This document shows, piece after piece, positions 1 to 64,000 of a stretch of DNA of 64,000 bases. Every line of letters begins with the position of its first letter. Within the stretch, counting starts at the first letter, position 1. The notes under the pieces were generated by a model. It was not told the DNA's origin and ran no database searches. It saw nothing but the letters and a program-made list of their open reading frames with translations. Where the stretch lies: NCBI GenBank assembly GCA_002633005.1, contig NMRA01000101.1, forward strand, positions 620,001 to 684,000, in the 5' to 3' direction. The position numbers and the translations under genes are program-made. This DNA comes from Phoronis australis. Taxonomy: Eukaryota > Animalia > Phoronida.

Positions 1-1
1 A

Positions 2-560
2 CATAATACTGTACTCCTCAAGACAGCCACAGCATGCGTTAGCAATGGCCATCATCATTCGACGTCCATTAATGTTTTATTCGATGAAGGCGCCCAAACT
101 ATCATTCATCACAACAAATCTTGCCTCCCAGTTACAACTGCGACCCACTCGTAAGGAAAGAATTCAGATGACAACATTCGGCGGTGACCAGCAATCAGTG
201 ACCGATTATGACGTCTCAGAAATTTACGTCTACCCTGAATGGTGAACGCAAATACCAGTGGAAGTATTTGTTGTCCCCCGCCCCACTGCGCCTCTACACA
301 TCGAGATGTCCGACCTCCAAAGCTACACGCACCTCCGAGGGTTACACCTCGCCCACAGTTACCTCCAAAATGGACAATTCACCGTAGATATTCTTATTGG
401 CGCACACAGCTACTGGAGTTTTGTGCAAGACACGGTTATACGCCGTGATGGACCTACTGCCGTCAGTTCCAAACTCGGATATCTACTATCCAGCCCAACT
501 CGTGCTATCCCAAATTCATGTGCAAATGCGTCTGCTGTCATGTTTGTCAGTGCATTGCTA
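2..560 (+). pseudogene. BEL/Pao LTR retrotransposon gag-pol fragment (aspartic protease, DUF1758-like), frameshifted
   Basis: Across frameshifts reads VLLKTATA..INVLFDEGAQ/LSFITTNLASQL..TFG..VDILIGAHSYWSFV..GPTAVSSKLGYLLS. These are the LFDxGSQRSF, DILIG and AxxSKLGWxLS motifs of BEL/Pao protease regions. Confidence 0.85.
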
Positions 561-1790
561 GGCAATGACCATAGCCTCTGTTGGCCCGAACCAGAGGCGA
601 TGCAGCTCCTATAGGCGCTCTGTACGCCGGAAGCGTTTCGGCGAATTATGCCTTGCACCGACTAAACCATCAAAGTCACGTTATTATAAATACCTTTTGC
701 GCATAGAAGAACACCTTAGGAGGTTGTCGATGTGTTTAATTCCTTCCAAATCGAACAAATGCTCTCGTTATGAAACTTTTTCTTCGAGCAGTCCCTATTT
801 CAGTTCCCAAAATCGTGAAATCACCATTTTTATACTGCGCACGCTCCAATTTTTACCGCGCTCGCTAGGTGATGTGACTTCATGACCTCAATCTTTAAAT
901 AGGCCAAAGGTGAGCCATTGCGGTCTTGTCAGTCAAATGTTCGTTTCCAAAATGCCACCACTTATACTTGTCTTTAATTGGCGTTACTTGAAACTGATTG
1001 TATTTCAATGAATTATTGTTTGTATTTGATAAAAATAAATGCTGTTGATATGACATTTAATAGTCTTTGTGCACATATTTGACATTTTAATGTTTAACAA
1101 CACGGCAAATGCACGGCTGGAACTTCAGCATTCAAAGTTCGCCGGTAGGACCGCAACTTCTGACCTTCGGCCTGGTTAAAAAATTCTGATGATGGTGTTT
1201 CAACAGTTTCATGGTCCACGCACGGTCGCATTTTAAGATTTGGTTGGTATAGTCATCTTCGGTTTGGCCTATTAGCTTTTTGATAATATGTCCCTTTGTG
1301 TTCAAACCCGTGTTCCACACGTTCACTGAATAAGTAAAAGAACGTCACCGCATGTAGTTAAATGACGACTGAACCAACAATGGTGAGCCGAAAGGCTCTC
1401 GGTTTCTCAGTCAATTTGATGAATAACGAAAATCATTGTTGGACCTCCCCACCAACATCCTCCATCAGGCCAGTAATTATTTGCACTCGTGGAGGTGCAC
1501 CGCCAGCGGCATTGTGTCAGCAGTTCGCTCGTACGGGCCCAGTGCAGGGAGATTACTGCTTATGCGGCAATCATTCACGCACGCGCAAACACACGCACGC
1601 AAACATATATACATATATGGGCGCATTATGCTATCGTTTGTGTCGGTCCGCCTGTTTGTTCGGGGTCCGCTGCTGTATGACCTCTCATCGCATGCTGTTT
1701 GGCCGTTCATCGCATCCGTCAATTTAATTGATGCCGAATCAAGTGGCCCAGCGAAAATTGTGGAAGAGTTTTTTGCAATTTCATTTCAGT

Positions 1791-4260
1791 GGGGCTATTT
1801 GGAAAATTTACATTAACTAGAGGGCGCGGGTGTACTAGTGGTGATAGATTAACAGCCTCAATTTCGCGAGCCCTTTAAATACATGGTGAAATGGCTGTTA
1901 GGCGTGCTAACTGAATCTGAAATTGTGTGAAAAGGGTGCTTCTATGAGAGAAAGTAAGCACGACCTTATACAAAGGTAAAAATTGTGATTACTTTAACGA
2001 TTATTCCATGTTTATTCTACTGATGCCTGTTAACTGAGATACTCGCCGATGTCGACTTCGCGACGGTCGCTATGGAGTCGGGTTAATCTTTGTTTGTTGT
2101 GATGCGCGTTACGATACTTGACGTAGCACTCGGATGTTTTCGTACATCAAAGCAATATTATTGTTTGGAATGATTTCTAACAGGTTTATCAGTGACAGTT
2201 ACATCAATGAATGCTGAATGTTTAACTCGATATTGGTTAGTGAGATTACAATCCAAGCCCAATGCAATGGCAAAGGGTACGTAAATATCCATGAGACTAT
2301 TTGTTTACTCCCCTATGTCTTCCGGAAATTTATTACACCTTGAAATGAAAATCTATCATGTCTGTTTTCACGTGACCTTTGGTTTTTAGGTTTGAGGGCT
2401 TGTACCGTGCAGAGGAGATATGCATCGTTTCTGCATCGACCCTGAATGGACAAAAATTGGTTTTAAGCAGTTGACTGCAGCTAACCAGCAAGATCTTCCC
2501 ATCCAGTGTAGATCTGTTGTTAAAGCCTACTTTCTTCATCGGAGACAACGAACACGCTTTGTTACTCCTTTCTGTTCCCACAGCATTTCCACACACCATT
2601 AGTGCACAATGTACATGTCAGTGGCCCTGGTGAAATGTGAATCGCATTACGAAGTTACCATAAGACAACGTGTTGTTTGTGTATGAAGAAGAACTGTATC
2701 TGACTGCTACACAAGTCAGCCTCGTTGGCGAGGATGCCCTTTCATAGGCAGTAAATCATGTGTGGACAATAGCTTATTTCCTTTCCTGAAAGAAACATGC
2801 TGGATTGAAGCTAAAGAAGACGTAGTGGCACTCTGGTCTAGTTCAGGGTCAGATTTTGGGCACAAAAGGAGTCAAGTGATATGCTGTTGTGTTTACCTTT
2901 AAGAATCTAATTGAGGCTGAATGAGGTTACCTGTAGGAAATGACATTCAGTGATTGCATCGATTGTCTTATTGTCAGTAGAAAGCCCGTTAATGTTACAC
3001 TTTGATGATCGAATAAATTTTTCATCAACAGGCAAGTTTGTCACTAATTATTGAAACCAGAATATTTCCTCAGTTTTAAAGCCCCACACAGTGCAGTTGT
3101 GCTTATTCTTTATAAAGCTGAAATGATTTGCGATTACGCTTGCGAATTGTCGTTTTCCTGTTGACCTCTAGAAATGTGCAGCGATCAAAATGAAGTATTC
3201 TCTTTGCTTGCATTTGATTTGTTTGCGTGTGTAATTATTTTTAGAGCTTTCTCAAGAAGGCCTTTGAACAATTTTAAGTTTTTTGTTAACTTGTCCACAA
3301 CAAAAGTTCCACATGCAAGAAAAGTATATAAAGTCACAACATTGTTAAAAACAATTGTAATTTTCCCATGCAATGGAGTCCACAATCGGGCATATCAAGA
3401 GCTGAATTTCTAAATTAAGTTCAACACTCTCAGGTTAATGCTGAAAGATTGCTTTTCACTTTGTCCAAAGGTAAAATAGACGGTCAGGCGGCAGGTTTCA
3501 GTCGTTTTCTCTTACCTGTAACAGAATAGTCAGTGAAATATTAACAAATTATAAAAGAAAACACAAGACAAAACTACTTTAGTAAGACAGAACATATTTG
3601 ACGTTTCAACTTCATATTTATAATGTAGAAACTAATAATCTTTGTACCCAAGTCTTATTTAAGATCTGAACTAAATTATGAAACAGGCTAAAAGTGATTT
3701 AACAATGTGTATTTTTCACGACACCTAAAATGTGCATCCCACCTCAACAAGTAAACTTCATTCTAGGTGTCAATTTTTATTTCAGTGCAATGTTATGACG
3801 TTTACTGAATAGCTTATTCATGTTAATTCAGTAACTAATCTGGTAGTTCTGGGGGTGGAGTCCTCCATAAAATAAGGAAACTCACTCGTCTAGAGAATTT
3901 TATTGGACATAGCATAGCTTTGAAGAGAAATTGATGTGAAAAAGTTACCATTGACTTCTGAGCGTCACGTACCATACACCTCTTATATTGGGCGCATTCC
4001 CACCCCTGGAGGACAATATGTGAATATGTGCTGCTAGCCTACCCGGCATCCGAGTCCTGGGTGAGTTTCCGAAAAGAAACACTTAGTTCCAGTGGGGTAA
4101 CTGGTGGGGATAACATCACCGAACGATGTCGATAGAAACTTGATTTACCAAGTTACGTTATGTAGTCTCCCAAAGGGGCTTCGGCTTCCACACACTTTTT
4201 GTCAGTTGGTTGACACTTTTGACCGCAATGCTCCACGAATGTAGTAACCTTATGTAGATA
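1791..4260. mobile_element. Truncated copy of the ISL2EU-type element at 56226-59727
   Basis: Starts GGGGCTATTTGGAAAAT..TGTACTAGTGGTGATAGAT like 56226 and is colinear and clearly similar to 56226-59530. The right end is absent. Confidence 0.85.
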
Positions 4261-4807
4261 TCCTTCCTATGTATGTCCAACTAAGTCTACATTGGGAATA
4301 AATTGGACATATTTTGTTGTTGTTGCATATAAAATGTGAAGAAGTAATGACTTCCCAATATGGCGTCCATCCCGTTTCCTGACACCGGGCCGCGTGTCGC
4401 ATTTCATAGCGTTGATGTACTGAAATACTGAATTTGCCATTGAATCAAACATTTGACTGACTGCTAACCAATTATTCACCAAGCAGGTTTTTGATTGCAC
4501 CAAGGAGAGCGAATTTGGGTTATTTGTCCAAACTCTGTAACTAAACATAAGTTCATGTCCACGTTAACGCTTACTTCGCAGCAGTCTTCTGCCTATTGAC
4601 AATGACCAAAAGATAGCATAACATTGGATCACTGTCTCTTTACCTTATACATACAATTTTACAAACCACCAGCGAGAGGTCTTTACGCTTTTGTATGGAA
4701 AGCCAAAACAGAAAGAATTCCAGGGCACATATTTTCTTTTCACGAATTAATGTTTTCGCAGGATCAAAAAAATATACTCAAAACCAAAATTTATCTTGCC
4801 ATCTAAA

Positions 4808-5177
4808 ATTTACCACGCCAGAACCTATCACGTCAGGACCGTAACTTTATCACGCCAGGACACAGCCACGTGTCAGGGAAATTTCATGCCAGGAGACCAC
4901 GTGACCATCCACAAGCACGCGACCCCTAAAAGTGATGACGTAATGACAATGACTCGCCGACGACAGTCACATTATCGTGACACTGAGGTTAAATTTCTGT
5001 CGGCTCTTCCACGTTTCACAACAACAGCCAATGTCAGTACACTTGGACACACTAGACGAACACGGCTCAGTATTACAGCTGATCGCCATTGTTATGTGGT
5101 CTTCTGGCATGAAATTTTCTCCTGGCAACAAATTCCATGTCCTGGCGTGATAAATTTTGTGTCCTGGCGTGATAAAT
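4808..5177. mobile_element. MITE-like element with inverted arms of ATCACGCCAGGA units
   Basis: Left arm TTTATCACGCCAGGACAC..AAATTTCATGCCAGGAGACCAC is mirrored by GTGGTCTTCTGGCATGAAATTT..GTGTCCTGGCGTGATAAA. Confidence 0.6.
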
Positions 5178-5197
5178 ATAGATTATTATATGGCGAT

Positions 5198-5320
5198 GTC
5201 GTTATCCCCCGTTATCTAGAGCCCGAGTGGATTTTGGAGAATTATCGCCCGAGGGGCGTTAGCCCCGAGGGTGATAATTCTACAAAATCCACGAGGGCTC
5301 TAGATAAGGGGGATAACGAC
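5198..5320. repeat. ~120 bp near-perfect hairpin, probably the end of a non-autonomous (Crypton-like?) element extending to about 6070
   Basis: GTCGTTATCCCCCGTTATCTAGAGCCC..GAGGGGC-GTTA-GCCCCGAG..GGGCTCTAGATAAGGGGGATAACGAC. The flanking TTATTATATGG recurs as TTATTACATGG (about 6019), and TTTATACCAC recurs as its reverse complement GTGGTATAAA (about 6057). Confidence 0.65.
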
Positions 5321-5905
5321 TGAGAACATGTAATAATCTATTTATACCACATACTGAACGAGAAACATTGCAATGAATCGATCTACCTTTCTCGGCTCGC
5401 CTCGACTTTGTAACTACTTTCTATCTTTCTATGTCAGAGGCCCGGGGTCGAAGGTTGTGACCTTTTTTTAAAAGAAAAGCTTAGCTATTTTTGTCAAATA
5501 ATACGTTTACTCAAAACCAATTGAAAATTTAAGCAAAATATAAATAAAGTGAATCTATAAAGTAAGGTTTAGTAACTATTATAGCTTACTACACATTTTA
5601 TCACGTTAAGCTTTGACCGGGAAACATCGTCTGCGAAAGTAGGTTACCAATAGTAACTGAGTATAATGCTCAAGTCAAAGGATCCCGACGACACGATACC
5701 CGCATTCAAATTGGAGAACGGTGATTTACAAGAGGGAGAACACGACAGAAAACATCCACTGAATTAAAATATCGTTTTTATGGAAATTATGCGTCTTATA
5801 TTTCATAGCGTATAAATGTCGGTGCAATGCCCTTTGCTGAACATGCGATTGTTGCGCGTGCTCATTTAAGTATTCTATTTTCACATTCGATGACGTAAGC
5901 CGCTG

Positions 5906-5975
5906 AGTGGTGTAGTGGTAAAGTCGGCGACGTACAACTCTTGAGCCCGGCCCCGGGATCAAATCCGGCCTCGGT
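5906..5975 (+). repeat. Degenerate tRNA-derived segment (SINE-head-like), not a functional tRNA
   Basis: A-box-like GTGGTGTAGTGGTAAAG and B-box-like GGGATCAAATCC; no clean cloverleaf. Confidence 0.45.
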
Positions 5976-7963
5976 TTCCCGCCAAAATGTTATCTCACTA
6001 GTGAGATAACTTTATGGGTTATTACATGGTTGTATCTGCCATTCGAGGCTAATATTGTGGTATAAAGATAACTTTTTCACTTGCAATATGATTCTTGATA
6101 AGTATCTACTTTTTCAAAAACTTTGTTGGTGCTGTTTGCCTAGATTTCAATACATTCACCAGTTGGTGAAAAAAGTTAAATCAATGCTAGGTCCAGTGTT
6201 CAACTTGAGGACAGTAAAAGATGGTACTGGTCAATCAACATCATATTTTGACTAAGTTACAAATGTCTTGAGTTATGTGCTGCAAGTTGTCTTGAGAGAT
6301 ACATGTAGAGCACCCTTTGCAACATTTGTTGTCACACGACGTGTCTTCTGGGATGTTACTGGCTAAGTCCTGTGTGGCATTCTATTGCCCACAAATTTGA
6401 TAATGTCCATTGTTTTTGTCAGACTGGATGTATTTTGTTTATACCAATATTGTTCATGACAACAGCAGAACATGTATGTATATTGTAGGCAATATTTTAT
6501 AGCAGAGAGATTGAAGGTGCATACACTACACAGGGATACGTACACTACACTTCAATGATATGTCATGTTTGTAACTACATACTTAAAATCTACTGAGAGT
6601 TAGTTCATTTACCAAATCTATTTAAAGAGAAAAAATAGAATGTACAGCATGAATATGCATATCTGTCATTCTTTGAAAATGGGCACATGCTAAAATGTAG
6701 GGGTACGTACACTATACAAATGCTAATATTTCAATCAAAACAAAAGTGTTTGTAATAAACACCATTTCATCCTACCATTTTTAAGGAAGGAAACTGTCTG
6801 TGACCATTGTTGCTCACTTACCAAGTAATATTTTAATTTCATGGTTTTTGTCAACATGGGGGTACGTACATTAAACCACTGTTTCTGCATTTCACGGTAA
6901 CATTGTGCTGTATGGCCATTTATTTTGGTTTGGTGACAATAAGTACCATGTTGTTATTTAAAAGGCAATAATTTCATCTGAAATCACCATTTGTGTTACT
7001 GAATTTCACTAGGAGGTACGTACACTACTTTTTGTTCGCCTTTTTGGCCCTTTTTGAACATAGCTGTTAATATCCAAACTTTTAGTTTGTTTAGAAACTA
7101 AATAATTTGCTGTGTTGCCTTGACTAACATATTCTGGTGTTCTTTTTATTATAGAGTGTTAGCTTTACTTTTTAAATTTCATTACGGTAGATGAGGTTTA
7201 GAAACACAGAAATTACAAATTTCGTAACAAGTTCCTGTTTTAGAATGAACTCTNTGGATCCGTGGACTGATACTTAAAAGGCAATAATTTCATCTGAAAT
7301 CACCATTTGCGTTACTGAATTTCACTAGGAGGTACGTACACTACTTTTTGTTCGCCTTTTTGGCCCTTTTTGAACATAGCTGTTAATATCCAAACTTTTA
7401 GTTTGTTTAGAAACTAAATAATTTGCTGTGTTGCCTTGACTAACATATTCTGGTGTTCTTTTTATTATAGAGTGTTAGCTTTACTTTTTAAATTTCATTA
7501 CGGTAGATGAGGTTTAGAAACACAGAAATTACAAATTTCGTAACAAGTTCCTGTTTTAGAATGAACTCTTCCATTTCTCACTGATTAAACACAACTTCAT
7601 CGAAGTGATTCTGAAAGTGACTTGTATTATTCCTAGTCATATCAAAACAATTGCCTTCTTATTAAAATAAATTTCTTTTCTCTACTGCTGACACTTGGAA
7701 ATTGGAATTTCAGTATGGCCACTCGTAGGTCTAAAATGCATGGAATTCAGTGACAAAAATGCATAATTTCTCAAACATTGTCCGATTTTGAGGATTCTTT
7801 TATTTTGCACAACTAAATAACCCTTTGCATATGAGACTCAGTTGGCATTTGGTAAGTGGCCAGAAAATTTTATTTTAGCCCGTAACACACTCGTCTCTCG
7901 AATATGGACCTTGATTATGATTTACCCGTGTACACACACTTCAATTTCGTTTTGGCTCAACAC

Positions 7964-8040
7964 CCTCGCTGGTTCCCTACGTGCCTAGCCAGCACGTGCT
8001 GGCTACTGACCACCTAGCGGCACGCAAGGAACCAGCGAGG
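7964..8040. mobile_element. 77 bp MITE with 13 bp TIR, flanked by an 8 bp direct repeat
   Basis: CTCAACAC|CCTCGCTGGTTCC...GGAACCAGCGAGG|CTCAACAC; internal palindrome TAGCCAGCACGTGCTGGCTA. Confidence 0.7.
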
Positions 8041-9225
8041 CTCAACACCCAACTCAGGTCACGTGACAGCGCACGTGCGTGATAATCTATTTTGGTCTAT
8101 ATACATAGACATCACATGTCTATGTGTCTATATACATGTAAGTTCGTGCCTGTGACCTTATACTAGCACGTGCTAGCAGATACGCACACGATTGTGTTGA
8201 ACTGCTTTCATTGCCACCTCCTGAACTCAGTGAATCTCGCATCATGTCCCTGCCTCGGCGTTCTCTTCGATATGCTGACAATTTCTTCGCTGTTATATGC
8301 TCAGGTAAAAACACAAATGAACTGGTTCCCAGAAGCACTCAAGGGGTAAGTAAAATTTGACAAAGACCTTTCGGATAAAAGACAAGATTCATGGTATGCT
8401 ATGGGTATGGCTCAATCCCTTGTCAAACATCGGAACGTGTCATACATTTGAGAATTTTGCTGTACTAGGCATGTAACAGTGCTCAAAAAGTCCGTATCTC
8501 ATCATCATTAGCAAATACGGAAATGACGATCAAGTATTCCAGCGTGGCGTCGGTCAAATGGCGATCAAAACGGTTTAAGTAGGGCCTAGGCCTACAGCAG
8601 ATTTTGCCAAGAACGGTTCCTACGGTGCCGTCCATCTTGCGTGACGTGAATTTTGAACTCGAGATCAAGATCGAAAGCAAACGTGCCGTGGAGTGTGAAA
8701 ATGTAGATGAAGTCCGTGTAAACGTTTAGAGTTAGGGTACCAGTTGTTTCTGGATCTAATAATGTGAGTTTTATTTCACAAATTAACACACATCACGCGT
8801 GTTAAACATTTTTAAAGTTGGACACTCATCCCGGTAAAATCACCGATCCTAAAACAATATGCTCCCCTTCTCTTTATCCCTGTGTCTATGTTCCCCCGTC
8901 TCTATTTCCCCGTTACGATGTCGGAATTTTATAAAATGGAGGGGCCTTTGCCTCCAATAAATGTCAATAGTGGTCGAACGCAAGCCGACCAGCAGCAGCT
9001 AACAATTCGCGATAACTCAGCTTGCTTTCATTGCATGTCCTCCAACATGGCACACGTCCGGGTACTGATGACGTAGGCAACGTCTACCCTCGGCTGGCTG
9101 TCACTATACTCCCCATCATTTTCTGTATTATTGTTGGTGTCACCAGTAGGTCTAATACCAAGAGTTCCTACAAAATCTGAAGTAATCCCTGCTACATACA
9201 TGTACATATACAAGTAGTCAGTTTA

Positions 9226-10707
9226 CGGTAGCGGATCTACAGGATATCACAAGGGGGGGCCTAACATTTTGTGTGTAAGCATTTGCGCAAACCACGATTG
9301 TAGATGTGCATAGCACCGAATGGGGGGAGGTCGGGAGGGGGGTTAGCTTCCCTCCCGCCCAGGAAAAGTTTTTTGTTTTTTCCTTTAAAAATTAAACATT
9401 TTCCTTGATTCCTGAAGTATTATCCAAGAAAAAAGGCAAATAAACGGATAACGTGTCAAACAGCGAAAAGTAAAAATACCACAGACTCGAACTCACGACC
9501 TTGTGGACAGAGCGCGCGTGCTTTACCACTACATCACAAACAGAGAATTATGAGTTCCTGAGAGATTCACTAAGGCTTCGATTAAAATTCACATCTTACC
9601 AGCAGCTTCTGTTTTTTCATCGTCACTCAGGTTCCGTTTTCTTTAAAGGAGAATGCCACCCGATTTAATTAGTCTTTTTTGCCATCAAATAATGATTGTC
9701 AATGTACCACTTCTGCCCTGACGGTGCTGTGGCCAAAGCGGAACCTGAATTCGTGGCCCCCCGAGGAGTAAGTAAATTTGCAGTTTCGTGGCTAATTCAC
9801 CAACATAATCAGGTGCACATTACTTTGGCTCACTAGTATAGTATTTTCTTGACTGGAAGTTTAGTTTCCACTGAACTTTGGCTGGTTTATGTTCGTGATG
9901 TTTGATCAGTTTCTGAGCCACTGGCCGGGATAACGAGTCAATCCGGCCGGCCGCGACGGGCCTGATCGTGCTCCGAGCCACTGGCCAGGATAACAAGCGT
10001 TTTGTGTTTAGAAATCAAAAAATCACAAGTCTAAACAACACAGATCTAGGTTCTCCTGTCTGTATCTCACTGAAAATACTTCGAAATTATCTCCCAACAG
10101 ACCCCAAACTCCTGCTACGGACCTTGTTGGCTTGCTGAACTTTGTAGGCTACAGTGTGTCCAAATGCCAATAAATCCGTAAGAGCGAAAGAAAACAACAC
10201 GTTTTTATAAGAACTGGGTATATTTTTAAGGGTGTTACATCAAAGTTTGATGATTTATTGGTGTTAAACGATGACTTCAAGCGATAATCTGGACACCAAT
10301 AACCTGTGTTGTGAACTGCTGAACAAACTGCGTGTGAAACCGATGACGTCATTGGGTAATTTCGACACCTCCGTCTGCCGTCAGGTGTCAGGTAACGCAA
10401 CCGGCGTACTTGTCGTTATGGAGTAGAACTACTCGATCTAAATTGATAAAATTAGGTTGTTTTTTGTGTGGCATGCTCCTTTAAAAAATGAAGTAATTTT
10501 CTTCATTGCACAGTGGAGCAGACGACGGAAACTTAGTCGTAGTGCGCAGCGCCACTGCCGGTCGCCTGGGATATCGCGAGAGAGCCTACAAACCCCCCCT
10601 CTCGACCTCCCCCGATTCGGTGCTATACGCATCTACAATCGTGCTTAGCGCAAATGTTTACAGACAAGATGTTGGGCCCCCCTTGTGATATCCTAGATCC
10701 ACCACTG
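9226..10707. mobile_element. hAT-like MITE interrupted by a Kolobok insertion; contains a tRNA-like segment
   Basis: TIR CGGTAGCGGATCTACAGGATATCACAAGGGGGG / CCCCCCTTGTGATATCCTAGATCCACCACTG; TSD not recognisable. Confidence 0.65.
9647..10480 (-). mobile_element. Non-autonomous Kolobok element, TTAA TSD
   Basis: TTAA|AGGAGAATGCCACCCG...GTGTGGCATGCTCCT|TTAA; a reverse-orientation relative of 21650-23364. Confidence 0.85.
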
Positions 10708-10926
10708 AGGATATATGGTGAGTTTTGACTGATGCACAGGGCATTAGGCCTATACAGTGATCTGTTGCAGGAACCTCTACGGTCTCTGGCATGTCTGGTG
10801 TGTGTAACTGCGCGTGCAAGGTGTCACGTGTTGGAGAGGCTATAATGCCTAGGACTGAGCGCGTGCAAGTTGTCAAGTTCTGAGTCAGAGTTGTCTAACG
10901 AAAATAAATGTTTGAAGAACTAATCC

Positions 10927-11245
10927 CAGAGGCGGATTTAGGGGGGGGCCCAGGGGGCCCGGGCCCCCCCCCCCCCTTGGCTGCCGCAAAAAAAATAAAA
11001 CAGCCCGAGCGTAGGGAAATGGTGAGTTTATTAATTAACCCTGCGATATCCAAGACGACCGGCAGTGGCGCTGCGCACTACGACTCCGTTTCCGTCGTCT
11101 GCTCCACTGTGCAATGAAGAAAATTTACTTCATTTTTTAAAGAAAATGGAACCTGAGTGACGATGAAAAAACAGAAGATGCTGGTAAGATGTGAATTTTA
11201 ATCGAAGCCTTAGTGAATCACTCAGAAACTCGCAATACTCTCTTT
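10927..11245 (-). repeat. Related MITE copy that lacks the Kolobok insertion (empty site)
   Basis: 11043-11245 is the reverse complement of 9540-9646 joined to 10481-10578 through a single TTAA (11137-11140). Confidence 0.8.
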
Positions 11246-11299
11246 GTCAAACCTTATCTTAAGACGATTTCCAAAGCAATCCCGTCATTATTGCCAACA

Positions 11300-11851
11300 N
11301 NNNNNNNNNNNNNNNNNNNNNNNNNNNNNNNNNNNNNNNNNNNNNNNNNNNNNNNNNNNNNNNNNNNNNNNNNNNNNNNNNNNNNNNNNNNNNNNNNNNN
11401 NNNNNNNNNNNNNNNNNNNNNNNNNNNNNNNNNNNNNNNNNNNNNNNNNNNNNNNNNNNNNNNNNNNNNNNNNNNNNNNNNNNNNNNNNNNNNNNNNNNN
11501 NNNNNNNNNNNNNNNNNNNNNNNNNNNNNNNNNNNNNNNNNNNNNNNNNNNNNNNNNNNNNNNNNNNNNNNNNNNNNNNNNNNNNNNNNNNNNNNNNNNN
11601 NNNNNNNNNNNNNNNNNNNNNNNNNNNNNNNNNNNNNNNNNNNNNNNNNNNNNNNNNNNNNNNNNNNNNNNNNNNNNNNNNNNNNNNNNNNNNNNNNNNN
11701 NNNNNNNNNNNNNNNNNNNNNNNNNNNNNNNNNNNNNNNNNNNNNNNNNNNNNNNNNNNNNNNNNNNNNNNNNNNNNNNNNNNNNNNNNNNNNNNNNNNN
11801 NNNNNNNNNNNNNNNNNNNNNNNNNNNNNNNNNNNNNNNNNNNNNNNNNNN
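11300..11851. other. Assembly gap
   Basis: Run of N. Confidence 1.
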
Positions 11852-14800
11852 CCATTGTTCAATGCTAGTCACTGATCTCTTGTGTTCAACCCATGACGTC
11901 ACATGGCGGGAAATGTGAAAATTGGCAAAATTGAAAGAAAAATAAAAATTTCGAGCTAATTACACAAAATAAACATGGGTTTAGCTAAATTTTACGTCAT
12001 ACATTTAGTCTGTGGCCACCGGTAATTCAAAATGTGCAAAATTCCATGGTGTGTACTGTTTAAGAGCTAAGTCATGGCCTTGTTCACATCTCAAGCTGAA
12101 ATAGTAGGATGAGGTGGTCTACAGTTTGGATGACCTATTCTTTCCATATTTAGGGCCAAGGTCGAAGTACTTCGGCGCTTTTTTCATGCAAAATGAGTTG
12201 AAAATGTAACGGACATTACACTCATGATTTCTTTTTTCGTGTGAATCAGTCTCACGTATCAATACGTCATTCGACCTGAGGAATGCCTCGTGGATTTTTT
12301 TTGACAGAAAATTTTTTAATCGCTCGAGTTTCAAAAGTTCAAACAGCGTGTGCAAAAGGAGCTTTAGCTTAGACTAATGTTATTGGCATCTTCAACTACT
12401 TAGATAAAATTGGTATGGTTGGTCATTCCTGGAATTTGCCGCGTGGTTGTCGACGGGTCCGCTCCGTATTTGTATTTTACTATTTCCCTTCGTATTTACG
12501 AGCGTGTATTGGCTAAATATCGAGCCCTGATATAACACGCAAATCGGAAAAATCGCTGCAGGTTTGCTCTGGAAAACTGCTGTAGTTTTACGACGCCGTT
12601 AAAGTTATGCCAAAATTTATAGTTTACCCAGTTAAAAGGCCAGCCAACAATGTGACTCTCTAAGACTACTGTAACTGCTGCGCTCATAAGAAGAAAGACA
12701 TAATATTCAGTTATTGTTAGCGATAAACCTTGCGCCTGTAAGTGAAATTTGTACACCTTAGAAAGGTTAACAAATTTTGAATTGCGTTTTCCGTGTTGCA
12801 GGTGTCATATGGGCAGCGTCACTGAGGTAAGTTTGGTCCCTGCGGAGCGCCAGGGACACCTGTCAGTAAGCACCTGTTAAAACAATAGAACTATACATTA
12901 CCCTTCCACAAAAAATTCGAAAAAACGGTACCTTGAATATTTCCACCCAATGATCTCCAGGTAGTGAATTATCAACGACTCATATTTTGGAAAAAGCAAT
13001 GACATTCTTGTCATTCAGATTTGATGGACATTCAAACTGTAATGAAATTGGCCACGTTTCATGACTTGTATTGGGGTTAGAATAAGTGTTTATTCGAGAA
13101 AGCAAAATTTAAATTTTTCTACTGCTATCAAGAAACTTCCTCCGATATAAAGAAAACCTGAGATGGCTCCCAAATTGCAACGGAACCTAGACATGGAGGC
13201 ATTGGAACGATCCAACATCGGGGCTCAAATATTTTGAGTCGAGGGTGCGTTGGAACGTGAGAACATAAAGACAGTGGCACATTGGACATGGATGATAACA
13301 GCAGTCTTCCTTACACGACTGGGACAGGTGAATTTAATCGGGAACTGTTGCTGTAGAGAATGTGCAGTAAGCTCCAACAAATACCACTAGACCCGAAAAC
13401 GGGTACATCACCAAGTCAGTTTAGTAAGGACCACTGATTTAGCAGCAGAAAGTTTAAGGCAAAATTAAATCATAAAATATCACTTATTGGAACAACGATT
13501 AGTAACATACTTAAATTCAAATTTTAAAAACATTCAACGATGGTTGCAAAATTTGTAATGGATATCAGTAGAACTGCCACGGGTACTAGTTTCATGTTTT
13601 CATAATTCTGTATGTTAGGTATGAACTGCACTTTCTCAACTTCTGAGCTGGTGATTGGCCGTAAAAAGCAGCATATAACGCAACCTCTTGCTAATCAGTC
13701 TTATATTAGGAGAGCATAATAATCTTTTTTAAAAAAATTCGGTGACTTTTCGGATATAAAATCGTGAAATAAAACTTCACGCCAAATTAGGGGAAAATGG
13801 TGTATGTCAATGTATAATCATCCAACTGGTATTTACTGACAGTCGTTCTTTTAGAGTAATAGTGCCTGGATCTGAACAAACTTTCAAGTTCACTTATTAG
13901 CTTAAGTGTTTGAAACAGTAATGTTGTTTCAATATAATCCATTTTGTTAACATATTGATCTTTCCTTAACAATTCATTATTCGCTTTAACTGATTTTTCC
14001 GTGACAAAAGCAAATGTGACGCTAAAATACGATCTTTTTGTTGTTGACTTTTACGGGCACAGATTTAAGATCATAATCAATCTTAAATGGATAAAAATGG
14101 ACTTATTTACATTACGACAGCACAGCAATGTAACAGCAAGCGCACAGGGAGATCTGGAGCGGGGTACGTACAACTGTTCCCTTCTGGGTTTGCTCCTGAA
14201 TTAAAACCTCTGTACGGACACTCCAGTTTGCGTTTACGACTTTCCGGGGTCGTACTGTCTGTCACTGGCATACCATTTCTCCCGAGTCGAAAAATAACCG
14301 AGGCAAAATATCAGATGTGCTCAATCTCAGATCACAAATAGGACTTCGTAGCTCGAAAATTCGGAAAGGTGTCGGAACACTTGCCGACATACATAGTTTA
14401 CGAAGATGCAAATGATTGTGTGTACATGTAGGACAAAGGCTTAGACATGCATTTTGCCGTTTAGTTGTCGCCTGAAAACCGAAAATTGAATTGGGTCTTT
14501 AATTATAATAAAATCGGAATCGTAATATTCCTTACCGTGACGGGCTTTCATTTCCGTTTTAAACCAAAGTTACAACCGGTGCCCAAATGCGTTATTTTGG
14601 ATTTCACAATTTCAGGATTGACCATTCCCAAACAAATCTGAAGCGTTTTTGGAGTCGCTAATGGCTTCCTAAATAAATATGGACCGTGCGTTTTAGTTTG
14701 TAAGGGTTTTAAACATAATTTGCCCAACCAACCAAAATTATTTGAGTTTTTCTGGACGGAGAAGTGCCCGCTAAATGTCACCTTTTCTGAGGACTTGGTT

Positions 14801-16227
14801 AATTTGGCCTTTTTACTTACTACACCTGTATAAAAGCTATCATGGACCTTTTCGGCCATTTTGTATGTAAAATCAACAGCAATTCGGAAATGGTGACCCA
14901 CTGAGCAAGTTACAAAAATGTCAACCGATCCGAGTTAACCCATGTTTCCTCGCTTTTCACCCAACAGGTTTCTCAGTTCTTATAACTGGATGTCGTGAGA
15001 CAGGGGACCCCAGCTTTTCAGTCCCACTGTCAGTAAATAACATTTTGTTTTTTATACTCGCTGTTCTTTCGATGCACAAAAATGTTGGTTACAATTTCAG
15101 AAGATATGGCATGAATGATACCAGCTAAGTGTTTCATGTTGCCAGTAGAACCGTTTCTGAATAAAGTTTATACTTAAGTTAAAGCGTAAAGTTGCCATAT
15201 TTAAGAACCACTGTGTGCAAGTCTAAACAATCAACTAAAAGAAAACGATTTGACGAGAGTATAAGATCTAATTGAATGTTTCTTTTATTCAGCTAAACGG
15301 GGCGAAATGCAGCTTTATAAACGCCAAGAAAACCCGCCAGTTAAAGGGTACGGCAAGTTATCACCAACAGATGATAGCATAAATCTGATTTTTATCTGAA
15401 AACTTATACTTAAGTTAATTATTTGAAAGAGCGTCATCGACCAGCTTGTTCTTTTCCTGTCCAAGTGTTGGTCTCTGTGCCCAATTAGATGAACAGTTAA
15501 GCGGATGTGATACACGCTGTTGAGGTAAAGAACATTTCATGAAACCGATTTCATGAGAGGAAATTCCCGATTCGATTTCCGTTTTAAGCAACTAAACGTC
15601 GAAATCCAGCTTTAAGTTGCTAATTCCGCACTTCCTAATATGATATCTCTTGCAGTGTTGCTTCTCAAAGACCCAGGACATTGTTCTTCTGCGAAAACCC
15701 TGTGTGCATTCATCAAAGTGGATCTTTCAAATTGAGCTTAAGGTATTTCTAAGTCGTAATAGATTATAGTGCCTGATAGGAAGTTTTACTATTTGCTCAT
15801 TTTTTCATGAAAAGTCGTTTTACACCAAGGCGTTTGGTGAAATCTCCGCACTCGAGATTAGACTTGAAAACCACATGACACGCTTCGAGTAAACTTAAAA
15901 AATTGCACATGCACTTGACTCATGCTGTGTGGTTGGTTAAACCGAGTCGGGTCTGAGTTCAGGTCTCTTAAACTGTCAATTAGTCAAGTTTCTCTGCACT
16001 TCATGTTTGACACACAGTTTCATATGTTCAATAATTTCACATTCTCCTATAAATAAAGAGAATTATTATTTGTTTCACATACTTGTCAGTACCAGTCTTG
16101 CCTCTGCCCTCTCCTTATTAAAGGGTTCCTGTTTCCATTGGGCGCTGTTAGAGATATCGCACCTAATCAATGTATAAGGTTCAACTTGGTTTAACTCCAT
16201 CTTAACAAGTGGATTGGTGGTTTAATC

Positions 16228-16408
16228 ATGCTATTTATTTGCGGGATGCAACTGAAGAGAATTCGTTTCTCATTCATGGCTAGAGGGAGGATTTTTGCAT
16301 TTACTACCGTAATCCTAATTTTGTTATTTCATACTTGTGTCTACTACAGTGAGAATGCCACGTTTTCTGGTGGGATTGTTGACGTCACGTGTGTTCAGTT
16401 GAGCCAAG
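16228..16408 (+). CDS. Putative first coding exon (signal peptide) of the host gene, probably tectonic-family
   Basis: MARGRIFAFTTVILILLFHTCVYYSENATFSGGIVDVTCVQLSQ has a hydrophobic leader; donor AAG|GTACGC, phase 1. The start ATG is ambiguous (16228, 16246 or 16276). Confidence 0.55.
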
Positions 16409-16746
16409 GTACGCATTGATATGTTCAAAGCCAATTTGAGGTGTATGAAATACTAACACCATTACGACTCCCAATCTCACTAACCTTGACAACTCTAACA
16501 TTATCCCAAAATATTAATTATAAGCACGTGTATAGGATATATAAATATATATTAATTCAACAAAAAGTGTTTCACTTAAGTTCGCAAATTAATTGAGAAA
16601 TAATTTGCAGTGTTGTTTGAAGTAAACCTTTAAAAGAATCAGCGTTAATATTTCGCTTAGATTCAAGGAATTAGGAATGGAGTAGAAAAGCTTTTGACTT
16701 GTATTCTATTTGCTGAAAACATCCTTGTTATTTTGATTTACTTCAG

Positions 16747-16811
16747 CTGCTGATAAATTAGTACTTCGCCTGAAGCCACGCTCAGTGCCAATCGGAAAAA
16801 GAGACATAACA
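16747..16811 (+). CDS. Putative exon 2 of the host gene
   Basis: TTACTTCAG| ... |GTAAGT; continues phase 1 as AADKLVLRLKPRSVPIGKRDIT and ends in phase 0. Confidence 0.55.
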
Positions 16812-17917
16812 GTAAGTTTTGTCAGCCAGGTTAAGATCTACAGAACGTTAAGTTTTAATAAATTCGACGTTTTTGAATTGTGAGTGTATTAATTTGGTTT
16901 TATATGTATTTAAAATGGCGATTGATCAACCAATTTCTTATTTTTCTCAAAGTATTGTTTATAGTTTTTTAGGGTCTTTGTATTCTCATTGTTATCCCGT
17001 GCTTTAAGATGCATTGTCGCACTTGACGTATGTCCTTGCCCCAGGCACAATGCTTGTCGTCAACATCGACAAATATTGTTGCTTGGGCAGCGATATATGT
17101 CAGGTGTGACAATATTTGCAATAAACACCCCCACCCATTGTCACTTCCCAATATGGTGTTGAAAGTTATTCTTGATACCAACTTTTTGACATGTAAGAGG
17201 ATTCAAAGTCGGAGGGAGGCCTAGGAAATTGTAAACGAGCCAAACCAAGGTTTTAGTATGTCTTGGAAGGATGAGTGATGATGCTGACCACTCCTGACGC
17301 CAGCCTTGTTTGATTTTGCATATATTGACATTTGGGAAGATAAAAACGTATTTTACTCTCTTTCACTTTCGGTTGCCTTAGTGCTCGAGCTCTGGGTCCT
17401 CATTCCGACCCCCTGAAACACCCACCTTATCTACCGGGAAGTTCGTGGAAGTTTGGATTTGCCCTTACCTTCACCTAGGCCTCCACGCAGTATCGCGTAG
17501 GCCATGCAATTTTGCTTTAAGATGGACACTTTCAGGGAGCGACAGTATGCGCCACCACGTGACAGCACATTCTTTCTGGTAATGGTCGGATATAACTACC
17601 TGAATTTTTGAGAATCAGTTGTCGCCACTGAATAACAGACCTCAAACTCATGGGCTGCGCAACACTGAAAAAAGTGGAGGATATAGCCCCCCCCCCAACC
17701 CCCTATGGTGCGCTGCCCATGAAACCGTTACTCAAAATACGGGCACGTCGCATTCTATACATACTGTCACCAACCGGGGCTGACAGTATGTGTGTGGTGC
17801 GACACTCTGAACCCCCGGTCGACAATGTTATGGATGTGACAATGTGCAGTGTATGTCAACAACATCCCGTCTACTGTTAACGGATGATTAGTATCCCAAA
17901 CCACGCTAATCCTTTAA

Positions 17918-18310
17918 AGCCTAACTTCAATGGAATTTTGTTATTTTAGATGTATTGGGCTAAGCAGTTACTCCTAGCAAAGCCGTAAAATAAGAAAACG
18001 CAAGTGTAAGCCCCTAAAATGATAGGTGAAGCTACATTTTCGTGCCATGCTGTGTCACCGCGAGATCACAAACAACAAAAGACCCCAATAACAGTTGTAT
18101 TGAATAGGAGTCTTTACAGAACACCATTGTGTGCGTGTGTTATTCGCAGCTGTTTGATTTAAAAGGTGATTCTCGCCGTGACGTAGACAAAAGCAAGCCT
18201 ATACCCCTAACAGTTCGTTACATTTGGCAAATATGACACTGGTGGGCTCAGAGCGAACATAGGCCTACTGTAGGAACAAAATTTACAAGTGTTACCGTTG
18301 AAGGTAGGCT
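17918..18310. mobile_element. Kolobok-type MITE, TTAA TSD
   Basis: TTAA|AGCCTAACTTCAATGG...CCGTTGAAGGTAGGCT|TTAA. Confidence 0.7.
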
Positions 18311-20699
18311 TTAAGAAAAATAAGTTACGTAACCTCTTCACTTTCCCGCCACTACTTTGTAACCCATGCAGAATCTCCCAATTCCATTTACGTGACGGCA
18401 GATGTAAATTTCAAATAAAAATGTACGCAGTAATGGAGAAGTGGTGACGGACCTGATGAAGAATAGCTCCACCAGATTTTAAAGTGTTTCATCAGCTTCT
18501 GCATTGACAGACCGGCAAGACAGTCCACGAGCAAAGTTCCGTGACGTGATGCCCAACTCTCAGCAGCACTAAGGCGCGAAATCAATTTAATCGTAACCAG
18601 TCGTCAAAAATTGGACGACACTTTAAACATGTGGTCCGAGTTGCGTAAAGCTTCAAAAGTTATCCTCTGAATATGTTTGATTGTTGCATGACGTCAGGTG
18701 GATTATTCAACAATAACAACGTCACGCGTGATAATGCGACGTCCTTGTTGCTATACGGCGTATAACTTTTGTGCAACTGGACCCTGCTTTTTAACCCGTG
18801 TCAAATTCATGCATTCCACGGTCAAATTCAAGTGTTTCATGGCGTTTCGAACTCCTGCGACCGTGACCTTACCATTCCTGATTTTACTACACGGAACGTG
18901 ACACGTGCGTTTTTACTGGCATACAAAACGCTAGCCGTCGAATCTTCAGCTTTCATTGACTAAAATACCCATATTTGCGGCTGCAAAAATTCTCCTTCTC
19001 GGGATTTCTGATAGGCCTTGTCGTGTCGTATATTCGGTCTACACTCGATCAAAACTGTCGAGCAATCAACCGTAAATTCAAAGTGCAAACTCACGAGGCT
19101 AGTCCTGTGAAATCTCTGGTCGCAAGCTCCAACACTAGAGCTCTTGCTAGAAAGCAAGCAGTATTACATATGGAGAATCTTGACAAATCCCCTTTTGTAT
19201 GACCTACATTCTTTAGCAGCCGACGTCACACGCATGGCGTGTGATTTGCCAGAGGTCATGAGAGTTCATGAACCAGGAAGTGTATGTTCGCGATGAGTGT
19301 ACCCTCTGACACAGCGCCACCTACACTGAAAAGTGGCCCTGTGGAAACATGATGAACGGCACGCAAACGCGACCCAGTCGCAAAATAACCTGTTTTTACT
19401 CTCGCGACATCTAGCGACCAGATAGCGTATTTGATGACATGCGCGTCAATAGTCTTCACAAGTGGAGGAGCATTTTGTACAAGAAGTAAACTCTTGCGAT
19501 GGAGGTTTTGTTTTCGAATTGCACGAAATGAGGGATTAGTCAAGTAAGAGTAATTTAAATAAAGCTGTTGAAGGATGAACGGAGTGTTTGAGCGGCTGCA
19601 TTTAAAACGTAATGTCGCAAGATTTGAACAGTCGATAGTATCAGCGAATACTAATTTATTTTTTGTGCACTCAACTTGCTGCACTGCAGTGAGTTGTATT
19701 CTTTGATAATTTGTAAAAACTAAAGGTGTAAACGAAAATAGTTCAACTGCATGGCATTTATGCTTATGATATAACTCGCACATTGCCTATTATTACCTCC
19801 GAGATAAGTAAATGGCTTGTAAGATGCACCCTTTACATATTAATCAGTCTTGCACAGTCGGTCACAAAGTCGATGTTGTTGCATTACTACAATGTTTTGT
19901 CTAATTGACACTGCATGGTTGTCAAGACTTGGGTTTGAAACACCATGTTCACCTCATTGAATTTTTCTATGCCCTAATTACATGCAGTGCAAACATAAAT
20001 CAATTTGCAAATGTGAGGAAGTTGCGGTGCAAATTCCAATGATTTCTGAAGATGTTTCTTTAGTCCAGGTAGTTCTTGTCGGTAATGGAAATGTAAAGAT
20101 TATTACATAAACATTTCATCAGCGTAAACTGAGGTCTCATTCCATTTTCATTTTCTTTCAGATAAATAGTGCGCAATGAAGCCTAAAATCAAAAGTAGAA
20201 TGTAGGCTATTTCAACATTCTGAACACCACAAAACTTAAATTGTAACATGAAATATTGTATTTACCATAAGAGAAAACAACATAGAATTTGTAATTTGCA
20301 GTTGACTCATTATATTTTACATTGCTTCATGAAACATAAATACCATCATTAAGGACCCGTATTTCTAGACATATAATATTAGCATTGATTAAACTTATCT
20401 TTCAAAGCAGGCACCTGCAGAATAAATGAAGTCTCAAACATCTGAGGAAGAATAAAAATTAAATCTGTTTGCTGTTGTGATTAGTTGATAAAATTACAAA
20501 ACGGATACCTATAATAGTAAGTTAAAAGCCAAGATCAGAAACAGACGACGCATTTGAGCCGCATAATGCTGGACAAGGCATATTTTACACAAGGTATATT
20601 AAATGTGAATCAGACATTGAGAATCATCAACAGTTGAGCACAATAAAAATGAATAGGTGTCTAGTTCTTTGAAGAGGTAATTATCTAAAGTCATTCATT

Positions 20700-20900
20700 T
20701 GATTGTATGATGGAGTCACACCTTAGACAAAACCATTCCACCTCAGGGGGAGGTGGATTGTCCTCAGTAACATTAGCACATTTAAAGTGAAACCGGTCGT
20801 AGCACTTGTCACATTGAATGGATGATTCAGTTACCTCATCTGGGTCCTTAAATTCTAATTTTCAAACGGAACAGAAGAAATGTTTCAGGCTTGTTTTTGA
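20700..20900 (-). pseudogene. PHD finger of the MULE polyprotein
   Basis: FCSV*KLEF..SSIQCDKCYDRFHFKCANVTEDNPPPPEVEWFCLRC matches C4HC3; the second Cys position is a TGA stop. Confidence 0.85.
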
Positions 20901-21341
20901 CCTATACTTTGACGGTTTAGAGGAAAGTTTATGCTTTGCAATATTTGCCAAACCAGTTTTTTGGAATTCGACAAGTCTTGTAGTTTTTTTAATAGGAAAG
21001 TGAGACATACGAGACAAACAAGCATCATTTTCCTCAAATGTAGAAGCTGTGATGGATTGCTCTTTGAGATGGTTGCGGAATTCTTGGAGATTTTTGAAAA
21101 TACAATTCACCCCTTCTTTATAACAATACATGCATCTTCGTTTCCTATGCTTGCACTGAATGTGTTTGCTCAGGCCATCCTCATTAGTAAAACAGAATGG
21201 TGTTTTAGCACCTTCTAAGATGCATGTGTTGCATACCTGTAATTCGGAAAGCACATTTGGCACTGGATCATTACAGGAAGTTTTTTTTTTTACAATTTTG
21301 ACTATAATTTTGTGACAGCACAGGCGGTTCACTTGATATGT

Positions 21342-21568
21342 CTAACGAAATGTTAGGGACAGCCAGTGCTTGTGAGCTATTTTCAATTTTTCTTTTTTTG
21401 ATGCCAGAATGTCTCTTCCCATTGCTTTCAATCCAGACTGAACAAATTGGTTAACATTTTTCCTTTTACACGGCCTCTTGGTTCTCCGCCCACAGAACAC
21501 TTCCTTAAACTTGTCTTTGGATGGCAAAATAGGAGGGTAAGGATCATAATTAGATTCAACATGTTCTG
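21342..21568 (-). pseudogene. HMG-box-like segment of the MULE polyprotein
   Basis: KRPCKRKNVNQFVQSGLKAM..KEKLKIAHKHWLSLT resembles the HMG-box pattern PKR..N.F.....K.....W..L. Confidence 0.55.
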
Positions 21569-22785
21569 GGCCCGGTCTCTAATCTTTGTACCCGAAACGA
21601 ACTCGAAACTATTTTTGGCAATTTCTCTGCTCCTTTTGTGCTAACTTAAAGGAGAATGCCACCCAAAAAACAACCTATTTTGTATCAATTTAGATCGATT
21701 AGTTCTACTCCATAACGGCACGTTCGGTTGCGTAACCTGACACCTGACGGTAGACGGAGGTGTTAAAATTATCCAATGACATAATTGGTTTTCACACGCA
21801 GTCTGTTCAGCAGTTCACAAAATGGGTTACTGGTGTCAGCTTATCGCTTGAATTCATCGTTTAACACCAATAAATCATTAAACTTCTATGTAAAACCCTT
21901 AAAAATACACTGAGTTCTTATAATAACGTGTTGTTTTATTTCGCTGTTACGGATTTACTGGTATTTGGACAGAACGTAGCCTACAAAGTTCGGCAGGCCA
22001 ATTTACCAAGGTCCGTTGCAGGAGTTTGAGGTCTGTTCGGAGATAAATTCGAAGTATTCTTCCGTGAAATATAGACAGGAGAACCTAGACCTGTTTTGTT
22101 TATACTTGTGATTTTTTACACAAAACGCTTGTTATCCCGGCCGGTGGCTCGGCGGAACACGATCAGACCTGTCGCGGCCGGAATGACTCGTTATCCCGGT
22201 CAGTGGCTCGGAACCTGATCAGGCCCGTCGCGGCCGCCGGGGCTGGCAAGAACATAAACCAGCTTGAGTTGGAAACTAAGTCTCCAGTCACGAAAAGACT
22301 ATAAGAGCGAGCCAAAGAAATAATGTGCACGTAATTATTTATGTGAATTAGTCACGAAACTGAAAATCTACTTACTTGTCGGGGGCCGCGAAATCGGGTT
22401 CCCCTTCCACAGACCGTCAGGGCAAAGGTTGTTGATTTGAATAATGTATTTTAATTTTGTATTTCTAAATAAAGAGTCCCCTAACATGTGACCATAGCAT
22501 ATAAAATCGAGTAATTGTTTCACAACAGCTTTCTGTCAGCAACACTGAATTAGCATGTGCTCACACGGCCTCGGTGCCCGGTCAATTACCTTTGTTGCCG
22601 GCATCAAAAGCCGGTAACGCAGTGGTTTATTCACTGCTGGCTTCTCAAAACATTTGCACTCACGAGCACTCCAAGGCATTACAAATTGTATCTAATGAGA
22701 CAGACTTTGTTTCAGTTTCATATAAGCATTGGTTAGGATGAGAATAATTGATTTTGAAACAGAACGCAGAATAATAAACGTCTAC

Positions 22786-22950
22786 ATGGCAAGTCGCCGG
22801 GAGCCAATCCCGACTTAGTCAAGAGCTCATCCGACGAAGACTTCACGGGTCGGATCGTTAGGTTTCACACGTTATCAATTCGAACCGGAATACACTGATC
22901 AAGATCTAGAAATACTAGAGAGGCGCTGTGAACATGCACGGGCAACGGAA
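22786..22950 (+). pseudogene. N-terminus of a Kolobok accessory protein (KolX-like)
   Basis: SSDEDF../GFTRYQFEPEYTDQDLEILERR; the acidic YxFEPE N-terminal motif is typical of the Kolobok second ORF. Confidence 0.55.
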
Positions 22951-23204
22951 CGTATGGATAGTTCTTTGGTAAGCCTGAATTCGTCAGAGAAATCACTGTC
23001 GGCGAAATGCCGGCCACTGACACGGAGGTGTTTCACGGCCTCATACTTGATATTAACAGCGTACCTTTCATTCTTCATTACCGCGAGCCACTTCCTAAGC
23101 ATTTCGGGCTCTCGAGGAAGTCGAAAAAACGATATACACGCTTTCTTCGCAGCTGCATAGTTCGGACAAGCGGGAATCATGCACTGCAATATAGCGGCAT
23201 TCAC
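22899..23204 (-). pseudogene. THAP domain (N-terminus of Kolobok transposase)
   Basis: CMIPACPN..SFFRLP....RKW....LRVSGRHFADSDF is a THAP C2CH pattern with the third Cys degenerate. Confidence 0.85.
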
Positions 23205-23679
23205 TCTGCAGACGAACCACTGACGTCGCTGCGTCGTTTCTCACCTTCCTCACAGGTTAACGCGACACCTCTTGGCAAGGTGAGGTCGACCGTATAAGAG
23301 ACGATGGGAATATAGACCGATTAAGATGGTAAAAAAGACTCATTAAATCGGGTGGCATTCTCCTTTAAGATAATTGGTTATCAGACTGTGCTCGAATACA
23401 TTATAGTTTATGCATAGGAGTTTCTAGTTCAAGTTTGCCCTTGAAGACCCTTATATTCGTGCTACAAACTTGATTAAAAGCTCGAAATTTCGAGTTCAAA
23501 CTCGAACTTATTGCTTTGATATTGGGTTTACAAACTGTGAACTAAGGGCAGTAAATTATCTACGTAAGTTTTTATGTACTCGAGCATAGAATAATAGACA
23601 CTTATCTTGAGTTCGCCCAAAAGTAGAGTAGAAAATGCCAAATCTAATTTCGAGTAAAAAGATTGGAGACCGGGCCCTG

Positions 23680-25590
23680 ATAATGGTTTCATTTCAGGTA
23701 ATGGTCCACATTTTCTTCTATACCCGAATTTGTGTGGCATTACTTTGGCTGGTCTCCCTGAAGAAAATTTGTTGCAAATGTAATCAGTGTGTAAAACAGA
23801 TAGGAGTGTTCCGTTCGCCTGCAGCTGTACAAAATCGTCATCAGATATTTCATGACAAATTGACCTTAAATTATCAAACCATAAATCAGAAGTACTTGCA
23901 GTGGATGGGTGTTTGAGGTAGGAAGACAAGTAATCTGGAATATGAGGCACAGTACTCATATACAATTCATATAATTTGTTTTTGCCCTTTTCATGGTTTT
24001 TGAATGATAACACAGCATACAGATGTTTACAAAAATATGGTTGCCCTACCACAATAAATGACAGACAAGTGCAAGTGCACAAATGAATGTTAGAAACATA
24101 GTTTTGGCCAGCCAACAGAGGGTGATACTCTTGAGGGATGTAAAATTTGGTCTTTTCTCTGTCAATTTGAAGCAACATTCCCAACAAATCCTTATTGGTT
24201 CTATTAACTGCAGCATCTGCAGTATACCCATGTTCAGAAATGCTAGTTTGTGACGCAGAATGACTGAAAGTAGAAAACGTGTGAATTATTCTCAGAAGAC
24301 AATTCTGCATCATTCGTAACATTTCTGTTTTTCGTATCAGTAAATACTTTCACTGCATTCACTGGAAACCAAGTACCATCCGCCTACAACAGACCTAACA
24401 TCACTAATATTGAAACTCCGTTAAATGGTATCCATTGACTTTGATTTATGATTGCTTTTCTGCTTTTCTTTGTGCGACTCCATTGTGTGTACAGTACTGC
24501 TTCACGATTTAAAATCGAAGAAATTACAACATTCACAAAGTGGCTCATTTTCCTGTTACACCGACTCTGAAGATCTGATTCTTGAATTTCTTTAAATTTT
24601 CTCTCAGTTATAATATCCGTCAAAATAAGGGGGTTTCTCTTCTCTTCATCTGAAACCAAATATAACACGGAAGATGTATAGGTATCGGTCCACATGCAAT
24701 CAAACCATTGATTATCTAAATAGTGAAAAAAATCCAAACTTGTGGACAGCATTACGGATTAAAGTGGCTTTGTCATGTTGAATTATGGGTTTAAAGGGTT
24801 CTGCTAAAGCACAGGGTCGTAACCAAAAGAAACCATTACCATCATCATAAACATACAATCTTTTGAAATGGGGACATGTTGGATCAGAACATGGCACATT
24901 GGAAGCAATTAATTCCAAAGTTAAAAGCACCGAGGCTTCATTTTCCACATTACAAATGGAGACTGCCCCAATTCTCCCTTTACGATTACTGTCGCAATAT
25001 GTTAATATAGCTGTCTTAAATCGTACAGATATAAAATCATGTTTCACATCAACTGACCCATGTTTCCGTAAGCACAACAAATTTTGTTTGCTTGCTAAAA
25101 CTATATGATAGTCTCTGTTCAAATCCTTATTTCCACGTTGAAAAAAGCACCGACTCATAATTACCCTCAACAAATTTATCTGTGTCCCTCCAATCAGATT
25201 TTATCTCCCTCACATCTCGCTTACACATAGCTAAAGCTATTTAATGCTTATCTGCTACCCTGGTACGCTTTGCAACTTGCCCCTAAGTATGGTAATGTGT
25301 GGTGTTGTTTCCAGACCCAAAGTTTACGGAAATGGCACGTAAATTTGTTGACCGGATACTCTGTGCAGATAATTTACATTCAGATCTCATTCTGTCCCAG
25401 GTAGTCGTTGTGCTAAGTGAGGGTTTCCTTTGAACTTGGATGGGTTGGCTATTGTGGTATTTGTGGTTTTTATTACTTGCATATATAGTGTACGTTTCCA
25501 AATTTGAGCTATTGATTGCAAGCTTCAATTGCCATTTGCATTTAACATGATCATGTTGAATAATTTCTGATTGATCTATAGTTGCCACTC
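23680..25590 (-). pseudogene. MULE DDE transposase with upstream WRKY/FAR1-like finger and downstream SWIM finger, frameshifted
   Basis: KCKWQLKL..NHKYHN; SVDVKHDF (D1); IIQHDKATLIRNAV (D2); FFHYLDNQW; LTDIITERKF (TNNxxE-like E); CTCTCLSF....YFCKHLYAV (SWIM CxC..CxH). Confidence 0.8.
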
Positions 25591-27408
25591 TGTCGATGTT
25601 GTGTTGTCACTTGTATAAATAATAGGTGACGCACCTGAGTTTGTCACTGAAATACCATTTACTAGAGTAATGCCTCTTGCAATTGTCACACTGTTTATAA
25701 ATACAAAGGTCAAGATTACAATTGCTACATACTGTGGTGTTACTGTGTTAAAGGTCCTTGAGCAAAGCTCCACAGTCACTTCTGCATTCATTTGTTTGAG
25801 ATGCACATGTGAGATATGGTATGTAACAATGTTTCCGTTTGTAGAGTCCGCTGTGTATGAAAATTTTCGGTCAAGCCTATTTGTATATGTATTTCCCCAG
25901 TTTTCATGTTCGTTAACAGAGACACGAGGAGTATCCTTGTTGTAAACCTTTAGAGTACATTTTGGCTCAGTGAGTACCAACTTTTGGTTCAGTACAAATG
26001 GAAATGATTCAATGAATTCCAATGCCTCAGAGCCAACACGAACCTTACCCACATCAATCCAGTCAGACTTGGAAGATAGCCATTGTACACATTCCTGGTC
26101 TATAAATGATTGAACTGAACTTAAAATTGCTTCCCAGCTTTCATTATTCCCACATGTGAAATACTTAGATGAAGTTGTACCATTGTGTAAGGAAAATAAA
26201 ATTCTTATTGACCTTTTTAGAAAGGATACTCGCGGTCTTTTTGCAACAATATCTTTTATTTTATCAAAATTGACTTTCTTTAAAAAATGTTTTGGTTCAA
26301 TCATAGATGTAGACATTATGCAAGATGATGATTTGCATTGAACGAAGTCTGTCAGGTCATTATCAATTTTCTTGGTTGTTAGTTTTTGCTGCACTGTAAT
26401 GTCTTTACTGACATTTATGGCTTTCATACTAGTTGGTGAATTAGAATTTCTCCTCTTTGCCTGTTGTTTACCCTTATTTTCCTCAATTGTTTTACCAATT
26501 GTATGTGGCATTACTGGTGTTTGAGTGCTTGGAACACTGCTTGGTGCCCTTGAAGTAGATGGAATTACCGAGTTATTTTTGATGGTGCGTGTTGTGTTGC
26601 TACCCTCTCCCTTTCTATCTAAACTCAGGGAAAGTTTTAGGAAGAGGTTGTCCACAAAAATGTCTTTTTTCACTAGCCAGTTTATTACTACCAAACGACA
26701 ATATTTGGAATGTCCTGAAATATCACGTAAGTACCTCACCTGCCTCACGGTTTCACCTTGGGCAAGTTCGGAAAACACTTTTTTCTTCAAGGCTGCAATC
26801 GCCATCCCCACAACAATAACCGCACCACAGACAGAACCACAGTTTTGTAGAGGATATGATTGAGAACAATATCTGGTACAGGCATGTGATAATTTTCCAT
26901 GGTTATAAACAGTGTCTGAAGGATCGTGAACTAATATAGTTTCAGCAGTCGATTTGCCAAATATATTTAAGAATGTGTCTAGTTGGTATTTGAAATTTTC
27001 TGGAACACCCCATCCATTTGAATCTGCATATGTTAAGACTAGTGAGTGCAAGTCATGTACTGCAAGAGCCCAATGGTTAGCAGAATCACCATTAGCAGCG
27101 GTTTGCAAGTTGGAATCTATGCCAACGTGTACAACAAAAATGAGTTCCCCTTGACAAAGGTCTCCTCTGAATTGTTCAGTAATCTTCTCCTTTAAATTGT
27201 TCAAATCACTAGGAACATTAAATATACAACAAAAGGCATGACTACATTTTTCATTTATCATGTCTGCTAATTTGGAAATGATGAGATCATTCAGCCAGTA
27301 ATCACACATAAGATCAGAAACATCATTAACAAGTAAATTTTCATTATGATTGCGACTACCAAGTTTACTGTTCATAATGTAATCTTCAAAAGACTTTACA
27401 GATGACAC
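25576..27408 (-). CDS. Ulp1/C48-like cysteine protease domain ORF (610 aa open segment of the MULE polyprotein)
   Basis: YWLNDLII, FVVHVG..NHWALAVHDL....YADS and YPLQNCGSVCGAVIV give the His-Asp-Gln-Cys arrangement of Ulp1/SENP proteases. Confidence 0.85.
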   Translation of the reverse strand: MSSVKSFEDYIMNSKLGSRNHNENLLVNDVSDLMCDYWLNDLIISKLADMINEKCSHAFCCIFNVPSDLNNLKEKITEQFRGDLCQGELIFVVHVGIDSNLQTAANGDSANHWALAVHDLHSLVLTYADSNGWGVPENFKYQLDTFLNIFGKSTAETILVHDPSDTVYNHGKLSHACTRYCSQSYPLQNCGSVCGAVIVVGMAIAALKKKVFSELAQGETVRQVRYLRDISGHSKYCRLVVINWLVKKDIFVDNLFLKLSLSLDRKGEGSNTTRTIKNNSVIPSTSRAPSSVPSTQTPVMPHTIGKTIEENKGKQQAKRRNSNSPTSMKAINVSKDITVQQKLTTKKIDNDLTDFVQCKSSSCIMSTSMIEPKHFLKKVNFDKIKDIVAKRPRVSFLKRSIRILFSLHNGTTSSKYFTCGNNESWEAILSSVQSFIDQECVQWLSSKSDWIDVGKVRVGSEALEFIESFPFVLNQKLVLTEPKCTLKVYNKDTPRVSVNEHENWGNTYTNRLDRKFSYTADSTNGNIVTYHISHVHLKQMNAEVTVELCSRTFNTVTPQYVAIVILTFVFINSVTIARGITLVNGISVTNSGASPIIYTSDNTTSTEWQL

Positions 27409-27557
27409 ATCAATAGTTTCTACATACTTCTCTTTCTTGGTGAAGGACTCTATGTCTTGAAACCAAATGTCTTCTTTTTGAACATTAATTTCATCATGAA
27501 AAGGTTATCTAAATACCTTAACCCATTTTTACTAAAAATTCCCATATCATAGTGTAC

Positions 27558-27941
27558 TTAGGTTGCAGTTGGAATTCTTTGTATTATTTTCAATCCTGCT
27601 TCAATTTGACCCTTAGGTGAAATTGTTTGAAGAGATGTTGGATCAGTAAAAATTTGACCGAAAGAAGCAGAAACCCGTGATGAATGCAACACCCCTGGAA
27701 CCTCAATGGTCATGAACTCCCTCCTGTTGAAGACACGAGAAAGAGAAACATACTCACCATACTCACCTTGGTTGTCCTGATCAACATCTTCAACATCAAT
27801 AACTTCCTTACCATCACCACCACCAAACAGTCTTTCTTTTATACCTTGGTCAGCCGTTGCTTGATCCCCCATCATCATGGTATCTTCTCTTTGGCGTACA
27901 AACTTTGTGACAGCCCAGAACACAAGTACTGCTGATGTCAA
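27558..27941 (-). pseudogene. Unnamed conserved domain upstream of Ulp1 (copy 1)
   Basis: GEYGEYVSLSRVFNRREF..FTDPTSLQTISPKGQIEAGLKII; homologous to 41489-41782. Confidence 0.7.
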
Positions 27942-28702
27942 ACAATCCAGTAGTAGATGGTCTTGTTCAATACGCTGCCAACAAAAGTGGTAACTTCAAA
28001 AGATCTATTCAACATAACGAAAAGTAAGCAGGAGTCATTATAAGGTGAAACCTCAACAAGTGCAATCCATTTTAGGTTGCTGCTTTGTGTAACTCAGTCA
28101 CTCATAGTACCAATTTTCCAGAAGAGGATAAAATCCTACCGTTTGAAAACAAAATCCTATCATTGTTTTTGGTTTTGATACATTAATGATACAAATGGAA
28201 AGTTTAAGTGAAATTTAAATTAACCAAGCTACTTTCAAGAAATATGTAGCGTCAATACTAGTAGGCAAGATCCAGATTTTAAATCTGAGTAGACCTGGAG
28301 GTAAAAAAAAATGCCACATAGGTATTCAATATCCAAAAAACTGTGGGTAAAAAATGCATCAATTACAAATTATTAAAATTTTACATAATGCTCCAGTCGC
28401 AGGTGTTGCATTAACTCTTCTGCCGATGCTGCTTCGATACACGTTTTACAGTCACTGGTAAATGCAACTTGAGGGCGACGAGGTCTCTTATGAGTCATGG
28501 TAATTGGTGATACCTCCTCAGCTGCAGGTTGTGGTTCAGCTTGCACTGGATGCACTGCATGGTCATTCTGAAATATAGATAATGCAAAATCTTACTACAA
28601 CGCAGAAGGTAAATTTCTAGGGGTTTAGTCAGGTTAACAAATGGCCACACTAAGAAGCACAAAACTTGGTTAATATGTCCCAAAATCAGTAATGTACACT
28701 AT

Positions 28703-28721
28703 GTGTGTGTGTGTGTGTGTG
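28703..28721. repeat. (GT)n microsatellite
   Basis: TGTGTGTGTGTGTGTGTGC. Confidence 0.9.
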
Positions 28722-30397
28722 CGCATTAAGTGTCCTATGCTGATTAACAATTGTGGTTTTGAAGTGTATTTTCTTCTCTACAGAGATCGTTCCTCTCATC
28801 AGTCAAATTAGCAGTTTACCAGCCTTTCCAAAACCTAATTTATGTACCCCAATTATACGTCCATCAGGAAGATGAATAAGGATGCCATCCACTGTGGCAT
28901 GAGTCAGTGGTCGAAGGCATTCTGTAGGCTTTTTGCGCTGTCTTTTTATCTTTTGGGATTTGCTGAGTCTTGTCTTCACAGTTGTTTTTGGCCGCTTCTT
29001 CTTCAAAGGCATATGAGTCTCGAGAGCAGGTGGAGTTAAAGGTACTCTCATGGCAGTCCATGATGTTGATCCAATAAACAGAGAATTCTGAATACAAAAA
29101 AAATACTAAGAGCCTCAAGTATTTTTGACTAACCAGTTACATGATGTCTCAACGTTATCAAACAATCTTAGACACCGACACGTTTCCCCACAGACAGAAG
29201 GGGAGAGGCTGTCAGTAATGTACTGCAATCTAATATTTTTGTTGTCTACCATTCTACAGTAAATAAATTACACAACCACTGTCTTGATCTAACTAGTTCA
29301 CGTCAGTCAAGAAGTAACTGCTGCTAAGCATAAATGAAATGAAACTTTTAACAAGAACACCAATGTCAGGCAAACTTTAGACATAGACAAGGGTTTGATT
29401 GGTTCTGCCACATCAACCAATAAATGAAACTGATTAAGTTCTTGATGAAAACTTACAACTGACACCATACCAATTACAGACAGATAAATAATAGGAAAAA
29501 TGTAAGCAGTCGTACCCCAACTACTCTAGAGTTAGGGAAAAGTTCAGAGAGATCCTTCTTGGTCTTGCTGACAGCAACGTCTTGAACTATAAAATCAAAA
29601 TATGGTTACGATCAATGCACACATAATTATATTGACTGCTATAGAGACCAGTTTCAGGCAAGATTACTTTCCGTCACCATGAGAATCGCCATTATATATC
29701 TAAATTTGTTTCATTTTATGAGCACTGATTCTTGCTTCTATCCTTATTTTGGTCCAGTTAGATTTACCTGTTTTGATGTAGTGTCACTGTCTGTTCATTT
29801 TGTAATGTCTAAGGCTTCCATATAGCCTGCTTTATCAGATAACTACATGTGTGTGAATGAGAAGTGACATTCCACAGCCTGCTTGGTCAATATTACCATA
29901 TACCAAAAATGATGATACTGCAATTCACCCAACCACAGGATAAAACAGTAGTTGTTGGAATATTATGCTGTAATTGTTGACTTTATTTCTGATGTGAAAA
30001 CCAACCTTGATTATCAATGTTGGGTTTCAAACCCCGAAACTGATAATTGTCAATGCTCTGATTCTTATTAGATGTGATGAAAATTTTCAAACGACTTCAA
30101 ACTGCAATATACCATACACTGTTTCTGGAACAACTTGATGCTTCACAGCATCTGCATACTTCGTTGATGTTTTTCCTTGCAGTGGAATGCTAAAAAGAAA
30201 GCATGAGGTTAATGTTTTATGAGACCCAAAATGGCAAACTAAATTCGTTATACCAAATTTTTTTGTTCTTCTTTGATCAAGAACATGTATTACTACACTT
30301 TTTCACTGACAAAGAAATTCAACACTGCTGTTTTTCAAATTGAAAATTGAGCTGGAAACTAGCACACGTCCAAATAAAAGTGAAACAAGAATACTCA

Positions 30398-33196
30398 CTA
30401 ATTATCAGAGAGTGGTGGAAGTTCTTCCTCTGTCCACATGTAAAATTTGCCGTCTTTTCCTAAAGTCTCACTCACAGTAGTCTTCAAAAACCGATGTAGA
30501 AGTATGTTCCCTTCCCTAGATGGATGAAGTCCGTCCTCTCTGAAAGGTAATAACGAATGTGTTAGGCAAATAGGACAGATTTGTATTGACATGAGTGAAT
30601 AGCACAGTGGAAATGCGGACATGATTGATGCATTTCAAATCTCTAAGATATGAAGGGAGTGAACCATTTTCAAGTGTTAGTACCTGCAAGCCTTTTTTAA
30701 AGTACAGTCAACATCAAAGAATAAGTGCAAACAAAAACAATATTTCAAATCTTAAAAGCAGGAACTGGATGAAAAAATCATAGTCCTAACAACATCAACA
30801 CCAAGGAAAATATGATGAGTTTTGGAATGCAACCCACAACGTAAAAGGCAAAAAATTCCAGGGCTGTACCCATTAAAACCATTTGCAATACATATTATGC
30901 AGCCACGCAGGACTTACACATGATTCTCGTTTTAGTACGAATTACCTTGAAAAAAGTTGAGGAAGTCGATATCTATCGAAGCATGCCGTGTAATTCACGT
31001 AGTACAAGTTGTCGTCTGTCAGTGTCATCTTCCTAACCAGTGGCTCCAGATGGTTTTGGTTTTATGTGTATACTGCAGCTGCATGCCTTTTAAAATGTAC
31101 GTGAAGAAACAGGCTATACATGTACAAACTAAGACACAATTTAAGCAAAATGACACTATCAATTCAAAACAAACGCAATAAGTGAACGGGAAAACTCAGA
31201 AAACACTAGCAAAATGAAAAATTGCGTATCGAGAATGTTGTGAACTAGAATGGAGATTGTGAAACTTAAAACAATAAGTCACTGAAGCTTAAGCTATGCA
31301 AGGAATTGATCAGGCAGCGGGCTACTGGTAGATTATGTGTTATCATGCATGCTTATGAATACAAAATAACTATATCCTATCTTGAATGCACTGTGAAAAA
31401 GGACTTTTCCTGTTGAAATAAAGTACTCTGGATGAAATGGAAGAGCAGATGTGGTAACTGCAACTCAGTGTACACGATGACTTTCATGTCCAAAATCTTG
31501 TAACTTGACTGCTCTGGGACTGCTTACCCAAATCAAAGGTGATTTCAAAGTCTTCAAGAAACGTCTTGGAAGTTCAAGTGTTCAAAATGTGATTATATTC
31601 CACTAGAGATTGTGCACATAAAGAGGATTGTGGATCTTCAGTGAAATACATACTTTCCAGAATTTGAATCTGAATTTGACGGTGTGCCTCAAGCTCGCAC
31701 GCGTATGTATGTGGAATCATGCAGGTTATTAGCAAAAGGAGAACCCACACCGGATGAAGGAGTTAATTGAAAGCAAGAAGTTTAAGGATAGGCACAGCAT
31801 GCAGTGTGGTATAGTAAAGCACTAGCAGGTATTCATTCAGTCACACAAAACTTTACCTGACTGTCAGCTGTAAAACGAACGAACAGTTACATGTTATTAG
31901 TCAGTATTTGCTGCATTGACCAATTATCAACAAAATACTGTACCTTTACATGAAACGTACTGGCAAATACCATTTAATGACATACATTGTAAATGTGTAG
32001 GTAAAAATTTGATTTCATTGTAGAACTGCTTTACAAAGAACCGGTTTCCCTAAGTCCATTAATAGTGTGATATTAAATAATTATAAAGGTAACCCAATTA
32101 AATCAAAAGTGTCCTTCAAATAGACACTTATCCTAGAACAAGTAGCTGCTGGAATGAGTTGTGTATATATTTTAGGGCTCCATGGACACTATTCAAACTA
32201 GTGCAACTAGTGACAACTTACTCGGATTTTGAGGTAGGATACTTTGTTCTAGGGTACCTTGTGCCACTTCTAAATTCTTGAGTGATAGCAAATCTGGGAC
32301 AAGATGGAAGTAATTATCATGTGCGATTGCATACAGACGGGTTTTCTTTTGTGTCCAATATTTGGATCAACTGCTCACTGTCATGCACACAGCGACAACT
32401 TATGTCTACCCTAGTAATTGGATGTGTGTGTGGGTGTGTGTGACCACTGCACTTAAAATTGAGGTAAGTTGCACTTGCTGCTGTGTGGACGAGACTACAA
32501 TGTTCATCGACAGAAGTATCATTGTGGTATTGGGATATTTCTGCAAAGACAACATGGCAATACTGATGACAAAGCAAATGTATTTCCCGGAGCACCACTT
32601 AATAAATTCAATTACTTACTTATCCAAGCGGGGCAGAAGGGATGATACAAATATCGGTCCGTCAAATATTTGTCTTGTCTTGTAAATGTAGATCCATGCT
32701 TGATGGTCGCGTGCAGTCGTCATCAGGTGGTGTCTCTTCGTTATATCATTTGTTCCCGCATGCAGAATTACCGCATAGTACTTTCCTGAGATGTTCATTT
32801 CTAACAGCGAATGAAAAGAGAAATCACTTTGTTAACAAACTTCAGTTAACTTTTGAAAAGCGTGAAATAAAGAATTCCAAAGCCCACGAACTTGATCAGT
32901 GACTTTACTTCATTAAAGAATGACTCCTCAAGTTACTCATAGTTTTCTTATGTTACATGTATGTGCTGGTAATGAAAATAATGTTCCATATTAGAAAGAA
33001 AGAGTTTTACAGAAATAAAAGGCAATATTTAGTTTCATTTCCGGGTTTAAGGATGAAATGTACCTTACTGTACTGTAGTGTTAAACTTACCATCCAAGCA
33101 AAAGCTTACACATTGTCCACTATACACTTCCAAGTCGATGCTGATGGTTCTGTCACTCTTGATGTACTTGAAAATACTATCTGTGATCACCTTAAC
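30398..33196 (-). pseudogene. Spliced SGNH/GDSL hydrolase carried by the MULE (exons about 33196-33091, 32800-32620, 31072-30946, 30540-30398)
   Basis: Block I VITDSIFKY, block II YSG, block III VILHAGTND, SSLLPR, block V FSR|EDGLHP. Introns are GT-AG and the exon 1/2 and 3/4 phases join; one frameshift is needed at exon 3. Confidence 0.8.
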
Positions 33197-34744
33197 CTGG
33201 AATAAATATTTAACTGTTTGTAATACAATCAGTTGTTTCTGTGACAAAGTAATAACATTTCACAAAATTTACAACAGTGTAACTGAAAACCATTCATTGT
33301 TCCAAGCTATCATGTAAAAACTAATGATAATTTAACAAATAGAAGTCTCTCGGCTCTGTGCTATTACACTGTGGTATAGATGTAAATATTTGTATATTAA
33401 GTCCCATTGTGAAACTATCACTTGAGCTAATGTTGACTAGTTAAATCTGAAACACAAACTTAAATAAATTTTACTAATGGTAGTCCACTGTTATCAAAAT
33501 TCCAGTACAACCTGTGTATGGACTGTAAAATACTGTGGCCGATTATGTCATGTAAGCTTATCACTGACAGATTGTCAGTTCCTTACAAGATCAAAGGACA
33601 GGCAATAAGTGGCCGAAATCACAATTAGTTTTTTTCAACAAAGCCCAGACTTGGTAAGAGAAGGTATAGGTAAAGCGTATATTATAAATCAGGGTGTGGG
33701 TAGATACAACAAAAGAAACATTAGCACAAATGCTAATAACACATGTAGATAATTATTTTTACATAGAGGTATAGAAGAAGATATAGTCAAAACCCAAATG
33801 GTTGTAAACATGCTTGTGGAGATTTGTATGAGTCTCTGTTAGTTAGCACACTTCACTTGCAGGTTTCATCGGAGTCACGGTTCGTATCTCTGTGTTTGGG
33901 TAAACTTGGCTATAGCTATACAATTGCCAACATGATGCAAAAGACATGACATGACATCGAAACAGTTCTGGCGCTCACAGTTTTTTCTCAGAAAAGTCGA
34001 AACCACCGCAGTTGAGGTTAGCCATAAAGTACAGAATTGTCGCAGGTCAAACGTCTGGAAGTCTAAAACTGAATTTACATGTATGAGTAACTAGAACATT
34101 TATATATTATGAAAACTAACACCTAACGAACGGTTACCAAGGTAACAAAACAATTTTCTACTCTAGACCTGTAAACACGGAGCTGCAAACTAACGATAAA
34201 TGACATATTAAGCACTACTTAGTAGTTATGGCTATACAAATGTAATCTTGAACACTTTAACAATTAGAAGCAATCGCTAAATTTGTAACAAGACGCGATG
34301 CAGTTAAATGTCGCTTGTAAATTCTCTTTCGATCGCAGTGTTTCTGTATCAGCAAATGCCGGAATCCGTAGGAGGTCAAAGAGCTACATCCGGTAAAATG
34401 CTATCTGGTCGCTAGATGTCGCGAGAGTAAAAAAGGTTATTTTGCGACTGGGTCGTGTTTGCGAACAGCACACAGAATTCCGTATGCCAGCATCAATGCG
34501 CATGCTTTGTCGGAAGTTTATCGATCACTCTCCACAACTTGCCCACGCCTTCTATGCACTACTTGTTTGGGCTTAGCTACGGGATCGGGGTTTTCTGTAT
34601 TTTGTTTTCTTCGATTACTGCCCGTTTTAATAAATTACAACTTCAAGTCAAAGGTGGTCGCCTATAGACCTGATTCAGGCGGCAGACATTAAAGTCCAAA
34701 GCGAGGCTCACTGCAATAAACAAAGCGGAAGTTGGCATTGCGTG

Positions 34745-36670
34745 AGTGAAGTAGTTGGTCCTTCGAGTCCAACCTGGACATTGAGTTTTAGAAATATTCC
34801 AATAATGAACCGCGGAGACGTCTAAAATACGTTAGAGGGCAACTCTGTGCCTCAAAAAGTTGTCTGACGAAAGGTTATACGTTTTTTTCCGAAAACTACA
34901 TTGGAAACATGAAAGGTAAATATTACTTAATTGCGGCGATCGTGTTACGCTGTTACGGATTTCCGTATACGCTGAATGTACTGTTACGCTTCTTCTTATA
35001 AATTGTTGATAACTTACCAGTTCATCTGTTCATATTTTTGACGAGTTGAAGGTACATTTTGCGGTTATGTGCAATTTACATTTGGTTTAATTTGTTGATC
35101 AAGGATATCAGCATCGCGAATGGTCTAGGCCTTGGTACTGTGGAACTAAGCCCTACATGCTAATCAATTACTTTTTAATAGTGGCGGAACTATCAAAACT
35201 CATTTAACCCTTGCCATTATAAAGTTTTTCATTTTAAGATGGACAACTTCATATCTTCTAAATATATTTCTTACAGTAAAGGAAAACAATGGTGGTTGTG
35301 ATGTGAAGGCAACATGTCATGCTTCATATTCTAAAAAAGTGATCCAAAACGTAAACGAATGTCACTATGTTCGTGTATTGTGATTGCTTAAGCCAGGCAT
35401 TAGTTTTTAACACAAAATTATTACAGTATTCACAACTTACCGTCCACATGAATAAATCCAGTCCCTTACCTTGGGGTCACTTTTACCACTACTTTATCAT
35501 GGAATGCTCACATAGACACAATCCCCTCCAAGGAAAACTGAACTCCCTGCTACACCTCACTAGGGAGGCCCAAACTTAAATATTGCTCCTCTTTCTGGGA
35601 TCCCTTCACATGCTTCAATATTGAAAAGATAAAAAGAATGCAATGGTCAGGTTCGTGTTTAATGATAAAACCATATATTGCTCTGTAATTCTGTCTATGC
35701 TTACCAATCTCAAATGACCCACTCTCCAGGAATGATGTGCTCAAAACAAAACTGTTTCTCATGTACAAGACTGTACACAACCTGGTTGCCACACATACAA
35801 CCTTCCACGCCTACATATTTCTATTTCATGTTTTTCCCACTCTCATATCTTTGAGAGGTCAGTTACCCGCACTGCATACTATTCTTCCCATTTACTGTTT
35901 CACTTTGGAATAGACTCGCACAACAAGCCATTTCATCAGAAACGATACTGATGTCGCATCTTGAACATCAACCTTACTCAGTAAATAGTAAACCTTGTTT
36001 TTATTCTGGCAATAACCAGCACTTTGTTTTGTTATTTTCAGTTACGAGAAATTCAAATTTATTCACTAACATGCGCTAACATATAAGAATCGTTACTTTA
36101 ATCGCTTGTTGAACTGCGGAAGAAGACAAAGAAAAAGAAGAGTAAAAGATTGGTCATCACCTTTATCTGGGATTGTGAACTGCCTTTTTTCGTATGGGAT
36201 AGACACAGTCCCACAGCATATTGCAAGAAATATTAAAACAGTTGTAAACATATTGAAGTATGTTAGGAGCACACTGACAATTAGAATGAAATTCATTTGC
36301 GAGATATTTCGAACAACAATCCATCGTCGTGAGTACAGTCCTAACTTACTTTATTTTGAGTGTGCCACGGTGGATTAGCTTTCATCACTATAATGGTTGT
36401 CAACAGTTTTAAAATGAGACTTATTTAAGATGCTCTTATTCTCAGTTTGACAGTCAAAATGACCACGAAAGGTTTGGAGGTCATTCATCTACATGTAAGG
36501 CAGGACAGGGCTTTTGTAACCATGAGACAGCCCTGTTATACCAGATTGCCCACTACCAGAAGTTGAAACTCAAGAGCATACCACCAATTGTCACTAAAAC
36601 ATCTTTGCCTCAGAAGTGGCATATCCCACGGTCACAGGGCATTTCACCCCAGCTTGTTAGTGAATCAGTG
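34745..36670 (+). pseudogene. ISL2EU second gene, N-terminal SWIM-type part (YqaJ nuclease domain not present)
   Basis: Exons LTKGYTFF/ENYI, VKATCHASYSKK and TCKAGQGFCNHETALLYQIAHY..TKTSLPQKWHIPR. Confidence 0.7.
35700..36255 (-). pseudogene. Possible small secreted Cys-rich cargo gene nested antisense in an intron
   Basis: MFTTVLIFLAICCGTVSIPYEKRQFTIPDK, then CSRCD..ACCASL..QCG*..GCMCGNQ..QFCFEH with stops. Confidence 0.35.
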
Positions 36671-37283
36671 ACGTCACAGGTTCTGACAGTCTGCTCAACA
36701 GTTCACAAGACACTTACTGGTGTCAGCGTATTGTGTGAATTCATCGTTTTGCATCAGTAAATCATCAACATTCGATGTACAGTGTAATCCCCTTACAAAT
36801 CCATCGAGTTTTTTAAATTCAGTTGTTTTATGACGCTGTTCTGTTCAGTGATAAATTAGAAATATTCTTTCGAAGAACATGGCCGTGTGATTTTAGACTT
36901 GCAATTTGATATCAGTTCTAAATTCAAAGCGCCCATTATAATTCTGTGGCTTAGAACTCGATCCGGCCCGTCGACGTCCGGACTGGAGACATTACGAACA
37001 TGAACTAGCCGGGTTAGTCGGCTGCCAAAGTTGAAAACTAAACTTCTAGTCACGAGAGAACTAGACTAGTGAACCAGAGAAATAATGTGCACGGGAGTGT
37101 TTTGATGAATTCGCCGCGAAGGCATGTTTCACTTCCACAGTACCGCACAGGGAAATGGTTTGCAATAACATCTAAATAAAAATTCCTCTAACATCTGACG
37201 ATAGTATATTAAATACAAGTTGATGTGGATATAGACGGATTAAGACAGTAACAAAAACTAATCAAATCGGGTGGCATTCTCTT
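36670..37283 (+). mobile_element. Kolobok fragment (left end missing) inside ISL2EU
   Basis: Similar to 21780-22500; ends AAATCGGGTGGCATTCTCTT|TTAA. Confidence 0.7.
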
Positions 37284-37314
37284 TTAAGGCTATTCTTAGG
37301 ATATTTTCAAATCA

Positions 37315-39850
37315 AAACAGTGGACCTTGGAAATTTGTGAGGACACACAGTCCATAACTGATTTACTGGTCAAACAATACTGAGTAAAATGATTTTATCG
37401 AACAGTCTGTATTCTTTGACCCTTTCGATGGCACACTCCACAAGAATACAAAGACGGGCAATTTGCTGTGTCAACTCCACCTCTTGCTTTGAAAACTGAC
37501 TCTTTGGAACTCGTTAGGAAGGGTGGAATCACGGTGCGGCATTTTCTGGTTCGCAGCTCTTTGTCAATGGTGAACCATTTGTCCACCATTACACCGTCAA
37601 GTGCCTCAAGCAAGTCGAGAATACCAGACCTATTAGTAATTTCAGTGTCAGAAACGCTTCCTGTAAACAGTTCACTGACAAACGAGACAGCACTATGTGG
37701 GCAACACCAAAAAGTGTGTCTGTGCCTTTGTAGTTTGAGTACATTTGTGAGTTAATAAATGGTGACGAGGGAGATGGAGTTTTAACCTCAGTACAGTATA
37801 GAATGATTCGCGTCCTAGGATATTTGCCTTAAAACATTGCGGCATCATCCTGTCAGTAGTCCAAATTGGCATTAAACCCAACACAACATATAAATAATTT
37901 GCCCAAGTGATAACAATGCGACTGACTGTTGACTGCGACACTCCAAATTTTACGTACAAGTCAAGTTCGGGCAGTCCTTGTCCTACATATCACAAAAAAA
38001 TGAAAACTGGTTAAAGAGGTTCAGTTTTTCGTTGCGGAAAGTGTCCTCCTTGAGGCTTAAATCAGTTTTCTTTGCCTTTGCACTTAGGACCATCTCGTCA
38101 TGGTCACTGCTATTGGTTGAAGAGCTCTGAAAACTGCCTTTAAATGTGAATTCGTACCAAAGCCCGTGTAAAACCGAATCATTTCGTCATCATGACAAAA
38201 TTTATAAGCACAGAATCTTTCTAGGGCCAGTTCCTTATTCTGCTTCTCCAGTCTCTCAATATACTCTACAGCAGCCTGAAGTTTTTCGTATGTTGTCAAA
38301 ATAGGTTGAGCAGCATAATCGTGAAAATCCATGGCTGCAACAGGCTGTTCTTTGGAGGCTGATGTTGATGGTTCACTGAAAAACAAAAAGTGATTATTAA
38401 ATTTTGTGCATATTTCAATCAATAGTAATAAAATGATGAGATATAGAATGTCAAATATAATTTGTCCTGGAGGCAACTAACACAAAACAAATGTCAAGAA
38501 CAAATTGAGAGATTATCGTCATCGTCTACTTTAGACAAAAATCGACAAGTGTAAAACAATCCAGGCAAAATAATCATTTCACAAAAAAGTCAAATTATAA
38601 ATCCTTACCTGTCACACGTAAATGAGGTATTGCAGTGTAATGAAGTGTTGGTCATTGAGGTATGTTTTCTTGTTCTTTTATATATGGGTTTCGACCACTC
38701 GAAGATCGAGGGGACAGTTCCAGCCTTGAGTAGTCTTCTCTCATTGATTGACTTCTGGATGCCACCACTTTTGAAGTGGGAACTGCAGACACAGTTGATT
38801 TTGTCATTGATCTGTAAGAATAATTGATGCTCTTCAAATTAGTTTTTTACTGAAATAAAGAACTAGGCTGGTAATTGAAGCTAAAAATTATTTTACCATC
38901 AATTCTGCTTTCTGGGTTTTAATAATCCTTACACATATTGTTTTGATTTTCAAATATCTAACTGGGCCCAAGTTGAATTTTAAAATTAAAACACCCAGTT
39001 CATTCGTCGAAATCAATTTCATTTTAGAGCTTTAATTAACTGGGCAGAGTAAGCATAGTTATTGTGTTCTTTTTTGAATGTGGTGCATCATGCTTCAATG
39101 CGTAATCATCTAAACGTAATGTGACTAGCTGTGACAAAATATGATCAAAATGTTTGTAAGTAATTAAGTAGAACATTAATTTACACCGATACAGGAAAGT
39201 ACAAAACAAGCGGTAGTCACCGATGAGGAATATATACAGAGATGCTGTAGATGAGATATGCACAATGAAACATACAATGACGGTGATATTTTACTTCACT
39301 TATCAAAAGACATAATTATATACGAAGCACAGCTCTGACAGGTACATTCTTGTTTCAAAAGACTTGACAGTCTAGTACTGAAAGTTGCGAAATCAGTACA
39401 ACACCTAACATTTTTCGTTAACTGTTCCAGTACAACTCCCTGTTGTTTAATCGAGTTTGTCCCATGTTGTCGTATTGGGTCTTGTAACCGTCAACAGGTC
39501 CCCCTCTGACATTATAGACTGGCTTCCAAATAGTGAAACATTGCAATGGGCAAGGACCAGTACCGTTTACATACTTGAAAACTTCAATCCCTAAGAATTT
39601 CAATTGGAAAGTGAACAGCGTGACTGAGTTTTCTCTGCGGAGCCTAGCCTAGGCCTAGCAATACTGAATACTGACGAGGAGCTACAATCGACAACATTTA
39701 TCAATCTTACCCGAAAATGTTTCCCCTCGTCACGACGAATGGCAATTACCCAACGCTTCCGAGCCTCTGCGTCTTTAGGGAATGTAAAAAAGGGAGTCGA
39801 TTGTCTATTTTTCTATCGCCGTTTGAGCAATGCGGACACAACAATGCCGA
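37315..39850 (-). pseudogene. THAP + HTH + DDE_Tnp_4-type transposase of ISL2EU, spliced and frameshifted
   Basis: FFTFPKDAEARKRWVIAIRRD|..VCSSHFK..LKAGTVPSIF; HDYA; IRFYTGF; FGVSQSTVSRIVITW; FTGSVSDTEIT..SG.LD; VMVDKWFTI; IPPFL; AIERVK; NFQGPL. Confidence 0.9.
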
Positions 39851-40894
39851 TTAGCCAGTGTTTACGGGAACTATCATAGCGAGCCTCGTTTTGGAACGCG
39901 CCTCTTGTCTGTGTGAATTAGGTCTATACTACATTGTACGTAACAGTAAACTGAAAGGGATTTTCCATATTTCAACCAATGGGAATGACAGAATATTATG
40001 ACGTCGGTTTCATTTCTTTAACCAATGAGAAGCCATGATAAACAAAATTCCACAGTGCTACCTTTCGTAGCACTGTAAAAGAGCGTACGATGAGTGGCAA
40101 ATCTGTGTGGAAAAGAAATCTTTGTGTCCGACGTCGAATCAACTCTGTTTAAAAACCCGTTTTGAAATAATTATCAATATGATATAAAAATTATGATAAA
40201 AGCGTTCAGAAAATCTACAAAGTTGCTGATGTTCGACCTAAATGAGGTTCAATGACATGGTGACCGACAACTAAGTCGGTTAAATAAGCCATTTTTTGCA
40301 GTTCAGTCGTCAAATTTTCAATAAACTTTATTTAATAACTCATTTCACCATGCGGTAAATTTCAGTTCCAACGATGTAAGTCTCGGAGTTGTGGCTAATA
40401 CGACTGAGCGAGTGTCCCTATTTGAAAACAGGTGAATTAGCATTATGAAAATTACTCCGTTATGTCAAAAGGACATAAAAAGCTTTGATATTCACTTTTA
40501 GCTGTTACGTAATCCTCCGTGGTGCTGAGATTAAACATCCTGTCGGATATTTTTCGGTGAGAAGTTTGTAACTATACCTAGCAGTGTAATTTTAGCTTTT
40601 TTAATCAGGCAGTGAGGTGAAATGTACATTCCAATTTTTGCCTATAATTTTGATTATTGGTCAAGTTCAATTATGCTATCTTGTTAAGAAAGCAATTTTT
40701 GCGAGATATTGCCGTGTATTTTCAATGACACCACGTGGTTTTTTCGGGCTAGATTTCTGTTGTTGCGAGACAGCTACTGAACAATACCCAGGCCCATATG
40801 CCATTTAATGTGTTCAATGGGGTTTTGAAAAGAGTCCTTTATAGCCGCCTTAATTATCTTACACAAATTTGTGCATTATTCATTTTTGTTCACA

Positions 40895-41330
40895 ATTTAG
40901 AAACACCATTTGAATACCTCACAGTACCCTGATGGTCGTGAAGAGACGTGGTTTCCTGTATAGACTTCCCCATCCATAGCAACAACTCCGTGAATAAAGA
41001 AACAAAGTTGTCTGGAATTGACCACCCGTTAGTGTCTGCATAGACTAAAGTATAGGCAGCTCACGTCAAATGATTCTCTCGACCATCGCAAATCTTAAGA
41101 AATGTTGACGAGTTGTCATCAATGCCTACATGCATCACAAAGGCAAGTCTACTGCAGCTGACGTCAACACCAAACGTGTCTATTTTCGTTTCGGTCTATC
41201 CAGATCCACTGGCTGATTGAACAATGAACAAAAATTTGAAGAAGAACCGTCATGAACTAAACCATCAATCCTAGACATTAAAAAATCATTAAGTCAGTAA
41301 TCACAAATCAGATCTACAACATCACAGCAA
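40895..41330 (-). pseudogene. Second, degraded Ulp1-like protease, homologous to 26900-27330, truncated before the catalytic Cys
   Basis: DVVDLICDY*LNDFLMS..FCSLFNQPVDL; AFVMHVGIDDN..ENHL..LVYADTNGWSIPDNF; GKSIQETTSLHD. Confidence 0.8.
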
Positions 41331-41488
41331 TGCATCTCCTCATCGAGGAAGTTTTCGTCAAGTTTACAGCTCATCAAAGACTCTTGAAATCTGTCAGTCC
41401 AAGAAACTTCCATAGGTTCCCGGCATTTATAAGAATCGCACAGTTGATGGACATTTTCAAACCACTTTCTTCATGCTTCACCAATGAA

Positions 41489-41782
41489 CTAATGTACATT
41501 GCTTTGAATACATTCAATAGATAACGTAAACCACCTGCTTAACGAAATGATATAGAAGGGAATTTCCGTGGGATTGTCATGGTTACCATTTAACATCTGA
41601 AAGCCTGCTTCAATTTGAGCCTGTGGTGGCATTGTCTGCAAAGTAGTGGTGTCTTCAAATCCCTGATCATACGACAATTTCACATTATTTGATTGTTTAT
41701 CATTAGGAAATGTGAACCTGTCCAACTCATCACGATTTAAAATGTGTGTTAAGAACGTATACTCACCATACCTACCATTCAA
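41489..41782 (-). pseudogene. Unnamed conserved domain upstream of Ulp1 (copy 2)
   Basis: GRYGEYTFLTHILNRDEL..FEDTTTLQTMPPQAQIEAGFQML. Confidence 0.7.
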
Positions 41783-42559
41783 TTTTCCCTCATTTTAAGC
41801 CGTTGTCATCATTCTTTGCGGCACTGGTGTCGGTACCTTCCCTTGCTGATTCGGTGTGTCTTTTAGGGTGCATTGTCTTGCCATCACCACCTCTGTACAT
41901 TCTACCCTCCTGGAAAACGGCACTTCAACAGGAGGAGTAGTTAAACCACATACAGTAAGAACATCAACAGTGTTCTGGATATACTTTAAACACTAGAAAT
42001 ACTGGAAAATGATGATTCTCATCTATTTAATTAGATTTCAAAGTTGCACCCCGACGTTTCATCGTTAAGCTTAATTGCGTCGAATTACATTCATAAGGGT
42101 TTTCCATCTACACGTTTACATAAAATTCTAGAAACAAGAACCTTAATTACTATTGTCAACAACTGATTTCTACAAAAGTATCTTTGGCTTCATGTTGTAC
42201 AGTAAAACTCCATCAGTTCAATTGACGTGGTCAAAGAGAGTAGTCTGTTTTGGAGAGGTGAACATTACATTTAGGAAAGTATTGTTTGGGGAATCATACA
42301 TGGTGATGGTGAAGAAAGTGAGTCAACCCGTCAGGATCAGATAAGATGATCTTCACACAACAGGAACAGGTGGTTGTCTTTTTCACTTTCATAAGGACCT
42401 GTACTAGGCATTGCTGACGACGTGTGTGGTCTATGCCCTGAAACAAGTTCAGAAATGTTTTGAAAATAAAACCATTTATCAAACGCACATTAAAAATAAC
42501 ATATTCTGCAGAGAGCATTGCTAGAATTATGGTGTAAAACAATGTCAAATTTTTACATT

Positions 42560-44050
42560 CATCAATATCTGCTAGCATGCTTCCCTGTGGACACTGATAG
42601 CTTACTCCACTTAGTGGCCCATGTGATCCATAAATACCTGCCGGTCAGAGGGCAACATTTTCAGGTTCGCGTGTATGGTTGACTAGGGATGTCGCATTTT
42701 GGTGGCTTGCTGACTACGTCACGCAGAGCATGCACAGCCTGAGCAGTGTGACACGTTCTTTCCAGCAACAACCTTCGTGGCGAAAACGTGAGAATTGCAA
42801 TCGTCGATCTTTTTGTGATCTTTTTTCAATTAGAAGTTGGATAGCTGGTATTACGTCAAGCGGTACCAAAACCGATACGAACTTCCTACCTTTCCCATGA
42901 AGGTATACCAACTCATATTTCCCTAGCATATACTGCTCAGCCTCGTCGTGCACTGCCTGAGTATAAGAGGCAGGGACCCAAGTATCGTTCATTGCATCTT
43001 CAAACTCACTCAAGAGCATTCTCGACGTTTCTTCTCCACAACGAGCATTAAACGGGGTCAGTCTAGAAACAACCAGACTGCGGAAAAAATGATTTTCTTG
43101 AATTTTAATTCAATTTGTATACTTTGAATGGTGGATTCAATGTACATTTTGAGTTTTTTTACCTCACTCTCTTGAGGGAGTCTTGATGGTACTCTGCCCT
43201 TTTCAAGTGAAATTTTTACATAAATGTGTCTTACTCTAGGCTAGATCTCCGTAGAACTGTGCTCATAAGCTTTTCGGAAATTCTTTAACTCTTTCCTTTT
43301 GTTATCTTCCAGTGTTTCGTCACAGTGGCCATTCAAGGACTTTACAGACTTCAGTATCACTGCGTCTAACAATAGCTTTAGCTCATGTTTTTCGTTATTT
43401 CTGTTGCCTTTTTCAAGCTTCCTTATGGCACATACCATATCATCGGGATGGGACCGAGTTAACATATCTTCGCAGGACTTTTCCATCCCAACTAATTCTT
43501 TGAATTGTTTGAAAAGTCTGGCGATGGTTCGCATTTCGGTCATCACTACTTTTCTTACTTCGTCCTCCTTCCCGTTCTCATGCCGACGAAGATTGAAGTG
43601 GCGGTACCCTATCTTTCGGCAAAGGTCCCGTACTACGTCGTCTTGAAATCGGTTTAGGATGCTCTTGAAGTCTTTGTCTTTGTTGATTGTACCTAATTTA
43701 GAAGAGAGGAGGAGTCTGGGTTTGACAGGAAGTGGCCTTTCAGAATTATACCTGTGCCTATGGAAATGCAAAGTTTTGTAAAACCCCTTACACTCTTCAC
43801 ACACTTCTCAATTGGCTGTCATTCGTCGATTGTCGTTCCCGCATGCCTGGGTTTTCTTCTGCCTGCATATTTTTCACGTTAAATACATAGATCCCATCTT
43901 TCCGAACCCGATTGAAGAATGCGTTTTGGGATGATGCATCTTTTAACAAAATGTCACCAAGCTCGTCCTTATGGTTTCTCATCATGTGGCGCTTTAACTT
44001 ACCAATTTTAACTACAGTTTTACAATACTCGCAATTAAAGGGCATTACAG
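42560..44050 (-). pseudogene. Crypton-like tyrosine recombinase with N-terminal C2H2-like fingers, decayed
   Basis: CEYC..KLKRHMMRNHKDE; CEECKGFY...HRH; SRLTPFNARCGEE (R box); HGKGRKFVSVLVP (K); ATKMRH; FMDHMGH; YQCP (catalytic Tyr). Confidence 0.8.
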
Positions 44051-44569
44051 GAACTGGCCTTATTTTGTATTTCCGACAGCTAAACAAGAGGTTATTATGC
44101 TTCTTTTAGTAAATTTACTAAAAGAAGTATTTATACCCACTTACAAGAATCCGGCATCTTACACTGCGCTTTATTACTCAGGCAAAATACGTACTGATTT
44201 GTGTGATTGGATATGTTTTTGTGGTTTCTTCTCATTCTGCATTGGAACTGAAAAAAAAATTGGTAAATTCAATTTCATGTTGAACACAAGTATTGTTCTT
44301 AATGAATGCCATAGCTAGGAGTAAAAGTGCATGATTAATGAAATTTCTTTTCTACAGTGAACATTGATTAGAGTCGAATGTTTTTTATTGTTTTCAAAAA
44401 TTTTCAGACATTTGACAACATTTAGTGCTCCAAAACGTCAATCCAAACATACTTGTATTTACCTTAACTGAGACAAACTGTTGAACAGCCACCTTCGTAT
44501 TTAAAACTTATATCACTCATAATTCATTTTGAAAAGTTCATTCGACATGCGGTCATGTGAAATCAAATC

Positions 44570-45461
44570 ATTCCATGGTAAAAGTCTTGACAATATAGTA
44601 GGATCATCAAAATACTGTCTTGTCCTAGTGATCTACATGCGATGGTCCTCTTGCAAGTCCTTCAGGTGGGCATAACTGGCAGTGTTGTTGGTTCCGGCAT
44701 GGAGAACGACAGCATGTGGCTGGGGTGAGGGGATACATTTTGCTGAAAAATGTTGTAGTTCGACTGGCATTTAACTTCGAGTAGACTTTAAAATGTCACG
44801 CCACCGGGCTGTTCTGCTAGTCACCTTATCGTGAAACATATCAATATGCATAGTTAGCAACTCTGGGAGTCAACCGACCTGCCACTGACCATGCCCATCA
44901 CAGCTATTAAAGTGAAGACTAGTGCAATAAATGTCATTTACTTGCATGATTCCCCCACCAAAAGAAATTAAAATGAATATCGGATCTGTTGACTCCCATT
45001 TAGTGACGATGCACCCACATAACACCAGTATATAGCTGAGCTGAAGCATACTGTACAATCATTAATTTTAGTCATATTTTATTTGGTCATTTTCACCCAA
45101 ATCGATGTACATGCGCACAGCTTTGCACCAAGGCTAAGCCCAATGCAGCACCATCTTTGGAAAGCATCGTAGTACAGTGTTAATGGATATTCATCTCTAC
45201 CAACACTCAACTTGGGAGCTTGTTCCAGTTTGAAGTTTGTAATTAAGACTTACTGTACTTATGACTTGACATAATTTGAATGACATGAAGGCATAAAATC
45301 CTGATCTAAGATATTGCGTCAACGACCCCAGTAATGAATCAGTAGCTTGCACATACCTGCAGCTTATGTAGTCACTTTTCTTCCTGGTTTTGCAATCATC
45401 TTTACATCCACATCACTTGTTGATCTGACATACTTCAGGATACTATCAGTAACAATCAAAC
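44570..45461 (-). pseudogene. Second spliced SGNH hydrolase (exons 45461-45357 and 44742-about 44570)
   Basis: LIVTDSILKYVRS..AKPG; AVVLHAGTNN..HLKDLQEDHR..TRQYFDDP..SRLLP; same intron position and phase as the MULE copy. No block V (DGLH) exon found. Confidence 0.75.
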
Positions 45462-48400
45462 CTGCAGAAAGATGCAGTAACCTATCGATAAAACATGTAA
45501 CCATTAAAATATGTTTTCTTAAGAGACATCAGGATTATAACAATATTTACCAAAATGCAATTCAATGACACCAGAGATGTGAATTAGTAGTATGAAGTTG
45601 ATCAAAGCGAGTTTAAAAGACATGCTCATTGAATTTTTTTCTGATCCATTTAAGCCACAGGTGAATATGTACACATCTTCAAGTGTAGTATCCCCACCTT
45701 CAAAAGCTTTGTAAAACTTCTCTCAGAACTGACTGCAAGACTGTACAGTGCCAACGCAGTGGACAACAAGGCTAATACAAATATGGTCAGTTTCAAAAAA
45801 CTAAAACCATCCTGATTACCCCTCCCCCCTTTCTTTTGACTTCTTCACTGAAACCAAGCTGAAAACAGCTGTTCGTATTAAGCTGGAAAGAAGGCATCTG
45901 ATTAACACTTTAGGCCGACATTACTTGGTTTGGCTGGACAATCCTTAATATGTTAACAAATCTTAATACGATAATCTGGTCACTAAACCTGATCCGTGTG
46001 TAACAAATTGTAACAAACTGACCTGAAATTATGCAGAAATTTGATGAGTAATAAACAATGCTGAATTTGAGTTACGATCTGTAAAATCGTAGGTTTTAGA
46101 GTTGATATCTCTAACTATTTTAACGTGTTCTCTGTTGCAATGCAGTTGCAGTGAAAACACTTCCCGGTGTTATCGTTACCTCCTGTTTTGTAGTCAAGAA
46201 ATCCTGTTAATAATATTGCTTTTAACTTTACAATGAAATGTCGCTAATTTTCCAGCACAAAAGACTTGTAATGTCACCACGTTGATTTTTCCTAGATTCT
46301 AATGGTTGACGCCGGTAGCTGTATAATGTAGGTCATACGAAAGTTGCTTGATTAAGATTCTCCATTCTGCAGAAAGCCTGTATCAAGCGTGGGAGGTGGC
46401 ATTCCATCCCTACAGTGGTCAGTGGTGGGTAAACAGGTTAAGGCTGTACAGATGAGAATGTACGTGATCGTTGCAGCTTTCCAACGGTAACCACTGCTAG
46501 TTTCTGGAGTAGGGCTGCACTAAACTTTGGAACCCATGTCTTCGACAGTTTCACACGATTTTCTCAGACACTGTTTGAGTTATTTATCGGTCACTTCTGC
46601 TTTAAAATGCCGAGAAATAAAGTGTATAAGCTACGGCAACAAAGGCAAACAACGTTTGCATATTGTATTTAGCATATGTAATACGATTGTTTCAAAAATA
46701 CCTCGACAATTTGTACTCACAAAAGTGGTAGGTTTAAGAGCATGTTTTCGAAAAACAAATACAAGATTATTTTTAGGTGTCTAAAGGTCGTTGAAATTAC
46801 AATTATTAGTGCAGACTTACGTGAAATTTTCGCTGATGAAAGTAGAGGATGCAAGCGTATCCTTTGGTCTTGAGATGGAACGCAGATGGGTAGAGTAGAC
46901 TGACTTACGGTACTGCTCTTAATTAACCGACAAGGTTTGTCATCGAATTGTAGCGTTACGTTGAAAGGCCACTGTGTTCGCTGTGTAAGATTTCATTGTT
47001 CTCCTTAAAATGTCGGGGGCGTTGTTTTATTTGTTTAGAGACAGATTAGCGCTTGGGAAACACAGAAAATATATTTCGTCGCTAAAAAAGTAAAACAACG
47101 CGCCCGATGCGCACCCTCATGGATATCGTTCATTCCCAGTGCCTTGTGGATACGAAACTGTTCTTGTTGGGTACCGAGATTGAAAAATCATAAGCTGGTC
47201 AAGACACAAACTGCTCCAATTAGGGTGTAGATACATCGTAGAGCACGGTATTGTCGACCGGAGATGAAATTGGTGACCCTGACGAGGAGTGGGTGACAAT
47301 GAACCGGTTGCAACCCATATAGTTTCAAAGAAAATTGTTCCCAGTCAAGTGTCAGAACCCAAGAGATACTTGTAGATTAAATTTGAAATATCAGATGCAG
47401 GTAAACTATCGAGGACGAGTCCCACCTAGAAAGTCATGCGATGCATTCGGTGTTTTTGCTCCTCAACCAGTTTGAGGAACAGACTCTAGCAGTTGAAAAA
47501 GAAACCGATGCGTTTTGCTGTACGTACGTGTATAGACTGGATATTGCCAAGTGTGAAGATGAACCCGTTAATTTTGTAAGTCTGTTAATTTCAAAGAGCA
47601 ACAGGCTACAATGGCCACATGTGAAAGCCCCCGCTCTTTTTGTGAGATGAAGACAGAAATGAAAAGAAACGTTCCTAAAAATGACATCTCTGTTTAACGA
47701 TGCACTCGTTGTGCTATCTAGTCACATTGCTTGGTAGATGAGTACTGGATGTTGTGCACTTTCGATTGATCGTTCTCTGCCCTGGGGAGTGTCAAATCTC
47801 AACTGTCACTTCATTCGAAAAAGAGACATGAGAGACTTGTGTCTTTATTACTCTTCTGTGTTGAGAGGGAGACCGCTCCGTCTGTTGACATTGAACGAAT
47901 AAGTGGGCAATCGCAGTATGAAATCTCAGATGCATTATTATTTTGATGTGGTATCGAAGAATTTATGGTAATTGTGAACTCTGATACAAGCGTGAGATCA
48001 AATCGAACTTTGTGTTCAGCTAGAACTTTCTTAATTCGAGCTTGCGTCAATTGTAAGCCTATATTGTGTCACTTTCCCTTGTTTTATTTGGAGTACAGGG
48101 CAACTAATTTAGACTACAATGAAAAGGATCTTGGGATGATGAAAATCTCGAGTAAGAGTCTCAGTTTGCAGGAAAGCCCAACTCTTGGAGCATGTGAAAA
48201 TTCCCTAAAGTTTTACACATAGACATCTAATACCGAGTGGCGAGCGCCCGGTCTATGTGATGTCTTTGGTTTTACTATTCTCGTACGTGCTGTGTTCATT
48301 GACTTGGGCTGAAATTCGGGATATCTCGTGTACCTTGCATCTGTCATTTTTCAAAAGCATTTTTGTCGACTGTTAAATGTCTACATTATCCACACTCCAA

Positions 48401-48462
48401 ACTATCCAGGCAGCGTCACCAAGTCTAACTGAACATACCATAATCTGGCATTCAGTTGACCA

Positions 48463-48614
48463 GCCTCCCGTTCAGTAACGCTAGGACCTCGCTAAAAAAA
48501 CAAGACTTCACGAGAATGCGTGAAATATTGCCGTGCATTTTGAATGAGAACACGCGACTTTGACTACATTTTAGCTAGGTCCTTGACTAGGTCCTAGCGT
48601 TATTGAACGCACCT
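48463..48614. mobile_element. Short MITE (Harbinger-like)
   Basis: CGTTCAGTAACGCTAGGACCT / AGGTCCTAGCGTTATTGAACG inverted arms; a related fragment lies at about 40700-40795. Confidence 0.6.
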
Positions 48615-48627
48615 CTTTCCATTGTAG

Positions 48628-48714
48628 GTGTGGTATAATGTCACAGAATTGGGAAACAGTCAACCAGGTGAAGTTCAATGCTCAGCCCAGTCTAGGAAAC
48701 CTGCCGCCCAGTTT
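48628..48714 (+). CDS. Putative internal exon of the host gene
   Basis: TTTCCATTGTAG| VWYNVTELGNSQPGEVQCSAQSRKPAAQF |GTAAGG, phase 0-0; an alternative donor after 48667 is possible. Confidence 0.5.
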
Positions 48715-48879
48715 GTAAGGGCTACAGCAAAAGACATCGGTGAGTTGACATGTTCTAGCAATTGCTATCAGCCTATTGCCACACATCCTCGTTAGATAGT
48801 AGTCACGGCAGTGCACATGCCGTAATGATGAAATGATGCTTCGCATAAAGTGACAGTACAACTTTGGGCGATGCTTTAA

Positions 48880-50185
48880 AGGCGAAGGCAACCTTTTTTC
48901 ATGTCATTTTTAGCAAAAATAGGATTCGTTGATTATCCCAGACATATTTTTCACTTATTTACAGCTTTTCGTAATTTAATTAATTACTCGTCGTCTACTC
49001 CGAAAGTGACATTTTGAGAGGCAAGAATTTCGCGCCAATTTCTTTTCATACAGTCTGACTGTGAGAGCAGTCGAGTCAGTCATTGTTCTACCTCGGTGGT
49101 GATAAGTTCGGTCGTCGTTTGCTTTTGTTTACGAGTCAGTCAACATGCCACGCTGTTGCTGCCTACCGAGATGTACTCATTATCGTCTCACGTACAGAGG
49201 AAGAACTGTCCCACTTGCCCGAGTGTACCGCGACACACTCCCAGTGGATGGTGACTTGAGCACCTAAACTGCTTACAAAGTCCCGCCGTGCGACTCCCTC
49301 GTCACACACGTGGCACCTTCTAACTAGCTCCAATACAAGTCCACAATAAACTTAGGCTCAGCGATCTGTTCATTGGATGTCGAACTATACTTTTCACTGG
49401 GTGTCAAACTGGGCCTGTATTCACTCCCACTACTCAGCATCGCTGCAGGGCTGCTTACAGGCTCTGGACTAGAGACAACAGCACACGGGGAATCACTGTT
49501 AGTTCCTGGAATTGCACGCTATGGGGTACGTTCGGAGGCATAGGTGACAGTAGATGAAGTGCCCCCAGTCACTGTATATAGTGGAAATAGCCCGCGAGGC
49601 TTCTCGCTTCAAAAACGCACTTCTTGGGGGTGGCGACGGGGCACTGCCGGGAATCAGCAGCGACGGTATGGAACCCTTCTTCAGGCGTTGTTTCGCAGGC
49701 ACCTTTATCAATTCAGCGTACATATCTCTGTCGCAGTCTGATGGCTGAAAATGCTTGCCACTGCTTTGTACGTTGCGTGAGCGGGTAGCGCTGCGTTCTT
49801 CACACGAACGAGCTAGCCAAGTACGGCGAAATGTGTCATCCTTTGGAATGCGATGCAAGGTAACCAAAGCGCGTGTGAGACGATAATGAGTACATCCTGG
49901 TACGCAGCAACAGCGTGGCATGTTGACCGACTCGTAAACAAAAGCAAACGACGACCTAACTTATCACATCCGAGGTAGAATAATGACTGACTTGACAGCT
50001 CTCACAGTCTGACTATGAAAAGAAATTGGCGCGAAATTCTTGCCTCCCAAAACGTCACTTCCGGAGTAGAGGACGAGAAATTAATTAAATTACGAAAAGC
50101 TGTACATAAGTGAAAAATATGTCTGGGATAATCAACGTATCCTATTTTTGCTAAAAATGACATGAAAAAAAGGTTGCCTTCGCCT
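48880..50185. mobile_element. Foldback Kolobok derivative, TTAA TSD, ~310 bp inverted arms
   Basis: TTAA|AGGCGAAGGCAACC...GGTTGCCTTCGCCT|TTAA; arms 48880-49191 and 49874-50185. Confidence 0.9.
49192..49921 (-). pseudogene. Truncated THAP-Kolobok transposase
   Basis: MPRCCCVPGC..LHRIPKD...RRTW..KHFQPSD..RLKKGSIPSL, then EPKFIVD..RCHVC..GAQVTIHWEC..HSGKWDSS. Confidence 0.85.
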
Positions 50186-50469
50186 TTAAATCTTCTAAAT
50201 GGATCCCCGAACTTGTATTTATATGAGATACTAAACGCTTTTAGTCAACGGATATAACTGCAACCAGATTTAAAATATCGACCTTGAACTTAGCAACCAT
50301 CGATATCTTGAATACAAATGCAATGTTTATTCGATTTCTGGGTAGTAGTGTTATTTGTTCGATTTATTTATACTCATGAAAAAAAGTTGCGAGTCAGTTT
50401 GAAAAGTTGTTGCAAACTTGGCTAAATCGGGAGGCCTTACTCACATTTTGGTTAATGATCCGACGGTTG

Positions 50470-50610
50470 CATGAGCGGCGCACCATAGGGGGCTGGGGGT
50501 CTAGAGCCCCCCACATTTTTCAGTGCTCCAGCGCCCATGGTCTATGAATGGTGCCCCACAGGCGGACTGGGAGCTATAGCCCCACTTTTTTCAGTGCTGC
50601 GCCGCCCAAG
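50470..50610. mobile_element. Small hAT-like MITE; related 73 bp copy at 17649-17721
   Basis: CATGAGCGGCGCA...TGCGCCGCCCAAG; shares CCATAGGGGG and CCACTTTTTTCAGTG with the reverse complement of 17649-17721. Confidence 0.55.
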
Positions 50611-50919
50611 GGTTGTGGGAAAGACCCGATTTCGAACCACGGAATTCACTCAGGGGCATAGCATAGAGAGTGCGTTTTCTGCTTGAGTAATGCTTCCATC
50701 ACCCAGTGGTTGGACTGATCATGGAATTTGCCAAAGCCAGTTTTGAACTAAATCACTTTTTTTTTAATTACAACTACTCATTTTTTGAATTAGAGACTAT
50801 AGGCACCTTATGCCCAGGTCATATAACAATCCTAATTCTATTGATTTCTGCTAGAAGCCGCCAGCATGCTGTTTTCAGGATGCAGGAGCATAATTATTTG
50901 ATCCACCTTCATTGTGAAG

Positions 50920-51040
50920 TCGTATATCCTCATGCAATGCCATGTGGGATTTGCCCTCCACCATAATATTACAGACAAAAAGCCGCCAAGTTCACATGTT
51001 CTCGCACTTAGAGTCAAAAATATTTCGTCGCCTACAACCG
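50920..51040 (+). CDS. Putative internal exon of the host gene (acceptor ambiguous)
   Basis: SYILMQCHVGFALHHNITDKKPPSSHVLALRVKNISSPTT, donor CCG|GTACCA, phase 0-1. Confidence 0.4.
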
Positions 51041-51140
51041 GTACCACAGGCTACGAGTCAGACAACTTAAATCTGACCCCTCCACGTCTATTAAAGGAGG
51101 TGTTCTTGGCTTTAACCCATGTTTGCCTTTATCTTTCAAG

Positions 51141-51217
51141 CCAAATTTACATACAGTCCCGCTGGCTCTATTGAAGTGTTTCCAAAATTTGTCTACAGCA
51201 GAGGACCAGCTGTTAAG
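51141..51217 (+). CDS. Putative internal exon of the host gene
   Basis: CCTTTATCTTTCAAG| (A)KFTYSPAGSIEVFPKFVYSRGPAVK |GTAGGG, phase 1-0. Confidence 0.55.
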
Positions 51218-52122
51218 GTAGGGTGCATGCCAGGGATTACAGCTAAACTGTTACTGCAACATTGACATCAAATTACGGCTCTAGTTTCCGTTAGTCATAG
51301 TAAAGTTACTCAGAATTTATTTCTTCAGATTTTGCTATGTTTGTATTGATATACATGTCATATTCAACTTAGTTTTTCCAAGAATTTGCTAAAATCGGCG
51401 GTTGATGTTGCAGATTTAAGGATAAATTGACTTTGCTTGTGTCGTGTAAACGCAGGTTATATTCGTGTTGATCCAAATTTGTGCTGATAGCAGTTTTTGA
51501 CTTGCACTCCGAGTTTTGAATTTTGTGCCAAGCGTTAAAGAAGTTGAATGATGGCTAAAAACATGAAAGTTGAGCTATTCCTTTTACTCTCATAAAAGTG
51601 GATCTCATAATACTCGTTATGGTGATAAGGGTTATTTTTTCTTTATCGGCAAGTACATTAAACTATCAACGACTCGAGAAAGTGCTTCAGAGCTCATTTG
51701 GGCTGTCTAATCCTAATTTTGAGAATGCGAATATGGTATATGTAGTCACTGTCCAATTCGATATTCGTTTCTTAGCCATCTATCCAAAAGCATTCAGTTT
51801 TGTTTATGATACCATTTTGCTGTTTAGATCAATATCAAAGAAACGTAAAGTTGCCTAATTTACGTTTTTCGTAATGGAGGTTTTAATGTAGTCCACGCTG
51901 CTCGTGCACGGACAAGCATGTATTTTTACCAGAACGAAAATCATCAATAGCAACAGCAATAAGAATAGTTATTGTAAGGCACGCGTCTGGTCACTTAAGA
52001 AACGGTTGAAGATCAAGTTATCTTTGCTTTTGGCATTCTGTGTGTTGAATTCTTCCATCCAATATTTTCTTTTGTTGCCTCGTTTAACACATCAGTCAGT
52101 GATGTTATTAATTATGTGTCAG

Positions 52123-52267
52123 ATTCATGTGTTACTGGATCGGCAGTTCGGCGACCACATGCCAGAAGTCACTGTCAGTTGTATTGTTCAAGTGGTGAAG
52201 AGCCCTGTGGAAGCCGTGCGACTGCGAGCGCAACCCAAGTGTCTCCTGCCTGTAGTTGTGGACTACG
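52123..52267 (+). CDS. Putative internal exon of the host gene
   Basis: TGTCAG| IHVLLDRQFGDHMPEVTVSCIVQVVKSPVEAVRLRAQPKCLLPVVVDY G|GTAATG, phase 0-1, compatible with the 63806 exon. Confidence 0.55.
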
Positions 52268-52721
52268 GTAATGATGCGCAGACATCAGCTGAATTGTACA
52301 GAATTTGTTTATTTATTTCCCACTTACGGTTTGGTGTCATTTTTAAGCACCCGCAAAACATTTAAGGGTGGGAACAGTCGGTATCCTGTTCGTCCGTCGT
52401 TCGCTCACGGTTTGCTTCTGATAGTTTCCCGAAGATTATAGTTCAAACCTGATGACGGATCTCGATGAAATTTCATTGGCGGTTTTATGATAGAAAATAG
52501 TGGTTTAATGCTCATCGGATTGCACCGTGTTAATATAATTGCTCAGAGCCCTAAATTTACCAGGTCACTGAGAGTGAATTACTTGTTGAACACCTTTCTT
52601 TCACGTCTTTCAAAGCAGCCTGATGGTGTACTAGGTGCTTGTTTTATCAAAGATTGTCAGTGCTGTCAACAGCACCCCGCCCTGTTGCAAGCTCTCATAG
52701 CTCTGTCTCGAGTAGCATTTT

Positions 52722-53006
52722 CAGTGGCTGATCTAGGATACCATGAGGGGGGCGACATCCTCGGAAGTGCAGGGCAAAACGCGATTGTATGCACGCAAGG
52801 CTGGCGGCCCGGAAGTTGCGGGCGCCGAGGATGTATACGTTCTGCTCAGGAAATCTGTCGTTGGGCTAAAAAAAAAAACGGAACGTGTTTTCCCCCTGGT
52901 CCGCTACCGTGGTCCTAGCTCGAACTCGGTATTTCCTCCCGCTTCACGTTTTACTGGTTTATTTTGCTTGCGGCAGTCAAGGGGGGGGGGCGGNAATCCG
53001 CCTATG
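52722..53006. mobile_element. hAT-like MITE containing a 1-base gap
   Basis: Starts CAGTGGCTGATCTAGGATACCATGAGGGGG like the TIR of the 9226-10707 element; n at 52994. Confidence 0.45.
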
Positions 53007-53339
53007 AGTTTGTACTTTTTCAAATCGCCACCACTGTGGTCAAAGGTGATTTGAACCGTTGGAGAGAAATTTTCAATCACTCAGGGAATTTTTAGGCCTC
53101 GTGGGGCCTGGAATTGTGCGTGACTTTTCAATATTGTTGAGAGGGGAATAGGGCTGATATTTGGCCCCAAAATTGAGGGATTGAGGGCCCTGTCCTTTTT
53201 GTAAAGAAAAATGCATCGCGCTTCAACCCATAGTCATGAAAACACAGCCTGGCTAGCCGAAGATTCGCCGGTCCTCGTTGCTATGGCGGCATCCGAGATG
53301 CGACAAATTATGATTCGAAAACAGTTATAAATTTTACAT

Positions 53340-53542
53340 ATTTTCCTTCGTCGCGGCGTATAGCAAGGAGCCAGCGCTTCCGAATCCCAACGTCCTTAAG
53401 GATTGTAAAACAGACACTTGAGTGTCCGTATTTTTTCTAGCTGTTCGAGCAACGCGGAGTTAAAACTACGCGGATAAGCCACCAGAGCTATCGTAGCGGC
53501 CCTCGTTTTGGAACGCGCCTACTGTCTGCGTGAATAGGGTCT
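53340..53542 (-). mobile_element. Fragment of the ISL2EU family: THAP-side terminus
   Basis: CCTCGTTTTGGAACGCGCCT..TGTCTG..TGAAT..GGTCT|AT as at 39885-39927; - strand reads KDVGIRKRWLLAIRRDEGK. Confidence 0.75.
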
Positions 53543-56225
53543 ATACGCTTCGAATTTTTCCGCAGATTTTTTAAATACTTCACTAAGACTGTTCACAACC
53601 TGTATGTGTGTACTTGCGCATTAGGCTGCAAGCATAGTAAAACAAACAGTTTTAAATGTGACGATTTATTACTTAAAAATAGATAACAAAGATGAAAACG
53701 ATGACAATTTTTTATTGAACCTGTAACATCTCCTGAAAATAGTTAAATAACACCAATATTTGATATTGTAGTTACCGAGGAATCGGCGCCTGAGTTGCAG
53801 ACAATGAAATATTTAGCAAATGAAAACTGAGACAGAACTGTCACATAATTAGCAGTCCTGTTCCAGATGTTACGATTAAGACCTGATTGTTTGTTGAGCG
53901 TTATTTACAATGCTATAATTGTATTACTTTAAACTATTTGCCGAAAGTTTGGTGATCGAACCGTCCAACGACGTCGAGTCGACATTGACCTACCTTTTGA
54001 ACTTTCCATTTCAAAGGTCACTGTTGAAGTAGTGCAGGAGGTGAATACGGAAAATTTTATTACATGGTCGTATTTCCCTCTACGGATTCAACGCGTATGG
54101 GATGAAAAATAGTAAAATTAGTAAAAATAAAATGAGCGTCGTTTTATTCTTACTAATTTTACTATTTTATATTGTCTCTTGAGGTGGTCACACATCAGTT
54201 TATTGCTTTAGCCAGCCTCCCCTTTTGTAGTCTCGTTAATTCAGTTATCGCCAACTGTTACGTAGAGTTAAGAGTATGGCCTCTGAGCGTATTCATAGAG
54301 AAGGTAGACTTGGATGATGTGCTCAGCCAATAATACCAACAGCCATTTTTCATGATAACTTCTGCTTTTATTACGTCTCAGTGGAGAGCTCGACAAACTT
54401 TAACAACTAGGTACATATACCGAGGATTTCCTAAAGAACGCTCACCAACATAAAGCTCCCACAGGGACTTGCTCGGAAACAAGCATCGAAAATGTTTCCA
54501 TGGGCGCAGGACAAAAGTATCGAAAATGCGGCAGAATGTTGTTACTTTTTTCAATTGTTATCGTGAGAAGGACCACTAAAGTATAATTATCTAGTTTAGT
54601 TTGTCGGTGACTTGTCCAAAGAGCTTTGCCCTATTGCTGTTATAGTAGTCAAGTTGCCAATAAAGTGTAACCTGACGTTTCTTCGACTCGTCATAACAGC
54701 AATGGGAAAATTAGCCATTAAAGGTATCGTCGCATGGTAGAAGACCGATAAAGAAGATACCTGTCATGAGATTTTTTCCGACGACGAGCTGTTGTCCATG
54801 TCAAATTCCCTTTCATTGGATTTTAACTATGCTATCAAACCTTCCCAAAGCTTTTAATATTTTGTTGTCTCTTATGTTTTCAAAGGGACTTCAGATTTAA
54901 GTTTGCTCCAGTTTTCTTGGAAGTGTCATTTTTTAGTTTAACAAACTCTTTCAGCAGTGTCGGACTTCAAAGGTCATCTGTTGAAAAGGTCTTCTTTTGT
55001 GTTTTTACTTACAATAAGTACTGTGTCCGAAAAGATTTGGGCTTACTGATTTAATTAACGTTCAGACCCAATTTCTTCACGAATGATCCCAACCAAAGCA
55101 AATAAGTGATAACGACACAAATGTCCACTGAAGAACCCAGGAATTGTTAATAACTAGTAGAAATTGACGAATTTACGAGACGCAAGTCATTTTACCGAAA
55201 GGCATTGCATTCTGCGGTCTCTATTTCAAAAAATAGCAAAAGCCAAGTATTATTTCAGATCCACAACAAAGGCTAAGCTCTGACGCTTTTCGGTGTGTCG
55301 CATTGGTACCAAAGTAGCCTCTATTTAAGAAGAAAATGACACTTAAACTCACCGGGTACTTCACTGTCGTCTGCCATTTTTGGTGTAAGGTCTTGTTCTC
55401 GATCTCCTTCCGGGCGTTCTCGATCGCGGGTTGGCCGGGGTGGGATCGTGGTCTACAAATTCCGCGCACAGTGATTTTTTCAGGACTGTTGGATCTTATT
55501 GATAAATTGAAGACGTTAGTGTAGAATTTTAGAACTGTAGGTAAGGCATTTTTCACATGTACAGGGTGTTCATGGAGTGGGCGCTTATTTTAGCAAAGTC
55601 TGAAAACGCGTGGGGGGTGCTCACAGGGGTATGGGCGCTTATTAGGGCAAATACGCAGTACTATTTTGATTTTGAAGCGTTAATTAGTGATGTTGGTTGT
55701 GTTTTTTTTCCAAATTTCTGAAGTATTTCATGATTTTTTTACATTCAGACTCGCCTGCTATAAACCCTTTGTTGAATAGTTGGTACATCACGCCTAGTTG
55801 TAAACTCACATTTAAGGTAAGCAACGGTTGTAAGTTTAGCCTTCTTCAGGTGCTAGCCAATTCAAAGCATTGATTCCTGAAATTATAGAGTAATGATTAC
55901 GTGCAGCAGTTACCAATGACATTGTTCATGTAGTTGGGAATAGACCGTTGGATGCTGTGCCACATGGCATTGATGATATTTGATATAATTTCGAGGACTA
56001 CCTCCAGTTGGTTAGGAGTTGTGTTTTATCAAAAATATAGACGGAGTCCTCGTACTATAACCTTTGGTGATTGTTTACATTATGACAACATGGCACATGA
56101 TTTTGGTATCTTTTGATTGCTGCAATCGTTGTAATTCCAAAAATACACAATAATGTCTCTTACCCCGTTCTCTTCGTATATGATCATGAAATTTCTGCTC
56201 GCACTATTTCCCGGTCAGTGCTAAT

Positions 56226-59200
56226 GGGGCTATTCGGAAAATCTATAATAACTAGAGGGCGTGCGTGTACTAGTGGTGATAGATCAACAGCCTCGATTTC
56301 GCGAGCCCTTTAAATACATGGTGAAATGGCTTGCAGCCGTGCCAACTGAATCTGAGATTGCGTAAAAAGGGTGCTTCTATGAGAGGAAGTAAGCACGACC
56401 TCATACAAAGGTAAGGTTTGTGATTATTTTAACGATTATTCCATGATTATTCTACCGATGCCTGTTAACTGAGGCACTCGCCGATGTCGACTTCGCGGCA
56501 GTCAGTCACCAGCCAGAGTCTGGTTAATCTTTGTATGTTGTGATATGTGATACGATACTTGACGTAGCAATCGGGATCTTTTCGTACATCAAAGCATTAT
56601 TATTGTTTGGAATGATTTCTAAAAGTTTATCAGTGACAGTTACATCAATCAATGCTGAATGTTTATGCTGTCAACTCGATACAGGTTAATGAGTTAAGAT
56701 TACAATCCAATCCCAATGGCAAAGGGTACGTGAGTGATAAATATCCATTGCATTAGACTATTTGTTTACTCCCTATCATATGTCTTCTGGAAATCTATTA
56801 CACGTTGAAATGGAAATCTATCACGTCAGTTTTCACGTAACCTTTGGTTTTTAGGTTTGAAGGCTTGTACCGTGCAGAGGAGATATGCATCGCTTCTGCA
56901 CCGTCCCTGAATGGACAAAAATTGGTTTTTAGCATTTGACTGCAGCTAACCAACAAGATCTTCCCATCCAGTGCAGATCTGTTGTCAAAGCCTACTTTCA
57001 ATATTGGAGACAACGAACAAAGCCTTTGAAAAGGAACAGCTATTTTTAAAGTCATTTTGTTAAATTACTTATTCAGGTCCCGAGGGGGGATTGGCATGGG
57101 GGGTTGTAATATTTGGTACAACTGAATGTGTGGAAATAACAGGTAATACATGTTTGGGGAAAAGAGCATGGTGAGGTAATTCTTAACCTTCACGAAGTCC
57201 CTTCAAGTTGATTTCATGAAACTGTTTTGCTACTTGTATCAATTGTAAAACCACGAAAATATATTACATTTTCCGAATTCACAGTGACTGAATAGTCTTA
57301 ACTCATGCCTTGAAATGTTGCAAGTCGTTATAAATTCAAATGACTGCCATTTTTGTGAAAATTGCATTTTTGATGGTGCCTTACGATTTGTAATTACTCT
57401 TAAACAACAGAAAGATTATCCATCATTTTTAAATGACCCAAGTCTTCATATCTTCTATTAGAAGAAAAACGGTTCCCTCAACCTTAGGCTAGAAGTATGC
57501 TTGACAGACCCATGAACCTGTAATCTGAGTTTAAAATTGCTGAAAGTATCAAAATTAAAAAGGCTTGAAAATGGGTAACAAAGGTTTGAAGTTGTCTCAA
57601 AAAACTTGTATATTTTACAGACAAGTGATGCGTTTAAAGAATTGTTATGGCTAGGGATAAAAAATAAAGACACAGTTTTATGCAATACTCATTATATACA
57701 CCCTTGGTTTCTGAAAATAGTAATTATTTACTTTTATGTGAAACTGTAGACCAATCACCATATATTTTTGAAAAACAGGGATAACATTTTTGATCCAATC
57801 TGGAGTACTTAATTATTCATATTTCAATATTTGTTCCAGGTTCAGTGACATTTTAAGGCCACTTCAAGCTGTATCATAGACAAGCTTTGTTACTCCGTTC
57901 TCTTCCCACAGCACTTCCACACACCAGCAGTGCTGCTTGGCACAATGTGCAAGTCAGTGGCCCTGGAGAAATGTGAATCGCAGTACTAAGTTACCATAAG
58001 ACAATGTGCCAGTGGAGTGTCTGTGTATCCAGACGAACTATATCTGACTGCTACACAAATAAGCCTTGTTGGTGAGGATGCCCTTTCATAGGCAATGAGT
58101 CATGTGTGGACAATAGCTTATTTCCTTTCCTGGAAGAAACATGAGGGACTGAAGCTAAAGAAGACCTAGTCACACTCTGGTCTAGTTCAGAGTCTGATTT
58201 TGGGCTCAAAACGATTCAAGTGATATGCTGCTGTGTTTACCTTCAAGGGTCTAATTGTGGATGTTATTGAGGCTGAATGAGGTTACATGAAAGAAAGCCA
58301 CGTGTTGAAACTGGACCTTTTTTACAAGCGCTTCTATAGGCCATTGAAACTAGAACCCAGTGAAATGAAAGCCAAAAGCTGAGTGACATTAAATTTTCCT
58401 TTCAGAAGAAAGGCTTTATACTATTGGTAAAAACTTTTCAATTTGGTACAGATTATGGGGAAATGACATTCAGTGACTGCATCGATTGTCTTATTGTATG
58501 TTTTCAATTGTAGCTAGCTGCTATGCACAAGATTCGAGAATAAACAATTATCAGTGTATTTAAAAACAAATGGCAAACTGAAAAAGCACAGAAAGAAACA
58601 TTGCGAGGGAGTCCATAATCAGGCATATCAGGTGCTGAATTACTGAATTACGTTCAATTCTCTCAGGTTATTGCTGAAGGATTGCTTTTCACTTTGTCCA
58701 ACGGTGAAATAGATGGTCAGGCGGTTGGTTTCAGTTGTTTTTTCTTGCCTGTAACAGAATAGAAATATTAGCAAATTGTAAAAGAAAAGGCAAGACAAAA
58801 CTACTTTTGTAAGGCAGAACATACTTGACATTTCATCTTCATGTTTATGTGTAGAAACTAATAACCTTTGTACCCAAGTCTTATTTAATAACTGCATAAA
58901 AATATGTGAAACAGGCTAAAAGTGATTTAACAATGTGTATTTTTCATGACACTTAAAATGTGCTTCTGATCTCAACAAGTAAAATTCATTCTAGGTGTCA
59001 ATTTTTTTCCAATGCAATGTTACGACATTTACTGAATTAAGGCTTATTCATGTTAATTCGATAACTGAGCTGGTGGTCCTGGGGGTGGGGTCCACGATAA
59101 AATAAGGAAACTCACTCATCTAGAGAATTTTATTGGAAACAGCATAGTTTTGAAGAGAAAATGCTGTGAAAAAGTCACTCTTGACTTCTGTGCATCACGT

Positions 59201-59727
59201 ACCATACACCTCTTATTTTGGGAGCACTCGCACCCAGTACAATATGAGTATGTGCTGCTAGCCTACCCGGCATCGGGTGAGTTTCCAAAAAGAAACACTT
59301 AGTTCCACTCAATAAAACTGTTATTCAGTGGGGTAACTGATGGGGATAACATCACCGAACGATGTTGATAGAAACTGATTGCTAAAAACTTACCAAGTAA
59401 TGTTGTGTAGTCTCCACATGGAACTGGATAGTCATAGACATAGAGCACATACGGGGCTTCAGCATCCACACACTTTTTGTCGGTTAGTTGACCCTGTTGA
59501 CCGCAATTGTCCACGAATATAGTAACCTTGGGTCTTTTGGGAATTTGTGGCCACCTGTCGAAGACTTGCACCAGGGAAATTAGCAGTAATAAGGCTTAGC
59601 GCGACGACGTATTTTGATAAAAATTCCATCTTTTACCAGTTGTTTACATGCAGACAGCCACGCATGCGCAATTCAATCACCACTAGTACAGCAGCGACAC
59701 CGCGAGGAGAATTCTCCGAATAGCCCC
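56226..59727. mobile_element. 3.5 kb non-autonomous ISL2EU-type element, AT TSD, with a decayed spliced cargo gene on -
   Basis: AT|GGGGCTATTCGGA..TGTACTAGTGGTGAT and ATCACCACTAGTACA..TCCGAATAGCCCC|AT; no transposase motifs seen. Confidence 0.8.
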
Positions 59728-60419
59728 ATTTCGCTATGTTGAATGGAAGGAGTCATCTGGCGGCCAAAAACTGAACTATTTTACTGACAACCACGTACTA
59801 CTGATCGTCGCTCTGCATAAGTTCAAACTGACCGACATCCGTCTACGCCGGGCCCGAGCTACGGTACCAAGGGTTTGAGTTACTATTGTCACCCTGGTAC
59901 GTACGCTTCCGCTAACAAGAATCCTCGGAAAGGGGTTGTTTTCGAGGCCCAAATTCGTGAAAAGGATGTTTCGTGGAAAAGGGATCAAATGACCACAATT
60001 AATAAAATTTATGGAAAAGGGTGAAATGATCCCCTTGTTGTTTGATATTATCTCGGGAAATCATTAGGGGGAAGTCTCGCGGGAAAACACCATAATTCAG
60101 AATCGATGATTCTGTTTCATTTCTTAGCAACAGGTGTCGCTATAATCTTGAGTTGAGTGAACGTGGCGGTGTCAAACGGGAAACAGAAATATGACTATAA
60201 AATAGTGAGGAAACGCGGTGGGGGACACATCCATATGTTTACAGCATGGGAACAATAAGAGGAATCCAAGGAATTCAAAATCATGAATGTAGGTCATTTG
60301 CCATCATATTGTAAACAATTTTTAGCGAAGGTAAACTCAAGCTTTCGCTGAACAGTATGCCAGAGGCAGATAATACTGACTTGGTTAGTAGTTTATGTGA
60401 AACAATGTAAAAGTAAATT

Positions 60420-60915
60420 CAGCAGTATGGTATTGATCATGATACTGCTGATACCATACCGCATGTTCTGTACGTCTTCATATCAACGTAAACTGTATAG
60501 GTAATAGTAAAGTGTCGATCCTGATGCTAGTTATTGTAAATTAATACGTGCAAATACCCTGTAGACAACATTTCAGAACAGATGGTCAAGAAAACAACAG
60601 TGTTGATCCCGATGCCGTTGATACCTCATACCATATGGATTTCTTATGTAAAATTTCAGACCTAATAAGACAACAGTATGGTGTTGATTTTTCTGATGCT
60701 ATTTGCATTAGATTGATGAATACAAACCTTCCGTGTGTAACCAATACAGAGTAGATAGCCAAGGTAAAAGTATGGTGTTGATCCTGACGCCGTTAATTCT
60801 GGATTGATAAGTGGACTGCTCACATTCGGTACCTAACATTTCAGAAGGGGAAGCCATGGCATCAACAGGTCGCTATTGAACCGTATGACATTAAACCTGA
60901 CGATATTGACACCAT
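60420..60915 (+). repeat. Degenerate ~85-95 bp tandem repeat, possibly coding (YGVDPDAV)
   Basis: AGTATGGTGTTGATCCTGAYGC-like units at about 60424, 60510, 60597, 60674 and 60769. Confidence 0.55.
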
Positions 60916-61899
60916 ATTAGTGACTACATGTTGTACTCCAGCTGAGATGAACAACAATAATTCGAGGTACATGAATCTGATGGACTCAGTAGTAACAGTG
61001 GTCAGGACATCAAAAACTGTTAAACCCCGCTTCACAGTATTCAAAGGTATTTAAATATTTTCGCTTTTAAGTGGCTTCCAAAACAAACTTTTGATTCAGG
61101 CGAGTTACTGTTATATTGAATTGGAATCAAAGTAGTTAAGATAAGAATGATGTGACTATAGGTGGACATGTCATGGCGTGTCGAGATTTCTCGCGGACCA
61201 TGGTCTCGAGCTATAACGAACTGTCAGTTGTGCAAGACCATAAATCACATCTCACCTGGATAACAAATTCAAAACAATCTTACAGCGGTAAGTTGTCTAA
61301 ATCAAAAGTTGTTTTTCGTAGATAGATAACTGTTTATTTCATCTTTAGAAATTGAACAAAAAGTAAATACAATTACGGCCCGCAAATCGATAACATTATC
61401 TGCAGGCAGATTATGCCCGATATTAAAATAATGATAAACAGCTTGTTGGTGGCGGTTGGTTGGTCACATGGGTTAGTGATGCGCATAATGTAGCTGCTGG
61501 CTTGATTTTATATTTAGCTCTCAGCTTCTGCCGCTCGTTAACTTATAGGTGAAAAGGAAGCTGATTGTATTTCCTACCAGTACGAAGCCTTCACTACTTC
61601 AAGACTCTTTTAGTGCCTTCTCGCGGCAACATGCGTCAAGTGGGTTCATTGCTACCTCAACATGAAGTATGAGGGATGTCGGAGCAGGTTGGAGCCTCAG
61701 AGGTGCAGTGTGTATGGCCCACTGGCGTGTGGACACGCCCTGGCAGTCACTAATCCAACCACCAGTTATAGATTAAATAGCTGACAGAGAAAATCACCCC
61801 CGAGGACGGATGAAGTATTAACATATAGGTTTTCTACCCAACGGCCGGAGAACGGATGAGATCTCGCCTTCCCAATGGTCAGTGGTGCTCGATAGGAAA

Positions 61900-62800
61900 G
61901 CTCCAGGTTTCCTGTTAATTTGTCATGGAACTGGGGGGTGGGAATGACTGGTGATAAGCCATCGCTTCATCGACGTCGGGTTGGCGCCAGAGGCCACGCA
62001 TGACGGTGGGAAACATTTTTATCTTTGCCAGTCAGTCGCCCCCCGCCGAAGTCTGGCAGCCCCAAGCCAATAGGGAACTGACCCCTCGCAGTTCATTTGT
62101 GTCTGGGTACATGGGGCTTAGGAGCTTTAATCTCCCACAAGTGGATTGTTACTCTTCGCCAAAGCGGGTTCTGGCCATCGCAACTGTGTGAGCGCTGCCG
62201 GACAGGGCGAACATCCCCTGGGAATAAACTGTAGAGATAATTAATGTTATGGGTTCTAGGTGGGAATGATGCCTTGATAGTGGTCACTGACTGCTCCTTC
62301 TGTTAGGATACCTGATCCGCCAGAATGATCTGAGACTTGCAGAAGGATGTGGCTGACATGACGTCTACACGAGCAGCACACGTATGGAGTTCGGGGCAGT
62401 ACAATAAGCTCTCGTGCGCCTCTCTGAGCTGCGCCATGATACGACAACCATCATCTTCGCCACCGACTCGATGGTGTGGTGACCAGGATCCGCTCTGGTC
62501 TGCTCCCATCCAACTGGCTCATCTTCCGGGAGCACTGCTCACTCCAACGTGTTTTTTTTTTACCTATGTCCCTGGTCATGCCGGCGTTGTTGCGAGTGAG
62601 CAAGCACAACAATTTGCCAGCAAAAGTCTGATGCCAGTGCCACTAAAGCTTCATGCGCCTGGCGTCATGCTGCTTGGTCCCCTTCTGCGACTAGAGGTTC
62701 CCTTCGGCCATTCAGCACCCAGCCACTAGAAAGGCCCTCTGAGAAAACTTCACAATCAACCCACTACGGGAAACATCACCCCTACGACCCTTCAACTCAT
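61900..62800 (+). pseudogene. Retrotransposon remnant with RNase H (I/Nimb/Ingi-type LINE?)
   Basis: FTYVPGHAGVVASEQAQQFASK matches the RNase H motif WxPGHxGxxGNExADxLAK; boundaries approximate. Confidence 0.55.
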
Positions 62801-62879
62801 CCTCTGTTGGTGTACCTATGGGGATAGGATTTGTGCTTAACATCTTTAATCTGTGAGCCCACTTGCAGAAGGCAATTCA

Positions 62880-63780
62880 GGCATATAAATACTTAAAGTA
62901 TGGTAACAAAATTGTTGGTAACTGAATTCAAGCATCTGTGACCATGATGTGAAGGGTTTGATGAAGATGAATAAGAGTGGGCCCAGAATACTACGTTAAG
63001 GCACCCCGGCGCTTAATAAACCCTGAGGGGTTTCACTAGATAACACACTAGCTACTCTGTCCCTAAAGGAACGACAAAAATAAGATCTGAACAAGCTGAG
63101 GAAAGATTCTGTAATTCCATAAGATTTTAGTTTGATTAATAGCAAGTAATGGGTTACAATGTTGAGTGTTGAGGCTAATTACCCCAAAAACGGACCTGGC
63201 GTTGCCACTTGGAAATTCAGGGTAAACACTGTGGATAACTTCAATTAATTTAGAAAGAGTGCTCTTCCCAGGCAGAAAACAGAACTGCAATGGATATAAT
63301 TATATTCTTCTGCACGTGATTGTACTCAGATGCGAAAACAAGTTTTTCGGACAATTTGGGTAGAGTACAAAGTGAAGTAACAGGCATGTAATTAGAAACC
63401 TGGTTGGTCTTTGTGACGGATAGTGAGTGTATATCCGCTTAAATATACACGTGTTTGTATAGCTTTCTCTTTTAACCCGATTAGCTATACTACATAGCTG
63501 TCCAACGTGCTTATAATTAGAACAGTGAGTCATGCTGGAAGTACACTTTTGAAAGTGATTGGAAAGTTTTTTGTTCATCCTCGATTGAATATAAGCTGTG
63601 TTGTTTGATCTTAAAGGAGTCTTATTTGGATGAGATATATCTAACACCGGTTGCAAAAATAACTGGTTGGTCTGTGTAATGTTTGCCGGCTGAAGTAAAT
63701 CTCTACCGAGGTAGTTTAACATTTTAATTGTTTCACAAAAACCAACACTATGGAAGACACCTGACCGTTTCAAAGTTAAT
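62880..63780 (-). pseudogene. CR1/L2-like LINE reverse transcriptase remnant
   Basis: LQFCFLPGKSTLSKL (QFGFxxGRST) and AGVP*RSILGPLLF (GVPQGSILGPLLF). Confidence 0.75.
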
Positions 63781-63805
63781 ATTGCATGCAGCTCTTAACT
63801 TTCAG

Positions 63806-63921
63806 AACAGGTAGTACAAAAAGCCGGTCTGCAGATCAAACCACCTGGCTCCGAAGAGGTGGCACCATGTCCCTGTGACCTGACCTATCGACATTGTGAC
63901 TACAGCTGTTGCTGTGATGAG
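63806..63921 (+). CDS. TCTN: Tectonic-family (ciliary transition zone) gene exon
   Basis: ACTTTCAG| (E)QVVQKAGLQIKPPGSEEVAPCPCDLTYRHCDYSCCCDE |GTAGGT; CxCDLTxxxCDxxCCCD is the hallmark start of the tectonic domain. Confidence 0.88.
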
Positions 63922-64000
63922 GTAGGTGAGCGCAGTGTTACAAATGCAAAAGAAAAATAAGATGAGATGAATGTCGTGTGTGTTGACAAGGTCGGCAAAG

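Follow-up and report, generated by a model that had tools for sequence, protein, structure and literature searches.

A 15.1-kb stretch of the genome of the phoronid Phoronis australis raises the question of what kind of transposon keeps, next to its transposase, a SUMO-protease-like enzyme, an SGNH hydrolase and a PHD finger, and of what these additional domains would do for it. The stretch lies in the window analysed here, 64,000 nucleotides in length (GenBank assembly GCA_002633005.1, contig NMRA01000101.1, positions 620,001 to 684,000 of the forward strand), whose numbering is used throughout. The answer that we reach, and hold with slightly better than even confidence, is that of a dead cut-and-paste Mutator-like element (MULE) from a family of marine invertebrates, with a spliced gene predicted to encode a protein of about 2,200 residues, in which a Ulp1-fold protease likely cuts after a conserved Gly-Gly and so would release a piece with the SGNH esterase and C2H2 from the protease-transposase.

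The element is defined by its terminal inverted repeats (TIRs), its 9-bp target-site duplication (TSD) and reads from empty sites, and its features are collected in the table. The agreement between the two copies of the TSD has a chance of 2.9e-4 per random 9-mer pair, for pairs drawn from the window. Reads joining position 19358 to 34470 occur in all three RNA runs (7, 5 and 14 reads), and contigs joining both flanks occur in three of the four DNA runs, those three representing one sample. We read these joints as other copies of the flanking repeat that lack the insertion, and not as splicing. The TIRs of about 65 bp and the 9-bp TSD described in an earlier note on this DNA are therefore upheld, and the combination of TIRs with a TSD of 8-10 bp is that of the MULE/Mutator superfamily.

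Table. Features of the element and of its surroundings, in window coordinates.
Feature	Position	Strand	Details
Left target-site duplication, 9 bp	19354..19362		8/9 identical to 34463-34471
Element, 15.1-kb Mutator-like element (MULE)	19363..34462		gene on - strand
Left TIR, 64 bp	19363..19426	+	97% complementary to right TIR across 65 columns, E 1e-23
PHD finger	20694..20880	-	Pfam PHD 1e-9; second Cys codon is a stop
Two C2H2-type fingers	21039..21236	-	conserved in relatives (tblastn, alignment)
Conserved segment, earlier "HMG-like box"	21345..21567	-	DPY-P / basic / single helix
Nested non-autonomous element	21569..23676		short inverted ends and CTG duplication; loose ends, high depth
Second nested element, TTAA-flanked	21646..23368		inside 21569-23676; joints 21646-23367, other copies in window
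SWIM finger (24020-24079) and post-SWIM conserved block	23678..24349	-	Pfam SWIM 8e-5
MULE DDE core	24387..25146	-	D1 25036-50, D2 24769-80, E 24594-611
WRKY-GCM1-type finger	25500..26000	-	inserted Cys-rich ribbon and GATA finger; broken by stops, frameshift
Unnamed repeat of ~70 residues, one unit	26060..26290	-	alignment to relatives
CE-clan (Ulp1/SENP-fold) cysteine protease	26640..27760	-	His-Asp-Cys and oxyanion Gln intact
Triple-glycine motif (27813-27827), predicted self-cleavage site	27786..27827	-	followed by acidic SIM-like stretch
Predicted C2H2 exon	28567-28385	-	GT-AG ends, phases fit
Predicted linker exons, span including the C2H2 exon	28385..30189	-	30189-30113, 29586-29516, 29087-28848
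SGNH hydrolase, four predicted exons	30399..33196	-	33196-33091, 32800-32620, 32540-32453, 30539-30399
Right TIR	34400..34462	-	pairs with left TIR
Right target-site duplication	34463..34471		8/9 identical to left copy
Decayed sister relic, outside the element	40884..45460	-	SGNH exons, Gly-Gly-Asp-Gly-Lys site, same protease

The window copy is dead: its coding sequence holds in-frame stops, the transposase changes frame at least four times, and the DDE domain has lost about 65 residues, including the CxxH motif. A 2.1-kb insertion splits the transposase gene after the SWIM finger, with an open reading frame across both of its flanks. Judging by terminal signatures, we take this insertion to be Harbinger-like and the TTAA-flanked element nested within it to be Kolobok-like. 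The latter contains a THAP fragment (22902-23240; Pfam THAP, 6e-10), and THAP was rejected as cargo of the MULE because it sits in the nested element. Neither the 2.1-kb insertion nor the deletion in the DDE domain had been listed in the earlier note. RNA depth over the body of the element is 0-6 in three runs, each read to about a fifth, and the 15 of 88 RNA joints that are listed include no splice joint, which says nothing either way about expression or the exon model. In the DNA contigs, the core of the element has a depth close to that of a single copy and its ends are deeper, values that do not represent a copy number, and two DNA runs show a deletion joint between 24303 and 30416.

The organisation of the intact gene becomes evident from its relatives. 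A phmmer search against 1.84 billion representatives returned 363 matches at E up to 0.001, and a word-based protein search with the 642-aa ORF returned one. The best seven of the 363 have 1,719-2,251 residues, and the six of them that were mapped are colinear with the window. Named relatives, among the 150 of the 363 matches that are listed, belong to a limpet (at least 6 models), a ribbon worm (at least 11), crabs, mantis shrimp and shrimp, all of them marine invertebrates. The ribbon-worm RefSeq model P0162 (2,196 aa) contains in a single protein, from the N-terminus to the C-terminus, SGNH, C2H2, Gly-Gly-Gly, the Ulp1-fold protease, the repeat, the WRKY-GCM1 finger, DDE, SWIM, two C2H2 fingers and PHD. 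The order SGNH-C2H2-GGGG-protease-DDE-SWIM-PHD is found in the ribbon worm at separate loci that are 99.9% identical. Since this one relative holds the whole order, the proposal that the broken ORFs of the window once formed one polyprotein is confirmed, with the correction that the 5' part is spliced and does not consist merely of broken ORFs. Copy pairs of 99.9% identity, present in both limpet and ribbon worm, suggest that family members were recently active in these two animals. In the crab members the catalytic residues of both the protease and the DDE domain are lost, and two other members have no DDE domain and many repeats; these genes look domesticated.

Whereas the PHD and SWIM domains of the window, both claimed in the earlier note, are matched directly by Pfam, its claims of a protease, a DDE domain and an SGNH domain hold by way of the relatives, the window pieces giving no Pfam match for any of the three. 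In the alignment, relatives retain D1, the Glu after strand 3, D2, CxxH and the Glu helix. This layout, with a helical insert, an acidic residue after strand 3 and a His after strand 5, fits the MULE definition in the consulted parts of Babu et al. (2006, PMC1702500). The WRKY-GCM1-type finger was assigned by motif pattern, with no profile match, and its long insert holds a four-Cys ribbon and a GATA finger (about 25610-25700). The family profile matches GATA-3 at 2e-13, and the pattern C-x2-C-x17/18-C-x2-C with a central Trp is present; Pfam GATA stays below its cut-off in family members (best 4e-6), and the window copy has lost the fourth Cys. This finger and the two C-terminal C2H2 fingers had previously been overlooked. 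The repeat of about 70 residues, of which most relatives have two units and shrimp genes have a large number, has no match in the libraries searched, and the ESM Atlas gave no usable match for either the repeat or the 642-aa ORF. At the C-terminus, the PHD finger of the window copy carries an Arg at what we take to be the Trp position of the methyl-lysine cage. This Trp is kept in four of the six relatives shown, and histone reading by the PHD finger is plausible.

The segment once described as an HMG-like box aligns with a family motif in which Asp-Pro-Tyr-x-Pro is accompanied by a basic stretch and a single helix. The HMG profile of Pfam matched none of the window pieces or of 43 relatives, and HMG was absent from the 41 PDB matches of the family profile at E up to 10. 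At this place, a relative's model has one helix of low confidence; the HMG fold is a three-helix L-shape. With no profile match in these searches, and with the residues most resembling an HMG helix not conserved, the HMG box was rejected. Of the chromatin and SUMO toolkit formerly attributed to the element, the SGNH, Ulp1-like and PHD cargo is retained and the HMG box is lost.

In an alignment of 86 protease sequences, the His is present in 86, the Asp in 85, the oxyanion Gln in 83 and the Cys in 84, and an aromatic residue follows the catalytic His in 85. This triad, the Gln and the fold are those of CE-clan proteases of family C48. A further His-His-Cys-Cys set (83, 69, 85 and 83 of 86) suggests a zinc insert. 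In the window copy, the N-terminal subdomain is broken by a stop and a frameshift, and the His/Cys insert is conserved. Pfam Peptidase_C48 matches 27 of the 86 members at E up to 0.1 (best 8e-5), the window domain not being among them. The best PDB match of the family profile is yeast Ulp1 (4.7e-9), and the structural model (pLDDT 91) is nearest to SENP1, Ulp1 and SENP2. The same protease subfamily is also found on a second MULE lineage, one that does match Pfam MULE (P0027, P0050).

A triple glycine upstream of the protease, also overlooked in the earlier note, bears on its role. After removal of 19 near-duplicate cluster members and of those with fewer than 110 upstream residues, 8 of the 16 non-redundant members that remain have Gly-Gly-Gly at a distance of 100-137 residues upstream of the protease model, and one more has Gly-Gly only; in background windows, Gly-Gly-Gly appears in 0 and Gly-Gly in 16 of 176. 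The window protease falls in a clade with SH-aLRT 98.8 that comprises 64 of the 120 domains of the tree. Of the 20 members listed for this clade, twelve extend 130 residues or more upstream of the protease, and eight of these twelve have the triple glycine: 8 of 9 with the catalytic Cys and 0 of 3 without it, the Cys of P0009 being read separately. Since the data had been seen before the limit of 130 residues was set, and since the members are related (two sister pairs are included), this association is a lead and not a statistic. It also has exceptions, namely P0012, with an intact catalytic Cys and no triple glycine, and P0057, with a dead Cys and a retained Arg-Gly-Gly. In the other protease clade, the motif is absent from four members with 110-135 residues upstream. 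Both the window element and the sister relic keep Gly-Gly-Asp-Gly-Lys at the site, and P0010, whose N-terminus is shorter, has Gln-Thr-Gly-Gly-Gly, which resembles the tail of SUMO. The glycines could be a flexible hinge. Their conservation in front of the protease points to polyprotein processing, a role that the earlier note had left out of account.

The piece that such processing would release begins with the SGNH hydrolase. Its window exons contain blocks I, II, III and V, with the Ser, Gly, Asn and Asp-x-x-His, and one frame break. Aligned with the ribbon-worm SGNH, they score 105, against 29.5 +/- 4.5 for 500 shuffles (maximum 47). The exon chain, in which four further exons lead from the SGNH domain to the protease exon, is a hand-picked model with GT-AG ends. 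Starting with SGNH exon three and reaching the protease exon, it stays open for 404 residues, and its one break lies ahead of that stretch. The relative P0164 matches Lipase_GDSL_2 above cut-off (1.4e-9), and a relative's SGNH domain is nearest to Oskar OSK (0.002) and to the ZfL2-1 ORF1 esterase (0.013), both weak matches. An origin of the SGNH domain as a nested LINE fragment was rejected, since GT-AG introns interrupt it and a relative carries it as part of a fusion protein. Outside the element, the decayed sister relic repeats the order SGNH, glycine site, protease at 34-42% identity; an unrelated-looking ORF lies in between and no DDE domain follows.

The proposed mechanism would start with the translation of the spliced gene into one polyprotein of about 2,200 residues, which the Ulp1-fold protease would cut after the Gly-Gly just upstream of itself, separating the SGNH esterase-C2H2 piece from the protease-transposase. 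By analogy with established MULE biology, the WRKY-GCM1/GATA module would bind the TIRs, and the DDE-SWIM core would excise the element and insert it with a 9-bp TSD. Through the same di-glycine-specific site, the protease may also remove SUMO or other ubiquitin-like tags from proteins of the host or from the transposase. The PHD finger may dock on histone H3, and the esterase, once released, may target lipids or membranes as its retrotransposon relatives do.

Other explanations differ mainly in what they make of the protease and of the SGNH domain. The protease might be mainly a deSUMOylase that clears SUMO from chromatin or from the transposase to escape silencing, with the glycines as a linker, which we consider rather unlikely. 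Structurally, SUMO proteases are closer to it than the NEDD8 protease (5e-9 against 1e-6), but with 13-18% identity to Ulp1/SENP and a TM-score of about 0.5, SUMO specificity cannot be inferred. An acidic stretch, SIM-like by the consensus that we take for such motifs, comes after the glycines in the window and in P0162, P0046 and P0004, but it is missing from P0006, P0007, P0009 and P0010. SUMO takes part in piRNA silencing, according to the literature consulted, and plant Vandal elements carrying Ulp1 escape silencing, the role of Ulp1 there being described as not known in the consulted part of that report (PMC13317346). This explanation leaves the association between the triple glycine and the catalytic Cys without a cause, and the way in which the two appear to track each other favours self-processing over, or beside, deSUMOylation. 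The two activities are not mutually exclusive.

An improbable alternative is that the SGNH domain, together with the N-terminal exons, plays no part in transposition, being either passenger cargo or a fusion made by gene models. Among the models examined, those from limpet, crab and mantis shrimp begin downstream of SGNH, the ribbon worm has further models with SGNH alone and one isoform that lacks it, the fusion is seen in one intact species and two window relics only, and a word-based protein search with the ribbon-worm N-terminus matched only ribbon-worm proteins. Against this, the window element, the sister relic and the ribbon worm, three diverged lineages with SGNH domains about 23-38% identical, all keep it upstream of the protease with its catalytic blocks, and the 404-residue chain joins the two in the window. 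As for the identity of the element itself, it is very improbable that a Zisupton/KDZ, Kolobok or hAT-type transposon was mistaken for a MULE. Zisupton/KDZ elements are marked by the KDZ catalytic domain, CxC modules and SAP, and no domain of this type gave a Pfam match in 25 relatives at E up to 0.05. Pfam MULE stayed below its cut-off on every family member scanned (best 0.033), and Hermes came second in the fold search (Z 9.2), but the model of the relative P0016 (mean pLDDT 68) is closest to ISCth4 (Foldseek E 2.7e-3; VIA Z 12.0, rmsd 4.5, 237 aligned), which we take to be an IS256/Mutator-family transposase. The 9-bp TSD, the D-D-E spacing, the WRKY-GCM1-type finger and the C-terminal SWIM also fit the MULE definition, as given in the parts of PMC1702500 consulted. 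Membership of the MULE superfamily, as first claimed, is thereby sustained, and the locus is a MULE with a divergent and apparently undescribed architecture.

Several known systems share parts of this architecture; what is said of them here holds for the consulted parts of the cited reports. Hydra and lancelet MuDR/Mutator elements contain Ulp1, and the figure that shows this also aligns PHD (Bao et al. 2010, PMC2836005). Ginger1 and animal MuDR likewise join a DDE transposase to a Ulp1-type protease, with PHD in some, but the protease of Ginger1 is C-terminal and the one described here N-terminal to the transposase; SGNH, GATA and the glycine site, present here, go unmentioned there (PMC2836005). 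MULEs with an insert-type WRKY-GCM1 finger (Babu et al. 2006, PMC1702500) share the insert between cysteines, DDE, SWIM and, in some, PHD. In the phoronid element, however, the insert holds a GATA finger, the single mention of GATA in that paper being unrelated, the protease is of the CE clan, and SGNH is not part of the published elements; polyprotein processing was already suggested there for OTU-bearing MULEs (PMC1702500). Rehavkus (Dupeyron et al. 2019, PMC6446971), compared by description only, shares the 9-bp TSD, TIRs and PHD, and a subterminal minisatellite is a further trait of Rehavkus; the main text of that paper lists PHD and has no mention of Ulp or a peptidase, and three text supplements (apparently tables and a tree) contain no match for the family motifs. 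Plant Kaonashi/Vandal MULEs also carry Ulp1, for which anti-silencing was proposed, but they are non-TIR elements with Ulp1 in a separate gene, whereas here the Ulp1-fold protease is within the transposase protein (PMC13317346).

SGNH esterases of the same fold family are described in LINE ORF1, Terminons and Helitrons (texim), but the one described here is fused to a cut-and-paste DDE transposase (PMC3905857, PMC4021074). No SGNH or GATA domain in a MULE was found in the literature searched, Repbase and subscription papers lying outside that search, and in the literature joining Mutator, SGNH and transposase, SGNH appears in a reference only. The combination of Ulp1, SGNH, HMG and PHD, earlier described as unfamiliar, is reduced accordingly: Ulp1 and PHD in animal MULEs are published and HMG fails, which leaves SGNH as its new part within that literature. 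For the proposed cleavage, the working analogue is the viral pS273R, a member of the SUMO-protease family that cuts its own polyproteins at Gly-Gly-X (PMC8728581), viral polyprotein cuts being flanked by di-glycine sites (PMC9741609, PMC8728581). The protease described here differs in its transposon context, in a fold closer to SENP/Ulp1, and in that its cleavage is only predicted.

A broader and more tentative reading, which we hold at somewhat below even confidence, is that an animal cut-and-paste transposon lineage matures in a virus-like manner: its own SUMO-protease-like enzyme would cut the polyprotein at a mimic of the ubiquitin tail and release a retrotransposon-type esterase, DNA would be recognised by a GATA finger set within a WRKY-GCM1 domain, and crab and shrimp genes descended from the lineage would no longer have the cut site or, in most cases, the catalytic cysteine. 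Proteases of the Ulp1 type appear again and again among Mutator, Ginger and Crypton elements; the consulted parts of the literature describe their role as unknown or only guessed. This family permits a direct test of that role, with a candidate cut site that tracks the catalytic cysteine and with near-identical intact copies. An esterase known from retrotransposons and Helitrons is now placed in the gene of a cut-and-paste transposase, and the GATA finger inside the DNA-binding domain of that transposase bears on the trade of domains between transcription factors and transposons.

The decayed sister relic of the 15.1-kb Mutator-like element (MULE) stops short, being truncated downstream of the protease, and no termini were found for it. 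It encloses a broken ORF with motifs that we take to be reminiscent of a Crypton-type tyrosine recombinase, an assignment for which a Pfam scan of the ORF gave no support. This ORF would represent either a nested element, or part of a recombinase element that has the SGNH-protease module in common with the MULE. Among the remaining remnants, the fragments at 37592-39812 are a decayed Harbinger-type transposase, and the TTAA-flanked THAP element that lies inside the MULE belongs to a family with heavy coverage in RNA runs.

Sister relic and other transposon remnants in the window
Feature	Position	Strand	Content
Sister relic	40884-45460	-	SGNH exons, Gly-Gly-Asp-Gly-Lys site, protease of the MULE's subfamily
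Broken ORF	42600-44105	-	C2H2-like finger; between the relic's SGNH and protease
Fragments	37592-39812	-	Matches to THAP, HTH_Tnp_4, DDE_Tnp_4
1.3-kb element	48870-50195		Inverted arms of ~300 bp, THAP ORF
Additional copies of TTAA-flanked THAP element	9643-10484, 36687-37288		

The same protease subfamily occurs in other protein contexts. The database relatives P0002, P0018, P0024 and P0036 each consist of two to four tandem copies, with no transposase seen, and P0027 and P0050, where an N-terminal protease is accompanied by C2H2 fingers and a Pfam MULE match, represent a second MULE lineage. In a group of crab and shrimp genes (P0012, P0019, P0004 and P0153-P0156), the DDE domain is absent or dead, the protease is dead in most, and the ~70-residue repeat unit has grown to ~12 copies in two of them. 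These genes derive from the MULE family and are candidates for domesticated DNA-binding proteins.

What the first reader, a model, noticed from the sequence alone, without database searches (positions are those of the whole stretch)
40895..45461. Sister cassette with the same SGNH / unnamed domain / Ulp1 modules but a tyrosine recombinase in the middle: a possible DDE-YR hybrid or integrase-swapping transposon family
Seen: the - strand order is SGNH (45461-44570), YR (44050-42560), YGEY domain (41782-41489), Ulp1 (41330-40895). This is colinear with the MULE at 19363-34462, which has no recognisable YR between SGNH and the YGEY domain. The cassette breaks off at about 40895 inside Ulp1, so whether a DDE transposase followed cannot be seen, and I found no termini. 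Established: MULE DDE enzymes and Crypton YRs are mechanistically unrelated. Inference: either (a) a large element encoding both a YR and a MULE transposase, (b) one cargo module shared by YR-mobilised and DDE-mobilised elements, or (c) a Crypton inserted in a MULE. Options (a) and (b) would be a new architecture to my knowledge.
Basis: partly seen in the sequence, partly recalled or inferred. Interest (0 to 1): 0.88.

Follow-up and report, generated by a model that had tools for sequence, protein, structure and literature searches.

The report
Dead Mutator transposon with recombinase fragment
This is a broken, single-copy piece of a cut-and-paste jumping gene of an invertebrate animal with one recombinase exon from an unrelated kind of jumping gene lodged inside it, most likely an ordinary one-off nesting rather than a new hybrid family, because its relatives in this window and in other animal phyla have the same layout with no recombinase found.

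Summary
In detail: decayed SGNH, tyrosine-recombinase (YR), 'YGEY' and Ulp1-like remnants lie in that order on the minus strand, 31-47% identical to the TIR/9-bp-TSD MULE at 19363-34462, and the assembly is confirmed by a raw contig. The reading changes. YGEY+Ulp1 is not shared cargo: it is the N-terminal part of the MULE transposase polyprotein (12 of 150 homologues run on into the same transposase). Nemertean (Tubulanus) gene models read SGNH-C2H2-Ulp1-GATA-DDE-SWIM-PHD with no YR, and the query's Ulp1 is sister to the window MULE's (SH-aLRT 99). The YR is one exon, 52% identical to bivalve SET-YR-C-terminal-domain proteins that carry no SGNH or Ulp1; its SET and C-terminal parts are absent here, as is the SGNH catalytic exon. 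The locus is single-copy and all modules are equally decayed. Best reading (0.72): a dead MULE copy that gained a Crypton-type YR fragment once. A MarCry-like hybrid MULE family (0.2) is not excluded, since no second copy could be examined; a 34-bp palindrome beside the YR exon is its only hint. YR+DDE and YR+Ulp1 elements are already in print.

The parts
45357..45461 (-). SGNH/GDSL hydrolase exon 1 (block I, TDS motif), one stop; MULE-derived
   Evidence: 31% id to sister 33190-33103, p=0.002; profile E 2e-3; AG/GT splice sites read from sequence
44463..44742 (-). SGNH exon 2 (block III, HAGTN motif); homology shown to 44567, exon end inferred from a GT donor; the following DGLH exon is absent
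   Evidence: 47% id to sister 32777-32631; profile E 2e-7; DGLH-exon profile hits only the sister
44145..44247 (-). possible short exon (AG...GT bounded), unassigned; may be the linker exon of the YR donor gene
   Evidence: splice signals seen in sequence; no significant match to either parent
44097..44130 (.). 34-bp near-perfect palindrome (17-bp arms, 1 mismatch, no loop), 17 bp upstream of the YR exon acceptor
   Evidence: longest in the window; none in 20 local shuffles of the window; single-copy depth
42557..44079 (-). tyrosine recombinase exon (C2H2, core-binding and catalytic domains; R, K, R, H, Y positions recognisable), 2 stops + 6 frameshifts; SET and C-terminal domain of its relatives absent
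   Evidence: fold of homologue P0003; Pfam Phage_integrase E 0.009 on P0012
42300..42437 (-). probable C2H2 exon of the MULE transposase gene (weak: same motif spacing and same exon end as the sister's 28567-28383)
   Evidence: local p=0.038; window-wide profile E only 3.6; C2H2 at this place in full-length relatives
40895..41909 (-). GGG motif + 'YGEY' extension + Ulp1-like (CE-clan) protease, one exon, cut off before the catalytic Cys; 5' part of a MULE transposase gene
   Evidence: tree sister to window MULE SH-aLRT 99; Peptidase_C48 look-alikes
40694..40742 (.). piece of an unrelated high-copy repeat just beyond the truncation point
   Evidence: depth jump and loose ends; 80% copy at 48522-48561
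19363..34462 (-). sister MULE used as reference: TIRs, 9-bp TSD, SGNH gene, C2H2-Ulp1-GATA-like-DDE-SWIM-PHD transposase gene, no YR

Best explanation
The stretch is the dead 5' half of a Mutator-like (MULE) transposon, with one recombinase exon of a Crypton-type element sitting where the last SGNH exon and the intergenic DNA lie in the sister, most likely by a one-off nesting event in this copy. The parent MULE would have moved by its DDE transposase, which carried the Ulp1-like protease at its N-terminus and had an SGNH hydrolase upstream (shown for the sister and for nemertean relatives; inferred for this copy, whose DDE part is gone). The YR piece would come from a SET-YR-C-terminal-domain element, either by insertion followed by deletions across both junctions or by a single gap-repair capture of about 2 kb (inferred; the two routes cannot be told apart). 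Nothing here is functional now.
For: (1) Ulp1 unit belongs to MULE transposases: 12 of the 150 best homologues continue into the window MULE's downstream transposase region, 6 of them through the DDE core, 3 more carry Pfam MULE; 0 of 150 and 0 of 19 further cluster members carry a YR (best E 0.48 and 0.18). (2) The SGNH-C2H2-Ulp1-DDE order without YR is cross-phylum: 3 of 11 Tubulanus models hold SGNH through DDE, and 4 more hold SGNH through at least the C2H2/GGG region. (3) Query Ulp1 is sister to the window MULE (SH-aLRT 99) inside a 13-row group with 9 same-transposase rows (support 91), so the YR is a gain on the query's branch (quick tree, 94 of 150 homologues covering the region). (4) The sister's DNA between SGNH and C2H2 is fully visible and has no YR trace. 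(5) The YR's relatives with full gene models are SET-YR-C-terminal domain (Ruditapes P0012, Argopecten P0017); 0 of 34 YR-search proteins carry SGNH or Ulp1; SET and C-terminal domain are absent from the window, so the YR here is a fragment. (6) The SGNH has lost its catalytic exon at the junction yet its two remaining exons are no more decayed than the rest (about 2 breaks in 91 codons against 8 in 492 for YR; YR 8/492 v. MULE-derived parts 9/473, p=0.81, MULE-part count by hand), which fits a junction made about when the copy died. (7) Single-copy depth (47-68 in most bins) from 40838 to 48185 at 80% likeness, against multi-copy depth for the sister family.
Against: No Crypton termini or insertion scars were found, and the insertion route needs two deletions that both spare the YR exon. 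The YR is in the same orientation, complete from acceptor to donor, and only 119 bp from the C2H2 exon, in one open frame with it if the intron is read through. Equal decay fits joint inheritance as well as near-simultaneous death. The query is a different family from the sister (38% Ulp1 identity) and no second copy of that family could be seen, so family-level absence of the YR is not shown. The negative protein counts are weaker than they look: only 22 of the 150 Ulp1 homologues have 100 or more residues upstream of the first Ulp1 domain, 4 have 200 or more, 30 of the 34 YR proteins are under 600 aa, and spliced models would hide a YR gene lying in an intron.
Confidence: 0.72

Rival explanations
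1. An extinct or low-copy MULE family stably carried the YR between its SGNH and transposase genes (a MarCry- or Tec-like composite). The DDE enzyme would have moved it; the YR would have been a passenger or a resolvase acting at an internal site, for which the 34-bp palindrome beside the YR exon is a candidate.
For: Same strand, intact exon borders, short flanking introns, equal decay. The palindrome has the length of lox/FRT-type sites (recalled: 13+8+13) and is not a chance feature (0 in 20 shuffles). Precedents exist: MarCry-1_FO, Tec1/Tec2 (PMC3212892, passages and section 6 read), Tn4430 TnpI/IRS (PMC2847244, start of abstract only).
Against: Single copy; no YR in the sister or in any of 169 Ulp1-unit proteins; SGNH broken at the junction; YR lacks the C-terminal domain its relatives keep; the palindrome is symmetric through its centre, which suits a fold-back repair scar as well as a binding site; no such palindrome (arm 10 or more) in the one YR locus fetched, which is short and badly decayed.
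Confidence: 0.2
2. A YR-mobilised (Crypton-type) element took over the SGNH and Ulp1 half of a MULE as cargo and never had a DDE domain.
For: No DDE remnant follows in the window; oomycete Cryptons carry Ulp1-type C48 peptidases (PMC3212892).
Against: The Ulp1 breaks off inside the domain before its catalytic Cys, next to an unrelated repeat, so the missing DDE is explained by truncation. MULE-derived sequence lies on both sides of the YR in MULE order. No YR protein with SGNH or Ulp1 among 34. Where the partner integrase of this Ulp1 clade is visible it is always a MULE-type DDE.
Confidence: 0.06
3. The juxtaposition is an assembly chimera.
For: The window is repeat-rich and has gaps elsewhere (N runs at 7254, 11300-11851, 52994).
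Against: One independently assembled contig spans 40105-46636 at flat depth 47 with 3 substitutions.
Confidence: 0.02

Closest known systems
Ulp1- and PHD-carrying Mutator (MuDR/MULE) transposons of hydra, lancelet and plants (PMC2836005, passages read; PMC6446971, passages read)
   Same: Ulp1-type protease joined to a Mutator transposase; in the sister also PHD, SWIM, TIRs and a 9-bp TSD (8-11 bp is the MULE range).
   Different: This clade adds an upstream SGNH hydrolase and a GATA-like finger, and its DDE domain is missed by Pfam MULE; SGNH in MULEs did not turn up in my paper searches. The query copy has lost the DDE half and its ends.
MarCry-1_FO of Fusarium oxysporum (PMC3212892 section 6 read; PMC13465315 passage calls it the only reported Crypton with a DDE gene)
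   Same: A Crypton-type YR inside a TIR-type DDE transposon.
   Different: MarCry is Mariner + CryptonF, shown in four copies over 97% alike with TIRs and TA TSDs; here it is MULE + an animal SET-associated YR, in one decayed copy with no ends.
Tec1/Tec2 of Euplotes crassus (PMC3212892, passage read) and bacterial Tn4430 (PMC2847244, start of abstract)
   Same: DDE transposase plus YR in one element, YR thought or shown to resolve intermediates.
   Different: Those are real families with intact genes; no second copy, intact gene or activity is shown here.
CryptonF-2_PS and CryptonS with C48 (Ulp1) peptidase (PMC3212892)
   Same: YR next to a Ulp1-type peptidase.
   Different: There the peptidase is Crypton cargo; here it is the front of a MULE transposase and groups with MULE-linked domains.
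CryptonV (Kapitonov and Jurka, Repbase Reports 2012, seen only as cited in PMC8869645 and listed in PMC5753468)
   Same: Animal YR DNA transposon; the SET-YR-C-terminal layout and the FNxRRxGE motif of the bivalve relatives are what I recall for this group (recalled, not from a call).
   Different: No Repbase comparison was possible; no microsatellite target or terminus was found near the YR.

Membership tests
MULE/MuDR (query 40895-45461) | Mutator DDE transposase with C/DxxH signature | tested here: inconclusive
   Absent from the query because it is cut off at 40895; present in the sister and in 6 full-length relatives (D, HDxD, CxxH, E aligned).
MULE/MuDR (query 40895-45461) | TIRs and 8-11 bp TSD | tested here: not met
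   No match to the sister's TIR above background; no long inverted pair in 40600-48600 other than two local hairpins. The copy is truncated, so this lowers 'intact member', not 'derived from'.
MULE/MuDR (query 40895-45461) | Descent from a MULE lineage (gene order and phylogeny of the surviving transposase part) | tested here: met
   Ulp1 sister to window MULE, SH-aLRT 99; order SGNH-C2H2-GGG-Ulp1 as in sister and Tubulanus models.
MULE/MuDR (sister 19363-34462) | TIRs, 9-bp TSD, DDE with CxxH-type insert, SWIM | tested here: met
   65-bp TIR 97%, TSD 8/9, SWIM E 8e-5, PHD E 1e-9, transposase homology to relatives; Pfam MULE itself does not hit.
Tyrosine recombinase superfamily (YR exon) | YR fold and R-K-H-R-H/W-Y catalytic set | tested here: met
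   Homologue P0003 model pLDDT 71, Foldseek top hits XerA/XerH E 7e-4 to 4e-3; R, K, R, H and Y positions recognisable in the window, the HxxR His replaced family-wide.
Crypton (YR segment) | YR without reverse transcriptase | tested here: met
   No RT among Pfam hits of 39 window ORFs or in full-length relatives P0012, P0017; decayed RT remnants were not sought by profile.
Crypton (YR segment) | Own termini (short direct repeats, or none in animal Cryptons) | tested here: inconclusive
   No boundary can be set from one copy.
CryptonV | Clustering with Repbase CryptonV YRs; microsatellite target in some families | not testable with these tools
   No Repbase sequences on hand; no microsatellite near the segment.
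YR-DDE composite family (MarCry/Tec type) | Both genes in several independent copies sharing ends | tested here: not met
   Single-copy depth at 80% likeness; 0 of 169 Ulp1-unit proteins and 0 of 34 YR proteins join the two; more diverged copies were out of reach.
Ulp1/C48 (CE-clan) protease | His-Asp-Cys triad and clan similarity | tested here: met
   Sister keeps H, D and QxC-type Cys motifs; all 6 PDB hits are CE-clan but weak, E 0.85-1.6; two homologues pass or near Pfam C48; Atlas C48 look-alikes score 0.95. Query keeps H and D, Cys is cut off.

The most novel reading that the evidence does not exclude
An animal MULE lineage acquired a Crypton-type tyrosine recombinase and a 34-bp symmetric site beside it and spread as a composite, a eukaryotic counterpart of Tn4430 in which a DDE transposase copies the element and a YR resolves the intermediate; this locus would be its fossil.
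Probability: 0.12. Interest if true: 0.72.

Novelty: new member of a known kind. Interest (0 to 1): 0.24.

Why it matters
As a one-off nesting it matters little: such chimeras are common in repeat-rich animal DNA. If further copies showed a stable MULE-YR composite, it would be the second DDE superfamily known to carry a Crypton YR (after MarCry), the first I could find in animals, and a handle on the old question of how Mutator elements gain copies. The more solid by-product is the host clade itself: large MULEs with an SGNH hydrolase and a Ulp1-GATA-DDE-SWIM-PHD transposase, shared between this animal and a nemertean, with the transposase part also in crabs, a shrimp and a limpet, which I did not find described.

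Tried and rejected
Scans for YR loci: viral contigs none, prokaryote genomes none, metagenomes one 5-kb decayed fragment with no usable neighbours. Ulp1 scan of viral contigs none. Long-protein searches gave one Ulp1 triple repeat without integrase and one SET-YR protein; both are weak negatives. Single-sequence fold of the Ulp1 domain failed (pLDDT 32) and was not used. YR profile against PDB sequences gave nothing useful. No RNA holder listed in the run index; raw RNA reads laid on the query gave only scattered reads over the YR and no splice joint among the joints shown, 60 more not shown, so expression and YR splicing are untested rather than absent. Reads at 44675 with 10 or more differences point to a diverged SGNH relative elsewhere in the genome; it cannot be placed. 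A splice-phase argument (YR donor phase 1, C2H2 acceptor phase 0) was dropped because a second acceptor 7 nt downstream restores the frame. A chance-looking 'SGWH' word in the sister at 29019 was rejected (no profile support). The careful tree did not finish; the quick tree is reported, and 56 of 150 homologues that do not cover the query's stretch were left out. No YR-versus-Ulp1 tree comparison was made, since no element holds both. Earlier-finding look-ups by place and sequence were empty. Paper searches; Repbase Reports and subscription journals are outside the library, supplements were not opened, and Repbase may hold both the MULE clade and the YR group.
Full report
What was checked. The window is animal DNA with spliceosomal introns and many transposon remnants; no whole genome is held. 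I translated the region and the neighbouring element in all frames, compared them, searched for relatives of the recombinase and the protease, and laid one DNA run and three RNA runs of the same species label on both elements.

On the minus strand lie two SGNH exons (45461-45357; from 44742), a tyrosine-recombinase exon (44079-42557), and one exon holding the 'YGEY' stretch and a Ulp1-like protease (41909-40895). The non-YR parts are 31-47% identical in protein to the element at 19363-34462. That element is a MULE: 65-bp TIRs at 97%, a 9-bp TSD with one mismatch, SWIM, PHD, and a DDE core that aligns with six full-length relatives. A YR profile finds no trace in it. One contig covers 40105-46636 with 3 substitutions and 6 gaps at flat depth 47, so the order is not an assembly error, though that run may be the window's own source.

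The YR. It aligns over 487 residues at 51.7% identity to a Ruditapes protein, with 2 stops and 6 frameshifts. A model of a close homologue (pLDDT 71, 25-row alignment) matches XerA and XerH best. The relatives with full gene models read SET - linker - YR - C-terminal helical domain (Ruditapes P0012, Argopecten P0017). Neither SET nor the C-terminal domain is anywhere in the window, and none of 34 proteins from the YR searches carries SGNH or Ulp1 (30 of them are under 600 aa and mostly single-exon calls). I recall this layout as CryptonV-like; that name could not be tested.

'YGEY' and Ulp1 are the front of a MULE transposase. A search of 1.84 billion representatives with the sister's protease gave 329 hits at E 0.001 or better; the best 150 were fetched. 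None has a YR (best E 0.48). Twelve continue into the same downstream transposase region as the window MULE, six through the DDE core, and three more carry Pfam MULE (44 of the 150 were scanned with Pfam). Named hosts are a nemertean, crabs, a shrimp, a limpet and Aplysia. Their N-termini show C2H2 finger, GGG motif, YGEY-like extension, protease. The query has the GGG motif (p=0.002) and probably the C2H2 exon at 42437-42300 (p=0.038 locally, E 3.6 window-wide; same exon end as the sister). So MULE-derived sequence probably resumes 119 bp after the YR exon. Limits: only 22 of the 150 have 100 or more residues before the first protease domain, and spliced models would not show a YR gene inside an intron.

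The SGNH is part of the same MULE clade. Tubulanus polymorphus models begin with a GDSL/SGNH domain (Pfam E 1e-9 to 5e-6 in 8 models) and run on through C2H2, GGG, Ulp1, GATA-like finger, DDE and PHD: 3 of 11 models hold SGNH through DDE, 4 more SGNH through the GGG region, none a YR. Thus SGNH-C2H2-Ulp1-DDE without YR is seen in two distant animals. In a quick maximum-likelihood tree of 96 protease domains the query is sister to the window MULE (SH-aLRT 99), within a group rich in same-transposase rows (support 91). The YR is therefore a gain on the query's branch.

One-off or family? The query lacks the last, catalytic SGNH exon; the YR segment stands where that exon and the intergenic DNA stand in the sister. 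Break density is alike in all parts: YR 8 in 492 codons, MULE-derived parts about 9 in 473 (hand count; p=0.81). Had a living family lost its SGNH catalytic exon long ago, the remaining SGNH exons should be more eroded; they are not, though the count is small. Depth is single-copy from 40838 to 48185 at 80% likeness, apart from short repeat-like bumps at 44512-45179, whereas the sister shows about twice single-copy depth inside and several-fold more at its ends, with a deletion derivative skipping 24303-30416. These points favour a one-off: a Crypton-type insertion trimmed by deletions, or a single capture of about 2 kb during gap repair, as Pack-MULEs capture gene fragments (PMC6431247, passage read; the mechanism here is inferred). 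Against it: same orientation, intact exon borders, an open frame from the YR end through to the C2H2 exon, no Crypton ends, and no second copy of the query's own family to compare. A 34-bp palindrome at 44097-44130, 17 bp from the YR acceptor, is the longest in the window and is absent from 20 local shuffles; it could be a recombinase site or a fold-back scar.

What is known. PMC3212892 (passages and section 6 read) describes MarCry-1_FO (Crypton YR fused with Mariner, moved by the DDE enzyme), notes Tec1/Tec2 with DDE plus YR, and CryptonF-2_PS and CryptonS with a Ulp1-type peptidase. PMC13465315 (passages) says MarCry is the only Crypton reported with a DDE gene. PMC2836005 (passages) lists Ulp1 in Mutator elements of hydra, lancelet and plants. 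PMC6446971 (passages) gives the 8-11 bp TSD and variable extra ORFs. My searches found no MULE-YR composite and no SGNH-carrying MULE; Repbase Reports were not searchable.

Verdict. Real sequence, dead locus. One-off YR fragment in a truncated MULE 0.72; stable MULE-YR composite 0.20 (0.12 for the version with a working resolvase and site); YR-mobilised element with MULE cargo 0.06; artefact 0.02. Interest 0.24, part of it owed to the SGNH-carrying MULE clade.

Noticed in passing
window 19363-34462; proteins P0189, P0192, P0196: A cross-phylum clade of large MULEs with an upstream SGNH hydrolase and a C2H2-Ulp1-GATA-DDE-SWIM-PHD transposase missed by Pfam MULE; in Tubulanus models the SGNH is spliced onto the transposase. 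Not found in my paper searches.
   Followed up: partly
window 24303-30416: A multi-copy deletion derivative of the sister MULE skips this stretch (joint depth 389 against 47 single-copy; 5-6 RNA reads in two runs), keeping nearly the whole SGNH gene and the SWIM/PHD end while dropping Ulp1 and most of the DDE.
   Followed up: no
window 21646-23368: Very high-copy THAP-containing TIR element nested in the sister MULE; many reads show the empty site; related copies near 9640-10484 and 36666-37288.
   Followed up: no
window 44097-44130: 34-bp palindrome beside the YR exon; unexplained.
   Followed up: partly
window 47013-47107: 95-bp hairpin with 30-bp arms at 87% (z -3.6), probably a tiny non-autonomous element.
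   Followed up: no
window 37395-39930: Harbinger-like remnant (DDE_Tnp_4, HTH_Tnp_4) with a THAP-like start near 39880; similar THAP start at 53315-53546.
   Followed up: no
window 48875-50190: Element with about 317-bp TIRs (93%) around a THAP ORF at 49499-49960.
   Followed up: no
protein P0009 (also P0037, P0038, P0042, P0047): Proteins with two or three tandem copies of the YGEY-Ulp1 unit.
   Followed up: no
window 44675: RNA reads (14 in one run) with 10 or more differences map to SGNH exon 2, so a diverged relative of the query's SGNH is present elsewhere in the species and read in RNA runs.
   Followed up: no
window 1790-4251 and 56225-59529: Two about 90% identical copies of a 2.5-3.3 kb repeat, not identified.
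   Followed up: no
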